Below are positions 1 through 64,000 of a DNA stretch of 64,000 nt, one piece after another. The translations under genes and the position numbers were made by a program. Source of the DNA: Cyanophora paradoxa CCMP329 (taxonomy: Eukaryota > Plantae > Glaucophyta); contig QPMI01000578.1 of NCBI GenBank assembly GCA_004431415.1, positions 40,054 through 104,053 on the forward strand, read 5' to 3'. The notes below the pieces were generated by a model. The model was not told the DNA's origin, searched no databases, and saw only the letters and a list, made by a program, of their open reading frames with translations. How positions within the stretch are numbered: the stretch's first letter is position 1; every line of letters begins with the position of its first letter.

Positions 1-49
1 TTTTCCCGCGCTCGAGCACTTCCCCATTCTAAATCGTGTACCGCTGCAG

Positions 50-3000
50 GATGCGTACTTCGCGGACAACACGGCCGGCGTCTACGCAGCGGCGATATAC
101 TCGGTAACCCCCAACCAAGAGGCTTTGCTTCGGCGCGCGCGACTCGAGCGTTTTCGGCGCAGGCGTCGTTCCCCGTCGTCTGCCGCCGCTGCCGCGTCTA
201 TCGCAACTACGCAGCGAGTGCGTGCAGAGGGGGGTACTGCTTCATCTTGAGGGAAGTTACAAATTAAACCCGCGGGCCGCAGGCGGGGGGGCGATATCGA
301 CGCAGGGCACTATGCCCCTCGACATCGTCGATTCCGACATGCGCGACGCGCGTACCCCCTTTCTCCAGGTGGTCCTGTACCCCCCTTACGTCTGTTTTCC
401 TCCGGATCCCGCAGAACGTCGCGAAGACGTCGGGGGGTATTGCGTTCATCTCCAGTGGTGATCCCCGCCTCCTCTCGAAAAGCCTCCCGGCCGGATTCGA
501 ACCCGCGCGCTTCCGTTTTTCCCCCAGGCGTCCTTCGGTTCACGAACTGCACGATGCGGGGCTCGCGCTCGGAGCAGGGCGGCGTCGGTACCCCCCTCGG
601 CCCCTCTTTCCTCTGCTTCGAACCCCGCTCGATCCTGAATTCACGTACCCCTCAGTTTTCCTGTACTTCGGGACCGTCTCGATCGACCGCTCCCGCCTGG
701 AGGACAACTTCGCCTCGGCCATCGGGGGCACGTACCCCATTTCATTGTCCATCCCTTCGCTTGGTTCTTCTTACCGGTACCCCTGCCTTCGTGTAGGTGC
801 GGTGTACCTGATCAACGGCGAGATGGCGGGTGCGCCGCTGGCCTCGCGCCCTTCGCCTTTTTGCTTGCCTGCCCTCCTGAGCGGCCGGCCACAGTGTCCG
901 ACTCGGCTCTGACTGGGAACGGCGCGCGGGTGCGGCATCGCTGCCCTCGCCCCACGCCGACTGTACCCCGCGGGGCCGATCACTGTACCCTTCTCCATCC
1001 TCTTGGCGCAGGGATCCGGCGGCGCGATCCACCTCACGAATCCCCTGTCCAAGCTCGCCATCACGCGCTGGTATGTATCCACTTAAGCCATCCGGACTCT
1101 CCCCCCTCCCCCCTCGACCTTTTCGCCCGCAGCCGCTTCGAGCGCAACTCGGCCGGCATCTTTAACGGCCACGGGGGTACAGCAAAGTTCCCTCCATCGA
1201 TCCCGTACCCCCGATGACCCTGAACCCCCCAGGGGCCCTCATGTTCGACTCGCCGTCGATCGAGCCGCCTCTAATCTCCGACACGTCCTTCGTCGGTGAT
1301 TGGCGTACCCCTCCTGTGCATCCCGTACCCCTCAACTTCTCTTCTCTCCCCCACCTGTCAGGAAACTCGGCTATCGAGCGCGGCGGAGCCATCTATGTCG
1401 GTCGGCCTACCCCCTTTCCGCCATCGGGCACCCCCCTCAAAGCCCTTCTGTACCCCCCGCAGGAAACACGGCCGTCGTTCGCTTCGAGCGATGCCTCTTC
1501 TCGTCGAACACGGCCCACGCGGGGGTACCCCCGGCCCCTATTAAACCCTCCCCCCCCCCCCCCGCCCCGCCCCCCTTCTCAAACGTGCCCCAGGGGGCCC
1601 TTACAGTTGACGCTCTCGGGACGGCGCGCGTATCCGAGTCTTCCTTCGAATCCAACCGGTGCCTCTCACCGCGCGTCCTGTACCCCCACCTCCTATCTAA
1701 AAATAGCGCAGGGCGGACGAGTTCGGGGGTGCACTCCTCGTCGCCGGCCTCTCGTCCCTCGTCATCTCGGCGCGTACCCCGGGGAACTCTCCGCTTCATT
1801 GCCCCGCCCCCCCCCCCCCCCCCCCACCCCACCCTCCCTCCTTTCTCTGAGGCTCTTTTCGGCAGGGGGGAACGATTGCAGGGAACCGGGCCCAATCCGG
1901 CGGGGGTATGGCCGTCATCGTTTCGGGGTCCGCCGAGGCGCGCCGTTTTCCGTACCCCTCCCGAGGCCCCCTCTGGCCCCCTCGAATTCGATGCAGGTGA
2001 CGGGTACCGCGATCCGCGCCAACGAGGCGACTGGCTCGGGCGGGGGACTCCACGCCGCTGAGAAGGTGTACCCCCCTCACTGCTTCCCCCGCCCGTACCC
2101 CCTTCGAGCCGCCCGGCAGGCCACCGCCACCTTCTCGTCGGTCGTCTTCGAGTCCAACGTCGCCGCCGGTGCCCTGTACCCCCCTTCGCTCTCCCTCGTA
2201 CCCCTCTCTTCTCAGTTCTTCTCGCTTCGAATTCGCGCAGGGGACGGGGGCGGCGCGCTGCTGGCGGCGGGGCGGCGGGTCGCCCTCGGGGGCGCCCGCT
2301 TCGTTCGCAACTCGGCCGCCGTCCGCCCCGTCCCGCCCCGCCCCGCCTCCGTCCGCCCCCCGCTGCTGCCTCAAAGACCTGCCGCATCGCCTATCCCTCC
2401 CCACCCGCCGGCCTCACGCCCTCACGCCTCGCTGCTGTCTTTGAAGACTCGCGCCTCGCCTCGCCCCTCACGCCCCGCCGGCCTCCTCCCCGCGCAGAAC
2501 GGGGGAGGCTTCGCCTACCACTCGGGGCCCGTCCTGGTGCGAGGCTCCGCGACCCTTCCCCCCCCCCCCCCCCCCCCCCTCCTTCCCCCCGTCCCGGGCC
2601 CGGTCCGGACGGCGTCGAGAGGAGCCGCCAGACAAGGTCTCCTATAGGGCGGGAAGGGGAAGGAGACGAGGGGTGCAGATCCAGGGGGACGCCGCCGCTT
2701 CTCGAACGGAGGCACGCCTAGCGCCTCCGCCTAGTGTCTCAGTGCCGGCCCGGCCTGGGGCGCCTCGTCCCGCCCCGTCTGGGCGCTTTAGGCCCGAAGC
2801 CGGCCCCCGCGAACGAAGAACGAAGCGCCGTCTGACCATCTCCGCCCTCCGCTAACCGCGGCCGCAGGCGGGGAACGGGAGCGCCTTCGAGGGGAACCGC
2901 GCGGCCTCCGCGGGGGGCGCCCTCCACGTCCGCAGGCAGGTGCGCCGTGGCCGCCCCCTCCCCCGGCCCCTTCTGCTTTCTCCTCCGAATCTAAGGCTAC

Positions 3001-6000
3001 TATTCCGCTCGCCCGCCCCGCCCCCTCCTCCTCTCCTACTGCACTCCTTCCTGCTCTTCAGCTCCCTCTCCTTTCTTTCTATAGCCACTCTTCATCTATC
3101 TCCTTTTCTTTCTCCTTTTCTTTCTCTCTATAGCTCTTTAGCTACCTCCCTCACGCCCCGGCCGCAGGCGGGGAACGCCTCCTTCTGCGACGAGCTCCGC
3201 GTCGACGGCGCCGCCTTCGTGCGCCCCCCTCTCATCTGATCCGACCCGATCCGATCCGACCCGACCCGCCCTCCCGCGCGCGCGCAGGCGGGGAACGCGG
3301 CGGGGGCCTCCGGGGGCGCGCTGTACGTCGAGGCCCCCGGCAACTGCACGGGCCGGGCCTGCCCGGGCTGCGCCTTCGAGGCGAACGCGGCGCCCCACGG
3401 GCCCGACATCGCCTCCGCCCCGGTGCGCCTCGGGCGGGCGGGCGGGCTGGGGCCCCGCCCTCCGCAGGGACCGATGGGTCGGGCCTCCGCTTCGGGCCGT
3501 GCCCGGGTCCCTTGCGGGGGCCCCATACACAGGCTCTCGATGCGGGCCCCGCCCTCCTAGGGTGCTCGAGAACGCTCGCGTGCCTAGGATCGGGCATCGG
3601 CTTTCGCCGGTGCATTCTGGTGGCCGGGCCTGGCCCGGGTCCCCTGCGGGGGCCCCGTACATAGCTGTCGGGATCGAATCTCACTTGGGACCGGCCCCCT
3701 GCTGACCCGGCCCGCCCACTGCTGACCCGCCCGCCCCCGCCCCGCCGCGCAGGTGGCGCTGGTGCCCGCGGCGGGGGAGCTCGCGGGGGCCTCCGGGGAG
3801 GTCCTGCCCCCCCTCCGCGTCGCCCTCCTCGACGCCTTCGGCCAGGCACGCGTACCCCCGCCCTGAGGGGGGTAGAGGATAGGCTAGAGCCCGCTTAGAA
3901 CGAGGGCGATTCTGCTAAGGACTGGGCGCCCCCTCTGACGGCGGGGCGGGGCGGCAGGTGGCGGCGGCGGACAACGCCTCGTACGCCACTGTCATGACCT
4001 TCGACCCCGGCGTCCAGCTCAAGGGCCCGCCCTTCTCCCGCCACCTAAGGGTCCATCCGGGCTGGACGGATAGCCTTAGCCTTAGGTGGATAGCCTCGGC
4101 TTAGATGGATAGCCTCTACTCGAAGGCTATGCTCAAGGGCCCGCCCTTCTCCCCGCTCCCGGCCCGCGCCCTCCCCCTCCTCGCTCTCTCTCCAAGGGCA
4201 CCGACCCTCCCCCCACCCCCCTCCTCGCCCCGCCCCGCCCCCTGCACCCGTCCCTCTGAGGGGCGGGCGGGCGGGCAGGGACGGCGCTGCTGCAGCTGCA
4301 GGGCGGGGCGGCCGCCTTCTCCGACCTCGTCCTCAATGCTCAGGTGGGGGCGGCGGGGCCGGGATCAGATGGAGGAAGGCGGAAGGACGCTCTAGATCTC
4401 GAACGAACGAGGCGCCGGCGCCCCCCGGGCCCCCTCCGCTCGCTAACCAACGGGACGGGCAGCCGAACGGGAGCTAGACGGTGTGGGCCTTCAGCGGGAC
4501 GGGGCCCGACGCCTTCCGCGCCACCGTCCCCGCCCTCCTCCGCCCCTGCAGGCCCGCCCTAGGCCTTCCTATCTTCCTTCTCCTCTCTTTCTCTTTCTCT
4601 TCTCTCTCTTAAGCTTTCTTATCTCTTTCTCTGTGCAGGAGGGGCGAGGTGCAGCTCCCGGGGACGTCCGTCTGCACCCTCTGCCCCCCTGTCCGCCCCG
4701 TACCCGGGCCTTCTTCCCCCCCCCCTCCCCCCCTCTTCTTTACATAAGTTTACCCTTTTCCAGGGGTCCTACAGCCTCGCGACCGCCACGCGTGACCTCA
4801 CGTGCCTCCCCTGCCCCGAGGGCTCCACCTGCCATGCGCGTACCCCCCTCCAGGCTTCTTCCCCCTCCACACCTCCCCCTAAGGGGACTTAGCGCAGGGG
4901 GACAGCCTGGCCTCCCTGCGGGGGTACTGGCAGGCGCCCTGGAACGTCACGCGCTTCATCCCCTGCGTGAATGACGCGTGCCTTCCCAACTCCACCTGCG
5001 CCCCGGGGTACGGGATTGGAACTTTCTGGTTCTTGTACCCTGATCGGCCCACCCTTCAGGTACGGCGGGAATCTCTGTACCGTTTGCCAGGCCGGGTACG
5101 GCCGAGCCAACCGCTTCGACTGCCGCCGTATCCGTCTTTGCGTTGCTCTCCCCCGCTTCTTCCTCTGACTGGCTGGGATCTCAGAGTGCCCCCCCGGGGC
5201 CCAGAACGCGGTGCTATCCCTCGCCGCCGCCCTTCTCCTCGTCCTCCTCGCAGCCCTCATGGCACGTACCCCCCCCCCCCCCCCCCCCCCCCCTTCTCGT
5301 TCTCTGATGACGCCCCCTCTTTTGCAGGTCCGCTCCACGATGAAGAACGGTGCACGCGTACCTGTACCCCTTTATTGGTCCTCGCACCCCGTACCCCTGA
5401 CGTCTCCGCCCGAACAGCGCTGGACGAGAGGAGTACAGCGTCCATCCTTATCAAGATTTTCCTCAACTACGTCCAGGCTCGCGTACCCCCTCACTTCCCC
5501 CCCCCTCATCGCCCCCTGACCTTCCCATACCCCCTCCCCTCCCCGCAGATCATGACCTTCTCCCAGGCCTTCGACCTCCCCTGGGTCCCCTCGCGCCGTA
5601 CCCCCCGGACTAACCGGCCGCCGCTGAAGGGGGTACACCCGCAGCCCAACTCGCTGAAGGACATCTTCCGGATACAGGAATACTCCACCGCGCCCCTCTC
5701 CTCCATCATATCCATCGTACCCCCCTCCCCCCCTCCCGCCTCCCCCCTCCCCCCTCCCCCCCCCCGCCCCCGCCTTCCGCCGCCTTCAGCTCTTTCTCTT
5801 TCCTTACAACTTTTCGATTCAGGACTGCATGCTCCGCCCCTCCGGAAGCAGCGTCTTCTTCACGCGCATCCTCCTCTACGTGAGTCCGTACCCCCCTTCG
5901 TGCGATCCGGTACCCCCCACGACGCCCGCGCCCCCCGCAGGCGATCATCCCCCCCATCGCCGTCGCCCTCTGCGGGGCCTTCTGGACCCTCCGGGTACGC

Positions 6001-9000
6001 TGCCGCGCCCCTTTCCTTCCCTCAAGGGGTACAGCCACCCTGAACATCGCTCGCTCAGAGCTCCATCACGCTGTACTGGAAGCGCCTCCGGCGGGCCCTG
6101 CTGCGGCCCTTCCGCATCCTCCTTCGGCGGCGCGGGGGTACGGGGGGTACGAGGAGGCGCACCTCCTCGTACCCGGGCTCGGTCGACGAGGGGGGGCCCG
6201 GGGCGGCGCCGGACCCTCTCGCCCCGGAGGCCGCGGCCCCCCAGGCCGCCGCCTTCCCCCCCCTGAAGAAGGTCCGCCCCTCTGTACCCTGTACCCCTCC
6301 CCATCCCACGCCTTCCTTCTAAGCGAACGGACGAGCCGCAGGGCGATGCGGCCGATGCGGACGAGGGGGGGAGAGAGGGGGCGACCTCGCCCTCGGCTTC
6401 GCCGGAGGAGCGGGCGCGGGCGCGCCGCGAGGCGCTGTCGGGCCTGTGGGAGAACTTCGTCACCTCGGTCCGCTGGCTTCTCGCTTCTCGCTTTAGAGCT
6501 TTCCTTGTCAGTGCTTGTTATATCCTTATTATTAGGTTCGCCTTGATTCCGCCTGGGGCCTTTCCTCATGAAGATCTGTCTAGACCCTGTTTTTAGACTC
6601 TATCTTCGTCACGCCGGTCCCCGCCGGCCGCTCATAATATCTCTAGGCCTAGACCTGTCTCGATCTGTACCCGTCCCGCGCGGCGTCCCTCGCCCACTAA
6701 AGGCTCCGGCTCCCGACACGCCCCGCTCCCTGACGCCACCCCGCCCGCCCGCCCGCCCGCCCGCCCGCCAGGTCGTGATTGCGATCTTCCTTATCCGTGC
6801 GCCGGTCCCTCCTCCCCCCCCCCCTCCCCCCCCTTCTTTGCCGACGCCCGGGGCAGACCCGACGGTCTCGCGCGAGCTCCTCGGCCTCTTCGACTGCAAG
6901 GTGCCCGGTGCAGGAACTAGGACCTTTCATAGGACCCCGAGTCTTGGAGACCTTTCAATCTCGTTCTATCTATCTATCTATCTCTTCTTCTATCTTTCGA
7001 AATGTTATTGAAGCTACTCCAATGCGATTCAAGCTCCTATTTAAGCTGCTATTTATCTTTGTTTCTGCTCGTCCTCTTCGACTGCAAGGCGACCCGAATT
7101 CGTCCCCGATCTCTTCTCCGCGTGGCTGCTCTGCGCTTCTTGCCCGCCCCCCCCCCCCCCGCACCTCTATCCATCTCTATTCCTGCCCGCCCGCCCGTCC
7201 GTGTATCTATCTATCCATCTCATCCGCCTGGCCTGGCGGGCAGGACCTGGCCGGCCGCTCCTTCCTCAAGCAGGACATGCGCGCCCCCTCCCGGCCCCTC
7301 CCGGCCCCCCCGGCCCCGCCCCTGATCTATCTCCCCTTCTTACTTTTACCCCCGTCGCCGCCCGTGCAGGAACATCGAGTGCTACACGACGGTGAGTGCT
7401 TAGACGGCGACAAGCGGCGATCCATAACTCGTAGTACTCATAACTCGAACGAGCCCGGTGGCCTTCCAGCGCCCCTCACAACGCCGCCGCAGGAGCACCT
7501 GGCGTGGGCGGTGGCGCTCGGCTTCCCCTCCGTCTCCGCCGTCTGCCTCGGCGTCCCCGTCGCCGGCCTCCTCGTGCGCCCCAAGCTAGACGCTCAGAGA
7601 AGACGCTTGAATGCTTAGAGCAGAACAGCCTTAGAGCCCACCCAATTCGTGGTCTGATCGCGACCGCGAGGGGGCAGGTGCTGGTGCAGAACCGGGGGCG
7701 GCTGGCGGACCCGCGCTTCCGCGCCATGTTCGGCTTCCTCTACCGGTACCCCCGCTTGTTTAGGGGGGGGATTAGCAATAGGGGGGGGGGGGGGGGGGTA
7801 GCGCCTCTCGGTTTTAGGCATTGTTCTCGCCCGGGGGCGCTAGGAAGAGGGGGGATAGCCCCGGAGGACGGAAGAAGAAGAGGGGGAGGAAGAAGCTTGA
7901 GCGGAGCTAGATAGAAAGGACCCGCGAAGCCCTCCCCGTTCCGCTCTCACGGTCCCCCTGAGTCTCCCCCCCCTCTCCAGGGGGTAGGGGGGCCACGCGA
8001 AGCGCTCCCGACTCCGCTCTCGCGCCCCCCTCAGTCTCTCTCTCTCCCCCCCCCTTTTCCAGGGGGTACACGCGCCGGTTCTTCTTCTGGGAGGCGATCG
8101 TCATCTTCCGCAAGCTCCTCGTTGTCTTCGTCTCCGTCTACTTCAGGCTTGCCCGTACCCCCCACCCACCCTCCAACCACGTACCCCCTGTGCTCCTCCT
8201 GTAACCCGGCTCGCTCGCGCAGCGGGCGCTCGATGACGCAGGCACTGTTGGGCCTCCTCGTCCTCCTCGTCGTCGCGCTGTCCGAAGCCCTCGCGATGCC
8301 GGTCCGGCCTCCCCCCCACCCCCACCTTACCCCCTTCCCTACGCGTCAGATCCGACCCCTGAACCTGTACATGTACGTGTACCCCCCTCCGTTCGCAGTT
8401 CGAGCGCGCCTTCCTGAACTACGTCGACGTGGCCGCCGTCTCCACCGCCGCCTTCACGGTCTACGCGTGCGCCGAAAAAACACGCTAATTTTGGAGCTCT
8501 GGGAGACCTGCGGTCTGACACCCCCCCCCCCCCCTGTCCCCTTCGTTCGCAGAGGACTCTTCTTCTACAGCACCGAGGCGCGCCGCACTTTTCTGAGCCC
8601 CTCTGGACGTCCGAGCCGGCTCTAAGCGCCGTACCCCCTCTCCCCTCCTCCCCCCCCCGCCCCCCTCGCAGGTGACGGACGGGGACAAACAGAGCCTCTC
8701 GATCTGCCTCGTCGTCCTCAACTGCGCTTTCATGTACCCCCAAAAATACCCCCCCTCTACCCCCCCCCCCCCCCGAACGGCCCCGAACTTCGTTCGCTCG
8801 CAGGGCGGCCTTCTTCGCTGTGTTCGCGTGGGAGGCGCTGGGGGCGGCCTCGCGGCTGCTGCCGAGGACCGCCGCGGGGGCCGCCGTCCGCTCCTGGTCC
8901 ATCGTGCGCCCTGTACCCCCCCCCTTCCCCCCCCACCCCCACCCCCCGCCTGGCGACCGCAGGCCTCGTACGGCGGCTTCGGGGGCGGCGGTCCGCGTGG

Positions 9001-9760
9001 CCGGTTTCCTCCCCCGGCCCCTCTCCATCGCCTCGTACCCGGTGCACATGCCCCCCCCCTCCCCCCCCACCCCAACCCACCCTCGCCTTTCAGGCTCGCT
9101 TCCGCTTACAGGGCGCGCGTTGGCGCAGGGTATGATGCGAGTGGCGCCGGCACCACTGGCGGCGCCACCGGCGCCCCCTCCGCCGCCGCTGCTCCCTTCG
9201 GCCCCTCCGCCGCCGCGTCGGGTCGGGACGGCCCGGGCTTTCCGGCGGCTTCCCCGTACCCGGGACCGGAAGCCGAGCCCCTCGCCCCGCGGGCCGGCGC
9301 CGCGCCTTGGGCCCTGCCGCCCTTGCGGGCCCCGGGGCGGCCCCCGTACCCCCGAGGACGCGGAGCTGCTGAGCGTTCCCCGACGGCGCGGCCCGTTCCT
9401 CCGCCGCCCCCGCCGCCTCCCGAAGGGTTCCTGACCGTGCCGCCCCTCACGCCGGCCCCGCCGGCCCCGCCCTGCACGTCCTCGCGTGGGCCGCCGCCTC
9501 GGCCGCCGCCGGGCGCCTGCCCGTGGGGCACGGGCGGGACCCGGACGGGCCGCCCCGTACCCCCCCGGGGGACCCCGACCCAGGGGGGGAGCGACGGCCG
9601 GGGGGGGAGGAGGGGGGGGTTGCTTGGGCCCGGCTGGCCCCGCGGGGGGAGGCGTAGCTCTAGATCTAGCAGCCGAGATCACCATGCAGCTGATGCGCAA
9701 TTGCAAGAATCGAACCGAATTCGATCGCGAATTTCGAATTTCGAATTGAGAATTGATTAA
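50..9760 (+). CDS. Large multi-exon membrane protein, 5' end outside window: GGA(I/L)x/FxxNxA beta-helix (polymorphic-membrane-protein/pectin-lyase-like) repeats, Cys-rich GCC2/GCC3-like region, multi-pass TM domain, Pro/Ala-rich tail
   Basis: Hand-spliced exons read in frame, e.g. DAYFADNTAGVYAAAIYS / SGGAISTQG / GSGGAIHL / GNSAIERGGAIYV / FEGNRAASAGGALHV; CTLCPPGSYS, GYGGNLCTVCQAGY; KIFLNYVQ..FDLPWP, HPTVSRELLGLFDC, RAMFGFLYRGY..FFWEAIVIFRKLLVVFVSVYF. About 45 short introns; probable stop at 9758-9760. Confidence 0.8.
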
Positions 9761-10863
9761 TAACGCGAGGCGCAGCACGAGTCAGTGCCCGCTGCCCCGC
9801 TGGGAGCTTGGGGTCCCATGCCAGCGGGGGGACCCCATACGACTACTCTAGATTTCCGTACAATTTACACACACGTGCACGTGCACTAAAGTGCACGCAC
9901 ACTCATTTACATGACTGGCTACGGGAAGCTGCATCTTCAGATCTTAACGAGACGGATTATGCATGCGCACACACACCAATAACTGCAAAGCACGCCACCA
10001 CGAATAACTCAATGCGAAAATCAAGCTCGAGCCCCGCGGCCGGCCGCAGGCCTCCCTACATTGCGACCCTACACTTTCTTCCGAGGCTCGAGAAAATGCG
10101 AATCCAAATTCGAACCTACACTGTGACACGACTCGGAAAACGCGGCGCGGCCGCAGGCCTAGGGCCTCCAAGATCCAGCCGCCGCGGTCCCTGGTCCTAT
10201 CGATCGTTGTCCAAGCTTATGTGCAAGGTCCGAGCGCATAGCCGCCCTAGTGCGAAAAACACGACTCCAAAGAAACGTAAAGAAAAACATACTAGCTGTG
10301 AATATCTGAATACGAGATGAGATGGAGACATGTACGAAGACCGATCCATTATAATTAGCCAAACTCTCTAAATGATAAGTTACAAGGCTTTGAAGCTTAA
10401 GCCTCCGATCCGGGAGAGGCTCAGTCGCTGGTCGTAAACGGCCCAGCTTCATTATCGCCTCTAACTCTAAGCTATAATGAATCCGAACAGCGAGCAAAAT
10501 TCTACAAGGACAGATTACTGCGAATGCAGTCCTGGATGAGAAATAGGAGAAAAATGGAGCCGACGAACCGGCTGACAGACGCCGACCGGTACCGGGGCGA
10601 CTCCGGGATTGAGCAATGTACATGAATTTGCAAGGCGTGGGAGGAGGAAATTTCTAATGTACGAGAGTTCTACACACTTTAAAGAAGAAGAAGAAGATAA
10701 AGGAGTTGATCGATTGTACAAAATGCAAAATACTATGTGTGGTGGGAAAGGTCGAACGCCCGGCCTTGGTCATGAGCTTAGGCCTTGGCCCGGCCGCGGC
10801 CCGGCGGCGGCCGCGGCCTCCAATTTGCCGTGGCGCGCGCTGTGACTTGGTGACAGCCCGGTC

Positions 10864-13800
10864 CTACATGAAGCTCGTGATGTCGACGTCGCTGTCGTCG
10901 ACGTGGACGGGCGAGGAGCGTCCGCAGACGCCGACGCCGAAGAGCGAGGGGGTACCCAGGGCCAGGGCGGGCGCGTCCAGGCCGACGTGCTCGTGCCCGT
11001 GGTCGGGCGGCGCGAGGAGGCTCTGCGCGCGCGCGCGCGCCGCGGTCCCCGTCAGATCGAATCGCATCGCGAGGGCAAGCTTACGCCGTCCGGATCGAAT
11101 TCGAGGGCGAATTCGATCCGGAAGCCATCCAGATCAAATTCGCGCACCGAGAGGAGGAGGCTCTCGGAAGAGGCGTGGTGGGAGTGGGCGGCGGCGGCGG
11201 GCGGGAGGGCCGAGGTCAGGCCGTGGGCCCAGGGCGCGCCCGGCTGCGGGGCCGCGCCGTGGGCGCCGGCGTCGAGGAACTGGGAGAGCTCCCGCGTCAC
11301 GGCGTCGCGGATCAAATCTCGGAGCAGGTCGGACTGCAGGTTCGAGGCGGGGCCGGCGCCCACGCCCGGCGCCGCGTAGCCGAGCGGCGGGGCGGGGCCG
11401 GCGCCGCGGCCGGCCGGCGGGTCCTCCGCCGCCCGCTTGCGGACGGCCTGCACGGCAGCGATGACGGGGTGCGGGGCCGGCGCCGGCGCCGGCGCGGGCG
11501 GGTTGGCACTGGATGCGGAGGAGACGGGCGGGAGGCGGCACGCGGCCGGCTCGCGGTCGAGCGGCTCGGGCTCGGGCCCGCTGGCGGGCGAGGGCGTCGA
11601 GCGGCTGCGCGGGCTGCCGCTCGCGCTGCTGCAGACGCCGCGGGGCGGGCGCGGGGCGGCGGCGGCCGGCGGCGGGCTCGTCGTGTGCGGGTTCGCGAGG
11701 CTGAAGCGGTACCCGATGACGTTATCCTGCGAGCGGTGGGAAAAGGAGCGTCGGCGGACAGAAATCGACAGATCAGAAGACTCCACGTGTGGATCGAATT
11801 TAAAAATGATTCGGGCTCCGAGGCTCGGGGGGCTTAGCCTATATTTAGTTAACGTTGACGTGGGGGCACCTGAAGGGCGGCCATGTGGGACTCGAACCAC
11901 GCGAAGCGCCCCGCGATCTGCAAGCGCGCGCTGTTAGCGCGGCAGCTCGAGCGGGAAGACTGTTCTGGGACGAGCTAGAGGGGGGAGCTGCAGCCCAAGG
12001 AGGGCGGCCCCCCGGGCCCTGATTACAAATAGTTATGATTATGATTACAATCTTCTAATAAGCAGTCGACGGCTTATAATTATTCATAAGCTTCCATAAA
12101 AGCTCGGAGCTTCCACAAATTAAGTTCGAAGAGTGTGCGCGCCTGCTCGGGGCGGAGGTTGGAGAGGGTGTGGCGCTCGACGACGGCGCGGAACCAGCGG
12201 TCGTCCTCCTCCACCTCCTTCGCCAGGCACGCCGCCTCCTCCAGCAGCACTGCGGCCAGCGCGGGGGAGGGGGAGGGGGAGCGGCCCATGGCCATGATCA
12301 GGGGGAAATTGAAGTGGAGATAACTCGCGATACGTCTGGATCAAAATCTGAATTTAGAGCATAGGCGGGGAAATTTAAATGTCGTTTAGATGTCGTTCGT
12401 AGGCTGAGTTCCTAGCCTTTAAATTCCCGTAGGCTCAGCGGCTTATATATACATCTAGGGTTCTTAAAAGCTTGAGATCTAAATGCGGGTTGGCGCACGG
12501 CGGAGGCGCCGCTTGTTGTCGAGGGCGCGCAGGTACCGCTCCTCGTTCCCCTCGTACCACTCCAGGGTCGCCTGCGCCGAAAATTTTAAAGGGCGACGTC
12601 AGCGGGATGAATGAGTGGGCTTCAAGCTGCCAATTTATAACGTTAACGCCAAGCAGTCGATTTCATGGAAGCTTAGCTTGTAACTAATCATTCAAAATTG
12701 CGACATGTGCGCGGACCTGGACCTGCTCCTTGGTGACGGGGCAGGGGCGGAAGCGCTTCCCCTTGTATAGGCGGAAAATGTCCCGCATGATACCCTCCTT
12801 CGGCTCTGCGCGCGGCGCCGGCGCCGCTTTCTCAGTCAGCTGCAGCCCCGACCCTCGCGAAACGAGAAGAGCCTCGGAGGCGACGCGGGCGAACCGACGC
12901 CCTCGCGCATTAGCTCCATCCAGTTGCTCATGACCCACATATGTATCTGGCGTGCCCGTGTAAGCTCCATGATATTTTCGCGGCTTTTCCTTCATAGATA
13001 GCGCCAGCGTACCTCGCCGTAGGCGATGGGGGGTATGACGTGGGGCAAATCCTTGATGAGCTGCGGGCGCGCGTCATAATTTCCCTACAGCGCGCGTGCA
13101 CGTTGGGCCGCTGGCGTACCTGGGTCACGGTAGTGTACGCTTGGGCCTTAGCTGCGGGACGGGCGCGCGCGCGCGAGCGGCGCCGGCGCCAGCGTCAGCG
13201 ACGCGTGCGACGGCCCGGCGGAGTCGACTGCGACGTCTGATGGGCGTGGACGGACCGTTGAGGGCGCGCTCGATGTTGGGGGCGAGGGCGTCCGGCAGGC
13301 CCCTCACCAGGTGCTCCACGGCCGTCTTCTGCGCGGCGGGCGGGCGGGTGGGCGGGCGGGCGGGCGGGCGCGTGTCAAGGCTGGCCATGGCCATGGGGGT
13401 CCTCAGAGCTCGAGCCTTTGGCGGGGCGTGGCCCGGGGCGCTCGAACCAGGGCGGAGTGCATGTCGCTGATCGACTCGGTGACGTCGAAATGGGTGCTCG
13501 CCAATTTCTTCCGCAAAACGTCCATTTCCTGCCGGCGTCGGCGTCGACGTCCCGTGTCAGGAGGGCGGCGCGGGCCAGACCGGGCTCACGGCTCACGTCT
13601 TTGAGCAGCGCATTCTCCTCCGCCAGGGCCCTCTCACACGCCTGCCGGGGGAGTCCGCGGCCGGGTTAACGATTCGGCGAGTCCCAGTGACCAATTCGAG
13701 GGACGTCGACGGCTCCAGAATAGTTAAACGCGATATATATATATTTATACTGCGGCCGTATACGTTTACAGCCCTACGTTTACGCAAGCACCTTCTTCTT

Positions 13801-13908
13801 TTCTCTGAAGCGCCTGGATGCCTCGCGGTTCCGCACTTTCTTGTCGTCGGCGCGCCCGCTGTTGGCGCTCTCGTAACCATCCATGTCCATTTCGTATCCG
13901 GGCGCCAT
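10864..13908 (-). CDS. bZIP-like transcription factor, paralogue A (multi-exon)
   Basis: Exon 1 MAPGYEMDMDG..DDKKVRNREASRRFREKKK, then ACERALAEENALLKD / EMDVLRKKLAS (basic region N-x7-R plus heptad leucines). Downstream exons are homologous to paralogue B; last exon ends DVDITSFM* at 10864. Confidence 0.7.
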
Positions 13909-15478
13909 GTCGCCGTCCACCGCAAAAACCCGCCTACAAATTTGTTGGCTCTCTCTCTGCACTTCAAGGCCCAGGCTTAGGGCGTTTTATACGTGGACGG
14001 TGGACTTCAAAATCGCCCAGCGCCGCGGGCAGTACGCCGCAGGGCCTTTGTCCCGTTTGAGCTTTGAAAGCGCACTGCCGGGCGCGGGCGGCTGGCCTGG
14101 CTGCAGCTGCCGAAGTACGGCTGCAGTTAAACTCCGGATCGGATCGGCGGGGACAGCTCGCCTACGCCGTGACGGGCTGCTGGGCGCGCGCGCGCGTACG
14201 GCAGCGAGGGTAGTACTTCTCGGCGAACACCGCGCGTGAGGCGCGCGGGAGGGCGAAGCTAGTGCTGCGGCGACGGGTGCGCTGAGCTCGAAATCGGAAG
14301 CTGCGGCCGGCTGCGGCGACGGGCGCGCTGAGCTACCGTAGTACAGTCGGCGTGTCAGTCGCACATGAGCGAACTGTCTCAGTGTGCATGGTCACCATGG
14401 TGGCCGGCGCGCCGACTCGCCGCCGAGTCGCCGCCGACTCGGCGACTCGGAGGCGGCACGCCGCCGTGACACGACAGCTGCAGCCGCGCGCTCAGGAGCC
14501 TCAGGCCCCGGAGCGCGATGGGATTGAAATATATATTGTGGGCTCGAATCCGTCGGAGTCCAATATATGATATCTCCAGCCAGCCGTTAGCTAAATATTA
14601 ATATTAATAGGCCGTTGACTCACGCGAGCTCGACAATGGAGGATTTCAACTGGCCGCGAATTCACGATCACGTGCATGGTCGGATGATCATGATGGACCG
14701 GAGTCACCGCCGACGTCGACTCACCGGACCATTGTAAGTTACTAAGTTACTAAGCTTAAGTTACGTACTAGTACAGTAGTAGTACTACGGTTACTTAGTA
14801 CGGTATACTGTAAACTTTGAAACTTGGTCATGAAACGTACGTATACGAATATCCGCCCGCGTTTAAATTTGACTATATTCGACAGACCCTCGCGCTGGCG
14901 AATATTTGATGCTGGCGAATTGAGCCTTTGTATGGAAAAAGGGGTACGGGTGGCTGACCCGTCTATGGCGAGGGTCGCGGGGTGGCGAAATCAAGACGCT
15001 GGCGGACTCCGGGACTACTCGTAACTTGGTAACTTCTGACAGGATTTTCGGGTTTTGGCGAAATAAAGTGCTGGCGGATATTCGTACTCCGATTCGCGAT
15101 CGCGAGTCGCGAGTCTCGCGACTACTAGTACTGTAATTTCCGAGCATGCGCAGAATTTGCGTTTCGCCGCTTTAATTAAATTTCGCGCGCGGCGCTATAG
15201 CTAGCAACTGCAACTGTTATACTATGATAATTACTTGATCATCGGATCATGATTGTCCGACGGTCAGTGTCGATTAAATGAAAACAGCAGGTTATTTGTC
15301 TTCTAGATCTTCTTCTTCAAATTTAAAGCTTCAAGGCTTCGAATTCCGAGGCTTCCGACTCTTAAGAGCCTCGGAGTCTAAGTTCCGAGGACCGTCGGAC
15401 CGAAGTTCGTGCTCTTCAAGGCTTGTCTTCACTGAGTCAATTCGTTGGACCGCACGGTGACCGTCGGACACCCGGGCA

Positions 15479-15561
15479 GCGGCGGGCACCCTGCAGGCTG
15501 CAGCGGCAGTGCAGCCTGCAGGCTGCAGCCTGCAGCCTGCAGCCTGCAGGGTGCCCGCCGC
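15479..15561. repeat. Perfect 25-bp inverted repeat around a CTGCAG-rich microsatellite
   Basis: gcggcgggcaccctgcaggctgcag (15479-15503) is the exact reverse complement of 15537-15561. Confidence 0.85.
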
Positions 15562-15890
15562 AGCGGCGCCGCTGCCCGGCCCGGCCCGGCGGCCCGGCCG
15601 GCGGCCAGACTCTGAGAGTCTGCCAGGCCCAGAGACTGTGGCCGCACTGGCCGGTAACTCACAAAAAAAACACTTGATGGCAAATATGAATTGATAAGAA
15701 CCTCCGCGGCGAGTCCGGACTCCGGATCCGTGCCACGGTGCGAGGCTCTGCGGAGTTCCGAGCGTTAACTGACGTTTCGAAGTCAGACTCAGTGCGTCAA
15801 GGTAAGTTCGAGTTACGATGCCGTTTGAGCGCCGGTTCGCGACCAAGAGTCCCAAAAAAGCTCGTACGTATACCCGGGCCCCCCTACGTA

Positions 15891-15940
15891 TACTACCCCC
15901 ATACAAACGTTAACTTACTACCCCCATACAAACGTTAACT
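15891..15940. repeat. 25-bp tandem duplication
   Basis: tactacccccatacaaacgttaact occurs twice in tandem. Confidence 0.9.
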
Positions 15941-16394
15941 TAGCTATAGCTACCGGAGGATCGGATCGATATCCCGGCCCCCGGCCCGGAGCCTCGGGGT
16001 CCGGCCGCGGGGAGGACCACGCTCCAGTTGATCATGAGGCCCCTGCATGCATATATATGTGAGGCTGCATGATCATGATAAGTGAGCTCGAGCTCCATCA
16101 CCGGTACCGCGGCGCTAGGCCTATTCTTAGACTAGCAGACCGCGCCCGGCCCAGTGCAAGAGCAGCAAGTGCGGGCCGCGCGCGGAGGTGCAAGGGGGGG
16201 TACTTCTACACATTCCAGGGTACGGGGGGGGGGGGCAGAGAGCAAGGCAGGCGGGAGGGAGAGGCGGGCGGGGTGGCGAGGCGGGCGGGGGGGGTGGCCC
16301 AGTGGCGGGGCGGACGGATGGGGTGGCGAGGTGGGCGGCGGCAGCAGGCTGGCGGGCAGGCGAGGGCGGCGGCGGGCAGGAGAGCGGGAGGAAA

Positions 16395-16900
16395 GACAGG
16401 TGGGACCTGACCCTGCGCATAGCCTGCACATACGCAGAGCCGAGGCGTCAGCTCGCCCCAGACAGCGGCCGTGCGGGGGCGGGGCCCAGCGGCGGCGGCC
16501 GCGCGGCCGGGCCAGGTGCGGTAGCAGCGGCGGGGCGAACCCGGAGTCGACGAAGCTGAGGCAGCGGGGGGGGGGGGGGGGGGGGGGGGGGCGGGGGGGC
16601 GGCGGGCGAGGAAGCGGGCGGAGCGGCAGGTGGCGCCGGGCCCTGCGCATAGCCTGCGCAGAGCCCGGCGCGAGGCGTCAGCTCGCCCCGGAGAGCCTCG
16701 GCGCGGAGGCGAGGCCCAGCGGGGACGGCCGGGTAAGGTGCGCAGCAGCAGCGGCGGGGCGAACCTGGAGTCGACGAAGCTGAGGCAGCGGGCGGGGCGG
16801 AGGACGAGGAAGCGGGCGGAGCGGCAGGTGGCGCCGGGCCCTGCGCATAGCCTGCGAAGCTTAAGAGCCGAGGCGTCAGCTCGCCCCGGACAGCCGCGGC
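16395..16900. repeat. ~200-230 bp degenerate tandem repeat, about 2.5 copies
   Basis: ccctgcgcatagcctgc...gaggcgtcagctcgcccc at ~16411, ~16641 and ~16839; gcagcggcggggcgaacc.ggagtcgacgaagctgaggcagcggg occurs twice. Confidence 0.8.
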
Positions 16901-18889
16901 GCGGGGGCGGGGCCTAGCCCGGCGCTGCGTACTAGGAGCAGCTGCGAATACTGCGACGCCGCCACCCTCTGCTACGGGGCCAACGCGTACGGCGTGGCCC
17001 GAGCTCGAGGCCGCAGCCGGAGAAGTGGGCGCGCGAGGCTGAAAAGAAGATGCGCAAGAGGAGCTGTTCGACATGGCTTCTGTGCGCGCTCTGCTCGGGA
17101 TTGCCGGGCGGCATGCGAGCTCACCTTTCGTCCGAGCCGAGCTTGATTGCAGCCGGGCGGCGGGCGCGGGGCAGTCATGATCATCACTCGGCCAAGCGAC
17201 GCGCACCGGAAAGCGGCGTCGCGGGCGCCTTCTTCCTTCCTGCCGAGTGAAGTGCTTCCCGCAAGCGAGTGCATTTGCCGCCCGGATGGCAGCCGCGTGG
17301 GTCGGAGCAAGGTCGCGAGCTAGAGCAGAGCTGAACTTCGCTTGCTGCTAGGTTCAGAGGCAGCAGGGCTCCGCCGGACGGCGTCATGCGTGCTACGTTG
17401 TGGTACCCAAGACACGCGCCATTCCCCCCTGCAGCTGCTCGAGTCTCGATGCGCCTCCAACTCTCAGGAGCGCTTTTTTCCGGCGCCCGGTACAACAGGT
17501 ACTCGAGGCGGCCTAGCGCGCCGCGCGCCGCTCCCCGAGCCCGGGCATGTATGACAGAAGTCGGCCTTGGGGAAAGGAGAGGCCCTTAGGTCTGTGCGTA
17601 TCTTGTGGCAAACTTCAAATTGATTTTATAGACAAAATTTTTGGACCTAGGTACCCATTTTCGACCCTAGGGAGCACGATGGCGGCGCTACTTTTCAAAT
17701 GTGACACCTCTAACAAGCACTAACAGCACGTACGAACGAAATTGTTCGCGTGAAGCCCGATCGCCATTGGCCGAAAAGCTCAATCGCCCCATTCACGGAC
17801 AAGCGCAAATGTCATTGGCTTCCAGCTTGCTTCCCCTTCGCCGATGGAAATTGCAAAAAGCCTCTGTACCCGGCTGGTAGGCTGGAGTCACCGCGGCCTT
17901 GCACGTGACTGAGCCGCGCGCGTCACGCGTCGCTTCGCTCAGCTGAGAGTCACTGCGCATGCAGCTGATATCGATATACGCGTACGTATACGAGACCGCC
18001 ACGCGCGCGGCGCGCGCGGCGTGGCGCACCGTGGCGCCGGCACGAATCGCTGGCGCTAGCTAGACCAAGCTAGCTATAGAAGCTACGTATACTAGGGGGC
18101 GTAGTCCTCTCCGGGCTCAACAGCTGCAGCAGTATATATATATAATAACCGCGCGCGGTTGCGGGCCCCCGCGGCCGTACGCGTTTTAAAAACAAAGAGC
18201 GGCCACCCTCACGCCTTGAGTCCCCAAGACCCAAGGCCACTCCTGCTCCGCAGGGACTCGCTTGTTGTAGAGCGCATCGAGAGCATTCAGGAGCACGTGG
18301 TCCGGCGCATATAGCGATAGCAGGTGAGGAGCGAGCTCGACATGTTTGCGCAGCCCCGCCCCTGCATTTTTTTCCGCCGCTCGCAGCGGCTACGATGCGA
18401 TCACACCTATACGAGAGCGCATGCAAAGAATCTCATCTTACAAAAATTGCTAACACAGAAAGTACGCCGCACCAACTCACCAGGGGAGCAAGGGAGGGGG
18501 TACCCCCCCCTTGCAATGAATTCGCACACACCGAGACAAATGGCTAGAGATATAACTGAGGTGTCCATCTGTGTCAAGTCGAGAGATGAACCTACGGGAC
18601 TAAGCCTTTCGGACATCGGACCGGGCGGAGCTCGGTGGCGCTAGGCCTATAGCTAGGCCTAGGGGAACCTCGAACGCGAAATTAAAGGAAACGTCGACGT
18701 CAACGTTAACGTACGCGTAAGAACAATTCGTATTCTTCAAAAAAGGCTTCGCTTTTGCAAGCTTCAGGGGGATACTGCTACATGCATATGAACATCGCGA
18801 TCGAATCGTTGTGAGCTAGAAGAGTATGCATACGTACATGTACCTAGCCTGTACATGTCGTGCAAATATTCTAGTGATCATGATCGATA

Positions 18890-21448
18890 TCAGCCCCACT
18901 GCCGCTCGGGGTACGGGGGTCCCATGGCCAATGTGGAAAGCTGAGAGTCGGGGTACAACCCAAAGGCTTGGCCGTGCGGGGGCGAGAGCGGCGGCACGAA
19001 AGAGGGGGAGAAAAGCAGGGCCTCGTCCAGGGTAGGGATAGCCGGGGGGTGCGGGGGTAGGGGATCTTGGGAGGGGAGCTCGAGGGGGCCGCCAGGCGCC
19101 GCGGCCGGCTGCATCCCCAGAGGCGCGCCCGGGGGGGCGAAAGCACTGTCCGGAGCAGACGTGGGCCACGGCTGGCCATGGCTCGGATGGAGTGTACCCC
19201 CGAGCGGCTCCGGGGGCGGAATGGGAGCGTCCGCGCTCGCCCCGACGGGGGGGTACAGCCTGTACATCCCCGGGGGGGGAGCGGCGGCGCCCGGGCCCGG
19301 GCCGACCACGTCGAGAGAGTGCATCCCCTGCAGCGGCGACTGGAAGAAGTGCGAAAGCTGCGGGGTACGGCGTCAGCCAGAAAAAAAGCGTAAGAGGGGC
19401 GGGGTTACGGCGCGCCTCGCGCGTGACAGCCTCGCGGATCAAATCGCGGAGCACATCGGGGGGTACGCCGGCCCCGGGGGGCGCCGGGGCGGGGGCGGGA
19501 GCGGCGGCGGGGCCGCGGGGCTGGGCGGGGGCGGGCACGGACGGGCCCGGACCCTCCGCCGTCCTCTTGCGCGGGGCGGGAGCCGCGGGCGGGGCAGAGC
19601 CCCGTGGGCGGGCGGAAGGGGGCGGAGGGGAGGGCGCCGCGGTCGACGGGGTTGGCGATTGCACCGGAGGCGGCGCCGGGATTGGGGCAGATGGCTCCGG
19701 GCTATGGGTGGGGTTTGCGGGCGGAGGGGAGCTGTTCTTAGGGGAGCCCACGGCCAGGGGGGGACGGCGCGTCCATGACGTCGAATCGGTACCCCACTAC
19801 GCGGTCCTGCGATCGGCGGGCGCATCAGCGTACCCCGGATGCCGGAGGAAGGGGGTAAGGGCGCGCACCTGGAGCTCGGGGAGGAATTTGTCTATCCAGG
19901 CGACCCGGCCCGCGACCTGTACCCCGGCGCAGTGGCCGGCCGCGTCGGGCGGGCGGCGCGTCTTCAACACGATGCTCGGCGGGGGCCGCAGGCGGACACC
20001 TGTTCAGGCCGCAGGGTCCGCAGTGAGAATGGCTCGAAAGTGTGGGTGAACCTGCGCCGGTTCGATTCGGCACGGGGTACGGGGTACGGTTCGCGGGGTA
20101 CGGGGTACGGGGGGTACCACGCGTCGTCCGCCTCCACCTCTGCCGCTATGACCTGCCCCCAGGGGGGTGAGATGCAGGGATGGGGAGAAGAGAAACGGGG
20201 GGAAAGGAAGAGAAACGGGGGGGGAGGGGGGGGGGGGGAAGGGGGGGAGGGGAAGGGCGCACCGCCGCCTCCTGGAGGAGAACTGAGGGGGGTACGGTTA
20301 ATAGAGAACGTGCGCGGCTTTCGGGGAACGGGCGCCGCACGGCGCAGCCTCCGTCGCCGGTCGATCAGCTGCGCCGCCGTTGGGGGCGGCGGGCGCGACG
20401 AGACGGTGCGCGTGGGGGTGGGGAGTACTCGCACCTGCTTGTAGCGCTCCCGGTGGGTACTGAAGAAGTTTCTCAGCTCCGCTATTTGCTCGGGCGTCGC
20501 CCTATTCTGTCCGGGGGTCGTCGCCGTGCTGGGGGGCGGGGGGAGGGGCGGGGGGTACGCCGCGCCTTATCGCCCGGCTTGCCCCATATGTGGTAGATCT
20601 CTTTCAGAAGGGGGTCCTCGGGTTCAGCTGCGGCCGGGGATCGAGCCTGGGTACTGGGTTTTTAGCGATCGGGGCGGCGCACGGAGACCCGGGGCTGTTA
20701 TGTCGAGCCACGTGAGCATACCCTGGCTTAGAGTTAGGGGGGCGTGGCGGAGGGGGGGTACGGGCGGCGCGCACCCAGACGCGTATCTCTGAGTAGGCTA
20801 GCGCGGGGCACGTGTGCTTGATGTCCTTGATCAGCTCTGCGCTCGCTCGGCCTCGCCGCGTCAGCGCCGCGACGCGCCAGGTAGACGGGTACACGCACGC
20901 GTCGCCATTGCAGCCGCGTACTTGGGCACTGCCCGCGGTCGTTCAGCGGCGGCGCCGGCGCCGGCGCCGGCGGGGCGCCAGCCCCGCGACGCACTGGAGA
21001 GGGCGCGCTGGAGGTTGGGCAGGAGCGCGCCAGGGACGCTCTGCTTGAGGTTCTCCACGGCCGCTTTCTGCGGGGCGACCGTCAGACTTCTCGTTAAGCG
21101 TTCGGGCCGAGCGCGGCGCAGCGCGCGGCGCGCGGCGCTGGCACCGCGGCAGCGTTGACGTCGCTCATCACCGCCGGGACGTTGATGCTCGTGCTAGCGA
21201 GTCTCTTCCTCAGAGTCTCCATTTCCTAAGCCCGGGCGGGGCTCTGTGGTGCGATCCTGGGGAGCGCGGCGACGGGCGGGCGAGCGCACCTCCTTCAGCT
21301 TGGTGTTCTCCACCGCCAGCGCCCGCTCTTGCTCCTTCTTGCGCTCTCGGAAGCGACGTGACGCTTCCCGGTTGCGCTCCCGATGCTGCGGCCGCGCTTC
21401 ATCATCTGGCTGGCCATTGCCCGTATCCGAATCCGTCGTGTCGCGCAT
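18890..21448 (-). CDS. bZIP-like transcription factor, paralogue B (multi-exon)
   Basis: MRDTTDSD..RERNREASRRFRERKKEQERALAVENTKLKE / EMETLRKRLAS; KAAVENLKQSVPGALLPNLQRAL; AAEVEADDAWY; DVLRDLIREAVTRE/LSHFF. All are collinear with paralogue A. Confidence 0.7.
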
Positions 21449-22032
21449 GGCTGCAGCCCCCTGGACCGGAGGCGGTAGGATCGAGGATCAGATCGGCGAC
21501 TCGGGCCACTCGGCGACCCGCCGCTGCGCCGCCTGAAATCGGATAAGATCGGCGACTCGCCGCGGCCGATTGTGGGCGCGGGCCGGGGCGATCGCCGCCG
21601 TCCAGCGCGGATTCTGTAGCTACAGCTGCCTGCTCGGGCCGCTAAGCGCGCCCTTGGTTGCTTCGCAAAAGCACGAACAACGTCCGTATACCCCCTCACG
21701 CGGGAGGGGGGGGGGGGTGCGGAATCGAAGGGTCGCCGCGCCGCCGCCGCTGCCAGCGCGTCGGCGGCGTAGCGCGTACACTCATACGTACGTACGAATA
21801 GCGCATCGCCTGCCCAGTGGCGAGCTGCTCCGCGGCAGCGCTACTCACTAGTACTGATCATGAGTACTAGCATGCGCGCAGCTGCATGCCGCAGTGCAGC
21901 TAGCCTGCGGGCAGGCGTCGCGGCCGGCCCTGCGGCGCACGCCGCCGGTCCCCGAGCTCGAGGCAGAGGCCCGGATTCGTATACGCTGCAGCTGCAGGCC
22001 GCCGGCCGCCGGCCGCTGTAGCTCTCGATTAA

Positions 22033-25000
22033 TTACGAATACGACGTCGACAACGTGCACTTCAGACGGGCGCAAGTATACTCCAAGCATGATATTAAGT
22101 TTATATTAATGAAAGTACTATCATGATCAGTTGCAAGCGCCGGCCGCGGGGGCGCCGGCCGCGGGGCGCCGGCCGCGGGGGCGCCGGCGGCAGCCGCAGC
22201 GGGCGTGCTCCCCGCAGCTGCGGCGGGGCTCCCCTCTTTCGGGGCAGCGGAGAGGGGAAGCAACTCGCGCAGCTCCGTGTTCTGGATCGGGTCTGCCCGC
22301 GTCCCTTTTATGCCCGGCAGGGTGGCGCGGGGGGGGGGGGTACGGCAGTGCGCACCGTAGACGGAGTGCTGGACGCAGGCGGGTACGACGCGCCCGGCGC
22401 GGGGCTGGCCCGCCCCGCGGGGTCAGGGTACGGTGCGAGGAGGCGGAGGTGGAGGTGGAGGCGGAGGCGGAGGCGGAGGCGCGGGCCGGGGCGCTCTTTT
22501 CGGGTCTCCAGTCGGTCCCCAGGCTCTACATCTATCTCTCTTCGATGAAGTAAAAGAATTCGAGGCTCTGCTTTCATTCCAGTCGAACTTCGAGCTCGTG
22601 CTAGATGCTCGGAGAAGCTCTAGATGCATTTAAATTCTAGTCGGGTTCTTTAGTCTCGCCGCGAGTCGCCCGGGCCCTAGATCTGCTTCTCTTCGCGATC
22701 GAAGAAAAAGGAGCGGCTCCGAGCTCACCCGGGCCATTCCCGTAGGAGAGATAGCCTGAGGTGGCTTAGGTTTGGCGGAAGAGTTAAGTTCAGAGTTAAG
22801 AGTTAAGAGTTAGGAGTTAAGAAGTTAAGAAGAGTTAAGACTCTGCTTGCACTGGGTGTCCTCTATCAACTCTAACGCCACGCCCAAGCCACCTCAGGCT
22901 ACTGCCCCGGGCTCACCTGAGCCATCCCGTAGGAGCAGGCCTCGAGCCGCTCCTGCACCTCCCGCGTCCTACCCCCGCCCCCGCCCCCGCCCGGGTCAGA
23001 GGCGTCGTGGAGGGAAGGAAGGCCCCCGCCCTCGGCCGGGCCGAGGGGCTTGGAGCGCTCAGATCTGATCTGATCCGAGTGCCGGGGGCCGGGGGCCTCG
23101 ATCGAGTCTAAGGGGTCCGCCTCGAGCTCGGGCCCTCCTTCAGGGGCCCGCCAGCCGTCTCCCGGACTAAGCTGCAGGGGCCGGGCCGGGCGGACCGGGC
23201 GGATTCGGGGTCGGATCCCGCCGGGGCCGTTTCGCCCCGCTGGATGCGGGCCCACGCCCCCTGGACGTCACGCGCGTCCATGAACCTGGGTACCGGATCC
23301 GAGATTCGAACTCGAAAATTCGAATTTGAAATTGAAAATTGAATCAGGAATGGGGTACCGGTGCATGACTATGGTGAGGGGGCGGGCGCCGCGGAGGAGG
23401 GCGGTGGGGCCCCCCGCCCGCCGAAGGAAGCGTCCCACCTGGCGCCACGCCTCGTACCCCGCCAAAAAAAGATAGACAGCCGAAGAGAATATCGCGTACC
23501 CAAGCGAGCCCTATCGGTATCGTCCGCGGATCCGCGAGCGCAGCCCGCGCGATCTGGTAGAAGCGGCGCGTCACGATTCGACCCAGAAAAAAGAGCGGGG
23601 TACCGACCTTGATGGCCAGCACCCATGCGGGGGCTACCACATTACCCATCGCCGTGAAAAACGCGTCACGTGCCTGCGGGGGGTGCATGCAGGCTCGTTG
23701 CAATCCGGGGGGAGAAGAGGCAGGGGTACACACCTTGAGGTCTTCCTCGCACAGGTCGTCCATGAGGGGTACTGGCAGCGGGGCCCGAGGCTCGTTAGGG
23801 GCGGGCGGGCGGCGCGGCTCGGCAGGGCCGGCGAGACAGCTCGGGACTAGAAGCGCTAGACGCGAGGGAGAGGTGTACAGGGGCGCGGCGGCCTGCGAAC
23901 CGCGCGGGATCTAGTAGGGGCGGCAAGGGTCGGGGGCGACGAGGAAGAGGGCGGATCGAATGCCAATGCGGCTTTAGCTCGATCTTAAGCTCAGGGGGGC
24001 CTTAGATCTCGATCTTACGGTAGAGGGGTGGGGTCTTAGATCTCGATCTCAAGCTCAGAGGCGTGGGTCTCTAGCTCGATCTTAAGCTCCGGGCGCGTCG
24101 AAAGGGGCGGCTGCGCACCGTAGCGGCCCCCGACGAGGAGGCCCCAGCACGTCCGGTTGCACCGCGCGTCCCCTGCCGAGAAAAGTGGGGGGGGGAGGGA
24201 GGGGGGGGCGGGCTGATGGAGGGGCGCGGCGCACGCGCAGCGATCACGAGGGCTAGAGGAGGCTCGATCTAGAGACTAGAGGGGGAAGGGGGAGGAGGAG
24301 AGTGGCGGCGTCGATCGATCGCGAGCTGCAGGAGGGGCGCTGCGCGTGCGTGCGTGCGCGTACCCATCACGAAGGCTCGGTAGGGGAGGCGGCACCCCAA
24401 CCCCTCCTCGATCCGCCGCCTTGCCGGGCGGAATGAGGGGGGGGGGGGATTGGGAGGGGGTACGCCGGGCACCAGACGGGATCGCCGTCGCCGTCGTCCA
24501 GCGACTCGAAATCCGCTGCGGCGAAAGAGTCGAGGGGACGAACACGAGCGGGGGGTACGCGGCGCGGCCGCACCAGGCCGGCCCTTCTCCCCGGGGCCCC
24601 ATCGCCTCTCGTCGCCCACGTACGCCTGCGGGGCCGGGGACGTTCACACGGGGTACAGGAATTCGAGGCGAACGTGGGGGGGGTACCGCCGGCTGGAAGG
24701 AGAGCATGCGCCAGCCTCCCATCTCGACGCAAGCGCGAACCACCTCCGGGATTTGATCCACGTTCCCAGGCGACACTGCGCGCCCGACCGGCCGCTCGCT
24801 CGGGCCCCGAACCCTTCCGGAAGGGGCGCGGCGAAGCTTCAAAAGCGTACCCGTCATGTTGTGCGCGAGGTAGGAGCGTACCCCGAGCTCGCGGCGCAGC
24901 CGCTCGAACATGGCGACCAGTCTGCGCCACGTGAGGGGGTACTGTGGCGCGGGCGGGAGGGCGCGGGGGCGCGCCGGCGGCGGTAGGGGTGCAGGTCGGC

Positions 25001-26619
25001 CTCCGACGTCGGCCGCTCGACTCCCCGCCGGCCGTACCTGTGGGGTGGGGCGGCCGGGACGGACGGGACCTCAGCGGGGCCCGGGAAGAAGGGGAGGGGG
25101 GTACGCGCATGAACATGTCAAAGTGGCAAGCGAACGAGAGGACGTCGAAGCGCCCCCGGCCCGTCTCCGGCTGGGGAACGCGATTTCAGGTGCGCGCTAA
25201 GTTCCGGGGGGGGGGTACGCACGTCGCGGGCGAGGTCGCGGAGGTACTCCCACCCAAAGTCGCCGTGCGTGAAGGACATGGGCAGGCGGCCCGCCTCCCG
25301 CATCGCCTGGGTACGAGGATTCTCTCGATCAGGGGTGAGGGGGGTACGAGGGCGCGGGGGGGTACCAGGAGGGCCTGAGCGTGGTCCTCCGCATCCAGGA
25401 GGGTGACCTGCAGGGGGACGTGGGCGGCGGGGACGGGAAGGGGGGGTACACCCCCATTCGCCTCCGCTCGCCCCGCCCCGCGCACCTCGCCGCCAATCAG
25501 CTGCGTGTAGCCCACAGGCCTGCGTGCCGAGCCGTAAGCGGAGGGCCGCGAAACGGGATCCGGTGGGATCCGAACCCGCGCTCGCGCTGTAGGAACTCCA
25601 TCTGCCTTCGGATTTCCTCGAGCGTGTGGGTCCCGTCGGTCCTTACCTAGTGGTACGCATTTCATTTCGTGGGGGGAGGGGGGGCGAGGCGGGGTACTGC
25701 GCACGTGATTCGCGTCCGCGGTGTGGTAGCAGGGCTGGCGAGCGACGTCAGGTTTGCGCGGGGGAACGAGAAGGGGGGTACGCGCCTTGCAGGCGAAGTT
25801 GCAGCGGGGGAAGACACCCTGGGTACCCTCGCAGCCGCTGGAGATGCGCCCCAGCATCTGGGCCTCGTGACGCGCTGCGGGGGCTCTGAGGTGAGGAAGG
25901 GGCGCGGGAGGGGGTACGGCGCGCGCGCGCACCGCCCTCGGGTAAAGACTCCCAGCGCTTGCGGAGGAAGGCCTCTGTGTCCGGGTCCTTCGGGCGCGTG
26001 CGCCGCTCCAGGCGCCTCAGAGCGTCCAGGAGTCCCCCCGCACCGCCGCGCCGCTCGGCCGGAGCACTGGCTATGGCGCTTCCAAGTCCAGGGGCGAGAC
26101 GAGTTCGATCACACGCGCACGTGAGGAGGCGCGCGCCAGCTAGGCCAGGGGGCGGGCTGGGCGTACCGCGTCGTGATTGGGCCGAGCGGGGCAGCCTCTT
26201 CGATGCGGCGCGCATTCCGGGGGCGTCTGATCTGCTGCGATTCGGCGCCATGGAACGAGCTCCGCCGCAGCTGCCCTCCGCGCCTCGAGGGCCTGTGCGT
26301 AGGGCGGCAGACGTCACGACGGTCGCCAGCGCGTGCGTGGAAGCGTTCGCAGCTCGACTGGCCAAGGCGAGCGCAGCTGGCGGAATCCATGCCGGGCACC
26401 GCTAGCGGCAGCTAGCACGATGCTGCTAGCTAAAGGATCACGCGGTTCGCAGCCTATATGCATGGTTGCGCACGAGTTCTGGGCGCACGGATCACCGCAC
26501 CTGTCGAATGACGCGACGTGACGGCTGCTGCAAGAACTTGAGTTTGCATCCGCCGCTGACTGCAGGGCACGAGGGATCGCCGCCGGGGCAGCCACCGCCA
26601 GGAAGGCCGGCCCAGCCAT
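22033..26619 (-). CDS. Radical SAM domain protein of bacterial type, multi-exon, with predicted N-terminal plastid transit peptide
   Basis: The CxxxCxxC motif (CNFACK|PC) is joined across a GC-AG intron. Other exons: QMLGRISSGCEGTQGVFPR, QLIGGE/VTLLDAEDHAQAL, GRLPMSFTHGDF, LSFACHFDMFM, RSYLAHNMT, WRMLSFQPA, ERLEACSYGMAQ/PRAGRVVPACVQHSVY/DPIQNTELRELLP. N-terminus MAGPAFLAVAAP...RRSSFHG. Confidence 0.8.
22752..22901. mobile_element. MITE-like ~150-bp insertion in an intron of the radical SAM gene
   Basis: ~34-bp imperfect terminal inverted repeats (tagcctgaggtggctt... / ...aagccacctcaggcta) enclose an (agttaag)n array. Confidence 0.45.
23970..24090. repeat. Short degenerate tandem array (~33 bp, about 4 copies) in an intron
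   Basis: The motif tag(a/c)tc(t)cgatct(t/c)aagctc recurs four times. Confidence 0.6.
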
Positions 26620-27786
26620 CGTTGCCGCGTACGTGAATTCAACGTTTTTTTCATCGGAGCTCTGCTTCTCTAGATCTAGCTAGAGCGCCGCCGGCCCGCC
26701 GCAGGCCTGTAACCTGCGGAATCCAGCGAGGCACGCTGCTGCGGGTGCTCTGGTCCGCCCGGACGGTTCCGACCGGTGCTTGACAGCGTCGGCCATCGAG
26801 CCGCGTGTGCTCCAGCGCCCAAGAGGTCGGGTGGGAGCTTGCTGCAGGCATCGCGATGGCGTCTTCAGCCTCGGCCGCGGCTGTGGCCGCAGGCCATGGC
26901 CAGGAGAATCGATATACGACTGCGGCGACCCGCGAGCGCGAGCTCGAGGAGGCCAAGCTTAAGGCCAGCCATGGCCATGGCCAGCTGCAGCTGCAGAGCT
27001 CACGCCTGGCGCTCGGATCCCGGAGCCGCGGAGTCGACCCCCCGCGCACTCGCTCTCGCTCTCAAACCAGGCAGGCCTGACCTGACCCGTCATCGCAGCG
27101 GCGCGTCCGTGGCGCCATGCACACCTCGAACCCGCCTGTGACGCGCCCGCTCCCCGGCCCCTCCCCACTGATCACTACGCACCCGCAGACCACACTGCAG
27201 CTGGCATCGATATCGATATCCGCCCACCCTCGACGCCGAGTTCACGGCTCGCTGGCCCCGCCCCGCCCCCCGCCGCCGCCATTAGAGCCCGCCACGGCCA
27301 TCCCGTCCCACAGCCCGGGCCGCTAGCGCTGCAGGTGCTGCTGGTGACCTTCCCCGCGGGGCCTCTGGCCCTCCTCCCCCCGCCGACGCCTCCCCAGAGG
27401 CAGAAGCGGCCCTCCCGGCGGGCGGTCGTAGCCCGCCTCCCTCTCCTCCTGCTCTGACCCTCCCGCCCCCGCCCCCTCTTCCTCATGATCAGAGGCGGAT
27501 CATGAAGCTTCACGCGGCCTCCCCTGCCACCGCTGCCCACCTGCGAACCATCGGTGCCCTGCATATATAAGTGCCCCTCAAGCTCCCCCGGTCGGCTCCA
27601 CCAGCGCCCTGCACGTACCCCCCCCCCTCCCCAACCGCCCCCACGTTCCCCCTCTGGCCCTCGCCCATGACCCCAAGTACCCCTCCACGCCCCTACTAGG
27701 CTAATCAAAATACCCCAACGACCTGACCCCCTCCCTTCCCCCCCCCTCCCCTCCCCCCCGACCCCGGCCCCCCATAGGCCCCACCG

Positions 27787-27787
<1 letters not shown>

Positions 27788-27820
<33 letters not shown>
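27788..27820. repeat. Poly-C run (33 nt) at a compositional boundary
   Basis: Seen directly; sequence to the right is visibly less GC-rich. Confidence 0.9.
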
Positions 27821-27823
<3 letters not shown>

Positions 27824-28772
27824 CGACTAGGATCGGCCGTTTAAGCAGTTAGGGTAGGTTCCAGCCCTACCGTAGTACCAGCAACGATAGACTCGGACCT
27901 GGGAAGGCCTGGGTCCGCGTCGCATACAAGATGTTATCATTTAAATGCAACTTTCAGTGAAAAAAAGCTTTCAGTTTGGCCGATTCGAGAGCGAGCGAGA
28001 GCGAGGACCGATGGTTCTTGAGAAAAACATCGTGGGCGACATACCCCGGCCCCCAAGCTTCTTACCCCTCCCGCCATGGTCTCACTGTCGTACCCAAGCG
28101 CAGATCGCCGGCCGGTTCGCCTTGCTTCCTGATCTGGTTCGCCTCGCTTCCTGATCTGGACTGTGTCGACGTCGACATGTTGCATTGCTACACATTATAA
28201 CGTTGCTGCATATGCATGCGCATATATAGCTATAGCTTTCAGTCTGGCCGATTATAATGCTTGCAGATCATAAATAAGAAATCGGGCAAATGCTGCGCAT
28301 GCCAAGCATATACCTACACATACACATAAGCTTTAAGATATCTGAAACAAATATATGTGTGACGCGGCGTCCGAAGTCATAAACAAGCGCAGGGGCGAAT
28401 ACGTATACTGCAAGGCTGATCAATAAATTGTCGGTAGCATGGAGCGTCGATGTCGAACAATAGATCTCTATAGCTTATCTAATGATCATGAGTCGGAAAT
28501 GATTTCTATCCTATGTCGACCCGGCGGCAAACGCTTCACCGAGCTCGAGAACGCTACAAAATTCTCTATGGAGCATCGAGCTACTTCTACCCTGATCGAT
28601 GCGTCATGTGCTGGTATGACTTCTATCTTATTTTCTAGGGGGATGACGAACGCTCTACCGATCGCGAGCTCCCGAGTCCAGCTGAGGTCGCAACAGAACA
28701 TTCTCCTAGCTATAGGCGCTCGATTTAATGCATGCACATGCGTGGCACAATTCTTTAGATACATCAAGCAAT

Positions 28773-30289
28773 TCATGCAATTTCTGCTCTGAGCACGTGG
28801 ACGGTGGTTGGCTTCGACGGCGGTGAGCGCTCCGGTAGGTGCAGGCGGTCGCGCTCGTCAAGTGGCGGCGGAGTGCTGGATATCGATATCAATCCGGATC
28901 CGGCGCTGTTGTGAGGGTGACGCTGGCCGGCCAAGCTGAAGGCCACAGGGTTTGGGGCCCCCTGGAGCTTTGGGGACTGCAGCTGCGGCTCCATCGCGAC
29001 GGGATACACGATGTGCTGCACTTCGCTGTACCCAGGGGACGAATTTGATGCCCCGCCATCCAGCTCGACGTCGTTGACTCGGACGGGAGGGGGCGTTGTC
29101 GAGTTCTCTGCGGATCCTTCGATCTCGATCACCTCGTGGCTCCGGCGACGCCTGCTGTTGGCGATCCCCATCCTCGACCCCCGTCGCTGCAGTTGGCCCG
29201 CCGTGGACGCTGGGAGCCCGTGCACGGCGCGCTGGCGCTGCTTCCTGTGCTGAAGGAACACAATGACAACAGCACCAAGCACCACTCCCACGCAAATGCC
29301 GACCGTCGCCCCCACAATGACACCCGTCGAATCAGGGGCGGCTCCGGCCGGTGCCGCCGCTGCCGGAGCAAACGGTCCGTCGCCAGCAGCTGCAGTAGTG
29401 GAGCCGGCGGTGACCTTGACGTTTTGGACGGCGGTGACGGGCTTGCCGGCTACCACCAGCGACTTGCTGGCGACCTGTGGGCGGGATTGGCACGAGTCAG
29501 ATAAAAGTGCATGTGGGCGTCATGGATTCGCAAAGAAACGGGATATTATCGCACCTGTTCGTTGAGAGCCTTCAATATGGCTGTCGGGGTTTTGATCGCC
29601 GTGTTCGTATTTCCGCCACTAGTACTTGCAGCTGTCTGGATAATGAGCAGATCAATGAGGATCGGAGTCGCTTGCCGAAGACGCCGCCGCGCAGTTGGGG
29701 CTCCGCATGACACATCTGCACCATCTGTTAGGAAAGAATGGTCTATATATCGTTCACGAGCGAGAACGCAAACTCACTGTTCACAATTATGCTGTCGGAA
29801 GAAGCCCCAGCAGACGCTGCAAGGCTGGCAGCAATGGAGTCCCTTGAATTGCTTGCAACGAAGCTGGCGCACTCCGCCGGCGAGCTGCTTTGTAGCTGCA
29901 GCGTCAGCTGCACCTGTTCGGTGCCCGCGGCCGCCACCGGCGTCGGACGGGGAGCCCCTGCAGCCGGATCCGGAGTCGGGACGGTGGAGGCACTCGGGGT
30001 CGGATCCGGAGCTTGCGTGGCGCCCAGGGCCATTCCGGGTGTGGGGGTCGGGCTTGGACTGGGGCTGACGCTCTCCGTCAGAACGTTAACGGCGCCTAAG
30101 TATGGGCTGGGCGACGGGCTTGATATCGGCGTCTCGGCTGGCAGAGCGCTTGGCGACGGGCTCGGGCTCGGGCTCGGCGTCTCGGCTGGCAGAGCGCTTG
30201 GCGACGGGCTCGGGCTCGGGCTCGGCGTCTCGGTTGGCAGCGAGCTTGGCGACGGGCTCGGGCTCGGGCTCGGCGTCTCGGTCGGGCTT

Positions 30290-30321
<32 letters not shown>

Positions 30322-33300
30322 CGTCTCGGTCGGGCTCGGCGACGGGCTTGGCGATGGGCTCGGGCTCGGGCTCGGCGTCTCGGTCGGGCTTGGCGACGGG
30401 CTCGGGCTGGGGCTCGGCGTCTCGGTCGGGCTTGGCGACGGGCTCGGGCTGGGGCTCGGCGTCTCGTTCGGGCTTGGCGACGGGCTCGGGCTCGGGCTCG
30501 GCGTCTCGGTCGGGCTTGGCGACGGGCTCGGGCTGGGGCTCGGCGTCTCGGTCGGGCTTGGCGACGGGCTCGGGCTGGGGCTCGGCGTCTCGGTCGGGCT
30601 TGGCGACGGGCTCGGGCTGGGGCTCGGCGTCGACGTCTCGGTCGGGCTTGGCGACGGGCTCGGGTTGGGGCTCGGCGTCTCGGTCGGGCTTGGCGACGGG
30701 CTCGGGCTGGGGCTCGGCGTCTCGGTCGGGCTTGGCGACGGGCTCGGGCTGGGGCTCGGCGTCGACGTCTCGTCGGGCTTGCGACGGGCTCGGGCTCGGG
30801 CTCGGCGTCTCGGTCGGGCTTGGCGACGGGCTCGGGCTGGGGCTCGGCGTCTCGGTCGGGCTTGGCGACGGGCTCGGGCTGGGGCTCGGCGTCTCGGTCG
30901 GGCTTGGCGACGGGCTCGGGCTGGGGCTCGGCGTCTCGGTCGGGCTTGGCGACGGGCTCGGGCTGGGCGACGGGCTCGGGCTTGGCGACGGGCTCGGGCT
31001 TGGCGACGGGCTCGGGCTTGGCGACGGGCTCGGCATGGGGAGAGGAATGACGTTTGCTGCGTAGGCTCCCTCGAGATTGCACTGTGGGTTGCCGTCGCTG
31101 TTGAAGACCACGTATACATCGCTTCCAGCAACAGCAATGCCGAGGCCGAACCGGGCGTTCCCCCTCCAAACGAGGCACGTAAAATGGCCTGTCCTGGGCT
31201 GATATCCCGGCGTGCTGAAATTGTAGTCCTTTACCTCGCTGTACCATGCGTCGGCCGCGCGCTTCGCTGAGGCAATGACGTCCGTGCTCGCGCCACTCGA
31301 CCAATAAAGGTTCTGCACGCGAAATCAAAAAGCGTCCGTGCAATGAATGCATGCTTAAATTAAAACTTGAAAGAACCGCACCTCGCCGTAGTTGGTTGAA
31401 CTGTGCTCGAGTTCGCCGCTCTGGACCAGATAGCTCGCCCACGCCTGCGCCACCGCGGCGACCGCCGCATCGTACTGCATGTCCGCCGCCGAGTGCTTCG
31501 CTCGGTAGGCGTTGTAGTAGGCCGTGACCTCCGCCTGCTGCGCCGCGCTGAGAGCTGGAGACGGGCTCGGGCTTGGTGTAGGGCTCTGAAACGGGCTCGG
31601 CGAAGGGCTTGCGCTGGGCGTGGGACTAGGGGACGGCGTAGGGGCCGGCGTGAACAGAGGAACATCGACAGGTGGCGGCGGCGTCGCCGGAACGTCCAGC
31701 GTGATTTCGTTGGAGATTGTCACGTTCTGCGAGCGACGGGTATGGCAATTACTTATAAATTACAAAATGAAGGCATGAAGTACGCCGCACGCACCGCAGT
31801 CTCGGCAAGTTTCTGCACCAGCTCTCCGGACTCCGTTGCATTCTTCAGCTTCTCCGCAAGCTGAGTTAGTTCACGGACCATTTTCATGGCTGGAGTCTCG
31901 CATTCTTCCCCGTTCTGTGCGTCTCATGTCAAAACATGGCCCAGAAAGATCCGCACACATTCAGTCGACGTTTAATCACCTTGAGGCTTTCTTCCGTGCA
32001 CAGTCCTAGGGCCAGGCCGTTGCCGGAACCAGCGGTCGACGTAGAATTCGAAGCGCTCGAACTCGTGGAGTTCGTTGCGGTTGCATTGGCCGCCGCTGTG
32101 GAGTTCGCGGTTGTGGCGTTGCTCGCGCTGTCCACGGTTGGCGGCGTGGGAGCGACGATGTCGTCGGTGGAGTAGCCCTGTTCCCGCTTCAGCGCTAGCT
32201 AACCGTGCAGCACGAACCACCAGCAGAGAAGAAAAGCTCACCTCCGGGAGAATTTGGATGTCGAGCTGCGTGGTGGTCACTTGCAGCGCGCCTCGGCGGC
32301 GGCTGGTGCCAGCAACAGCCTTGACGATCTTGATTCGAACAGGATCGATCTGCAGAGCGTTCGAATGCGGCGAGGTTCTGCACAAGGAACGTTCAGCTCA
32401 CCCCCAAAATAGATGCGAGGCCGTACACGAAAGAGGATCCTCCAGTGTTTCTGCGTACGAATTAAGTCGAATTGGCAAATCTTGGAAGCAAATTAATGTT
32501 AAAGCGCACAGGAAGTCGTCCTCGCTCATCTCCACGTTCAGGCTGAGGCGCACGACCGGGATGACGCGGAGCAACACATGGACGCCACCGCCCCGCATGA
32601 TCACGTGCATGGTTTTGCCGTCGATGTCGAGGTAATTGGATCCAATCGGATCCGTGAGAGATGGGATGGCGGTGTTCTTTTCCACGAACTTCAGCGTGGT
32701 CTTCGGATCTCCAATAAAGACATCCACGCGGTTCGCTTTCGGGTAGAAAATCGCAAGATCTGCGCAACCGCAAGGGCGAGTCAATGTCCTCTTGAAGCTC
32801 GAGTTTACAAATTACAGATAAATTAACGGTCGCGACAAACAAATTACAAAAACGCACGGCTCGCATCCTGCACAGTGTCTGAGCCAGTCATGATCACGAG
32901 TTTGAGGTCGGTGGGCAGAGTGCCCGTGAATGTACTGCGAGAGCGGACGGAACGCCGTCAGCTGCAGCCACTCTCTTTCCGATTTTTCGCGTGGCCGGGC
33001 TCACATGTTGACGCGCTGCTGGGACGGAATCACTGCAGTGTACGTTGAAGGCCGTGTTCTGCATCGGTAACCAGCACACCAGCCGAAGAACGAGAAGCCC
33101 GAGATCAGATCCAATGCATCGCCGGCGTACACGCCCATCGGCCCGAATCTGAAAGCAGCCGAATTTAAGACATAAAATCGCGATATCGATTCGCGTCCTG
33201 AAGCCACTCACCGGCGAAGCAGATTGTCGGCGTCACCGGACTGTACGGTCTGCGAACGAAAGTTGCACCGAATCAAGAGAGAATTGAAGGCAATCGAAGC

Positions 33301-36300
33301 GCAACGCCGCGACGTCCAAACGAGCGCGCACGAGTAACTGGTGGTTCAGGTTGCTGTGAGCACACCAGTACGCGTTTGTTTCGCTGACGAAGTCGCAGCC
33401 AGTGCGCACAATGCCTTCCGTCCTTGGTGAAGGATACAAGCGCGCCCAAGGGACCTGCAAAAGAGTAAGAGCGCAGCTTTCAGTTTATCAGGTTGATTAA
33501 TATTGCGAACCAGAACCGCGCGCGACATATTATTGGCGGCAACAGCGGCCATGTCTTCCTTCATCCACGGAATCCAGTCCTGGTGGCTTGCTATGATTGA
33601 GCCGCCCGCTGCTCCAGTTAGCGTGCCATCCGCGTCCTTCAGAAGGCAGTGCTGCATTGTCCCGAGAAATATAATGTATTTCAGGCGAAGTTTCGCGGCC
33701 CCATCAAGCTATAAACGCCGTACGCACCTTCGCTCCGTCGCAATACATATTATCGCACTCATCCGGCGTCAGTCCGCTCTCTCCAGGAGGCGCGAACCAC
33801 GCGAGGCCATTCCGCGTGGTGTTGGCCACTTCGGTATTGCGGAACGTCATCGTCGGGCAGCGATCATCAGTCTAGCAGTGTAAACACGAATTAATCAGCG
33901 GTTGCCAGAAGTTGCCCGGAAAAATGTTATTCGCAAAGAGCAGACCGCGTGTGTCCAGCTCGAAATGCCGTAGGATTCGATGCCGCACTCATCCCTTCCC
34001 GGGAAGTTGAAGAAACCGTTATTATCCATCCAGACCTCCCCCAGATTGTTCGGGGGATTGAGAACTTCGAGGCGGCATCAGAAATTACAGAACGAAGTCG
34101 CTCAAAAAGAACGAACCATAACCCGAGGGCCAGTCCTAGATTGTTTCAAAAACAAGCGCAAAGGTCACATATATACGCAAACAATGTTATAATGAGATTA
34201 AACCCAGAACGGGCGAACCTCCATCTCGTCAAAGAGGGCGCCAGGGAAGAATGGCACGACGAGTCCAATGCTTTTTCCGGTCGGCCTAAATCCTCCGAAC
34301 CAGTCGGTGGTCGGCGCTGTCGTGCAGTCGCGCTGGCGAGTGTGCCCAACGAAGATACTATTGCGTATCCGTGTTTCCTTGCCGTCGTAGCTTCCCGCTT
34401 GCTGCGAATGAAAGGTGCGCATCCAAATCAGACTGGGGGAAGAGTTCAAATTCGAAGCTGGTGCATGCGAACGGACGCACAAGAAGCAGGCTGCCGATCT
34501 TGTTGTCCACAAACTGCATATTCTGCATCCACATGTGTCCGCCGCCCAAAGCAGCATACAGCCCTAAGTTCCAGCGGACATTGCCCAGTCAGCTGCCGTC
34601 GAAACACGCAGGGTCTCAAGCGAACCCATGTGCCAGTTTTTGTAGACGAGCATGTTACGTGTCATTGTGCAGCCTCCAAGGCTAAGCATATCGACGCCTG
34701 CAGGAGCCGTATTAAGTAATGCAAAGATCGCAACCGAATATACAGAAATGAATTCGAAGGGGTCAAGCGCTCTAGCTAGCGCAATCCAAAGCAGACTAAC
34801 CGAAGGTCGAGGAGTGGGCCTGGATGGACGTCGACGGAAATATATATTAGCCGCAGGCATTGGCGCACGGATGAAAGAACACTTAGGCTTATATAATCAG
34901 GCGCACGGTGTTGTTTTCCCACACACCGCCCGAAGCGTACGTAGCGGTCCAGCTGCAGCTTTGGCCCGGGAATTTGAACCCGATGCGCTGGGAGCCGGCA
35001 GCCGTGTTGCCCACGACTCTCGATCTGTCGAAGTTCTTGCTCTCGATGGTGAAGGCAGCTATGCGACGGCGGTTGTCGCGATCCGAGCGGGCCTGGAAGC
35101 GCATGGAGATGGCGAGATTGTCGATGAGGTCGAATTGCGATGCCGTGCTTGAAAGGTGGAAGTTGGGCCCGAGGCTGTTGAACACAACGTTGTTCTCCAC
35201 CACGACGCCCCTTGCGTTCGCGATGGAGACGGCCGCCCCATAGCCATGGGCGAAAGCGCAGCGGCGAATCACGACGTTCGCATCTCCTTTGGGGATCTTG
35301 TCGGTCAGGTCGCGGACCAGTACTCCGGCCGCAGCGAGCTGATCCTGCCCGAAATTGAGGAATTGCACGCTGTCGAGCATGACTCTCGGGAACGGGATTC
35401 CGAATCCGTCTTTTTCCAGCGGAGCGACCAGCGTCACTGCGCCAAACTGCTCCTCGCCGATGGCGATGCGAGACGCGTTGCCTCCACGGATGACAATCGA
35501 CCGCGTCAAAACTCCGACCTGCGCAGATCCGTCGTTAATTTGTAGTGGCGGATCGTTCGTTTCGAATTTCGGATTGGTCGCTCAAGTAATGCCGCGTGCA
35601 AAACCTATAAATCGCTTGAGCGCCGAGCTCATGATCAGCGTACCTCGGTCCGCATATCAAGTGTAGCGTCTTTTCCTCCCGCACGGGGGATTACAACTCT
35701 CTGCCCCCAGCGCCTGGCTAGCAGAGGCTTGTTCAGCGTTATGGTTTGCTGCCCGTTTCCGGCAGTCGTCATTGCTGTGACAATGAACTCTTCCCCAGCG
35801 GTGCCTTCCCAGTCGCTCGGAGCCACCGCGATGGTATCGTTTACATTTGCGATCGCTGTCTCAAGTACCAAGGTTGTGGCTCCGGCGTTGGCATCCTGAG
35901 CAAGACGCTGCGGACAATTTGCGATAGCTCGCGTTAGGTTCCGCAAGGTAGGGAGTTTCAAGCGTGAGCTCAATGTTTACCGTCCAGGCTCTGGTGATCG
36001 AAGTTCCGTAGGCTTCGAACTTCCCAAGAACTGCCAGCGCTTTCATGGGAACAATCAGTTCGTTCGAGAATACCCAGTTCTCCTGGGTGCCTGCGAAAGC
36101 CCGTCTGAGTGCGGAACACAATCGTCCAACTTTCTAATTTTGTGATTTGCGGCCTACCCCTTCTTCCGGTAAGAATGATCTCTGCACGGTTGGTGAAGCG
36201 CCGAGTCGTATTCCCAATTGTAAGGGAGCCCCAAGGATCAACGACAATGGTTTGTGCGATGATGGCAAGCGTAATGTTGGGCTTGTCTTCCGCAAACCGC

Positions 36301-39300
36301 AGAGTTCCGCGGATAAGCAGACGGCGGAGCGATGCGGTGCGAACGTCCACCACAAGCGTCATCCATGATGGAACTGTTACCTGCACGCCAGTATCGTGAG
36401 CCCGTTCCATTCTGGATCAAGCGAAAAGCGTTTGAAATAAGAGGCGCACATCGTCGCCGTCCTTGGGCAGCGTCCCGTTCCACGTGGCGTTGGCGTCCGA
36501 CCAGAGATAGAAGTCTCGCGTTATGTTCGGAGCAGGCTTGCTGTTGTCGGGCGGTGGAGGGCAGCCGGTGTGGGGGCACGCTGCGGATGGCACGACGTCC
36601 TCAGTACAATTGCAATTGCAAGTCGCAGACGTCAGACGCGGGCAGAGGAGCTGTCGCTCGCGCACCGTGAACGAGCGTGCGCATGTAAGTCGGCGCAGTG
36701 TTGTTAATTACACCTGAGGAAAAGTTTACACTCGGCAGGAGGGCAGCCGGTCTTTCTCATGAACAGGCACGTGCACTGACCTACAGCAATAGTCCAGGAC
36801 CCGTCCGTGACTCTGCTGCTCATTCCGGAAAGGGGGTTGGAGTAAAGGCGAGATACGTCAAGCCCGGTAATGTTTGGCTGAAGTTCGACTTCAGTGTTGT
36901 AGAGAACTCTCCCGTAGACGTGTACGTGATCGGGCTTTGGATTCGCGGCGAAGTCGATTTGCAGGAATGCTTGCTCGTGAGGCTGCGCCTGCGATCAGCA
37001 TATATATATTCGACCCGACGTCGACTTGAAGCACCTGCCACGCAGACGTCTGCAGATCGAACCCGGTAGGGTCGACGTAGGCAGTCGGATCCGGCACGCC
37101 GGTCCCTGTAAAATCCCATTGTAGAGAATAGCGGCGTCCGACCTTGATCTGCGCGAATCGCTCGCTCGATCAGACCGCACAAGCAAGTAATCTGAGCAAC
37201 CATAGACGGAAGCGTGCCATGAACACGTAGCCGTTCTCGTTAGGTTGCGACCATTGGACGGCAATCGTGGCTTTCGTCTCGACATCCGTCACCTGTTGTA
37301 GCCGGTCAATCTCAACTCGAGTCTCTTCGGGCGATCCCGCGAGTGCAAAAGCGCCGCTAGAGACTTTTTGCGCGCTCGCGTTCCGCACCAGTAGGTCGAC
37401 CTTGTCAAGAGTCGTCGGAGCCATTGCGCTACGAAAAGAATAAATGCTCGCGCTTTAAAGAACCCCCATGTACATGCCAGCTGCAGATGCAGGCCTCGGG
37501 TGGGATTTAACTTGCTCACCCTCCGGACATGAACACACGACGGAAAGCGGTTCCATTGCAGATCACGCCCTTGAAGGTGTCGATGTAGGGTGTGCACTCG
37601 GCCGGATATGATTTGGTGAAATCCGTATTAAAGATCACTTGCGCTCTCGGCTGGCCAGTGAGAGTGCCATCAAGATCGGTCAATGTTCCTGTCAGCGATT
37701 ATTTCGATAAGCTCTTTGATCGATAGCCAGCGTTCGTCCTATTTCTGCCGGTGCACCTATGTCTTGACGGACAAAGTACGATCGTGTGGCGACGTTTACA
37801 AAGTTCAACTTTTCTGTCCATCTGTGGGCGATCGCGAGGTATACGTAGGGGGTCGACGTCATAATTGAAGTATAATGGAAATTGGGATTATTCGACGGGA
37901 TGGAGCCACGCACGTGTTGAAGCCGCCCTGGAGACCTGCAGTTTTGGCACACACAGTCATGGCGGTGTCGCCGGGATGCGTCGCGAAATTGACGAAGGTC
38001 TGTGGGAGGGCGCGGTTATATATAGATATGCAATTGAAAAAAACTATGGAAAAGAACGAATGAAAGCAGATGTATGAAAATGCGCTGACAATGTTCGAGA
38101 TCGTCATCCTGCACGAGTGCAGCGTTAAAGCAGAGTCGCGGGGTGGGATGCATATGGGTGCATGTGCAACGGCGTTCCCAGATCGGTGCAGCGCACCCAT
38201 AGCTCTTCGGCGTCCAGATGCCGGAGCGTCCGGTGGCTGCGGCCGGATCCTGCAGCTCGTTGTGGCCAGAATGCCCGACGATGACCAGATCCTCCATCTT
38301 CGTCATGTTTTCGTGCTGCACCTGAAAGGCGAGTTATGATTAGTACACCATTATAATTGATTTTGCTTTCACAAGCGCGCGCTCGTCGTGATCGCGCACC
38401 AAAAAGCGGCCAGATCCGTATGTTCCACCTGAAGACGCCCAGGGACATGATCAGCATTCACACTACATGGAGAAAGGATCGATCTTTTTTACAGCACGCA
38501 CTGAATCGAATGTCACGCCAGCCTGGCAACAAACGGCGGTAGCGCTCAGCAGAGGAAAGGAACTGAAAGATCCATGGGCGTACCATCGTCTCCAGGGTGA
38601 ATGCCCGAGACTTCGATGCCGTGATTCAGATTATCGACAAAATTCATGTCGCGGAATATGACCTGCGCGTCAATAAATAAGTTTCGGTGTTCTCAAGGGA
38701 AGGGGTACAAGTGTCCCGAGCGCACCGAAGTAATGGCAGTCGCTGTTAGCCCATTCCGGGCGTTCGCTGGCGTGCGAATGGCCATGCATTATAATTAGAA
38801 GGCTCAAATCGAACAATCAAACAGATCTAGAGAATTCAGACCATAGCTCGTGAAGTTCTCAAAAACGGCCCACGACCGGTTCCTGATCCGCGTTCTGATG
38901 TCCGAATGGCACGGCGTCGTCGAGGGGAAGTACTCCGGGAAGATGCGGAACCCATATCCGGTGCAGCTGCGCGCAGAAATCGATATCCGGAGGCATCGGC
39001 GTGTGAAGGAGGGATTGCCTTTGACTCACCTGTGCGCTGAGTTATTGCGGAAGGTTCCCATTCTCTCATACTTGGCGCAAACGTCGGGCTTCGTGCCAGC
39101 CGACGCGCCCGTCTGCAGCCTGCAGTCCGCGTCGTGAGTCGACATTTCTAAGTTGAGCTGTCCGACACATTGAATTTCGCTAAACATGAAATCGAAGAGC
39201 GCACGCATCGAGTTTGTACCAGTATCCCCACATTCCGCCGACCGCGACATTATTGGTGCTGCGTGCCAGCAATTAAATTACATTGAATCTAACTGTATAA

Positions 39301-42300
39301 GTATACATGCAGCTCTTGTCACGCACACGACGTTGTTTGGATGGCTGTTTCAGCAAATTAAATAAACTCTTGTCAGTACGTGGGCTTATTCAAAGGCGTA
39401 GCTGTAGGATCTTTCGGGCACGCACACGAGCCAGTAACCGGTCGGTTCTTGGTCTTCGTTGAGAAGGGACTGCGATGCAATAACATTGACGACGACATTC
39501 TGATCGATTACATTCCCGGTCTCTACACCGTCCTCGGTCTGCGCCAAACGAAACTCAGTTATATATCTGAAAACGTCACTAGTACTGTAAGCTGCAGCTG
39601 CAAGCCGCTGAGCGAAGATGTGCGCACAAAGTACGCGTTGCCTTGAATGTGGTCTGTACATGTGGAAGAACCGAGTGCACGTGCGAGGGGGTTGCGAGCG
39701 TGCATTAGCTTCAAGACATCAGAGAGGGATAAATATATCTAGATCTGTCAACGGGCGCACAGCCGACGTTGCGGATGACTCGGAGATCGTTCACCGCGTG
39801 AAGGGCTATGATGCGGTTCCACGAATAGTGGACAGCGTTCGAACGGAAGTAGCTCTGGGAAACGTTGTTCATCCTGAATTCGAAATTAGTTTCGTCACGG
39901 TCATGATCAGCACTAATATTATATATAATCGCGAAGAACGTCGTAATGGATGAATTCTGACGCACATGTGACTGCGAAGGTTCATTCAATTTTTTGATGT
40001 TAGAAATCATCACAGATCTAGAGCTCGAGAAGGACTACGTAATAGCGCACAAGTGAATTGCGTAGCGCCCGAGGTTGAAAGCCTGCCCTACATTGTAGAA
40101 CTCTGCGCGCAAGCTTGTGGTCAGGGGGCTATATATAGCTTCTGAGTTCGTTTGAAAGGCGTGCTTACCAACATTATCTTTTGAGCGCGAGAACGGAAGG
40201 CAAGGTCAGATCAATTTACTCGGATTCGTGTGAAAAGTGGAGCGATCGCGGCGCACCAATGCGAGTTGTGCTAGGCATGTCGGCCATCGAGTGCACGAAC
40301 AGAACAGCGCCAAAACGGTAGCCCAAAGATGCGGGATCGCCTTGCAGTTTCACATTTCGCGTGAGATAAATCACCTGCGAAATTGCAGATCGGCGACGAT
40401 TGGCAATGCAAAAATCTGCTGCACGCACCTCGCCGCGCATGTCGACATCGCGTGGTCCGAATCTCTCGATAACTGATGTTGCAAATATAATAAGCAATTG
40501 CGAGGTCAACAAAGGAAGACTCCCATTATCATCATGGGGTCCTTGCGCACCGCCTAGGTGTTTGTAGGCAAGAGGACGATCCAGGAAGACGGTGCGACGG
40601 TCTGCGGAGATGCCAGTAATGATTCGCTCCTCAGATTCTTTTTCAGCGTCGAATCCGGTGGAAGCGACGACGATCTTGCCCCCAATGTCCCCTGCCGGTC
40701 CCCATCACAAATTGCGGCGAAGACCCCAATCAGCAGAGAACATATAGATCTCACAATTAACTTCGTCTTTGAGCGTTCTGCAGCGCCGAGGGCAATCAAG
40801 AAATTAGAGAGAAAGAGAGAGAGAGAGAGGACAGAAGGGACGGGGGCGAGGGAAGGGGGGAACTTACATGTTCATGGACCCAGCCCAAACGGTCTGCGAA
40901 ATTCGCATACATCGCATACGCAAGTAAGTTTGGCGTCGAGATCTAGCCATGGCATGAGCAGAATGAAAACCCGACGGACCGACGCGAGCTTTGTCCAGGG
41001 CAGACGAGGCACGCCGTGCATGTCGAGCACGCCGCCCCGCTGGGCAAGAACCTTCGCTCCGAACTTCGGGATTTCCTTTGACATTGGCGTTCCGTAGAGC
41101 GTGATAGTAGCCTTGTGAGTGAATGGCTGATCAGCGGTGCCTATTTGGATGCGGGCCTTGGGACCTCTCATCATGATCCACTCTGCGTGCAGCTCGAGAT
41201 CTTGGTTGTCGTCGAAGATAAGCTGGCCTTCGACGACAATGAGGCGAAGCTTTGGCGGCGAAATGTCCATGAGTATCGTCTGGTCTTCCGGGACCCAGAT
41301 AGAATCGCCCTCAACCGGCGGCGGATCGCCGCCCCAAGTAGTGCGGCGCGACCACAGATCCACAAACTGATACGTTCCCTGCACGACGGCGACTCCTAGC
41401 CCTGGAATAAAGACTCGGGGTACGAAGATCGAATTGTTCTTGCACGGAGCCGTCTGCCGCACGCCAGCATGAGCGCCGAGAGCAATTGTTGTAAACATAT
41501 ACCATCATTTCTGCGCGCACCTCGCAAATAATAACTGTGTCATTGGCACCTGTGACCCTGCACGGCAGGCCATTCGGGCCGACGGATATTTCGGGGAGCT
41601 CGGCATCCGGGGAAGAAAGCTGCGATCCTTGGAGAGTGATGAGCTGCGCGCAGGATACAATTGTAGATTAGAAGCCGCTGGGAGGGAGGCAGGAAGCATT
41701 CAGTCAGTCGCACCGTTCCTCCAGCTGTAGATCCACGGTTCGGGGAGAGGGACGTAATGACAGGCTGGAAATTGTCGGGGTAGGAGAACAGTGAGTAGAA
41801 GGTCGACACGTTGGCCCCAGCGACGCTGCTAGAGAAAACCTCTACTCTGACGGGGCAGTCGGCGGCCGAGCTGATAAACGGTGAGGTTTTTGACAGAGCG
41901 CCCGTGCGACAGACGACCGTGGATGTATTGACGGAAATGACCGTGCAGTTCACACCGCAGAACGACACGCCTGTTGCTCGTAGCCCGGCGTCGTCAAAAC
42001 CCGAGCCGACGAGTGTGATGATTGCTCCGCCGCCTCGGGAGACTGCGCTCGGCTGCACAGACGAGACGGCAATGGCGACTCCGAACTTGGCGGAGCTTTG
42101 AACCGTCGATAATCCCCTATCAGCAACCAGGACAGTGATCTTTTGTCCAGAGCCCGCACGCCCCGCGGCAAGGGTGCAGACTATGGAGCCCGACGTCGCG
42201 GATGGAGTGCTGACAGACAAGACGGCGCACTGCGAAGTTCCGACCGCCACCGTCACATCTGAAGCGGAAAAGCCGGCTCCAAGCTGACCGGATATCGTAA

Positions 42301-45300
42301 TCGGTGATCCGGCTGCGGCCCACGCAGGTTCGACAGCCGTTACAACCGGGGTGAACTCGACGGCGCTGGAGTATGTGAGAGGTTGCGCTGACACGGTTCG
42401 TCCGTTGACAGTAACCGCTACTGCCGCAGAGCCCGCAGCGCTAGCGGGCAGGCGGCAAGAAATTCTGTTGGGCGACACCGCATTGAAGGAGACGTTGCAA
42501 GCCTTGCCGGCCACGCTGACTGACACGTTCCGCGCATCCGAGCCGAATCCGGATCCATCGAGGCGCAGCATCGCACCTCCGTTGATTGAGGAAGAGGTTG
42601 AAAGGGAGCCATCCGATTTCTCGATCCCCGTCGCAGTCACCGCGTGCTGATATATGAAGGTGGTAGCTGGGTTGGGCACGTTACCGCGTCCCGCAACGTA
42701 CACAACGAGCGGGAAAGTGCCAGCCAGACCCTTGCCGAGAGTGCAGAAGATTGTGTCGTTATCAGGAGCGTCCGAGCGCTGAACGTCTGTTACTATGCAG
42801 CCTGCAGGCCCCACGGTGACGATGTATGGCTCGGCAGCGTCCACGCCAGTGAGGTCTGGCAACGTGCCCTTGATTGCCAGGCTACTTCCTTCGGTGCCCG
42901 AAGTGGGCTCGACCGAGACAATGGTAGAGCCATCGGTGACATCGATCCCGCAGAGCGGAGCGATGGTGTCGAGGCAGACGACGTCAGCGCCGCCGATCGA
43001 GCTCAGGACGTACGTTCCCAGCGCCGACTCTGGGACGGACTGCATGTCGCACCAGAGCTCGCCAACGGAGATGTTCAGCACAAGACAGTCCAGAAGAGTC
43101 GAGTTTTTCTTCAGCGTGACCCGCGCTTGCTGCGCTGAAGGGTTCACCGTTCCGACAAGGCCCAGGCGAAGATGCGTGCCTCCAGTAAACAGAGTCTTTT
43201 TGCTGGACATCGAGGTTACGTGGGCCGCGAACGTGTACGCAAGGTCCCCGCTGGCCGCGCCGACGTCGGGGAACACGACCGACAGGTTGAAACTGCCTGG
43301 CCGGCCTGCGCCCGCAAGGCACTCGATGTGAGTGCTGTTGAAGGCGGTGGCGTCCACAGTGCATTCAACCCCGCCCATCGCAACTCTCGGTTGCTTCGAA
43401 GAGAGGTCGAAGCCAGTGCCTTCAATAGTAACGGCCATGCTTGCCGCGCCGATCGTGGGGCGAACGGAAGTGATCGAAGGCGTGCGGGCTGCGATTCCGA
43501 GTGATTAATCACTAGCTATATAGAAATTACGGACTTATTGAGCATGTAATCAGCGATCGCTTATATGCACCAGGATCAAAAGAGTACGAAAGCAATGTGC
43601 CGGTCGCGACATCTCGCATCGGCACCTGCAGCTGCACATCTCCAAACAGGACGGAAGTCGCGATCACGCTGTGGGTGATGCCGGCGACGGGGTCCGCGCT
43701 TGCCGCCGTCGGAGTGCATACCAATGCCTTCCGAGCCGCAGATACGACGGCGCACGACACGTTCGCAGACGGGCCTTGGAGCGTGACCTCGGACAGTTGG
43801 GATCCGGTGGGGAAGCCGCTACCAGCGAACGTGATGAAGTTGCGACCGAGAAAAGAGCCAGAAGTGGGGGACACGCTCGAGATGTCTGCGTCAGGCGTGA
43901 GAAAGAGCTCGCGTTTGCAGGTGATCAGGCGGTAGATTTGAATGCATATGCTCACATGTGCCAACGGAAACAGTCACTGCACTCGAAGACCGGCCGTAAC
44001 TGGACGTCAGAACGGCGACTCGCTGGTCCCCAATCGGAAGGCGATCTCGCACAACGCAGAACAGAGCTGTATCATTTGAGAGGTTGGAGTCGATTTGGCA
44101 ATTTACATCGCCGATACTAGCTGAAATAGCGCTGGTGAGCTTCGTGCCGACGATTGTGAAGCTAGTCGATTCTCCGAAAGATCCGATCGAATCAGGAGTA
44201 ATGCTGGTCACACTTGGCGTGGAATCTGCGGGACAGTTCTGAAATCACAAACGTGCAAATTCGAATCCATGAAAAGGGCCGGGCGCGGGCTCACCCGCGG
44301 AGGTAGAGACTGCTCCAACGAGCTGCCTCGTCTGTCCGCTGATTGTGACAGTGAGACCATAGGTATTTGCACTCAAGGCCGGGGCGGTGCAGATGATGCT
44401 TTCGTAGCTCACGACAACAGCCGAACAAGGCTCCCCGCCGACAGTAACCGAGACTTCCGACGTATTTGTGACGGGGCCCATCGCAGCGCCAACAATGGTG
44501 AAGTTGTTTCCGCCTACATCAAATTAAACGTCAAGAAGGCCGCGAGAATGTCAAGCACAGTAGCGCACCCAGCACGCCGACAGACGTTGGAGTCACGGAA
44601 TCGACCCCTGCAGAAATGCTATCGGCGAGAATACGAAGAATCGAAAGAACATGGAAGTATTTATAAAATTAGGCGCACGGAGATTGTACGTGAACGTCGC
44701 GGAAGACCTGCTCAACCCCAGCGGAAGGACGTTGAGGCTTACGGAGTACAGACCCGCAACGATGCGAGGGAGGGTACACGAGACGACCGTGCTCGAGGCC
44801 GCGAAAGCGCTGCACGCTTCCTTCCGGCTGCCTTGGATGAGGTGCACGCTAACGTCGTAGGTCCCGTTGAGCGTCTTGAAGTCGCCGGTCAGCGTCATCG
44901 TCTCACCACCGACGCCGGAGGTTGGGGAGATAGAGTTCACGACAGCCGTCGCCTCTGCGTCGAGCAATGATCATGAGAAAGGAAGCTAATTTATTTCACA
45001 GAACTTCATATTTTCTCTAGATCTGCAGCGCTGATTGTTGAGCGGATGTTCGCACCGCTCGCGTAAGAGAGACTGCAGCTGCTGTTCTCGGAGGGGCGAC
45101 AGTAGGCTTGTATATTGTTGGACCAGACTTGTACCTGCGGAGTTGTTTCTGCGGGGCGGAGGTGTCAGAACATGAGCAAGTAATTGCAAGCCACCACGAA
45201 GCGAAATGTGTGCACCGACGGTTGACAGCATCTCAGCGGGTATAGGCGCAAACAGAACGCCGCCGCGAATGACTTCTGACACGGAAACGGCGATCGTATC

Positions 45301-47842
45301 GTTAAGGTCCGAATTCAATGAATTCTGCAGTCGAAGGTTGGAAGCATCTACGACGAGGTCAGGAAGGTCGCCCGGCAGGTTCTTGAATTTCATCTGAATT
45401 TCGGGGCTCGAGGTCAGAGCCGGCTGACGAGACACAGCAGAGCGCACGCGGGCCCGGGGCCGGCGCGCGTACCCTGTAAGCTGTGCTCGGGCAGAGCGTG
45501 CGAGACGTGAAAGAGGCCTCCTTTGTCACGGCAACGTCGAGGTTGTCGAGCAGAAGAGCGTTGCTGAGGGAAGCTGCGTCCGTGTCCCAGGCGTACGGGC
45601 CGGCGCTTTGAATCCGCTTGCCGCTCAGCGGGGCCCACGAGGAGCTAATATTCCACGTCCCGGTTACGTTGGTCTCCACCGAACGAACCTTGCTTGCCGA
45701 AGCGCGTACATCTCCGGAGTCGGAGGTAGAGAACGCGGGCACGGGTGAGCACGTCTTGACGGAAACCTTCGCAGCCATCAGCCATCATGATCAATTTTTA
45801 AACATTGCAACTGATCGATTGACGCGCAAGGCCGCACAGTGTACTGGTACTTCACAGTGTCTCCAGAAGAAAGGTCTTCACGGGTGACGTCCACGCCATG
45901 CACCCAATCTGACGCGTACGGCCATGTCGGTGTAAGTTATATAATTATAAAATCACCTGTTCTGAACACTTTGAAACTAAAGCTCAAGCTCGGGCTTCAA
46001 ATGGCGCACCGCTTGGTAGAGTAGAAATGGACACGTCGTCAATGTGCCACGGTCCTGAAAATTGCGAAACATGCACAGTTAGGCTGCTTAGCTTGTGTGC
46101 AGATTTATAATTAGAAATTAGAGTATATCAAGTCGGGAACCTAGCAGAGTATTGACATTGTCGTGATGGAAAATCATAGATCTGATAAAGTGCGATCTGG
46201 AGCCACGATATGCGTCGAGTTGGGCGTCGAGGTCGATGCATGCACTGCGCAGAAGAACTCAAGTGAGCGTGCCGAGGCGCGACATCAATTCAAGGGTGGA
46301 GGAGACGGACTATCGCCAGGTGTTATCAGCGACGATGTTGGGCCATCGAGCGACCTCGAAGTAATTGTTTGGGCGCACTGCCCTGATAGGCATTGTCATC
46401 GCCACAGACCTCCAGCCCTCATCAACAATTTCAACTGTTTCGGGGTGCACGTGTAAACCATTAGGATGTTGGTGCGGGGCGGCCGGGGCCAAATTAAAGA
46501 TGTGCATTTATACGTAGAAGTATGCGCCCAGATCGAATCCGTGCGCACCAAGCATGTTCGCTCTGGAGGTAGGGGGGATCTTGTACGCCATGCAGACCAC
46601 GGGGAACTTTTTCCTGCATTGAGAAGGTCATTGAAAGTTTGTATACAAGTACTCATAACTGACGATCGCGATGAGACCGCAACTCACGTGTCGTATGAAG
46701 AACCGCTCAAGCCGGGGCGGCTGAGCCAGTTACCATTCTCGAAGATGCGCGTAGACAGCGATGACGTCGGCGGAAAATACACGGAGCTCGACCCTGTATG
46801 CGCATCCGTTGTGTTCCTTCTGGGCCCTGTGTCTGAATTGCGCGCAGGGTACGACTGAACTGTCGCTCCAGTCTCGAAACTGTCGTGGAAAAGCAGCTGC
46901 GCCTTGGTCCCTCGGATAATTTTATCCTGCCGGTGTGTGTTGAGCATTGAACTTATCGCGTCCTTCATCTGATCAGCCGTTGCCGTGGCAGGTACGGAGA
47001 CAGTCACTGTCTGCTCGCCAAACTTGATAGAGACGGTCATATTTGGCGGCGTCGCGGAAGCTGGAAAATCAAAGGTGATTGTCTGTACGTCGGGCGCTAT
47101 CCGGGTTGCGACGGTCAGAGTCTGGACCTCATCAAATGCCTCCATTCCCCCGTTGTGAACGTCGACTTTTCCGAGCTGCGCCTCGTTCGCCAACGGAGCC
47201 CTGTAGCAGCAATTCATTATATATATAGAGGGCAACGGTAAAACGCTGTTAAGATCTCTAGAACTAGGCTTACCCCATCCTGACGGAGATAGTATGCAAA
47301 GCGCTACCGCCGCTTTGTACTTGAAGACTTCTCATGAAAAGTTGCTCCCCCGCGGTCAGATAGAAAGTCTGGGATGTCTGCATGCATGCAGGTCATCGAA
47401 GGAACGAGCCTCGGTATTCAAGGCAGAACCGTTGAACAGAACAAGATTAATACCTGCGATGCGAACTTCCAGGTTTCGTACGCCCACGTGGAACCCGGGT
47501 TCTCGGCGATTCTAGTGAGATTCTGCATTGACGGGCCCGCCTCGAGCTCTGAATTATCGTCCGAGCCTGGGATTGCGGGACTTAGATTCAGAGCGCGCGC
47601 GTTCAATTAGTAAACAAAGATGAACTAACACAGGTAAAAGGTGTACGAAGTCGTGTACGGGGCCGTAAAAACCATGGTCATCCGTTGGCCAGTGTTCGAT
47701 TCCCAGTTCCGAGGTTGCTCGTCCGCCGCTCCCAGAATCTTGACGAGGTACGGTGGCGAGCTCGCGTTGCTCATACGGATGCGTAGTTGAGCGAGCGTGA
47801 CCGGACTCAGATTGTTCCACCTCTCCAGTCTCACGCCTCGCA
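28773..47842 (-). CDS. Fibrocystin/PKHD1L1-like giant cell-surface protein (PA14, multiple IPT/TIG, two G8 domains, beta-helix repeats) with C-terminal CAP domain, (SP)n stalk and single TM helix; 5' end not found
   Basis: PA14-like [23 protein letters not shown] (~47640-47840). IPT repeats ([24 protein letters not shown]; [15 protein letters not shown]). G8 [46 protein letters not shown] (~41100-41370); second G8 ~36150-36510. [50 protein letters not shown]; stop at 28773. Some frameshifts, e.g. ~32355 and ~30775. Confidence 0.8.
30110..31035 (-). repeat. Coding tandem repeat (~42-bp unit) encoding (SP)n-TETP, a hydroxyproline-rich-type stalk
   Basis: ggcgtctcggtcgggcttggcgacgggctcgggctggggctc repeated about 20 times. 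Confidence 0.9.
31045..31545 (-). other. CAP/SCP/PR-1 domain within the giant gene (two exons)
   Basis: [27 protein letters not shown]|[24 protein letters not shown], i.e. the GENL and GHFTQ-like CAP motifs. Confidence 0.85.
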
Positions 47843-48290
47843 CTGGGAGCCAGGAATTAAGTTTACCACATGGTAAACTTGCAACTTCACTCACTTAGGG
47901 CTGACTTTACCACACCTGTCTTTACCCCACCTAGGAAAGCCGCGCGGGGGAGCACTGCTGCCGTGCTAAATGTGCTTAGCTAGGCATAAGTGCATGGGAT
48001 CCATTGAGCGCCGATGGCCCGGTAGCTTCTGTGGTCCGTCGTGGATGCGAGCACAACTCGTCAAGAGAGCGACGCATGCGGGCTGCCTTGACTGGTTCAA
48101 GTGTTCTAAAAGGTCGTTTAGAGACGATTTGCAGCTTTTAAGGGGAGGTTGTTGGGCGGCCCGACCTCGGCCAACTTCACCCAGGCCCGACCATTATGAG
48201 CTGGGGCGCAGCGCACAGCGCTTTGAATGCGGTAAGCATTGATTTCAGCTACGTTACAACCGAAGTACGGCTGCCACATCGGTGCTCTTG

Positions 48291-48724
48291 AGACCGATGG
48301 CTGCCAATGGTTGCGTACCGAACGCTCAGACCGAGCGCCGCCGAGGTAGCCGGCGGTGCTAACGCCTCTAGCTAGCTAGATCGCGTGCTCTAGCTAGTTC
48401 TCCGACCGCCGGGTGCCGCCGTTGGAGCCTTGCTGGTGCGGTGGTCGGACGGGTACCCCCTGCGAGTAGTTCCCCCGGGCAAAGTCGCCGGGGCAAAGTC
48501 GCCGGGGCAAACTTGCCGGGGCGAAGTCGCGGTTTCCGGAGCGCAGGATCTGGAGCTGTGTTCTGCTAGCGTCCAAGTGCTGTCGGCGTGGCAAGCGGTC
48601 AAAGTGCTGTCGGCGTGGAAGCGTGGCACGTGGCGCTCGAAAAGGTGCGCCGGAGGCCTTCTTTCCGCACCCATAGCGGCCTTGCGCGTGCGTCCGTGCG
48701 GCCTCCCTTGACAGGAGCGTCTCT
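48291..48724. repeat. Dispersed element X, copy 1 (~430 bp; internal 14-bp array gggcaaagtcgccg)
   Basis: Near-identical to 50976-51414, 54563-54893 and 57866-57962. Confidence 0.9.
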
Positions 48725-48729
48725 CGCGC

Positions 48730-49879
48730 GGGCAGCTCCGACAGCGGAGTAGGCAGTCGGCTGCTTCTTCAGGCGCGGCGGTCTCGGCGATCGCTACTGC
48801 GATGTCGGCGGAGCCAAACCGCTCCGTCGAGGTGAGCGTTTTCGCGGACTTGCGGTACTACCCGTGGGGCATCCAGGACCCTGAAGAGACGCAAGGTACT
48901 TGTCGCTTTTGCGACCAGGATGCCATACCATAGAAAACCCCTGTGCAGTTCCTGTGCGAGGCATGGCTGTGCGATTCACGATCAATGTTTCGGAGTCGTG
49001 GCCGGAAGCGTTAGTGGCCGATGTGTGCCGTGAGTATTTCGTGCCCAAATCCAATGTAGCGCTGTATTGGTACAACCCAGAAACCAATGGATTCGAGCGG
49101 CCGGTGCGAAAGTTCCTTGCGTCTGACGATGATTTCTGATGCGGCTTCCGCGAATTCACGCGTGCGCGTGCATGCGCACAGACATCGAAACCACAGGGAC
49201 CATCTCCAGGCGATCTCTTCTACCTCACGGGCGACCAATTTCCGCCGGGAGCGGAGCCCGCACGATACCTGGCAAGATTGGCCGCCCGTTTCTCAAAGGC
49301 ACCAGCGACGGCAGCGACGCAGAACAGCGATGCTCTAGATATAACTTCGCTCGTGCCGCCACCGCTCGACACGCGCGGACTCCTTTGTCTGCGCGCGACG
49401 CCACCAGTCGAGAATATTAATGAAGGAAACAGCTCCGTAGCGGTGCATGTTGTAGCGGACGATTGGAGAATTATGTCAGGTGCCCATTTATCCCGTTTCA
49501 GAGACATTTCTTACAGAATTAATGGGCCTGTGCAGATCTTGTGCAAGTCAATGATCCGGATTCGGGTCGTGGCCGGACGCGCTGCTGGCGCGGGCGTGCA
49601 GCGAGTTTCTCGTACCGAAAAACAATGTAGCGCTGTATTGGTTCAACCCAGAAACCAGTGGATTCGAGCGGCCGGTGCAAGCTTTCTTTGCGTCTGACGA
49701 TGATTTCTGATGCGGCTTCCGGATCCGCGAATTCACGCGTGCGCGTGCATGTGCACAGACATCGAAACCTCAGGGACCATCACCGGGTGATTTCTTCTAC
49801 CTCGCGGGCGACCAGTTCCCGCGGGGATCCGGAGAACGAGCGCAGGCCTCGAACTACCTGTCGCGAATGCGAGCCATGA
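48730..49879 (+). CDS. Family member 1: two tandem copies of the shared ~110-aa domain, no recognisable H3-like tail (frameshifted as assembled)
   Basis: SVEV.VFAD.., VRFTINVSESWPEALVA..LYWYNPETNGFERP|TSKPQGPSPGDLFYL, then NEGNSSVAVHVVAD..SG|PVQI. Intron positions match the other copies. Confidence 0.55.
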
Positions 49880-50270
49880 TTGCTCTGGAAAACATCCGCT
49901 CAATGGCGACGTATAGTGCTAGCTAGCTTCATTATTCCTGATGCACTACGCGTACGGCGCCGGCTTCGTCTCGAATACGAATTCGACCAGCATGTATATT
50001 CTCTAGTGGTTTTCGCATACATGGCTCTCTAGAGAATTCGAACTCTTCGATTTATGCGACCGCTAGCGCTCCGCGGCAGCGTTGTCCCAAGGCCGATACG
50101 CTCATTTGCGGCAAAGGATTCGAATTAAGAAAAATACAGCAATCTCTGCGCAGACGAATTCGAATCTCTGTTCCGCTCAGCGGCTAGCTATAGCGTGCAT
50201 GGCGCCGGCGGCCACGACTTCGAATAAGATGCAGCTGTCGGGCCGCTAGGGGCCTTGAAACGGGCAATAG

Positions 50271-50918
50271 CTAGGATCCGAAAACGGTCGCCAGGAAGGG
50301 CGCGTGCTCGACTTCTGGGATCACCGAATCCTCGCGACGTAGTACAGATCATCCGGGATGGCCCTGGACTCGACCTCTGTGCACGCGCAAGCGTGAATTC
50401 GCGAATGCCGCATCATGATCAGAAATCGAGGGAAGACGGAAAGATATCTTGCACCGGCTCGAAGTACTCGGCAAAGAACTCGAGGTAAATGAAGCACCGA
50501 CTTGCTGGGTCGTATCGATACATCATCAGCGCATCAGGGTGCGCGTGGTATGTGCTGCGGACGAGTTCACGGTACGCAGCCTCCAGAAGATCTGTCTGCC
50601 ACGTCTCTGAAACATAGATCTTCAATCTAACAGGCCCTGCGCTGTTTAGATTAGGGCACAAGCTTAAGGCATCGATGCAACCGTGGTCGCACCTGTCATA
50701 TCAGTGATGCCCACCGGAAGGGGCCGGCAGTCCCCGAGAACGCGCACCTCGACAGAGCTGCCCGCGTTCTCGAGCCGCGATCGCGGCGCGTACAGAGCAA
50801 TCAGCGCTTCCGACTCGGCGACCTGCTCTTCTGTTGGCTCTGGTACTGGTGGCGCCGACCGCGGCTTCCGTGAAGTAACGAGCTGTTTTCGAATACGTTT
50901 TCCCCATGCGGTAAGCAT
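50271..50918 (-). CDS. Family member 2: degenerate H3-tail-like N-terminus plus shared domain (3 exons)
   Basis: GKRIRKQLVTSRKPRSAP (cf. H3 GKAPRKQLATKAARKSAP), then PTEEQVAESEALIALYAPR..SSVEVRVLGDCR..MTG|PVRLKIYVSETWQTDLLEAAYREL..YRYDPASRCF. Confidence 0.65.
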
Positions 50919-50975
50919 CGATCTCAGCTACTTTACAAACGAACTACGAGCGCCAAGTTGGTGGTCTCGAGCTCG

Positions 50976-51414
50976 AGACCGATGGCCGCGTACCGAACGC
51001 TCAGACCGAGCGCCGCCGAGGTAGCCGGCGGTGCTAAAGCCTCTAGCTAGCTAGATCGCGTGCTCTAGCTAGTTCTCCGACCGCCGGGTGCCGCCGTTGG
51101 AGCCTTGCTAGTGTGGTGGTCGGACGGGTACCCCCTGCGCGTAGTTCCCCCCGGGCAAAGTCGCCGGGGCAAAGTCGCCGGGGCAAACTTGCCGGGGCGA
51201 AGTCGCGGTTTCCGGAGCGCCGGATCTGGAGCTGTGTTCTGCTAGCGTCCGAAGTGCTGTCGGCGTGGCAAGCGGTCAAAGTGCTGTCGGCGTGGAAGCG
51301 TGGCACGTGGCGCTCGAAAAGGTGCGCCGGATGCCTTCTTTCCGCATCCATGGCCATGGCGGGGTTAAGCTGCGCGTGCGTCCGTGCGGCCTCCCTTGAC
51401 AGATGCGTCTCTCA
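50976..51414. repeat. Dispersed element X, copy 2, between divergent genes
   Basis: Sequence identity to copy 1. Confidence 0.9.
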
Positions 51415-51417
51415 GGG

Positions 51418-52330
51418 ATGGATGCACACGAGGAGACGAAACGCGAGTTCGAAGAGAGCGGCCAGGAGCGTGCGGAGAAACGCCAGCTGGAGACTTTCCA
51501 AGACGCCGGGGCGAACTTTCCGGAGCGAAGTCGCATGAGCGCTATTAAGCGCCCGCGTGCCGGAGATGCGTATGATGCGAAGGACGCAAAGGATGAAGTA
51601 CGCGCGGTCACACTTCATATCGCTACATCCAGCGTGCGTCTGCTCGCTCGCGCTTCGAATTCTTTGCTCGCTCGGCCACAAATTTAAACCACGCGCGCAG
51701 GAGATGCCCGTGGTCACTCTCGAAATCTCCAGCCCCGCCTGCATCGTCGTGCGGCCCGCCCGCCGGCGCCTCTTGCTCGTTTTCTCAGACCAGCCGGCTT
51801 GCCATTGGCACAGGACCCGGAGCAGAGCACCTTCAAGCCCAAGCAGCGGCTGCCGGCAGAGGGGCTGGCCATCATCGAGGCCACCCTGCGTGCCCACCAG
51901 CCCCGCACGGTCGCATTGCGGCTTGAGAAGTGCGCGCGGCTCCCGAGCGCCGCCTCGTGCACTAAGTGCAGCCCGCAGCGCCCGCCTCGAGGACATTCCG
52001 GCATCGCTGCAGGATATCCTCGTCGAGAAGGTTGCGCACATCCACCTCGTCGGCGAGACCACGCTGCACCCGTTCCCAGAGGAGAACGCAGAGTCGGCCC
52101 TCGTCTATGCTACTATGTCGGACCTTCGCAAGCGTGGGCTGCTCACGATGACCATGTCGCCCGAGGTGCGGCACGGCCATGGCCAGCTAGCGCCCTCCCT
52201 TTCCTCGACCCCGCCCATCTGCAACCCAGGTACCCTGGCTCGTGGACCCCCTCAAGTTCGTTTGCGGCGAGTTGCCACCCTACAACAAGATTTTCCAACG
52301 GTTTAACACCTTCATGGAGCACATCTACGG
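51418..52330 (+). CDS. Hypothetical multi-exon protein starting MDAHEETKREFEES (divergent partner gene)
   Basis: ATG directly after element X. GT-AG-bounded exons EMPVVTLEISSPACIV / DPEQSTFKPKQRL / RLEDIPASLQDILVEK. Same N-terminus as 54898. Confidence 0.45.
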
Positions 52331-52778
52331 CCCCTTCCTGTGAAATCAATCAGGGCAGGCACTCGTTATGCACTACGGCGCCGACATGTAATGCGCTACC
52401 TCAGTAGCTCTGAAACCCTGACTTCAATTAAATAGTGCACGCCTCCGCCTCGCCTATCGCCGGAGTCGACATTAGCAGTTGACGACGCTCAAATGGCAGG
52501 CGCGCGCTTTAGGCGAGAAAGCGCCATCGCTGAGCTACATGAAGCTCTCCACGCGTACATTCATGGGTTGCCGCTGCCCACAAGGGAGCCGACAAGTCGA
52601 CAACCGGCATCTTCGATGACAGGTGCATGCACATGCAGTTTTGCGGTCAAACCAGAATTGAGGAGAAACAGATCAAAAACCAAACCAGAACCAAGCTCGC
52701 CAAGATGTTCGAACCAGGGTGAAAGTGTCCAAATGGATTCCTGGTGCGAGGGTATCCGGGATTAGCTATGTGTCACTT

Positions 52779-53009
52779 GCAGTGATGTGTTCGGCATCGA
52801 TACCGGTATATTCGGATCCAGGGTATTGATTGAGTTTCCAGCTCAATCGCGAGCGTCTGCAGCTGGCATGGCTTATGTGAAGGCAGCACAGAAAACCATC
52901 GTGACATTCTTGTGCATGGTACACTCAAGATCTAAATATCGCGCGCAGTGATGTGTTCGGCATCGATACCGGTATATTCGGATCCAGGGTATTGATTGAG
53001 TTTCCAGCT
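52779..53009. repeat. 65-bp exact direct repeat
   Basis: 52779-52843 equals 52945-53009. Confidence 0.9.
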
Positions 53010-53912
53010 AAATCGTGCGCACACATACATATGTTATTGAGTCCGTTCTGCTAATCCTTATAATCTCTGCGAAATGCACTTGCAGTTTGCGAAATGCGAG
53101 AGCGCAATCCCAAGTTCTTCGAGAGCCTTGAAACAAAGTAGTTTGAATTACACAGCTCTCTCGTCAAGAACTGCTCCACGTGCACCAGCACAAGACGAGA
53201 AGCACATGTTGGTGTCGCATGCAGGTAAAAACCATTGCACGTTAATCAACACATGAATTAATTGAATGTATACGCAGGGTTTCTATTCGCTGTTCCCTCT
53301 TATGCAGTACGTACACTACCAGGAATCTCGATAAATATAGCCAGCGAACAGATCTAGAGCGAAGCTTACAGACGGTATATCTTTCCAATAGACTATTACC
53401 ATCCGGACTTAAGCATTTCCTTGCCTCCCCAAAACTCTATTGCTAGAATAGTTATAGCAATCAGAAGGTCAGGTACATATGCACGCAGACATGCAGCTTG
53501 TTAAAGATCCGGCCGCGGAGGTAAGGCTCCTAGGAAACGGTACAGGTAGAATTTGTAATGTAGAACTTAGGTAAGGCTTGGTAGCCCGAGTGTATACGTA
53601 GTGGTATCCTGTTCGTGTCGTAGATTTGTTGTGTAATATGATGTGTTAAATATATTTGAATCGTTGTGTAAAGTTTCGGATTTCCAAATTCGTGCTGCAC
53701 TACGGCGCCGGCTTCGACTTGGATCCGAGACGAATGCGACCAGCATGACTACTATATAGTTCACGTCTCCTGCTACTCAGAATTCGAATTCGAGAAAACA
53801 ATACAGCAATCTCTGTGCAGAAGAATCTGTGTTTGGCTAGTGCGCATGGCGTCGGCGACCACGAATAAGATGCAGCTGCGGACCCGTACTAGGTCCTAGG
53901 GATTTGCACTGG

Positions 53913-54535
53913 CTAGGATCCGGAAACGGTCGCCAGGAAGGGCACGTGCTCGATTTCGGGACCACCTCATGCCTCGCGACGTAGAACAAATCATCCGGGA
54001 ATGGCCCTGTACTCGACGCCTGTGCACATGCACGCGTGAATTCGGGAATGCCGCATCAGAAATCAAGGTAAGAAGCAAAGATCGCTTGCACCGGCGGCTC
54101 GAAGCAACGGCTTTCTGGATCGTACCAATAGAGCGCAAGCCGCTAACATTGCCTACAGAGTTGCATTCGCAGTCCAGGTCGAAGTAAGCCTGGATCAGAA
54201 GGTCTGTCTGCCACGACATAGAAACATCTATCCTGACGCGCACTGGCCTGCCTGTTGAGATCAGGCACACAATCAGGGCAACGATGCCGGGTTGCAATTG
54301 CACGTGTGCACCCGTCTTTTCAGTGACGCGTAGCGGGAAGGCCGGCAGTCACCGAGAACCGCACCTCGACTGAGCTGCCCCCGTGCACGAGCCGCGGTCG
54401 TGGCGCGTATAGAGCAATCAGCACTTCCGACTCTGCGATCTGCTCTGCTGTCGGCGGCATGCGCAGCTGTCCCGCTGTCACTCCTGACTTCCTTGCAGCT
54501 TTGGTAGCGAGCTGTTTTCGAGGTACTTTCTGCAT
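53913..54535 (-). CDS. Family member 3: H3(14-28) mimic plus shared domain
   Basis: [18 protein letters not shown] is 14/15 identical to H3 K14-S28. It is followed by PPTAEQIAESEVLIALYAPRPR..SSVEVR and RPVRVRIDVSMSWQTDLLIQAY. Confidence 0.7.
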
Positions 54536-54562
54536 TCTGGAACGCAGTCCGACAGCGAGCGA

Positions 54563-54893
54563 ACCGAGCGCCGCCGTCTTTGGAGCCTTGCTGGTGCGTG
54601 GTCGAACGAGTACCCCCGGCAGGAAGTTCCCCCCGGGCAAAGCCGCCGGGGCAAAGTCGCCGGGGCAAAGTCGCCGGAGCACTGTCGCGGTTTCCGGAGC
54701 GCCGGATCTGGAGCTGTGTTCTGCTAGCGTCCGAAGTGCTGTCGGCGGGGCAAGCGGTCAAAGTGCTGTCGGCGTGGAAGCGTGGCACGTGGCGCTCGAA
54801 AGGTGCGCCGGATGCCTTCTTTCCGCATGCGCACCCATATATAGCGGCCTTGCGCGTGCGTCCGTGCGGCCTCCCTTGACAGTAGCGTCTCTC
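54563..54893. repeat. Dispersed element X, copy 3, between divergent genes
   Basis: Sequence identity to copies 1 and 2. Confidence 0.9.
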
Positions 54894-54897
54894 AGGG

Positions 54898-55730
54898 ATG
54901 AATGCACACGAGGAGACGAAACGCAAACTCGAAGAGAGCGAACAGGAGGTTGATTATGAGCTTGAGACGAGGAAAGCGGCCCGGCGCGTGCGGAGAAACG
55001 TGCGCGAGATGAGGCGTCGCGGCGGCAGCTCGAGAAGCAAGCGTCAGCGGAAGCGGTGGCGGAGATTCATCGACGTCTGCGGAAGGCTGAGGAGCGGGCT
55101 GCAGCCGCCAAGAACGACGCAAGAGCTCTCAGCGACGACGAAGAAGTGGAAGAGCGGCCAAAGGAGGTTCCGTGTCGTACCTGTGTCGAGAACCCATCAT
55201 CCCCACTGTGCATATGCGCCATCATCCTGGGTATCGAAAGTGCCAGCACTTTGCACGAACTCCCTATGGACGTTCGGCCCTTCGCTAATTTGGCGCTTCG
55301 GATTGCCAAGCTCCACCGGCAGTCGCGGGCCTTCGACATCCTCCCCCAGTCGGCGAGGACAGCGATCGCGAAGGAGAAGGTGAGGACACGAATTACTGCA
55401 CCACCCTGATTGAATCTCTGCCGTCGGAGGGGGAGGGAATCTGGACCTGAACAGTGCGCATGGCCTTCTGTTTTAATTTACCCCGAGAAATTTTGCTTTC
55501 ACAGAGCCAGTGATCATGAGCACAGGGGACTCTGGGAGGACATCTGTATGGTCACCCTCGAAGGTTTTCAAGTGGTGAAGAGCCCGCTGCGCATGTTTCA
55601 GCTCTGTGATGGTGGTTTCCGCGTTTGCGATCCTCTTCATCCGTCCGTGGATGAAGCGCTTCGCGACCTCTGCGGACTCTGCCTCAGCAACAGCGACCTC
55701 GAGTTCTTTAGGACATTTCCAAGCGCCTGA
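54898..55730 (+). CDS. Hypothetical protein starting MNAHEETKRKLEES, with coiled-coil and CxxC-x7-CxC segment (frameshift as assembled)
   Basis: Shares its N-terminus with 51418. AEIHRRLRKAEERAAAAK..PCRTCVENPSSPLCIC; second exon ..QLCDGGFRVCDPLHPSVDEALRDL, a 72-bp piece of which is copied at 56907-56978. Confidence 0.4.
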
Positions 55731-56165
55731 AAGAAAAGCAGGCCACTGAACAAGCACGCAAGCACATTTTGCATGACTTTTGACATCTTGCATGTACCTT
55801 TGAACAAGCACGCAATAGTATACTGCAGCTGAAGCTTGAGCACCTCAACCTCGGAACCAACCTCAACGGGCCGGGGCAGGGGGGGCACGTAATTGTATTC
55901 GGAAACTTTAACTCTTCGATGGTTTTCGCATACATAGTTCTCTGGAGAATTCCAACTCTTCGATTTATGCGATCGCGGCCGCGGCAGCCATGCCCAAGGC
56001 GCTCTGAATTCGAATTCGAGAAGACAATACTGCTACCAATCTCTGTGCACAAGAATCTCTGTTCGGCTAGCTTGCATGGCGCCGGCGGCCACCGCTAGCG
56101 TGCATGGCGCCGGCGTGCAATTCGAATAAGATGCAGCTGTCGGACCGCTAGGGCCTTGACACTGG

Positions 56166-56803
56166 CTAGGATCCTGTAACGGTTGCCAGGAAGGGTGCAT
56201 GCTCGACTTCCGGGATGATTTCCTTCATTGCCACGTAGAACAGGTCATCCGGGGATGGCCCTGGACTCGACGCCTGTGCGCATGCACGCGTGAATTCGGG
56301 AATGCCGCATCAGAAATCGAGGTAAGAAGCAAAGATCGCTTGCACCAGCGGCTCGAAGCACCGGCTAGCTGGGTCGTACCGATAGAGCGACAGCTCGCGG
56401 CGATCAATGGGCACCGGTGTGCAGCGCAATTCCCGGTACGCTTGGGCCAGAAGATCTTTCTCCCACGTCTTTGAAACATACAGCTTGATTCGCACAGGCC
56501 CTGCGCGTTGCAATTAGGGCGCACTGGCAGAGCAACGATGAACCGGACACATGTGCACCTGTCATTTCAGTGACGCGTGGCCGAGAAGGGCGGCAGTCCC
56601 CGAGAACGCGCACCTCGACAGAGCTGCCCTCGAGCTCGTTCTCGAGCCGCGGTAAACGTCGCGGCGTGTATAGAGCAATCAGCGCTTCCGACTCTGCGAC
56701 CTGCTCCGCTGTTGGCTCTGGATCGGGTACGAATCGTGAAGTAGGCGGTGCTTTCTTGGTCTGGGTCTAGTGCCGAGAACTTTGCGGGGAGCTTGCTTGA
56801 CAT
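56166..56803 (-). CDS. Family member 4: degenerate H3-like N-terminus plus shared domain
   Basis: KQAPRKVLGTR (cf. H3 [10 protein letters not shown]); VLGDCRPSRPRVTEMTG|PVRIKLYVSKTWEKDLLAQAYREL..YRYDPASRCFEPL|ASSPGPSPDDLFYVAMKEIIPEVEHAPFL. Confidence 0.6.
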
Positions 56804-57130
56804 TGCTTCTAGAGATGCGCGGCCGCAACGTTAACCCCAATGCCTTAATGTTTACCCCCCGGTGGGATTACCCCCTGGGCATACTGACCGTGACTTCGTT
56901 CGCGATTCAGCTCTGTGATGGTGGTTTCCGCGTTCGCGATCCTCTTCATCCGTCCGTGGATGAAGCGCTTCGCGACCTTCGCGAAATCAATGCCGATACA
57001 TTAAATCGCGACGAAAATTCGAATTGACAAAACGAAGTACAGCATTCCCTGTTCAAATATCGTGCATGGCGTCGGCGGCCATGAATTCCAATAAGATGCA
57101 GCTGTCGGGCCGCTAGGGCCTTGGCACTGG

Positions 57131-57761
57131 CTAGGATCCGGAAACGGTCGCCAGGAAGGGCGCGTGCTCGACATCCGGTATTACCGAATTCCTCGCCACG
57201 TAGACCAGGTCATCCGCGAATGGCCCCAGCGGACTCGACGCCTGTGCACATGTTCGCGTGAATTCGCGAATACCGGATCAGAAATCGAGGTAAGAAGCAA
57301 AGATCGCTTGCACCAGCGGCTCGAAGCACCGGCTAGCTGGGTCATACCGATACAGATCCAAAGTGCGGAAATCGATTACGTACGCATGACAGTTCAGGTC
57401 CATGTACGCACGGGCCCGAAGAACTCTCTGCCACGACATTCGAAAGTTTGAAATATCTATCGTGACTCGCACAGGCCCTGCGCTGTTGCGATTAGGGCTG
57501 TTGCGAGGCGAAGATGCAACCGGGTTGGACCTGTCATTGAAGTGACGCGTAGCGGGAAGGCCGGCAGTCACCGAGAACGCGAACCTCGATAGAGCTGCCC
57601 TCGTTCTCGAGCCGCGGTCGCGGCGTGAATAGAGCAATCAGCGCTTCCGACTCTGCGATCTGCTCTGCTGTCGGCTGTCGGGACTCTGTCGCTGCTGACT
57701 TCCGTGAAGCTTTGGAAGCGAGCTGCTTGCTGCTTGCTGCTGCTTCGTCGCCGCGCTGCAT
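57131..57761 (-). CDS. Family member 5: H3(18-29) mimic plus shared domain
   Basis: KQLASKASRKSA is 10/12 identical to H3 [12 protein letters not shown]. Then PTAEQIAESEALIALFTPRPRLENEGSSIEVRVLGDCR and LDLYRYDPASRCFEPL. Confidence 0.65.
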
Positions 57762-57865
57762 GTTCGAAATCCGCAGGAATGCGCAGGCGCACCGTGATCT
57801 ACTGCGCGCAGGCATGCGCAGGCATGAAATCATGAGCGCCAGACTCGATCTACTCAATCTGCTGG

Positions 57866-57962
57866 GTGCCGCTTTTGGAGCCTTGCTGGTGCAGTGGTCG
57901 GACGGGTACCCCCCGGCAAAGTAGTTCCCCCGGGCAAAGTCGCCGGGGCAAAGTCGCCGGGG
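57866..57962. repeat. Dispersed element X, copy 4 (truncated)
   Basis: ttggagccttgctggtgc..ggtcggacgggtacccc..gggcaaagtcgccggggcaaagtcgccgggg. Confidence 0.85.
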
Positions 57963-58329
57963 ACACTTGGAGCGAAGACGCGAGGAAGCTCCAGTACGCA
58001 AATTTAGAGTATGCAAACCCGCCCGAACCGTGGAATCAACCATTTGAACGCACTGCCGCATACGCAGGTCAAAACCTCGTCCGGAGCGCCCTGCAGCGGA
58101 GCACCTCGGTTTAAAGCTCCGGTTCTCACAAGTAGAGGTAGGCAAACCTGCAGATCCGTGAATCAACCATTTGAACGCAGCGCGGCACACGCAGGTCGAA
58201 ACCTCGGCCGAAACCTCTTGCAACTCCGAGCTCAAGCGGGTACTTGGGGAGAAGCGAGAAGCTCCCGCAGTAATGCACACGCAAAGCTGTTCACTCGAGC
58301 CCACGCACTTGCAGATGTGCGCCCGTGCC

Positions 58330-60230
58330 TGTGCTGTGTGAATGCACGTGGACTTGCAGCTGAGTGTGCAACAGGTTGAGAACACGTTCAGAGCCCTCCT
58401 TTTGGATTCGAAGAACACTCCGCTCTTCATTCGTCCGAAGTGGCTTTTCGGTTCGCCGAAGGAGCAGGGATATCGTTCCTTGGAATCGCGTCACCCAATT
58501 TCCGGATATGCATTGACAGTACCTTCCTCGCATCGGACAACCACAGAGCAACTTTGGTGCCTCTGTTTGATCCAAGCATCGTCTACTGCGGGGTGTGAGT
58601 AACAGCACGGAGCACGTCGAAAGGATTCGTAAAACTCTTGATATCCAGTGGCCGTCACTTCGGGCGATCGAAATCGACGACCTAGCCACCGCAGCGAAGC
58701 TGGACGGAACCTTGCAGAAAGACAGAAGACAAAAAGGTCTCAAATCCGGAATCCAGATCTTTCTACGGAATTTTTGCGTAAGGCGTTCGAGAAACCTGAG
58801 GATTTCAGATTCTTCGGGACTGGCTGGGACAGCGCCGAAGTGGACGAGACGAGGCTGGCCTTCGCTTTTCGGGAATTGGAAACAGGCATCGGGATTATCA
58901 AAGTCATTTTAAAAGGGTGGGGTTGAAGCTGACTTCTGCAAAGTTTTCGCTATCACTATCTATCGCTCTCGCAAACTTCCGCTATCGTTTAGTATCCGGA
59001 GACGAGCAGGAGGTTTGTCCTCGACGTCTGTGATAAAGAGGTGAGCTTGCTTTACTTCTGCTTTTTCAACCCGGCTGTTCTGCTGTTAATTATAATCGCA
59101 GGATGCACGTGTTGCTCTGGAGCTGAGCAAGTCTGAATGCGTCGACGGTGGAAAAGATGCATCCGCTCCGACACTGACACCTTCGATGCAAAAAGAAAAG
59201 GATGCTTCGAACAAACCTTTCCCTCCCATTTCATTCGTCCCAGCGCAAGGTGCCTCAAATCTCCAGTCGGAATGGTCTTCAACCTATGGAGGCTGTCACA
59301 AACACACTGGTGACACGATGAAAGACAGTCTATCTATCCCTCGGATAAGTTGAATTCCGGCTCGCAGTACCGGTTCTCAGAATGCCGAACTTCGGATCCG
59401 GAGGAGATTCGATGCTTGCAGCAGCAGGTGAAATCACTTCAGGATGATAACGCCTTACTTCGACAAGCGAAAGAGCGCGTCGACGGTAAATGCCTTTTTT
59501 GCGTTCAGCTATAACTGCTTCAGTTAATTAGTATCCGCGCGTAATCCCCGCTGCAGCCCCGACTGCAGCGGCTGCAAGAAAACGCTTTCCTGTCGCCCAG
59601 CTGCAGCGGCTGCAAGGTCGAATCGCTCAGGGGCGCCTCGTTCATTCTTCTTTGAAACGTCTGCAGGCCTCCAGAATGAGAATGCTTCCCTGCTCGCCCA
59701 GCTGCAACGGCTGCAAGGTCGAATCGCTCAGGGGCGCCTTCGTTCATTCTTCTTTTGAAACGTCTGCAGGCGTCCAGCATGAAAATGCTTCCCTGCTCGC
59801 CCAGCTGCAACGGCTGCAAGGTCAAATCGCTCAGGGGCGCCTTCGTTCATTCTCTTTTGAAACGTCTGCAGGCGTCCAAATGAGAATGCTTCCCTGCCGC
59901 CCAGCTGCAACGGCTGCAAGGTCAAATCGCTCAGGGGCGCCTTCTTTCATTCTTCGTTCGAAACGTCTGCAGGCATCCAGAATGAGAATGCTTCCCTGCT
60001 CGCCCAACTGCAGCGCTGCAAGGTCGAATCGCTCAGGGGCGCCTTCTTCCAGTCTCCTCTTGAAACGTCTGCAGGCGTCCAGAATGAGAATGCTTCCCTG
60101 GTCGCCAACTGCAGTGGCTGAAAGGTCAAATTGCTCGGGGCGCCTTCTTTCATTCTTCGTTTGAAACGTCTGCAGGCATCCAGAATGAGAATGCTTCCCT
60201 GGTCGCCCAGCTGCAGCGGACCAATGGTGT
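58330..60230 (+). CDS. Hypothetical multi-exon protein ending in coiled-coil repeats (structure uncertain)
   Basis: Protein-like exon fragments (QVENTFRALLLDSKNTPLFIRPKWLFGS; LRKAFEKPEDFRFFGTGW; EEIRCLQQQVKSLQDDNALLRQAKE) lead into the 102-bp repeat. Confidence 0.3.
59596..60220 (+). repeat. ~102-bp tandem repeat, about 6 copies, probably coding (NENASLLAQLQRLQG)
   Basis: Unit starts at 59596, 59697, 59800, 59900, 60003, 60104 and 60206. Confidence 0.9.
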
Positions 60231-60951
60231 TTTTTTAGACTGCTTTTCGATTTAGGTCTCGATTTGACCGTTTCCCGTGCGTGTAGCTGTGAATGCAGCT
60301 CCCCAAGCGCAACTGCAGCGGCTGACCGGTTTCCACTTCGCCGTTTCTCGGAATTGGGATTTCTGAGTGACTGATAATGACTGCAGCTATGAATGCGGGT
60401 CTCCAATCTCAGAAGAAAGCTCTTCGTGGTACGCTATCTCACTCCTCGCGGTACATTCAATTTCCGGCCTTGAGTATGGGTATCTTAGATGAAGTCACGA
60501 CGCTTCGTGGTACGGCGGTTTCCTCCCCGATGATTTTATGAACGTCGCGGTACATTTATGTTACACCTCGTTCGCGATTCTTTGTAAATGTCAGCTGAAA
60601 TTGCGACACTGCGAGGTATGGCGGTTCCCCTCGATGCATTTTATTTACTCCGATGCTGATATTGTGATCAGCAAAAATCGACGACCTGGAGGATGCTGAA
60701 TTCCAGCGCCTGTTCGAAGGCGTGCTCAATATTTAGACGTGTGATCTTCGTTTAAATCACAATTGAATTTCAGTATTGCACTGAACCTGCTGTTCAAATA
60801 CGATTTAATCGGGAAGCTTCCACACAGTGCATACTCAGGCCACGGTCATAGAGGAAGGAGGGGGGGAAGAGAAGGGGGGGGAGTGCCGAACTTACCGCGC
60901 CGCAAAAAAAGCCGGCTTGGCGTGCAGTGCTGCCACAACTCGAAGCTGCTG

Positions 60952-61580
60952 ATGGCGAAAGTGAAAGAGAGAGCGCGTATGTCTACAGGCGGAAAAGCTC
61001 CTCGAAAGAACCTCGCACAGCGGCCGCGGCCGCCGACAGCGGAGCAGGTCGCGGAGTCGGAAGCACTGAATGCTCTTTACGCGCCACGACCGCGGCCCGA
61101 GAACGAAGGCAGCTTTGTTGACGTACACATTCTCGGCGACTGCCGCCTGCCCGCTACGCGTCACTGCAATGACAGGTGCAAATGTACACCGATTCACCGT
61201 TGCTCTGCCAGTGTGCCGTGAACTCAACAGCGCATGCGCAGGGCCTGTGCGAGTCACGATCCGTGCTTCGGACTCGAATGCGTGGAAGAGCGAGCTACTG
61301 GACCTGGCGTTCGAGGAGCTGCACTGCAGTACGCATGTGCACCTCGAGGAGCTGGTGCTGTATCGATCTCGTACGACCAAGCAGGCTGGTACTTCGAGCT
61401 TCCGTGCAAAGCGATTGTTGCGTCTTACGGTGATTTCTGATGCGGATCTCGCGAATTCACGGTGCGCGTGCACAGGCGTCGAGTCCGGGCCATCCCCGGA
61501 GATCTGTATTACGTCGCGAGGAGGATATCATCCCGGAAGTCGAGCATGTACCTTTCCTGCGATCAATCAGGAATAGTTGC
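60952..61580 (+). CDS. Family member 6: H3(1-21) mimic with K9M plus shared domain
   Basis: [23 protein letters not shown] vs H3 [23 protein letters not shown]. Then PPTAEQVAESEALNALYAPRPRPENEGSFVDVHILGDCR and |GPVRVTIRASDSNAWKSELLDLAFEEL. Small indels in the assembled frame. Confidence 0.7.
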
Positions 61581-61699
61581 AAGTGCCGGCATCCCTTCCC
61601 TAGTCCGGATTTCGTAGCCAAAAATACGCGGATGTATATACGTATACGCGCGGCACGGATACAACAGGAGCGCCTAATTGCCAGCGCTGTAGTGCAACA

Positions 61700-62330
61700 C
61701 GAGCGCCTCAAATTCCTCCTACGGCGCTCTATGTAGTCTCCATCTAAATCTAGATCTAGAGGGTTGCTCGCATTTCGCGCTCTGCGAAGTCCACAACCAG
61801 ATCCCGCACTAGCGAGCGTGTCACCGTTGCCACTGGCCACGGGCGGGAGTGAAAACAGCACTAACCTGATGGCCGTCATGCTGCACTGCTCGCTGTACCG
61901 ATTGATGACGTCAATTCATTTCAAGAGAATTCTGCGAGCTTGCGCGAGCCTCGCGCCAATGCTGTCGTAGTATCTGCAGACCTTGCCGTCGATAACCAAG
62001 AGTGTCCAGTGTCGTCGGTTGTTGACGGGGACGAGAGCGCGTGTGCTGGTGCCATTCAAGTGCTCGAGTAACGCTTCTAGTAGGATTCAGCGTCGTGGAG
62101 GCGAGCGGATGTGCGATGAACCAATTCTGTGTGACTGCCTCCTGGCCGCCGCCGCGCGGATGCAAACGAGCGCGCTCTCGATTGCGCTCGATGACAGCCA
62201 CAAATCCCGGCTGCAGCTGAAGCTGAGCTGATGCCGAACTAGATCTGCGCTAACGATCTTCGGCCGCGCCTTGACTGTGCCCAGCTCCTCCAACTCAGAA
62301 GAGGGCTCTGGGTCACCACACTGCAGCTGT
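61700..62330 (-). pseudogene. Ulp1/SENP-like (peptidase C48) cysteine protease, degenerate or mis-assembled
   Basis: Motifs in the canonical order: DLWLSSSAIE (~62200), ALVPVNNRRHWTLLVIDGKVCRYYDS (~62040-61960), WQR..CGIW (~61830-61797). Frameshifts or stops lie between them. Confidence 0.6.
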
Positions 62331-62916
62331 CTTTGCCGCCGTATGCGCTTCTTAAAACTACAGGAGAGGGCTTCGATCTGAATCATCACATTGCATATCC
62401 CGCCGGCGCTTCGCTGCCTTCGCGGAGGCCATCTGCGAGATCCGGAGAACGGACGACCTAGGCCTGCAGGGGAACAAGCCCGCATGAGTTCCAGCGGCGA
62501 ACTGTAAAGGCAGAGCACGAAGCGGGCGTGCACATTCACGAATGCCGAAGTCGACGGCCTATATCTATCAACGTTCAACGTTCAGCGCCTTGATCATGAA
62601 CAGGCCACGCGGCGCCCGAGTCCACGTCAGCGAGGCTGCGGCGATGGCTAAGCCTCCGCTAGCTGTTTTACGCGCTCTACTCGATCTCCGACCACCGGTC
62701 ACCGCCTGAAAGCTTCGAGACTTGCTGGCGCATTGAGCGCACGTGTACCCCCACTAGTCCATCCCGGGCCGTCCGGGCCGTCCCGGACGAGACCAAGATC
62801 CAGCAATCTAGCGTCTGCACAGGCAGCGCGGCGCGAGCTCGAGGAGCGCGACTCCCCAGTTTCCAGTTTTCCGACAGATCTAGCGACTCTCGGAATTTCG
62901 AGGCGCGCTCGCTCTA

Positions 62917-63544
62917 ATGGCGAAGACAAACAAAAGGCGCGAAAGTACAACGGATCGATTCCTCAGAAGAAAATGCCTACCAAAGCTCAGAAAGCGAAGT
63001 CAGAGCCGGAGCCCGACCCGTCAAAGAAGCAGGTGCCCGAGAACGAGGGCAGCTCTAAAACTGTCGAGGTGCGCGTTCTCGGCGACTGCCGGCCTGCCCC
63101 GCTACGCGTCACTTCAATGACAGGTGCATGCCCGGTTGCATCGTTGCTTCTGCTAGGTGCCGTGACTCAACAGCGCATGCGCAGGGCCTGTGCGAGTCAC
63201 GATCCGTGCTTCGACTCGAATGCGTGGAAGAGCGAGCTACTGGACCTGGCGTTCTTGGAGCTGCACTGCAGTACGCATGTGGATGACCGCGGCACTCTGG
63301 CGTGCATTGGTACGACCCAGCAAGCCGAACCTTCCAGTCGTTGGTGCAAGCGATCTTTGCGTCGTATACGTACGGTGATTTCTGCTGCGGATCTCGCGAA
63401 TTCACGGGTGCGCGTGCACAGGCGTCAAGGGCGCAGGGGCCATCCCGGATGATCTGTTTTACATACGAAGGAATACAGTTGATCCGGCCGTCGAGCATGT
63501 ACCTTTTCCTGGCGGATCCGGACGCAGTGATAGAGCTTGACTAG
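62917..63544 (+). CDS. Family member 7: diverged full H3-tail mimic plus shared domain
   Basis: Adding one A in an A-run gives MAKTKQKARKYNGSIPQKKMPTKAQKAKS. Then ENEGSSKTVEVRVLGDCRPAPLRVTSMTG|PVRVTI..AWKSELLDLAFLEL..YDPASRTF. Confidence 0.6.
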
Positions 63545-63649
63545 CCCATGGCCGTGGCTGGAATTGCGTTTGCATGTTCGTGCTCTCATGTATGAATTGT
63601 TCACTTCGAGTGACTGTCTAGCTGAAATGATTGACAATTGCATGATCGA

Positions 63650-63886
63650 TTACACGATAATAATGCATTTCGAGAGGGACTGCATCTCTAAGATACGATT
63701 TTTTATCGTCTTGATCTCATTGTCGACATTATCGCTCTGTGCTTTGATCAGAGCGTTCTTCTGGCGCACATGATCGAGAAGTGACGCAAGCGCTGTTTCA
63801 AGAACGTCGAAGGACGTCGCTTGCAATTGCTGGTTGAGTGTTCCTAGGGCACGCGTTGCGTCGTAGTTGACATCGGTTTTGAGCAC
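63650..63886 (-). CDS. Hypothetical coiled-coil exon/ORF, gene likely continues beyond window
   Basis: Protein-like helical ORF ..LLDHVRQKNALIKAQSDNVDNEIKTIKNRILEM. Confidence 0.25.
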   Translation of the reverse strand: MLKTDVNYDATRALGTLNQQLQATSFDVLETALASLLDHVRQKNALIKAQSDNVDNEIKTIKNRILEMQSLSKCIIIV

Positions 63887-64000
63887 CAGAAATCATGAGT
63901 GCCATCTGCGCACAGGAAGCTCATTTATGGCACCACAAATCTGGAAACTGCAAAAAGAACGTCTGCGAAAGAGAGGTGCAGACGAACCTTCTTATTAAGC

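Follow-up and report, generated by a model that had tools for sequence, protein, structure and literature searches.

Histone H3-like tails on a clustered family of non-histone proteins in Cyanophora paradoxa: possible baits for H3-tail binders

Why would neighboring genes of the glaucophyte Cyanophora paradoxa encode proteins that start like histone H3's N-terminal tail and then continue as something other than a histone? The window analyzed here, a 64-kb stretch (64,000 nt) of contig QPMI01000578.1, contains a family of this kind, and its copies differ in how much of the tail they carry.

The cluster and its H3-like tails

Self-BLAST, alignment, and a profile scan of the window agree that seven loci, distributed over both strands, share one domain in eight copies, which are exactly the matches that the scan returned. 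Two intron positions are common to all eight, splice ends are intact in each, and a PTAEQ linker is present in five; on these points, the initial annotation of the window is borne out. The features are as follows, with inferred start codons for all copies.

60952..61580, plus strand: copy 60952, tail like H3 1-23 with K9M, PTAEQ linker, domain; 3' end approximate; introns 61176-61241 and 61404-61475
53913..54535, minus strand: copy 54535, H3 14-38-like tail with a near-perfect K14-S28 block (54529-54485), then linker and domain; introns at 54311-54248 and 54091-54020
57131..57761, minus strand: copy 57761, H3 18-31-like tail followed by linker and domain; introns at 57530-57478 and 57313-57242
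50271..50918, minus strand: copy 50918, linker and domain behind a degenerate tail; introns at 50692-50637 and 50454-50377
56166..56803, minus strand: copy 56803, linker and domain behind a degenerate tail that has an APRK block and is frameshifted as assembled; introns at 56558-56501 and 56345-56274
62917..63544, plus strand: copy 62917, domain preceded by a full-length but diverged tail (H3 1-28, with K9), the linker having been lost; introns at 63124-63184 and 63344-63421
48738..49926, plus strand: locus 48730, no tail, tandem pair of domains, likely start at 48802; introns 48896-48948, 49104-49181, 49480-49535, and 49675-49758
48738-48752, plus strand: stop-interrupted linker remnant of locus 48730
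48227..48725, strand not given: shared, promoter-like upstream block containing 14-nt repeats

The upstream block recurs at 50906-51468, 54564-54948, and 57861-57982, and its left end, at 48227, contains a 5' remnant of a 50918-type gene. Locus 48730 had been described as lacking a tail and having a doubled domain; both statements hold, and the linker remnant refines them.

Two of the tails match H3 directly, as had been claimed. That of copy 60952 does so with an E value of 2e-4 and identity at 15/23 residues; over H3 7-18, it is identical at 11/12 positions, the sole change being K9M (codon 60979-60981). Judged from its sequence, this copy thus carries Met at the target lysine within a kept flanking context, as do K-to-M methyltransferase inhibitors. 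The tail of copy 54535 (E 4e-4) is identical to H3 at 14/15 residues from K14 to S28, and similarity extends to P38. For copy 57761, which had been assigned to H3 18-29, the match is weak (E 0.55), but all 10 of the matches listed are H3. When searched singly, the tails of copies 50918, 62917, and 56803, previously called degenerate or diverged H3, gave no H3 match; however, they resemble the confirmed tails. Those of 50918 and 62917 are similar to 54535 at the DNA level (P=0.001 and P=0.002, respectively), and that of 56803 is similar to 60952 at the protein level (P=0.0005; DNA not significant). By these links of similarity, the six tails are homologous to one another.

A histone H3 variant was considered and rejected: PDB matches end with the tail, there is no match to a histone family in Pfam, and the structural model has beta strands. 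A search for the tail among longer proteins found nothing, although it was a weak one, with only 23 candidates. Taken together, the alignments support genuine H3-derived tails on a family of non-histone proteins.

The initial annotation proposed that the tails sample different segments of H3. Their extents do differ, but they overlap at about H3 14-21 and are nested rather than disjoint. Most simply, they appear to be overlapping trims, likely from a single capture of H3 codons 1-38, with the differences among windows arising by deletions and new start codons within the one captured tail. K9M is confined to copy 60952; its sister, 62917, retains K9. Both of these full-length tails begin Met-Ala at their inferred starts, so that the initiator Met, lying before a small residue, would be removable. 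Lys is found at position 4 in 60952, and in 62917 this depends on the placement of a missing base. Position 2, however, is Lys rather than Arg in both, and this loss of R2 argues against a bait for K4 or PHD-type binding.

Constraint, transcripts, and the predicted fold

Values of omega were obtained with a purpose-written GY94 codon fit. For the domain exons, omega is 0.65 (P=0.0025 against 1; the wrong frames give 1.18 and 1.31), indicating mild purifying selection. The linker has an omega of 0.34, and together with exon 3, it is more constrained than the tail; counts by codon position reach significance in exon 3 only. The tail itself, at 0.61, is not different from 1 (P=0.15). In both of the best copies, identity to H3 is 65%, and neutral drift at the depth of this family would leave 56-71%. 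Neutral decay would therefore fit the overall identity, but not the run of 13 identical residues in copy 54535, which is non-random by permutation (P=0.002). The core of that tail (14/15 identical) also differs from its flank (2/9; P=0.0007, with the core chosen after looking). These results support non-random retention of the K14-S28 block, clear only for 54535.

As assembled, most copies are frameshifted. Short-read contigs, however, show dozens of 1-nt indels relative to the assembly in this region, and thus the frameshifts are probably assembly errors. A DNA contig over 60820-61145 matches the K9M copy without a substitution (six unplaced gaps), another is identical to the assembly at 63316-63415 in copy 62917, and those over copy 54535 have indels.

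RNA contigs were drawn from 6 of 17 presumed RNA runs. Only one is spliced: it belongs to copy 50918 and lacks intron 2 (depth 2, joint 50376/50455). In addition, the presumed RNA runs contain an unspliced 195-nt contig of copy 54535 (depth 3), a 235-nt contig of copy 57761 (57678-57912, depth 2.3), and a 243-nt contig with exon 3 and the 3' flank of copy 56803. Depth is 2-3 for the family copies versus 50-76 for a neighbor gene, contig depth being a poor measure of expression. Neither 60952 nor 62917 has an RNA contig of its own in three presumed RNA runs, nor, in three other runs, does one cover the coding part of locus 48730, which is not evidence of silence. Given the omega of the domain exons and the one spliced copy, the family is not dead DNA.

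What is the domain? A model of copy 56803, built without the exon-1 strand and with intron 2 read through, has a mean pLDDT of 52; a second, of locus 48730, is weaker (pLDDT 47). The predicted topology is strand-helix-strand-strand-helix-strand. The top structural match is the ubiquitin-like dimerization domain of PKD (6ra0; Z 6.5, thus below 8, rmsd 2.7, 75 residues aligned), and about 45 of the 50 matches listed are beta-grasp domains, judged from entry titles. The top rows from Foldseek are E1 ubiquitin-fold domains, with no match at E<=0.001. With low confidence, then, the orphan domain is predicted to have a ubiquitin-like (beta-grasp) fold. It would share its topology with the beta-grasp set (PKD 6ra0, RA/RBD, FERM F0/F1, CIDE-N, UBX, PB1, E1 UFD), but it differs from this set in having an identity of only 5-19%, no sequence-level family match, and no C-terminal diglycine. 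A conjugatable ubiquitin-like modifier is rejected on this last ground, since four copies end in Gly-Ser-stop.

Searches for the domain beyond the window returned no real homologue. HMMER over 1.84 billion representatives gave five matches, each a sum over unrelated repeats. A word-index search with the exon-2 alignment, among longer proteins, found no real homologue; none was found by sequence in PDB, in Pfam families, or in metagenome contigs, and ESM Atlas gave nothing at 0.9 or more. Viral contigs contained no relative, two 14-residue matches being due to chance. It should be noted that the queries covered exon 2, alone or through to exon 3, and in no case the spliced protein; consequently, distant relatives may be missed. 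What appears to be new, at low confidence, is a beta-grasp prediction for a domain with no homologue found elsewhere.

Possible roles of the captured tails

The reading that we favor, tentatively and as somewhat short of an even chance, is that of a local family arising from capture of H3 codons 1-38, whose low-abundance products act as bait for H3-tail-binding proteins. In this model, a single event would have joined these codons to a gene for the predicted ubiquitin-like domain, followed by local duplication and trimming of the tails. The tail would take the protein into the nucleus and engage readers or writers of H3. Copies 54535 and 57761 would offer the K27/S28 window, while 60952 would offer a K9M-S10-K14 window that inhibits a SET domain of the SUV39/G9a type without being methylated; an H3K9M peptide does inhibit Clr4 in vitro (PMC5030085). 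The ubiquitin-like domain would supply a surface for dimerization or for a partner, so that several tails could be displayed together, and the tail-less double-domain gene may be a partner or scaffold. The tail differences would be mostly deletions and new starts arising while constraint is relaxed, and at least one copy retains a well-preserved block. Against this reading are the tail omega, the longer tree of the tail, and the neutral-range identity to H3; furthermore, three of the six tails no longer match H3, RNA depth is low, both fold models are of low confidence, and K9M is found in one copy.

It is also conceivable, if rather unlikely, that the tail is a mere basic patch for nuclear localization or for affinity to DNA or chromatin, in which case the ubiquitin-like domain would carry the function, and the register of H3 would be eroding slowly. 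All six tails stay basic (6-9 Lys plus Arg in 18-30 residues) even where likeness to H3 is gone, the part that most copies share is APRK/KQLA, the region through which the H3 tail binds importin, and the tail is less constrained than the linker and exon 3. However, a basic patch leaves the exact 13-residue run of 54535, uncharged residues included, unaccounted for.

The initial annotation suggested a diversifying set of decoys directed at K4, K9, and K27 machinery, as in an arms race. Stated fully, the decoys would be positively selected and each tuned to a different enzyme, in a race between host and parasite or host and transposon. The tails are indeed the fastest-changing part (tree length 4.5 versus 2.7 for the domain, 1.7 times longer), the two best ones keep different blocks, and K9M is a known methyltransferase-trapping change (PMC5030085). 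The motif common to the 56803 and 60952 tails, when set against a domain tree that pairs 60952 with 62917, hints at tail exchange between copies. A weak Ulp1-like fragment lies within the cluster, and Ulp1-like cargo is often carried by transposons; a homologue search with the fragment found none. Nevertheless, diversifying selection is not what the codon fit gives: omega exceeds 1 in no segment of the family. The nested tail windows, the loss of R2, and the lack of a viral relative also count against such a race, as does the architecture of the region, where no terminal inverted repeats stood out (of 104 inverted pairs, the 25 longest are all paralog copies) and no paired CACTA ends were found. 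We regard this explanation as unlikely.

Less probable again are young duplicates in decay, with one functional ancestor, most copies relaxed or dying, and K9M a chance substitution. The high omega of exon 2 (0.72, P=0.14) and of the tail, the remnants at 48227 and 48738, and the weak RNA support would fit; however, omega=1 is rejected for the combined exons, the splice ends are intact throughout, and the frameshifts fall where the short-read contigs show many 1-nt indels.

Very doubtful is the composite idea that the copies are H3-tail baits addressing different enzymes, with 60952 imitating H3K9M and a nearby ubiquitin as a genetically encoded, natural trap for heterochromatin methyltransferases of the SUV39 type. 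Finally, a linear mimic of ubiquitylated H3, in which the domain replaces ubiquitin on K14, K18, or K23 and 60952 approximates H3K9M-K14ub to trap a SUV39-type enzyme, would combine tail and predicted beta-grasp domain in a single chain and recalls the strong potentiation by H3K14ub of K9M trapping of Clr4 (PMC8167812), but it is highly improbable given an identity to ubiquitin-type chains of only 8-13% (ubiquitin is not the best match), attachment through the N-terminus via a linker of about 25 residues rather than through the C-terminus to a lysine, and the absence of K9M from the five other copies.

How would the favored bait compare with known systems? EZHIP (CXorf67) is described as an endogenous K27M-like inhibitor of PRC2 (10.1101/585729). 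Like it, 60952 would be a protein of the cell that is not a histone yet bears a histone-like peptide with methionine in place of lysine; however, as that account goes, EZHIP targets the K27 enzyme with activity shown, whereas 60952 is a putative inhibitor with a captured H3 N-terminus at K9, belonging to a multi-gene cluster with a predicted ubiquitin-like domain. PAF15/KIAA0101 (PF15715; PMC7060239) likewise begins with a basic, H3-like stretch without being a histone. Against PF15715, copy 60952 scores E 0.13 and 13.5 bits, below the cut-off of 23.4, with the tail only covered; the remainder of PAF15 is unrelated. H3TMs, non-histone proteins that start like H3, are reported to require Arg-2 (PMC8166343). 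Copy 60952 resembles them in having Met-Ala and K4, but the full-length tails here carry Lys at that position, and H3TMs, as described there, mimic about four residues by convergence, in contrast to probable captures of 15-38 residues. The viral mimics NS1 (ARSK) and ORF8 (ARKS) (PMC10208167), and NOP16 (10.1101/2023.06.13.544862), also have an H3-tail motif on a non-histone protein; in these accounts, they are single genes with four-residue motifs, unlike the present family, which is cellular, amplified, and spliced and has long copies of the tail.

Natural K-to-M histone mimics are thus known for K27, in the case of EZHIP. If the bait model is true, the equivalent for K9, carried by a non-histone protein that is folded and duplicated, would be an intrinsic regulator of heterochromatin. 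Furthermore, the family is a naturally occurring set of trimmed tails on a common scaffold, and consequently a decoy role versus a nuclear-import role for captured tails is directly testable with peptides.

Intron 2

Intron 1 is taken to be a real intron from its GT..AG ends, restoration of frame, and neutral-like omega. Intron 2 (phase 0; in copy 56803, 56274..56345 on the minus strand) is 72-84 nt long, always a multiple of three, and in frame with both exons in all eight domain copies. A central in-frame UGA is present in seven of these (in 60952 after correcting indels); copy 62917 has UGC at 63383-63385 instead. A selenoprotein was considered, given this alignment of UGA with Cys, and rejected. 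No SECIS element matched Rfam up to E 10, a pattern scan for canonical forms hit one of seven flanks versus 36 of 200 background windows, and the codon sits in the segment spliced out of the 50918 RNA. There is no tRNA gene in the window, and no compensatory change was seen among 18 predicted pairs of intron 2 RNA. Intron 2 is nevertheless the best-conserved segment of the family, and its protein-like conservation is a separate puzzle.

Gene plan and H3-like tails

The initial annotation had claimed seven loci with one common domain and two common intron positions, and self-BLAST, alignment and a profile scan with the family domain agree on exactly this: seven loci with eight domain copies in the 64 kb window, all within 48.7-63.6 kb. 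Its RNA joints define short introns with GT..AG ends, and the window is eukaryotic. Two introns recur at identical positions in every copy: intron 1, in phase 1, is 53-66 nt long, and intron 2, in phase 0, is 72-84 nt long. The gene plan runs from a basic tail through a PTAEQ linker to a domain of about 110 residues spread over three exons. The linker is present in five copies, as had been noted, and locus 48730 was correctly described as tail-less with a doubled domain; because it retains a linker remnant, broken by a stop, its ancestor likely carried the linker. Four duplicates of a promoter-like block, each containing 14-nt repeats, point to spread by duplication nearby, both in tandem and inverted; the window showed no conspicuous transposon ends.

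Two tails are broadly as first described. That of copy 60952 resembles H3 1-23 (E 2e-4, 15/23 identical) with Met at Lys-9 (K9M), and that of 54535 resembles H3 14-39 (E 4e-4), near-perfectly over K14-S28 (14/15), the similarity stopping at the proline that begins the linker. The other tails fared less well: 57761 has a weak match (E 0.55; 10/10 matches listed are H3), while 50918, 62917 and 56803 give no H3 match of their own but are linked by similarity to confirmed tails. All six tails, as read from inferred starts, would be accounted for if H3 codons 1-38 had been captured once and the tail then altered by deletions and by the gain of new start codons. The DNA contig overlying the K9M codon has no substitutions and 6 gaps at unlisted places; K9M would most simply be private to 60952, since its sister copy 62917 retains K9.

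Many single-base indel errors mark the assembly over 48000-63620, with up to 39 gaps per 1633 nt (one DNA contig of that length, with 1 substitution). DNA contigs give 44 indel rows over 48000-59400 and 59 over 60820-63620, 12 of each given individually; some of the latter may reflect cross-mapping paralogs. Consequently, frameshifts in the copies are not readable as decay, a check that covered the individually listed indels, and annotation likely misses or breaks the family genes.

Predicted fold and proposed function

No sequence homologue of the domain was found in sequence, Pfam, PDB, metagenome, viral-contig and ESM Atlas searches, whose queries were exon 2 alone or the stretch from exon 2 to exon 3. 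AlphaFold2 was given exon 2, intron 2 (UGA read through) and exon 3 of copy 56803, and the model has pLDDT 52 overall, 60-68 at residues 11-50 and 81-90, and 34-42 at residues 51-80. Its best match among 48,161 chains is the protein kinase D ubiquitin-like dimerisation domain (Z 6.5, rmsd 2.7, 75 aligned), and about 45 of the best 50 structural matches listed are beta-grasp domains, judged from titles. In Foldseek, E1 ubiquitin-fold domains rank first, none at E<=0.001. The helix-strand-strand-helix-strand order recurs, first strand missing, in the model of 48730a, one domain of the tail-less locus (pLDDT 47); the exon-1 strand is absent from both models. A ubiquitin-like (beta-grasp) fold is thus a consistent prediction, not proof.

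The family is real, and its function is a proposal. The best reading, a tentative one, is that its products act as bait in the nucleus: the H3-derived tail would engage H3-binding proteins there, and the ubiquitin-like domain would give an oligomer or partner surface. Histone-tail mimicry itself is already known for NS1 and ORF8 (PMC10208167), H3TMs (PMC8166343) and EZHIP (10.1101/585729), as well as for PAF15 and NOP16; a search mostly outside subscription journals, without supplements, found no published account of an amplified family that joins captured H3 tails to a ubiquitin-like domain. The K9M step of 60952 has a precedent in Clr4, which is inhibited in vitro by H3K9M peptide (PMC5030085), more strongly with K14 ubiquitin (PMC8167812). 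It is less likely that the tail is a plain basic or NLS patch, which would not account for the 13 consecutive H3 identities in 54535.

Selection, transcription and intron 2

A GY94 model was fitted to the six tailed copies, with codons beside gaps masked, on a fixed tree (inner-node support 36-100%). For domain plus linker (135 codons), omega is 0.65 (P=0.0025 against 1), compared with 1.18 and 1.31 in the wrong frames. It is 0.34 for the linker (P=0.02), 0.72 for exon 2 (P=0.14), 0.54 for exon 3 (P=0.03), 0.82-1.15 for intron 1 and 0.61 for the tail (26 codons, P=0.15), and the tree length is greater for the tail (4.5 vs 2.7). Purifying selection therefore acts mildly on the family, and the tails are its fastest-changing part. 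In the tail-versus-domain comparison proposed earlier, domain and linker together are constrained, and omega for the tail does not differ significantly from 1. The arms-race diversification first envisaged loses ground, since this fit gives positive selection no support; decoys of this kind are unlikely. Decaying duplicates are improbable as well. The two best tails (60952, 54535) each share 65% identity with H3, a level that neutral change at this family depth would also leave (56-71%), but the identities are clustered, in stretches of 13 residues in 54535 (permutation P=0.002) and 9 in 60952 (P=0.055). A linear mimic of ubiquitylated H3 is very improbable.

The suggested check of expression, made at contig level in 6 of 17 presumed RNA runs, found that at least one copy is transcribed, apparently weakly: one RNA contig (depth 2) splices intron 2 of 50918. 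Short contigs at depth 2-3 overlap 54535 (unspliced), 57761 and 56803; they may derive from DNA, since contigs of this kind are seen beyond the family too.

Intron 2 is the best-conserved family segment, for example:

56274-56345, minus strand, intron 2
63344-63421, plus strand, intron 2

Its length is 3n, in frame, in 8/8 copies; when the 48730 domains are compared with the other copies, it is 75-88% identical (exons, 48-69%). Read in the frame of the exons, its omega is 0.41 (P=0.028), against 1.56 and 1.33 in the other two frames. Seven copies have an in-frame UGA and 62917 has UGC. The sole informative RNA contig has intron 2 spliced out, and in the neighbouring gene, as assembled, all 8 introns with RNA support have lengths other than 3n. 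Stops placed within 3n introns are known to act as a safeguard (PMC5014332), but that leaves the slow, codon-like change unaccounted for. Searches for a SECIS found none, and intron 2 shows no RNA covariation. Intron 2 may be an exitron-like segment that has become an intron only recently, or it may occasionally be read through; a selenocysteine site at the UGA/UGC is also possible.

Neighbouring features

51418-53618, plus strand, orphan gene, well expressed and in head-to-head orientation with copy 50918
61919-62086, minus strand, fragment resembling the Ulp1/C48 protease catalytic domain
59578-60219, tandem array in which a 102-nt (34-codon) unit recurs 6.3 times, 90% alike
about 33900-47300, minus strand, large multi-exon gene with IPT/TIG repeats
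29743-31324, minus strand, long Ser-Pro repeat adjoining a CAP/SCP-like stretch (by eye)

The orphan gene is spliced at 8 introns (depth 50-76), four of which lie past the first stop (about 52343) and therefore indicate a spliced 3' UTR or a second frame. Four exons tested gave no Pfam match, and a paralog of its 5' end begins at 54898. One RNA contig (X11, depth 75) connects 48491-48638, where the shared upstream block first occurs, to the orphan gene at 51475 with non-canonical ends, probably a mis-mapping between duplicated blocks.

The Ulp1-like fragment, between 60952 and 62917, matches Pfam PF02902 below the cut-off (E 0.021) and shows the His-Trp and Asp motifs, and a homologue search found none; a weak ubiquitin-like-protease fragment thus adjoins genes of predicted ubiquitin-like domains. 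The tandem array reads a Cys-x-x-Cys motif in one frame and was assigned to no family. Just past gene ends, at 49944, 52371 and 53698, lies a short motif that starts CACTAC and is followed by a GC-rich palindrome, for which no matching inverted partner was found. The IPT/TIG gene (Pfam E 2e-52 for 41543-43504) looks fibrocystin-like by eye, and the product of the Ser-Pro stretch is probably a surface glycoprotein.

Follow-up and report, generated by a model that had tools for sequence, protein, structure and literature searches.

The 64,000-nucleotide stretch of Cyanophora paradoxa DNA analyzed here (the window) carries on its minus strand a gene for a very divergent Ulp1/SENP-type protease. 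The gene lies within a cluster of eight local paralogues, most of which join an N-terminal histone H3-like tail to an orphan domain for which a ubiquitin-like fold is predicted at low confidence. That a protease of family C48 is encoded at this place we regard as close to certain. Of the explanations weighed for the locus as a whole, the most likely one, which we hold tentatively and at less than even probability, is that the paralogues form a local, host-resident family of H3-tail/ubiquitin-like decoys accompanied by a co-located desumoylase that would act on chromatin. It ranks ahead of a transposon cargo, of drifting tails with an unrelated neighbor, and of a viral relic. Coordinates of the relevant features are given in Table 1.

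Table 1. Protease gene, H3-tail gene family, and associated sequence elements; positions are those of the window, and tail figures give the control bins that reach the score
Feature	Position	Strand	Basis
Ulp1/SENP-type protease gene, clan CE, family C48	61700..62580	-	Profile E 3.5e-6; SENP1/2 best PDB matches
Frame that carries both the catalytic His (62011) and the Asp (61966)	61919..62086	-	C48 profile, PDB matches, block test
Cys-Gly motif, likely catalytic Cys at 61808	61780..61808	-	Frame other than that of His/Asp; spacing and control bins
c61p, H3 tail, linker, and predicted ubiquitin-like domain	60952..61600	+	PDB H3 E 2.9e-5; tail 0/658 bins
c63p, divergent H3 tail and predicted ubiquitin-like domain	62917..63540	+	78% DNA identity to c61p; tail 1/658 bins
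c57m, weak tail	57131..57760	-	Tail 10/658 bins
c56m, source of first fold model	56166..56830	-	Tail 3/658 bins
c54m, tail corresponding to H3 14-38, ARKS around lysine 27 kept	53840..54560	-	PDB H3 E 4.7e-4; tail 0/658 bins
c50m, H3-like tail and domain	50190..50960	-	Tail 1/658 bins
c49a and c49b, tandem tail-less paralogous domains	48780..49900	+	57-64% identity to others; tail 115/658 bins
TGA sites	49137, 49708, 61438	+	DF-TGA alignment column
TGA sites	57280, 56312, 54058, 50421	-	DF-TGA alignment column
TGC in place of TGA, c63p	63383	+	DF-TGA alignment column
Shared noncoding module with 14-bp tandem repeats	50906..51468		88-90% identity among copies
Further module copies	48227-48725, 54564-54948, 57861-57982		88-90% identity
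CCACGTCA-type motif between protease and c63p	62622..62633	+	Weak

A preliminary description of this DNA had claimed a hidden C48 protease on the minus strand, and the claim was borne out by three lines of evidence: a custom profile, PDB matches, and a Cys-Gly motif at the distance typical of the family. The profile, built from 77 proteins (73 and four more), matched the 56-amino-acid frame that holds both His and Asp at E 3.5e-6 among 1,976 open reading frames of the window, with the runner-up at E 2. When this piece was searched against PDB with phmmer, the best 11 of 15 matches were SENP2 and SENP1 (E 0.008 to 0.022). The score of the His/Asp block was reached by none of 423 other bins. The profile search that had been proposed as a check gave a mixed outcome. 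The match to the custom profile was significant, the score of the 56-amino-acid piece taken by itself against Pfam Peptidase_C48 (PF02902) was below the gathering cutoff (15.1 bits, E 0.021; cutoff, 20.7), and when frameshifts were allowed for, neither the alignment with individual proteins nor that with the complete C48 profile extended past the His/Asp block or joined the blocks.

All four motifs named earlier were found on the minus strand where they had been placed, namely, WLSSSAI from 62200, VPVNNRRHWTLLVID with the His, YYDS with the Asp, and CGIW with the Cys, although two of them did not stand in every detail. The Trp-Leu motif lies in the His/Asp frame behind a stop, and its block is not significant by itself (200 of 683 bins reach the score). 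The candidate oxyanion Gln nearest to the Cys is one codon off: as read, it lies seven codons before the Cys, in an indel-rich stretch, and the reference profile has one fewer. The Cys is found in another frame; its block consists of CGI, a one-base shift, and VVDFAE, and 7 of 541 bins attain its score when a shift costs 8, whereas 42 do so when it costs 12. Like SENP1/SENP2 and Ulp1, the protease shows the order and spacing of His, Asp, and Cys, the HW and YYDS motifs, preceded by a PVN strand, and an upstream Trp-Leu. The His-to-Cys distance is 67.7 codons, compared with a reference median of 69 (range, 39 to 102; n = 70). However, it is very divergent from these enzymes, remaining below the Pfam cutoff as read, having 15 codons between His and Asp instead of 17 to 21 (two residues shorter), and reading WLSS in place of WLxD. 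The outer limits of the gene are estimates from translations; the catalytic domain spans approximately 62230-61700, and the start is provisional. Judged by its sequence, the enzyme would belong to the SUMO-type class, with SUMO, NEDD8/RUB, and ubiquitin all being candidate substrates. The window contained no second copy, and no relatives of the protease piece were found among 375 and 284 word-sharing candidates or in viral contigs.

Comparison with short-read contigs bears on the state of this gene. Between 61461 and 63105, the window differed from these contigs by 39 gaps and 1 substitution, the same in each of three DNA-type runs, and the frameshifts around the protease are therefore probably assembly errors. 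The contigs of the three runs spanned 30 of 30 bins of 60300-64000, where window mismatches were almost solely single-base gaps, and at least 20 runs, from one organism, each contain 55% of the sampled words of this region. The runs listed for it include no RNA run, and one possible RNA run gave no contig there, which counts neither for nor against expression. Among the 12 of 62 gap rows listed, none was inside the protease domain. We infer that the true frame is open and consider the gene probably intact. The window is an error-rich assembly close to its end, its right end lying 460 bases past c63p, and frameshifts are a poor guide to gene status. The protease sits on a single unbranched contig of 1,658 to 1,690 bases in the three runs, with depths of 61, 333, and 1853 versus 48 to 66, 270 to 360, and 1518 to 1969 for its neighbors; a 6,922-base contig that extends past the window end has a similar depth. 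Were there near-identical copies dispersed in the genome, such contigs should be broken or inflated. An unbranched contig at neighbor-like depth speaks against them, an argument that covers near-identical copies only, and the protease is likely single copy.

The family to which both flanking genes belong comprises eight local paralogues between 48 and 63.5 kb, four per strand, with 57-83% DNA identity. Its gene plan is an H3-like tail, a conserved linker, an intron of 53 to 66 bases, and then the orphan domain. Six paralogues have the tail; the tail-less c49a and c49b, arranged in tandem, are possibly one two-domain gene. Scored in a frameshift-aware test against one H3 sequence and 658 control bins, the tails of c61p and c54m were significant, those of c50m, c63p, and c56m marginal, and that of c57m weak. 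The c61p tail is in exact register with H3 1-21, with Met at position 9 and Lys 4, 14, and 18 kept, and zero substitutions separate the window from the short-read contigs at 60860-61145. The in-frame tail piece of c63p had no PDB match. Thus, of the earlier view that the protease lies between two histone-mimic genes, the family membership of both flanks stands, but of these two tails only that of c61p (60952) is significant alone. Rather than a two-gene cargo set, the flanking genes are members of the eight local paralogues, seven of which lack an adjoining protease. No histone fold was found in the window; the best score was 51, compared with 465 for H3 against itself, and was located far from the cluster. 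Met at position 9 is confined to one of six tails and the majority of tails are degraded, a picture as compatible with drift as with decoys.

The domain that follows the tail had no sequence relatives in Pfam, PDB sequences, metagenome contigs, ESM Atlas, or viral folds at E 0.001. Two low-confidence fold models, with pLDDT values of 55.5 (c56m) and 48.0 (c49a/c49b), both gave ubiquitin-like match lists, in which ubiquitin-like, RA, PB1, and FERM-type domains predominate. The best match of the first model was 6ra0 (Z 6.1, rmsd 2.6, 75 aligned) and that of the second was 6xgu (Z 4.4, rmsd 2.4, 58 aligned); both Z values are below 8 and may reflect a common arrangement only, and the models share alignment rows, are without the first strand, and read through the TGA. 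Going by their titles, we take 49 of the 50 rows in the first list to be beta-grasp domains. The Foldseek E value for the structural match was 0.35. The orphan domain is therefore only predicted, at low confidence, to have a ubiquitin-like (beta-grasp) fold. As for an identity with ubiquitin or SUMO, Pfam and PDB yielded no sequence match, and a C-terminal Gly-Gly was not found: GS closes four copies, and c63p alone has a GG, close to its end. An acidic ASDDDF stretch in the c49a/c49b region is reminiscent of a PB1 motif. Coding constraint was measurable in parts of the gene. The ratio pN/pS, from pairs that are not independent, was 0.56 in frame versus 1.29 and 1.17 out of frame for the linker and first strand, and 0.60 versus 1.28 and 0.98 for the last part; in the main exon of the domain, the first half had a value of 1.00. 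In a separate search for the family domain among 1.84 billion representatives, five matches at E 0.001 were rejected: they are unrelated repeat proteins, each score being the sum of five to six short stretches.

Seven of the eight copies carry an in-frame TGA within the domain, and c63p has TGC instead. The 72 to 84 bases around this codon start with a sequence resembling the donor of the first intron, end with CAG, and show no third-position excess by raw count. The donor-like start and CAG end suggest that the stretch is an intron; a true stop or read-through is possible. Its length is a multiple of three in seven of eight copies, compared with two of six for the first intron, and it is more conserved than the exons, with an in-frame pN/pS of 0.45. 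Selenocysteine found no support: a SECIS pattern, seen in 5 of 82 background bins and able to overlook diverged elements, was present in 0 of 8 copies, Rfam gave no SECIS at E 10, and no stable stem follows the TGA. General reassignment of TGA is not suggested either, a 654-codon host exon being without any TGA.

A shared noncoding module lies upstream of c50m, c54m, c57m, and c49a. Twice it separates a family gene from an unrelated gene facing away, and it is likely a two-way promoter. Its 14-bp motif has 13 matches versus 0.95 expected, with none beyond 57959 and none around the protease. Both orientations of the paralogues, their shared upstream modules, and their old divergence fit local duplication. 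The orphan genes that face away from c50m and c54m across the module (51420-52350 and 54900-55730, both on the plus strand) share only the first 20 codons or so; the latter contains a WPSVL stretch reminiscent of PWWP, with no Pfam match. The protease itself is arranged head-to-head with c63p and tail-to-tail with c61p. The CCACGTCA-type motif in the former interval, which we take to resemble the plant histone-promoter hexamer, is the sole exact match in the window; there are 4 one-mismatch matches versus 1.3 expected, and 3 of 100 shuffles reach 4.

According to the decoy explanation, an H3 gene contributed its 5' end to a fusion with the gene of the beta-grasp domain, a step visible in the tails without a histone fold, and the unit was then copied in tandem and inverted, leaving the eight diverged copies. 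Each protein would present a free H3 N terminus to readers and writers, and its beta-grasp domain would perhaps serve as a docking or dimerizing module. The tail proteins could thus act as chromatin decoys while the protease would strip SUMO-type tags from chromatin proteins. With Met in place of lysine 9, c61p may trap an H3K9 methyltransferase in the manner of engineered K9M, as set out in the available part of PMC8167812. The protease is likely coexpressed with c63p; here the head-to-head layout is observed and the coexpression is suggested by the modules that other copies share with their partner genes. Against the decoy explanation count the seven paralogues that have no adjoining protease, the absence of the shared upstream module at the protease, the pN/pS of 1.00 in part of the main exon, and the in-frame TGA of seven copies.

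The preliminary description, which took SUMOylation to support transposon silencing, had suggested that the protease and the H3 mimics may be carried by one selfish element. Such cargo of a single DNA transposon, VANDAL/KAONASHI-like or another Ulp1 carrier, surviving as a low-copy relic or with its transposase beyond the window, would loosen silencing; we rate this as unlikely, although second in rank. The premise that Ulp1 is known transposon cargo has precedent: Ulp1 domains are carried by non-TIR MULEs such as VANDAL/KAONASHI (available part of PMC13317346), and some MULE clades have both C48 and PB1, a beta-grasp domain, some without clear terminal inverted repeats (excerpts of PMC4948706). 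It is because of these clades that a transposon is kept under consideration. The short, divergent protease is in keeping with it, and the upstream 14-bp tandem repeats are reminiscent of VANC target repeats (as far as the consulted text of PMC5735166 goes). However, the repeats end at 57959, the family copies are just 57-83% identical, and the PB1 of plant MULEs belongs to the transposase gene and not to a tail protein. In line with the earlier remark that no transposase is recognizable in the window, no transposase, DUF1985, DUF287, or viral family was detected in 324 Pfam-scanned frames (108 of at least 75 amino acids and 107 of 42 to 74 amino acids in 47-64 kb, and 109 of at least 140 amino acids in 1-47 kb), where errors can hide a gene. 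Nor was a VANC-type gene (DUF1985, DUF287) holding or flanking a Ulp1 domain found in any frame of 47-64 kb. Terminal inverted repeats and target site duplications, also raised as a check, were not above chance in the window: there were 2 inverted repeats outside the family versus 0 to 2 in shuffles, zero with a target duplication, and around the c61p-protease-c63p block 9-bp direct repeats numbered 3 versus 1.1 expected, with no 10- or 11-bp ones. The unbranched protease contig at neighbor-like depth, the similar depth of the contig past the window end, and the lack of a second protease copy also argue against a selfish element. Within the window, the VANDAL reading is unsupported; the right end of an element may lie beyond it.

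It is likewise doubtful, and in our ranking third, that the parts have no joint function. The H3 piece, captured as a start, promoter, and nuclear address, would then be drifting in a fast-turnover orphan cluster, and the protease would be an unrelated neighbor that landed between copies. The tails vary widely and two copies are tail-less; K9M is one base change and is also present in H3 copies elsewhere that have diverged; unrelated orphan genes lie between members of the cluster; and a single protease accompanies eight paralogues. On the other hand, c61p keeps the H3 register for 1-21 and c54m for 14-28 despite 27% copy divergence, coding constraint is measurable, and the head-to-head placement of the protease and c63p matches that of partner genes and other copies. 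Giant viruses and Polinton-like viruses carry Ulp1-type proteases and histone mimics. The locus could accordingly be an endogenous fragment of such a virus, with which the dense orphan genes and the finding of one Ulp1 gene on a giant-virus-labeled contig would agree, but we consider this very improbable. Neither a relative of the protease piece nor the K9M string was found in viral contigs, there was no viral fold match at E 0.001, and no viral families appeared in the scanned frames. Spliceosomal-type introns of 53 to 66 bases are present, and GC and CpG match the neighboring host gene. The window as a whole is eukaryotic DNA whose introns are short.

Histone-mimic proteins such as EZHIP, PAF15/PCLAF, and influenza NS1 carry a copy of the H3 tail on a nonhistone protein. 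The family described here likewise has an H3 tail without a histone fold; it differs in having eight copies, varied tails, a predicted beta-grasp partner, and no detectable relatives. H3K9M that also carries ubiquitin on Lys 14 is a stronger binder and inhibitor of Clr4 than is either feature by itself (PMC8167812, in the portion available). Similarly, c61p has Met 9, keeps Lys 14, and has its predicted ubiquitin-like domain approximately 40 residues downstream. In contrast to the ubiquitin on Lys 14 reported in that portion, the c61p domain is backbone-joined, has no sequence likeness to ubiquitin, and is predicted to be equally RA-, PB1-, or ULD-like. In VANDAL elements, the Ulp1 domain is located inside the VANC gene (KAONASHI, KIU) and, in the excerpts of PMC13317346, its role is given as unknown, while VANC acts by binding DNA motifs (PMC5735166, consulted text). 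Features common to VANDAL or C48-PB1 MULEs (the latter as excerpted from PMC4948706) and this locus are a C48 domain near possible silencing genes, short noncoding tandem repeats, and a nearby beta-grasp domain, which here is predicted. Yet no MudrA/VANA transposase, DUF1985, or DUF287 was found at this locus, no dispersed copies were seen, and the action of VANC, so far as those texts describe it, is DNA binding and not histone mimicry. Crinkler/CR proteins are fast-evolving eukaryotic families with a ubiquitin-like domain and with Ulp1-like peptidases among their domains (part of PMC5289972). Their ubiquitin-like domain, as presented there, is an N-terminal header before the enzyme, whereas here it would stand C terminal to an H3 tail, with the protease encoded separately on the opposite strand.

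Ulp1-type genes and histone mimics are each already known. What is unusual is the layout, in which an H3 tail is fused to an orphan, predicted ubiquitin-like domain in a family of eight copies, one with K9M, beside a SUMO-type protease. No description of such a fusion was found in the literature searched, which is weak evidence. The interest of the locus rests more on the tail-domain family than on the protease. If the parts cooperate, c61p would be a natural single-chain trap of the K9M plus K14-ubiquitin kind, so far made in the laboratory only, and would allow a direct test of how ubiquitin-like surfaces steer H3K9 methyltransferases. If the tails drift, the finding shrinks to a misassembled protease gene within an orphan cluster. 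A bolder proposal, which we regard as improbable, is that the cluster is an anti-heterochromatin kit of one-chain mimics of ubiquitylated H3 tails, in which c61p would approximate K9M with K14-ubiquitin, to date the most powerful trap known for SUV39/Clr4 enzymes, the other copies would address other tail readers, a desumoylase would be coexpressed, and the whole would be left by or part of a selfish element.

K9M by itself is no rarity, as the string of c61p was also found in 12 metagenome stretches, 8 of which have an H3 fold or most of one. They gave zero matches to C48 or to the family domain, and no transposase was present in the 33 scanned of 70 long frames. Five stretches contain full-length H3 genes with a natural K9M (L013, L015, L020, and L021, with H3 at approximately 3500-4400, and L014:3650-4117); the first four adjoin ERCC4/MUS81 nuclease frames, and three of these four also adjoin a helicase frame. 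In two others (L012:3-941 and L016:641-1654), a K9M H3 tail and the last H3 helix are followed by a long unrelated frame. In a further stretch (L017:650-3406, minus strand), a frame of 919 codons encodes a ubiquitin domain at 43-112 and, internally at 318, the H3 K9M string; it adjoins a PARP-VIT-VWA frame.

Elsewhere in the window, a large fibrocystin-L-like surface-protein gene occupies 28776-47300 on the minus strand; its domains are of the TIG, G8, beta-helix, and CAP types, and it also has a Ser-Pro repeat. Two duplications, each 99% identical, pair 55597-55669 with 56906-56978 (73 bases) and 52779-52849 with 52945-53015 (71 bases); they point to either a recent local rearrangement or a duplication made in assembly. 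At 59578-60224 there are six 102-bp repeats, each of which, as read by eye, would be made up of a 51-base coiled-coil exon and an intron of approximately equal length.
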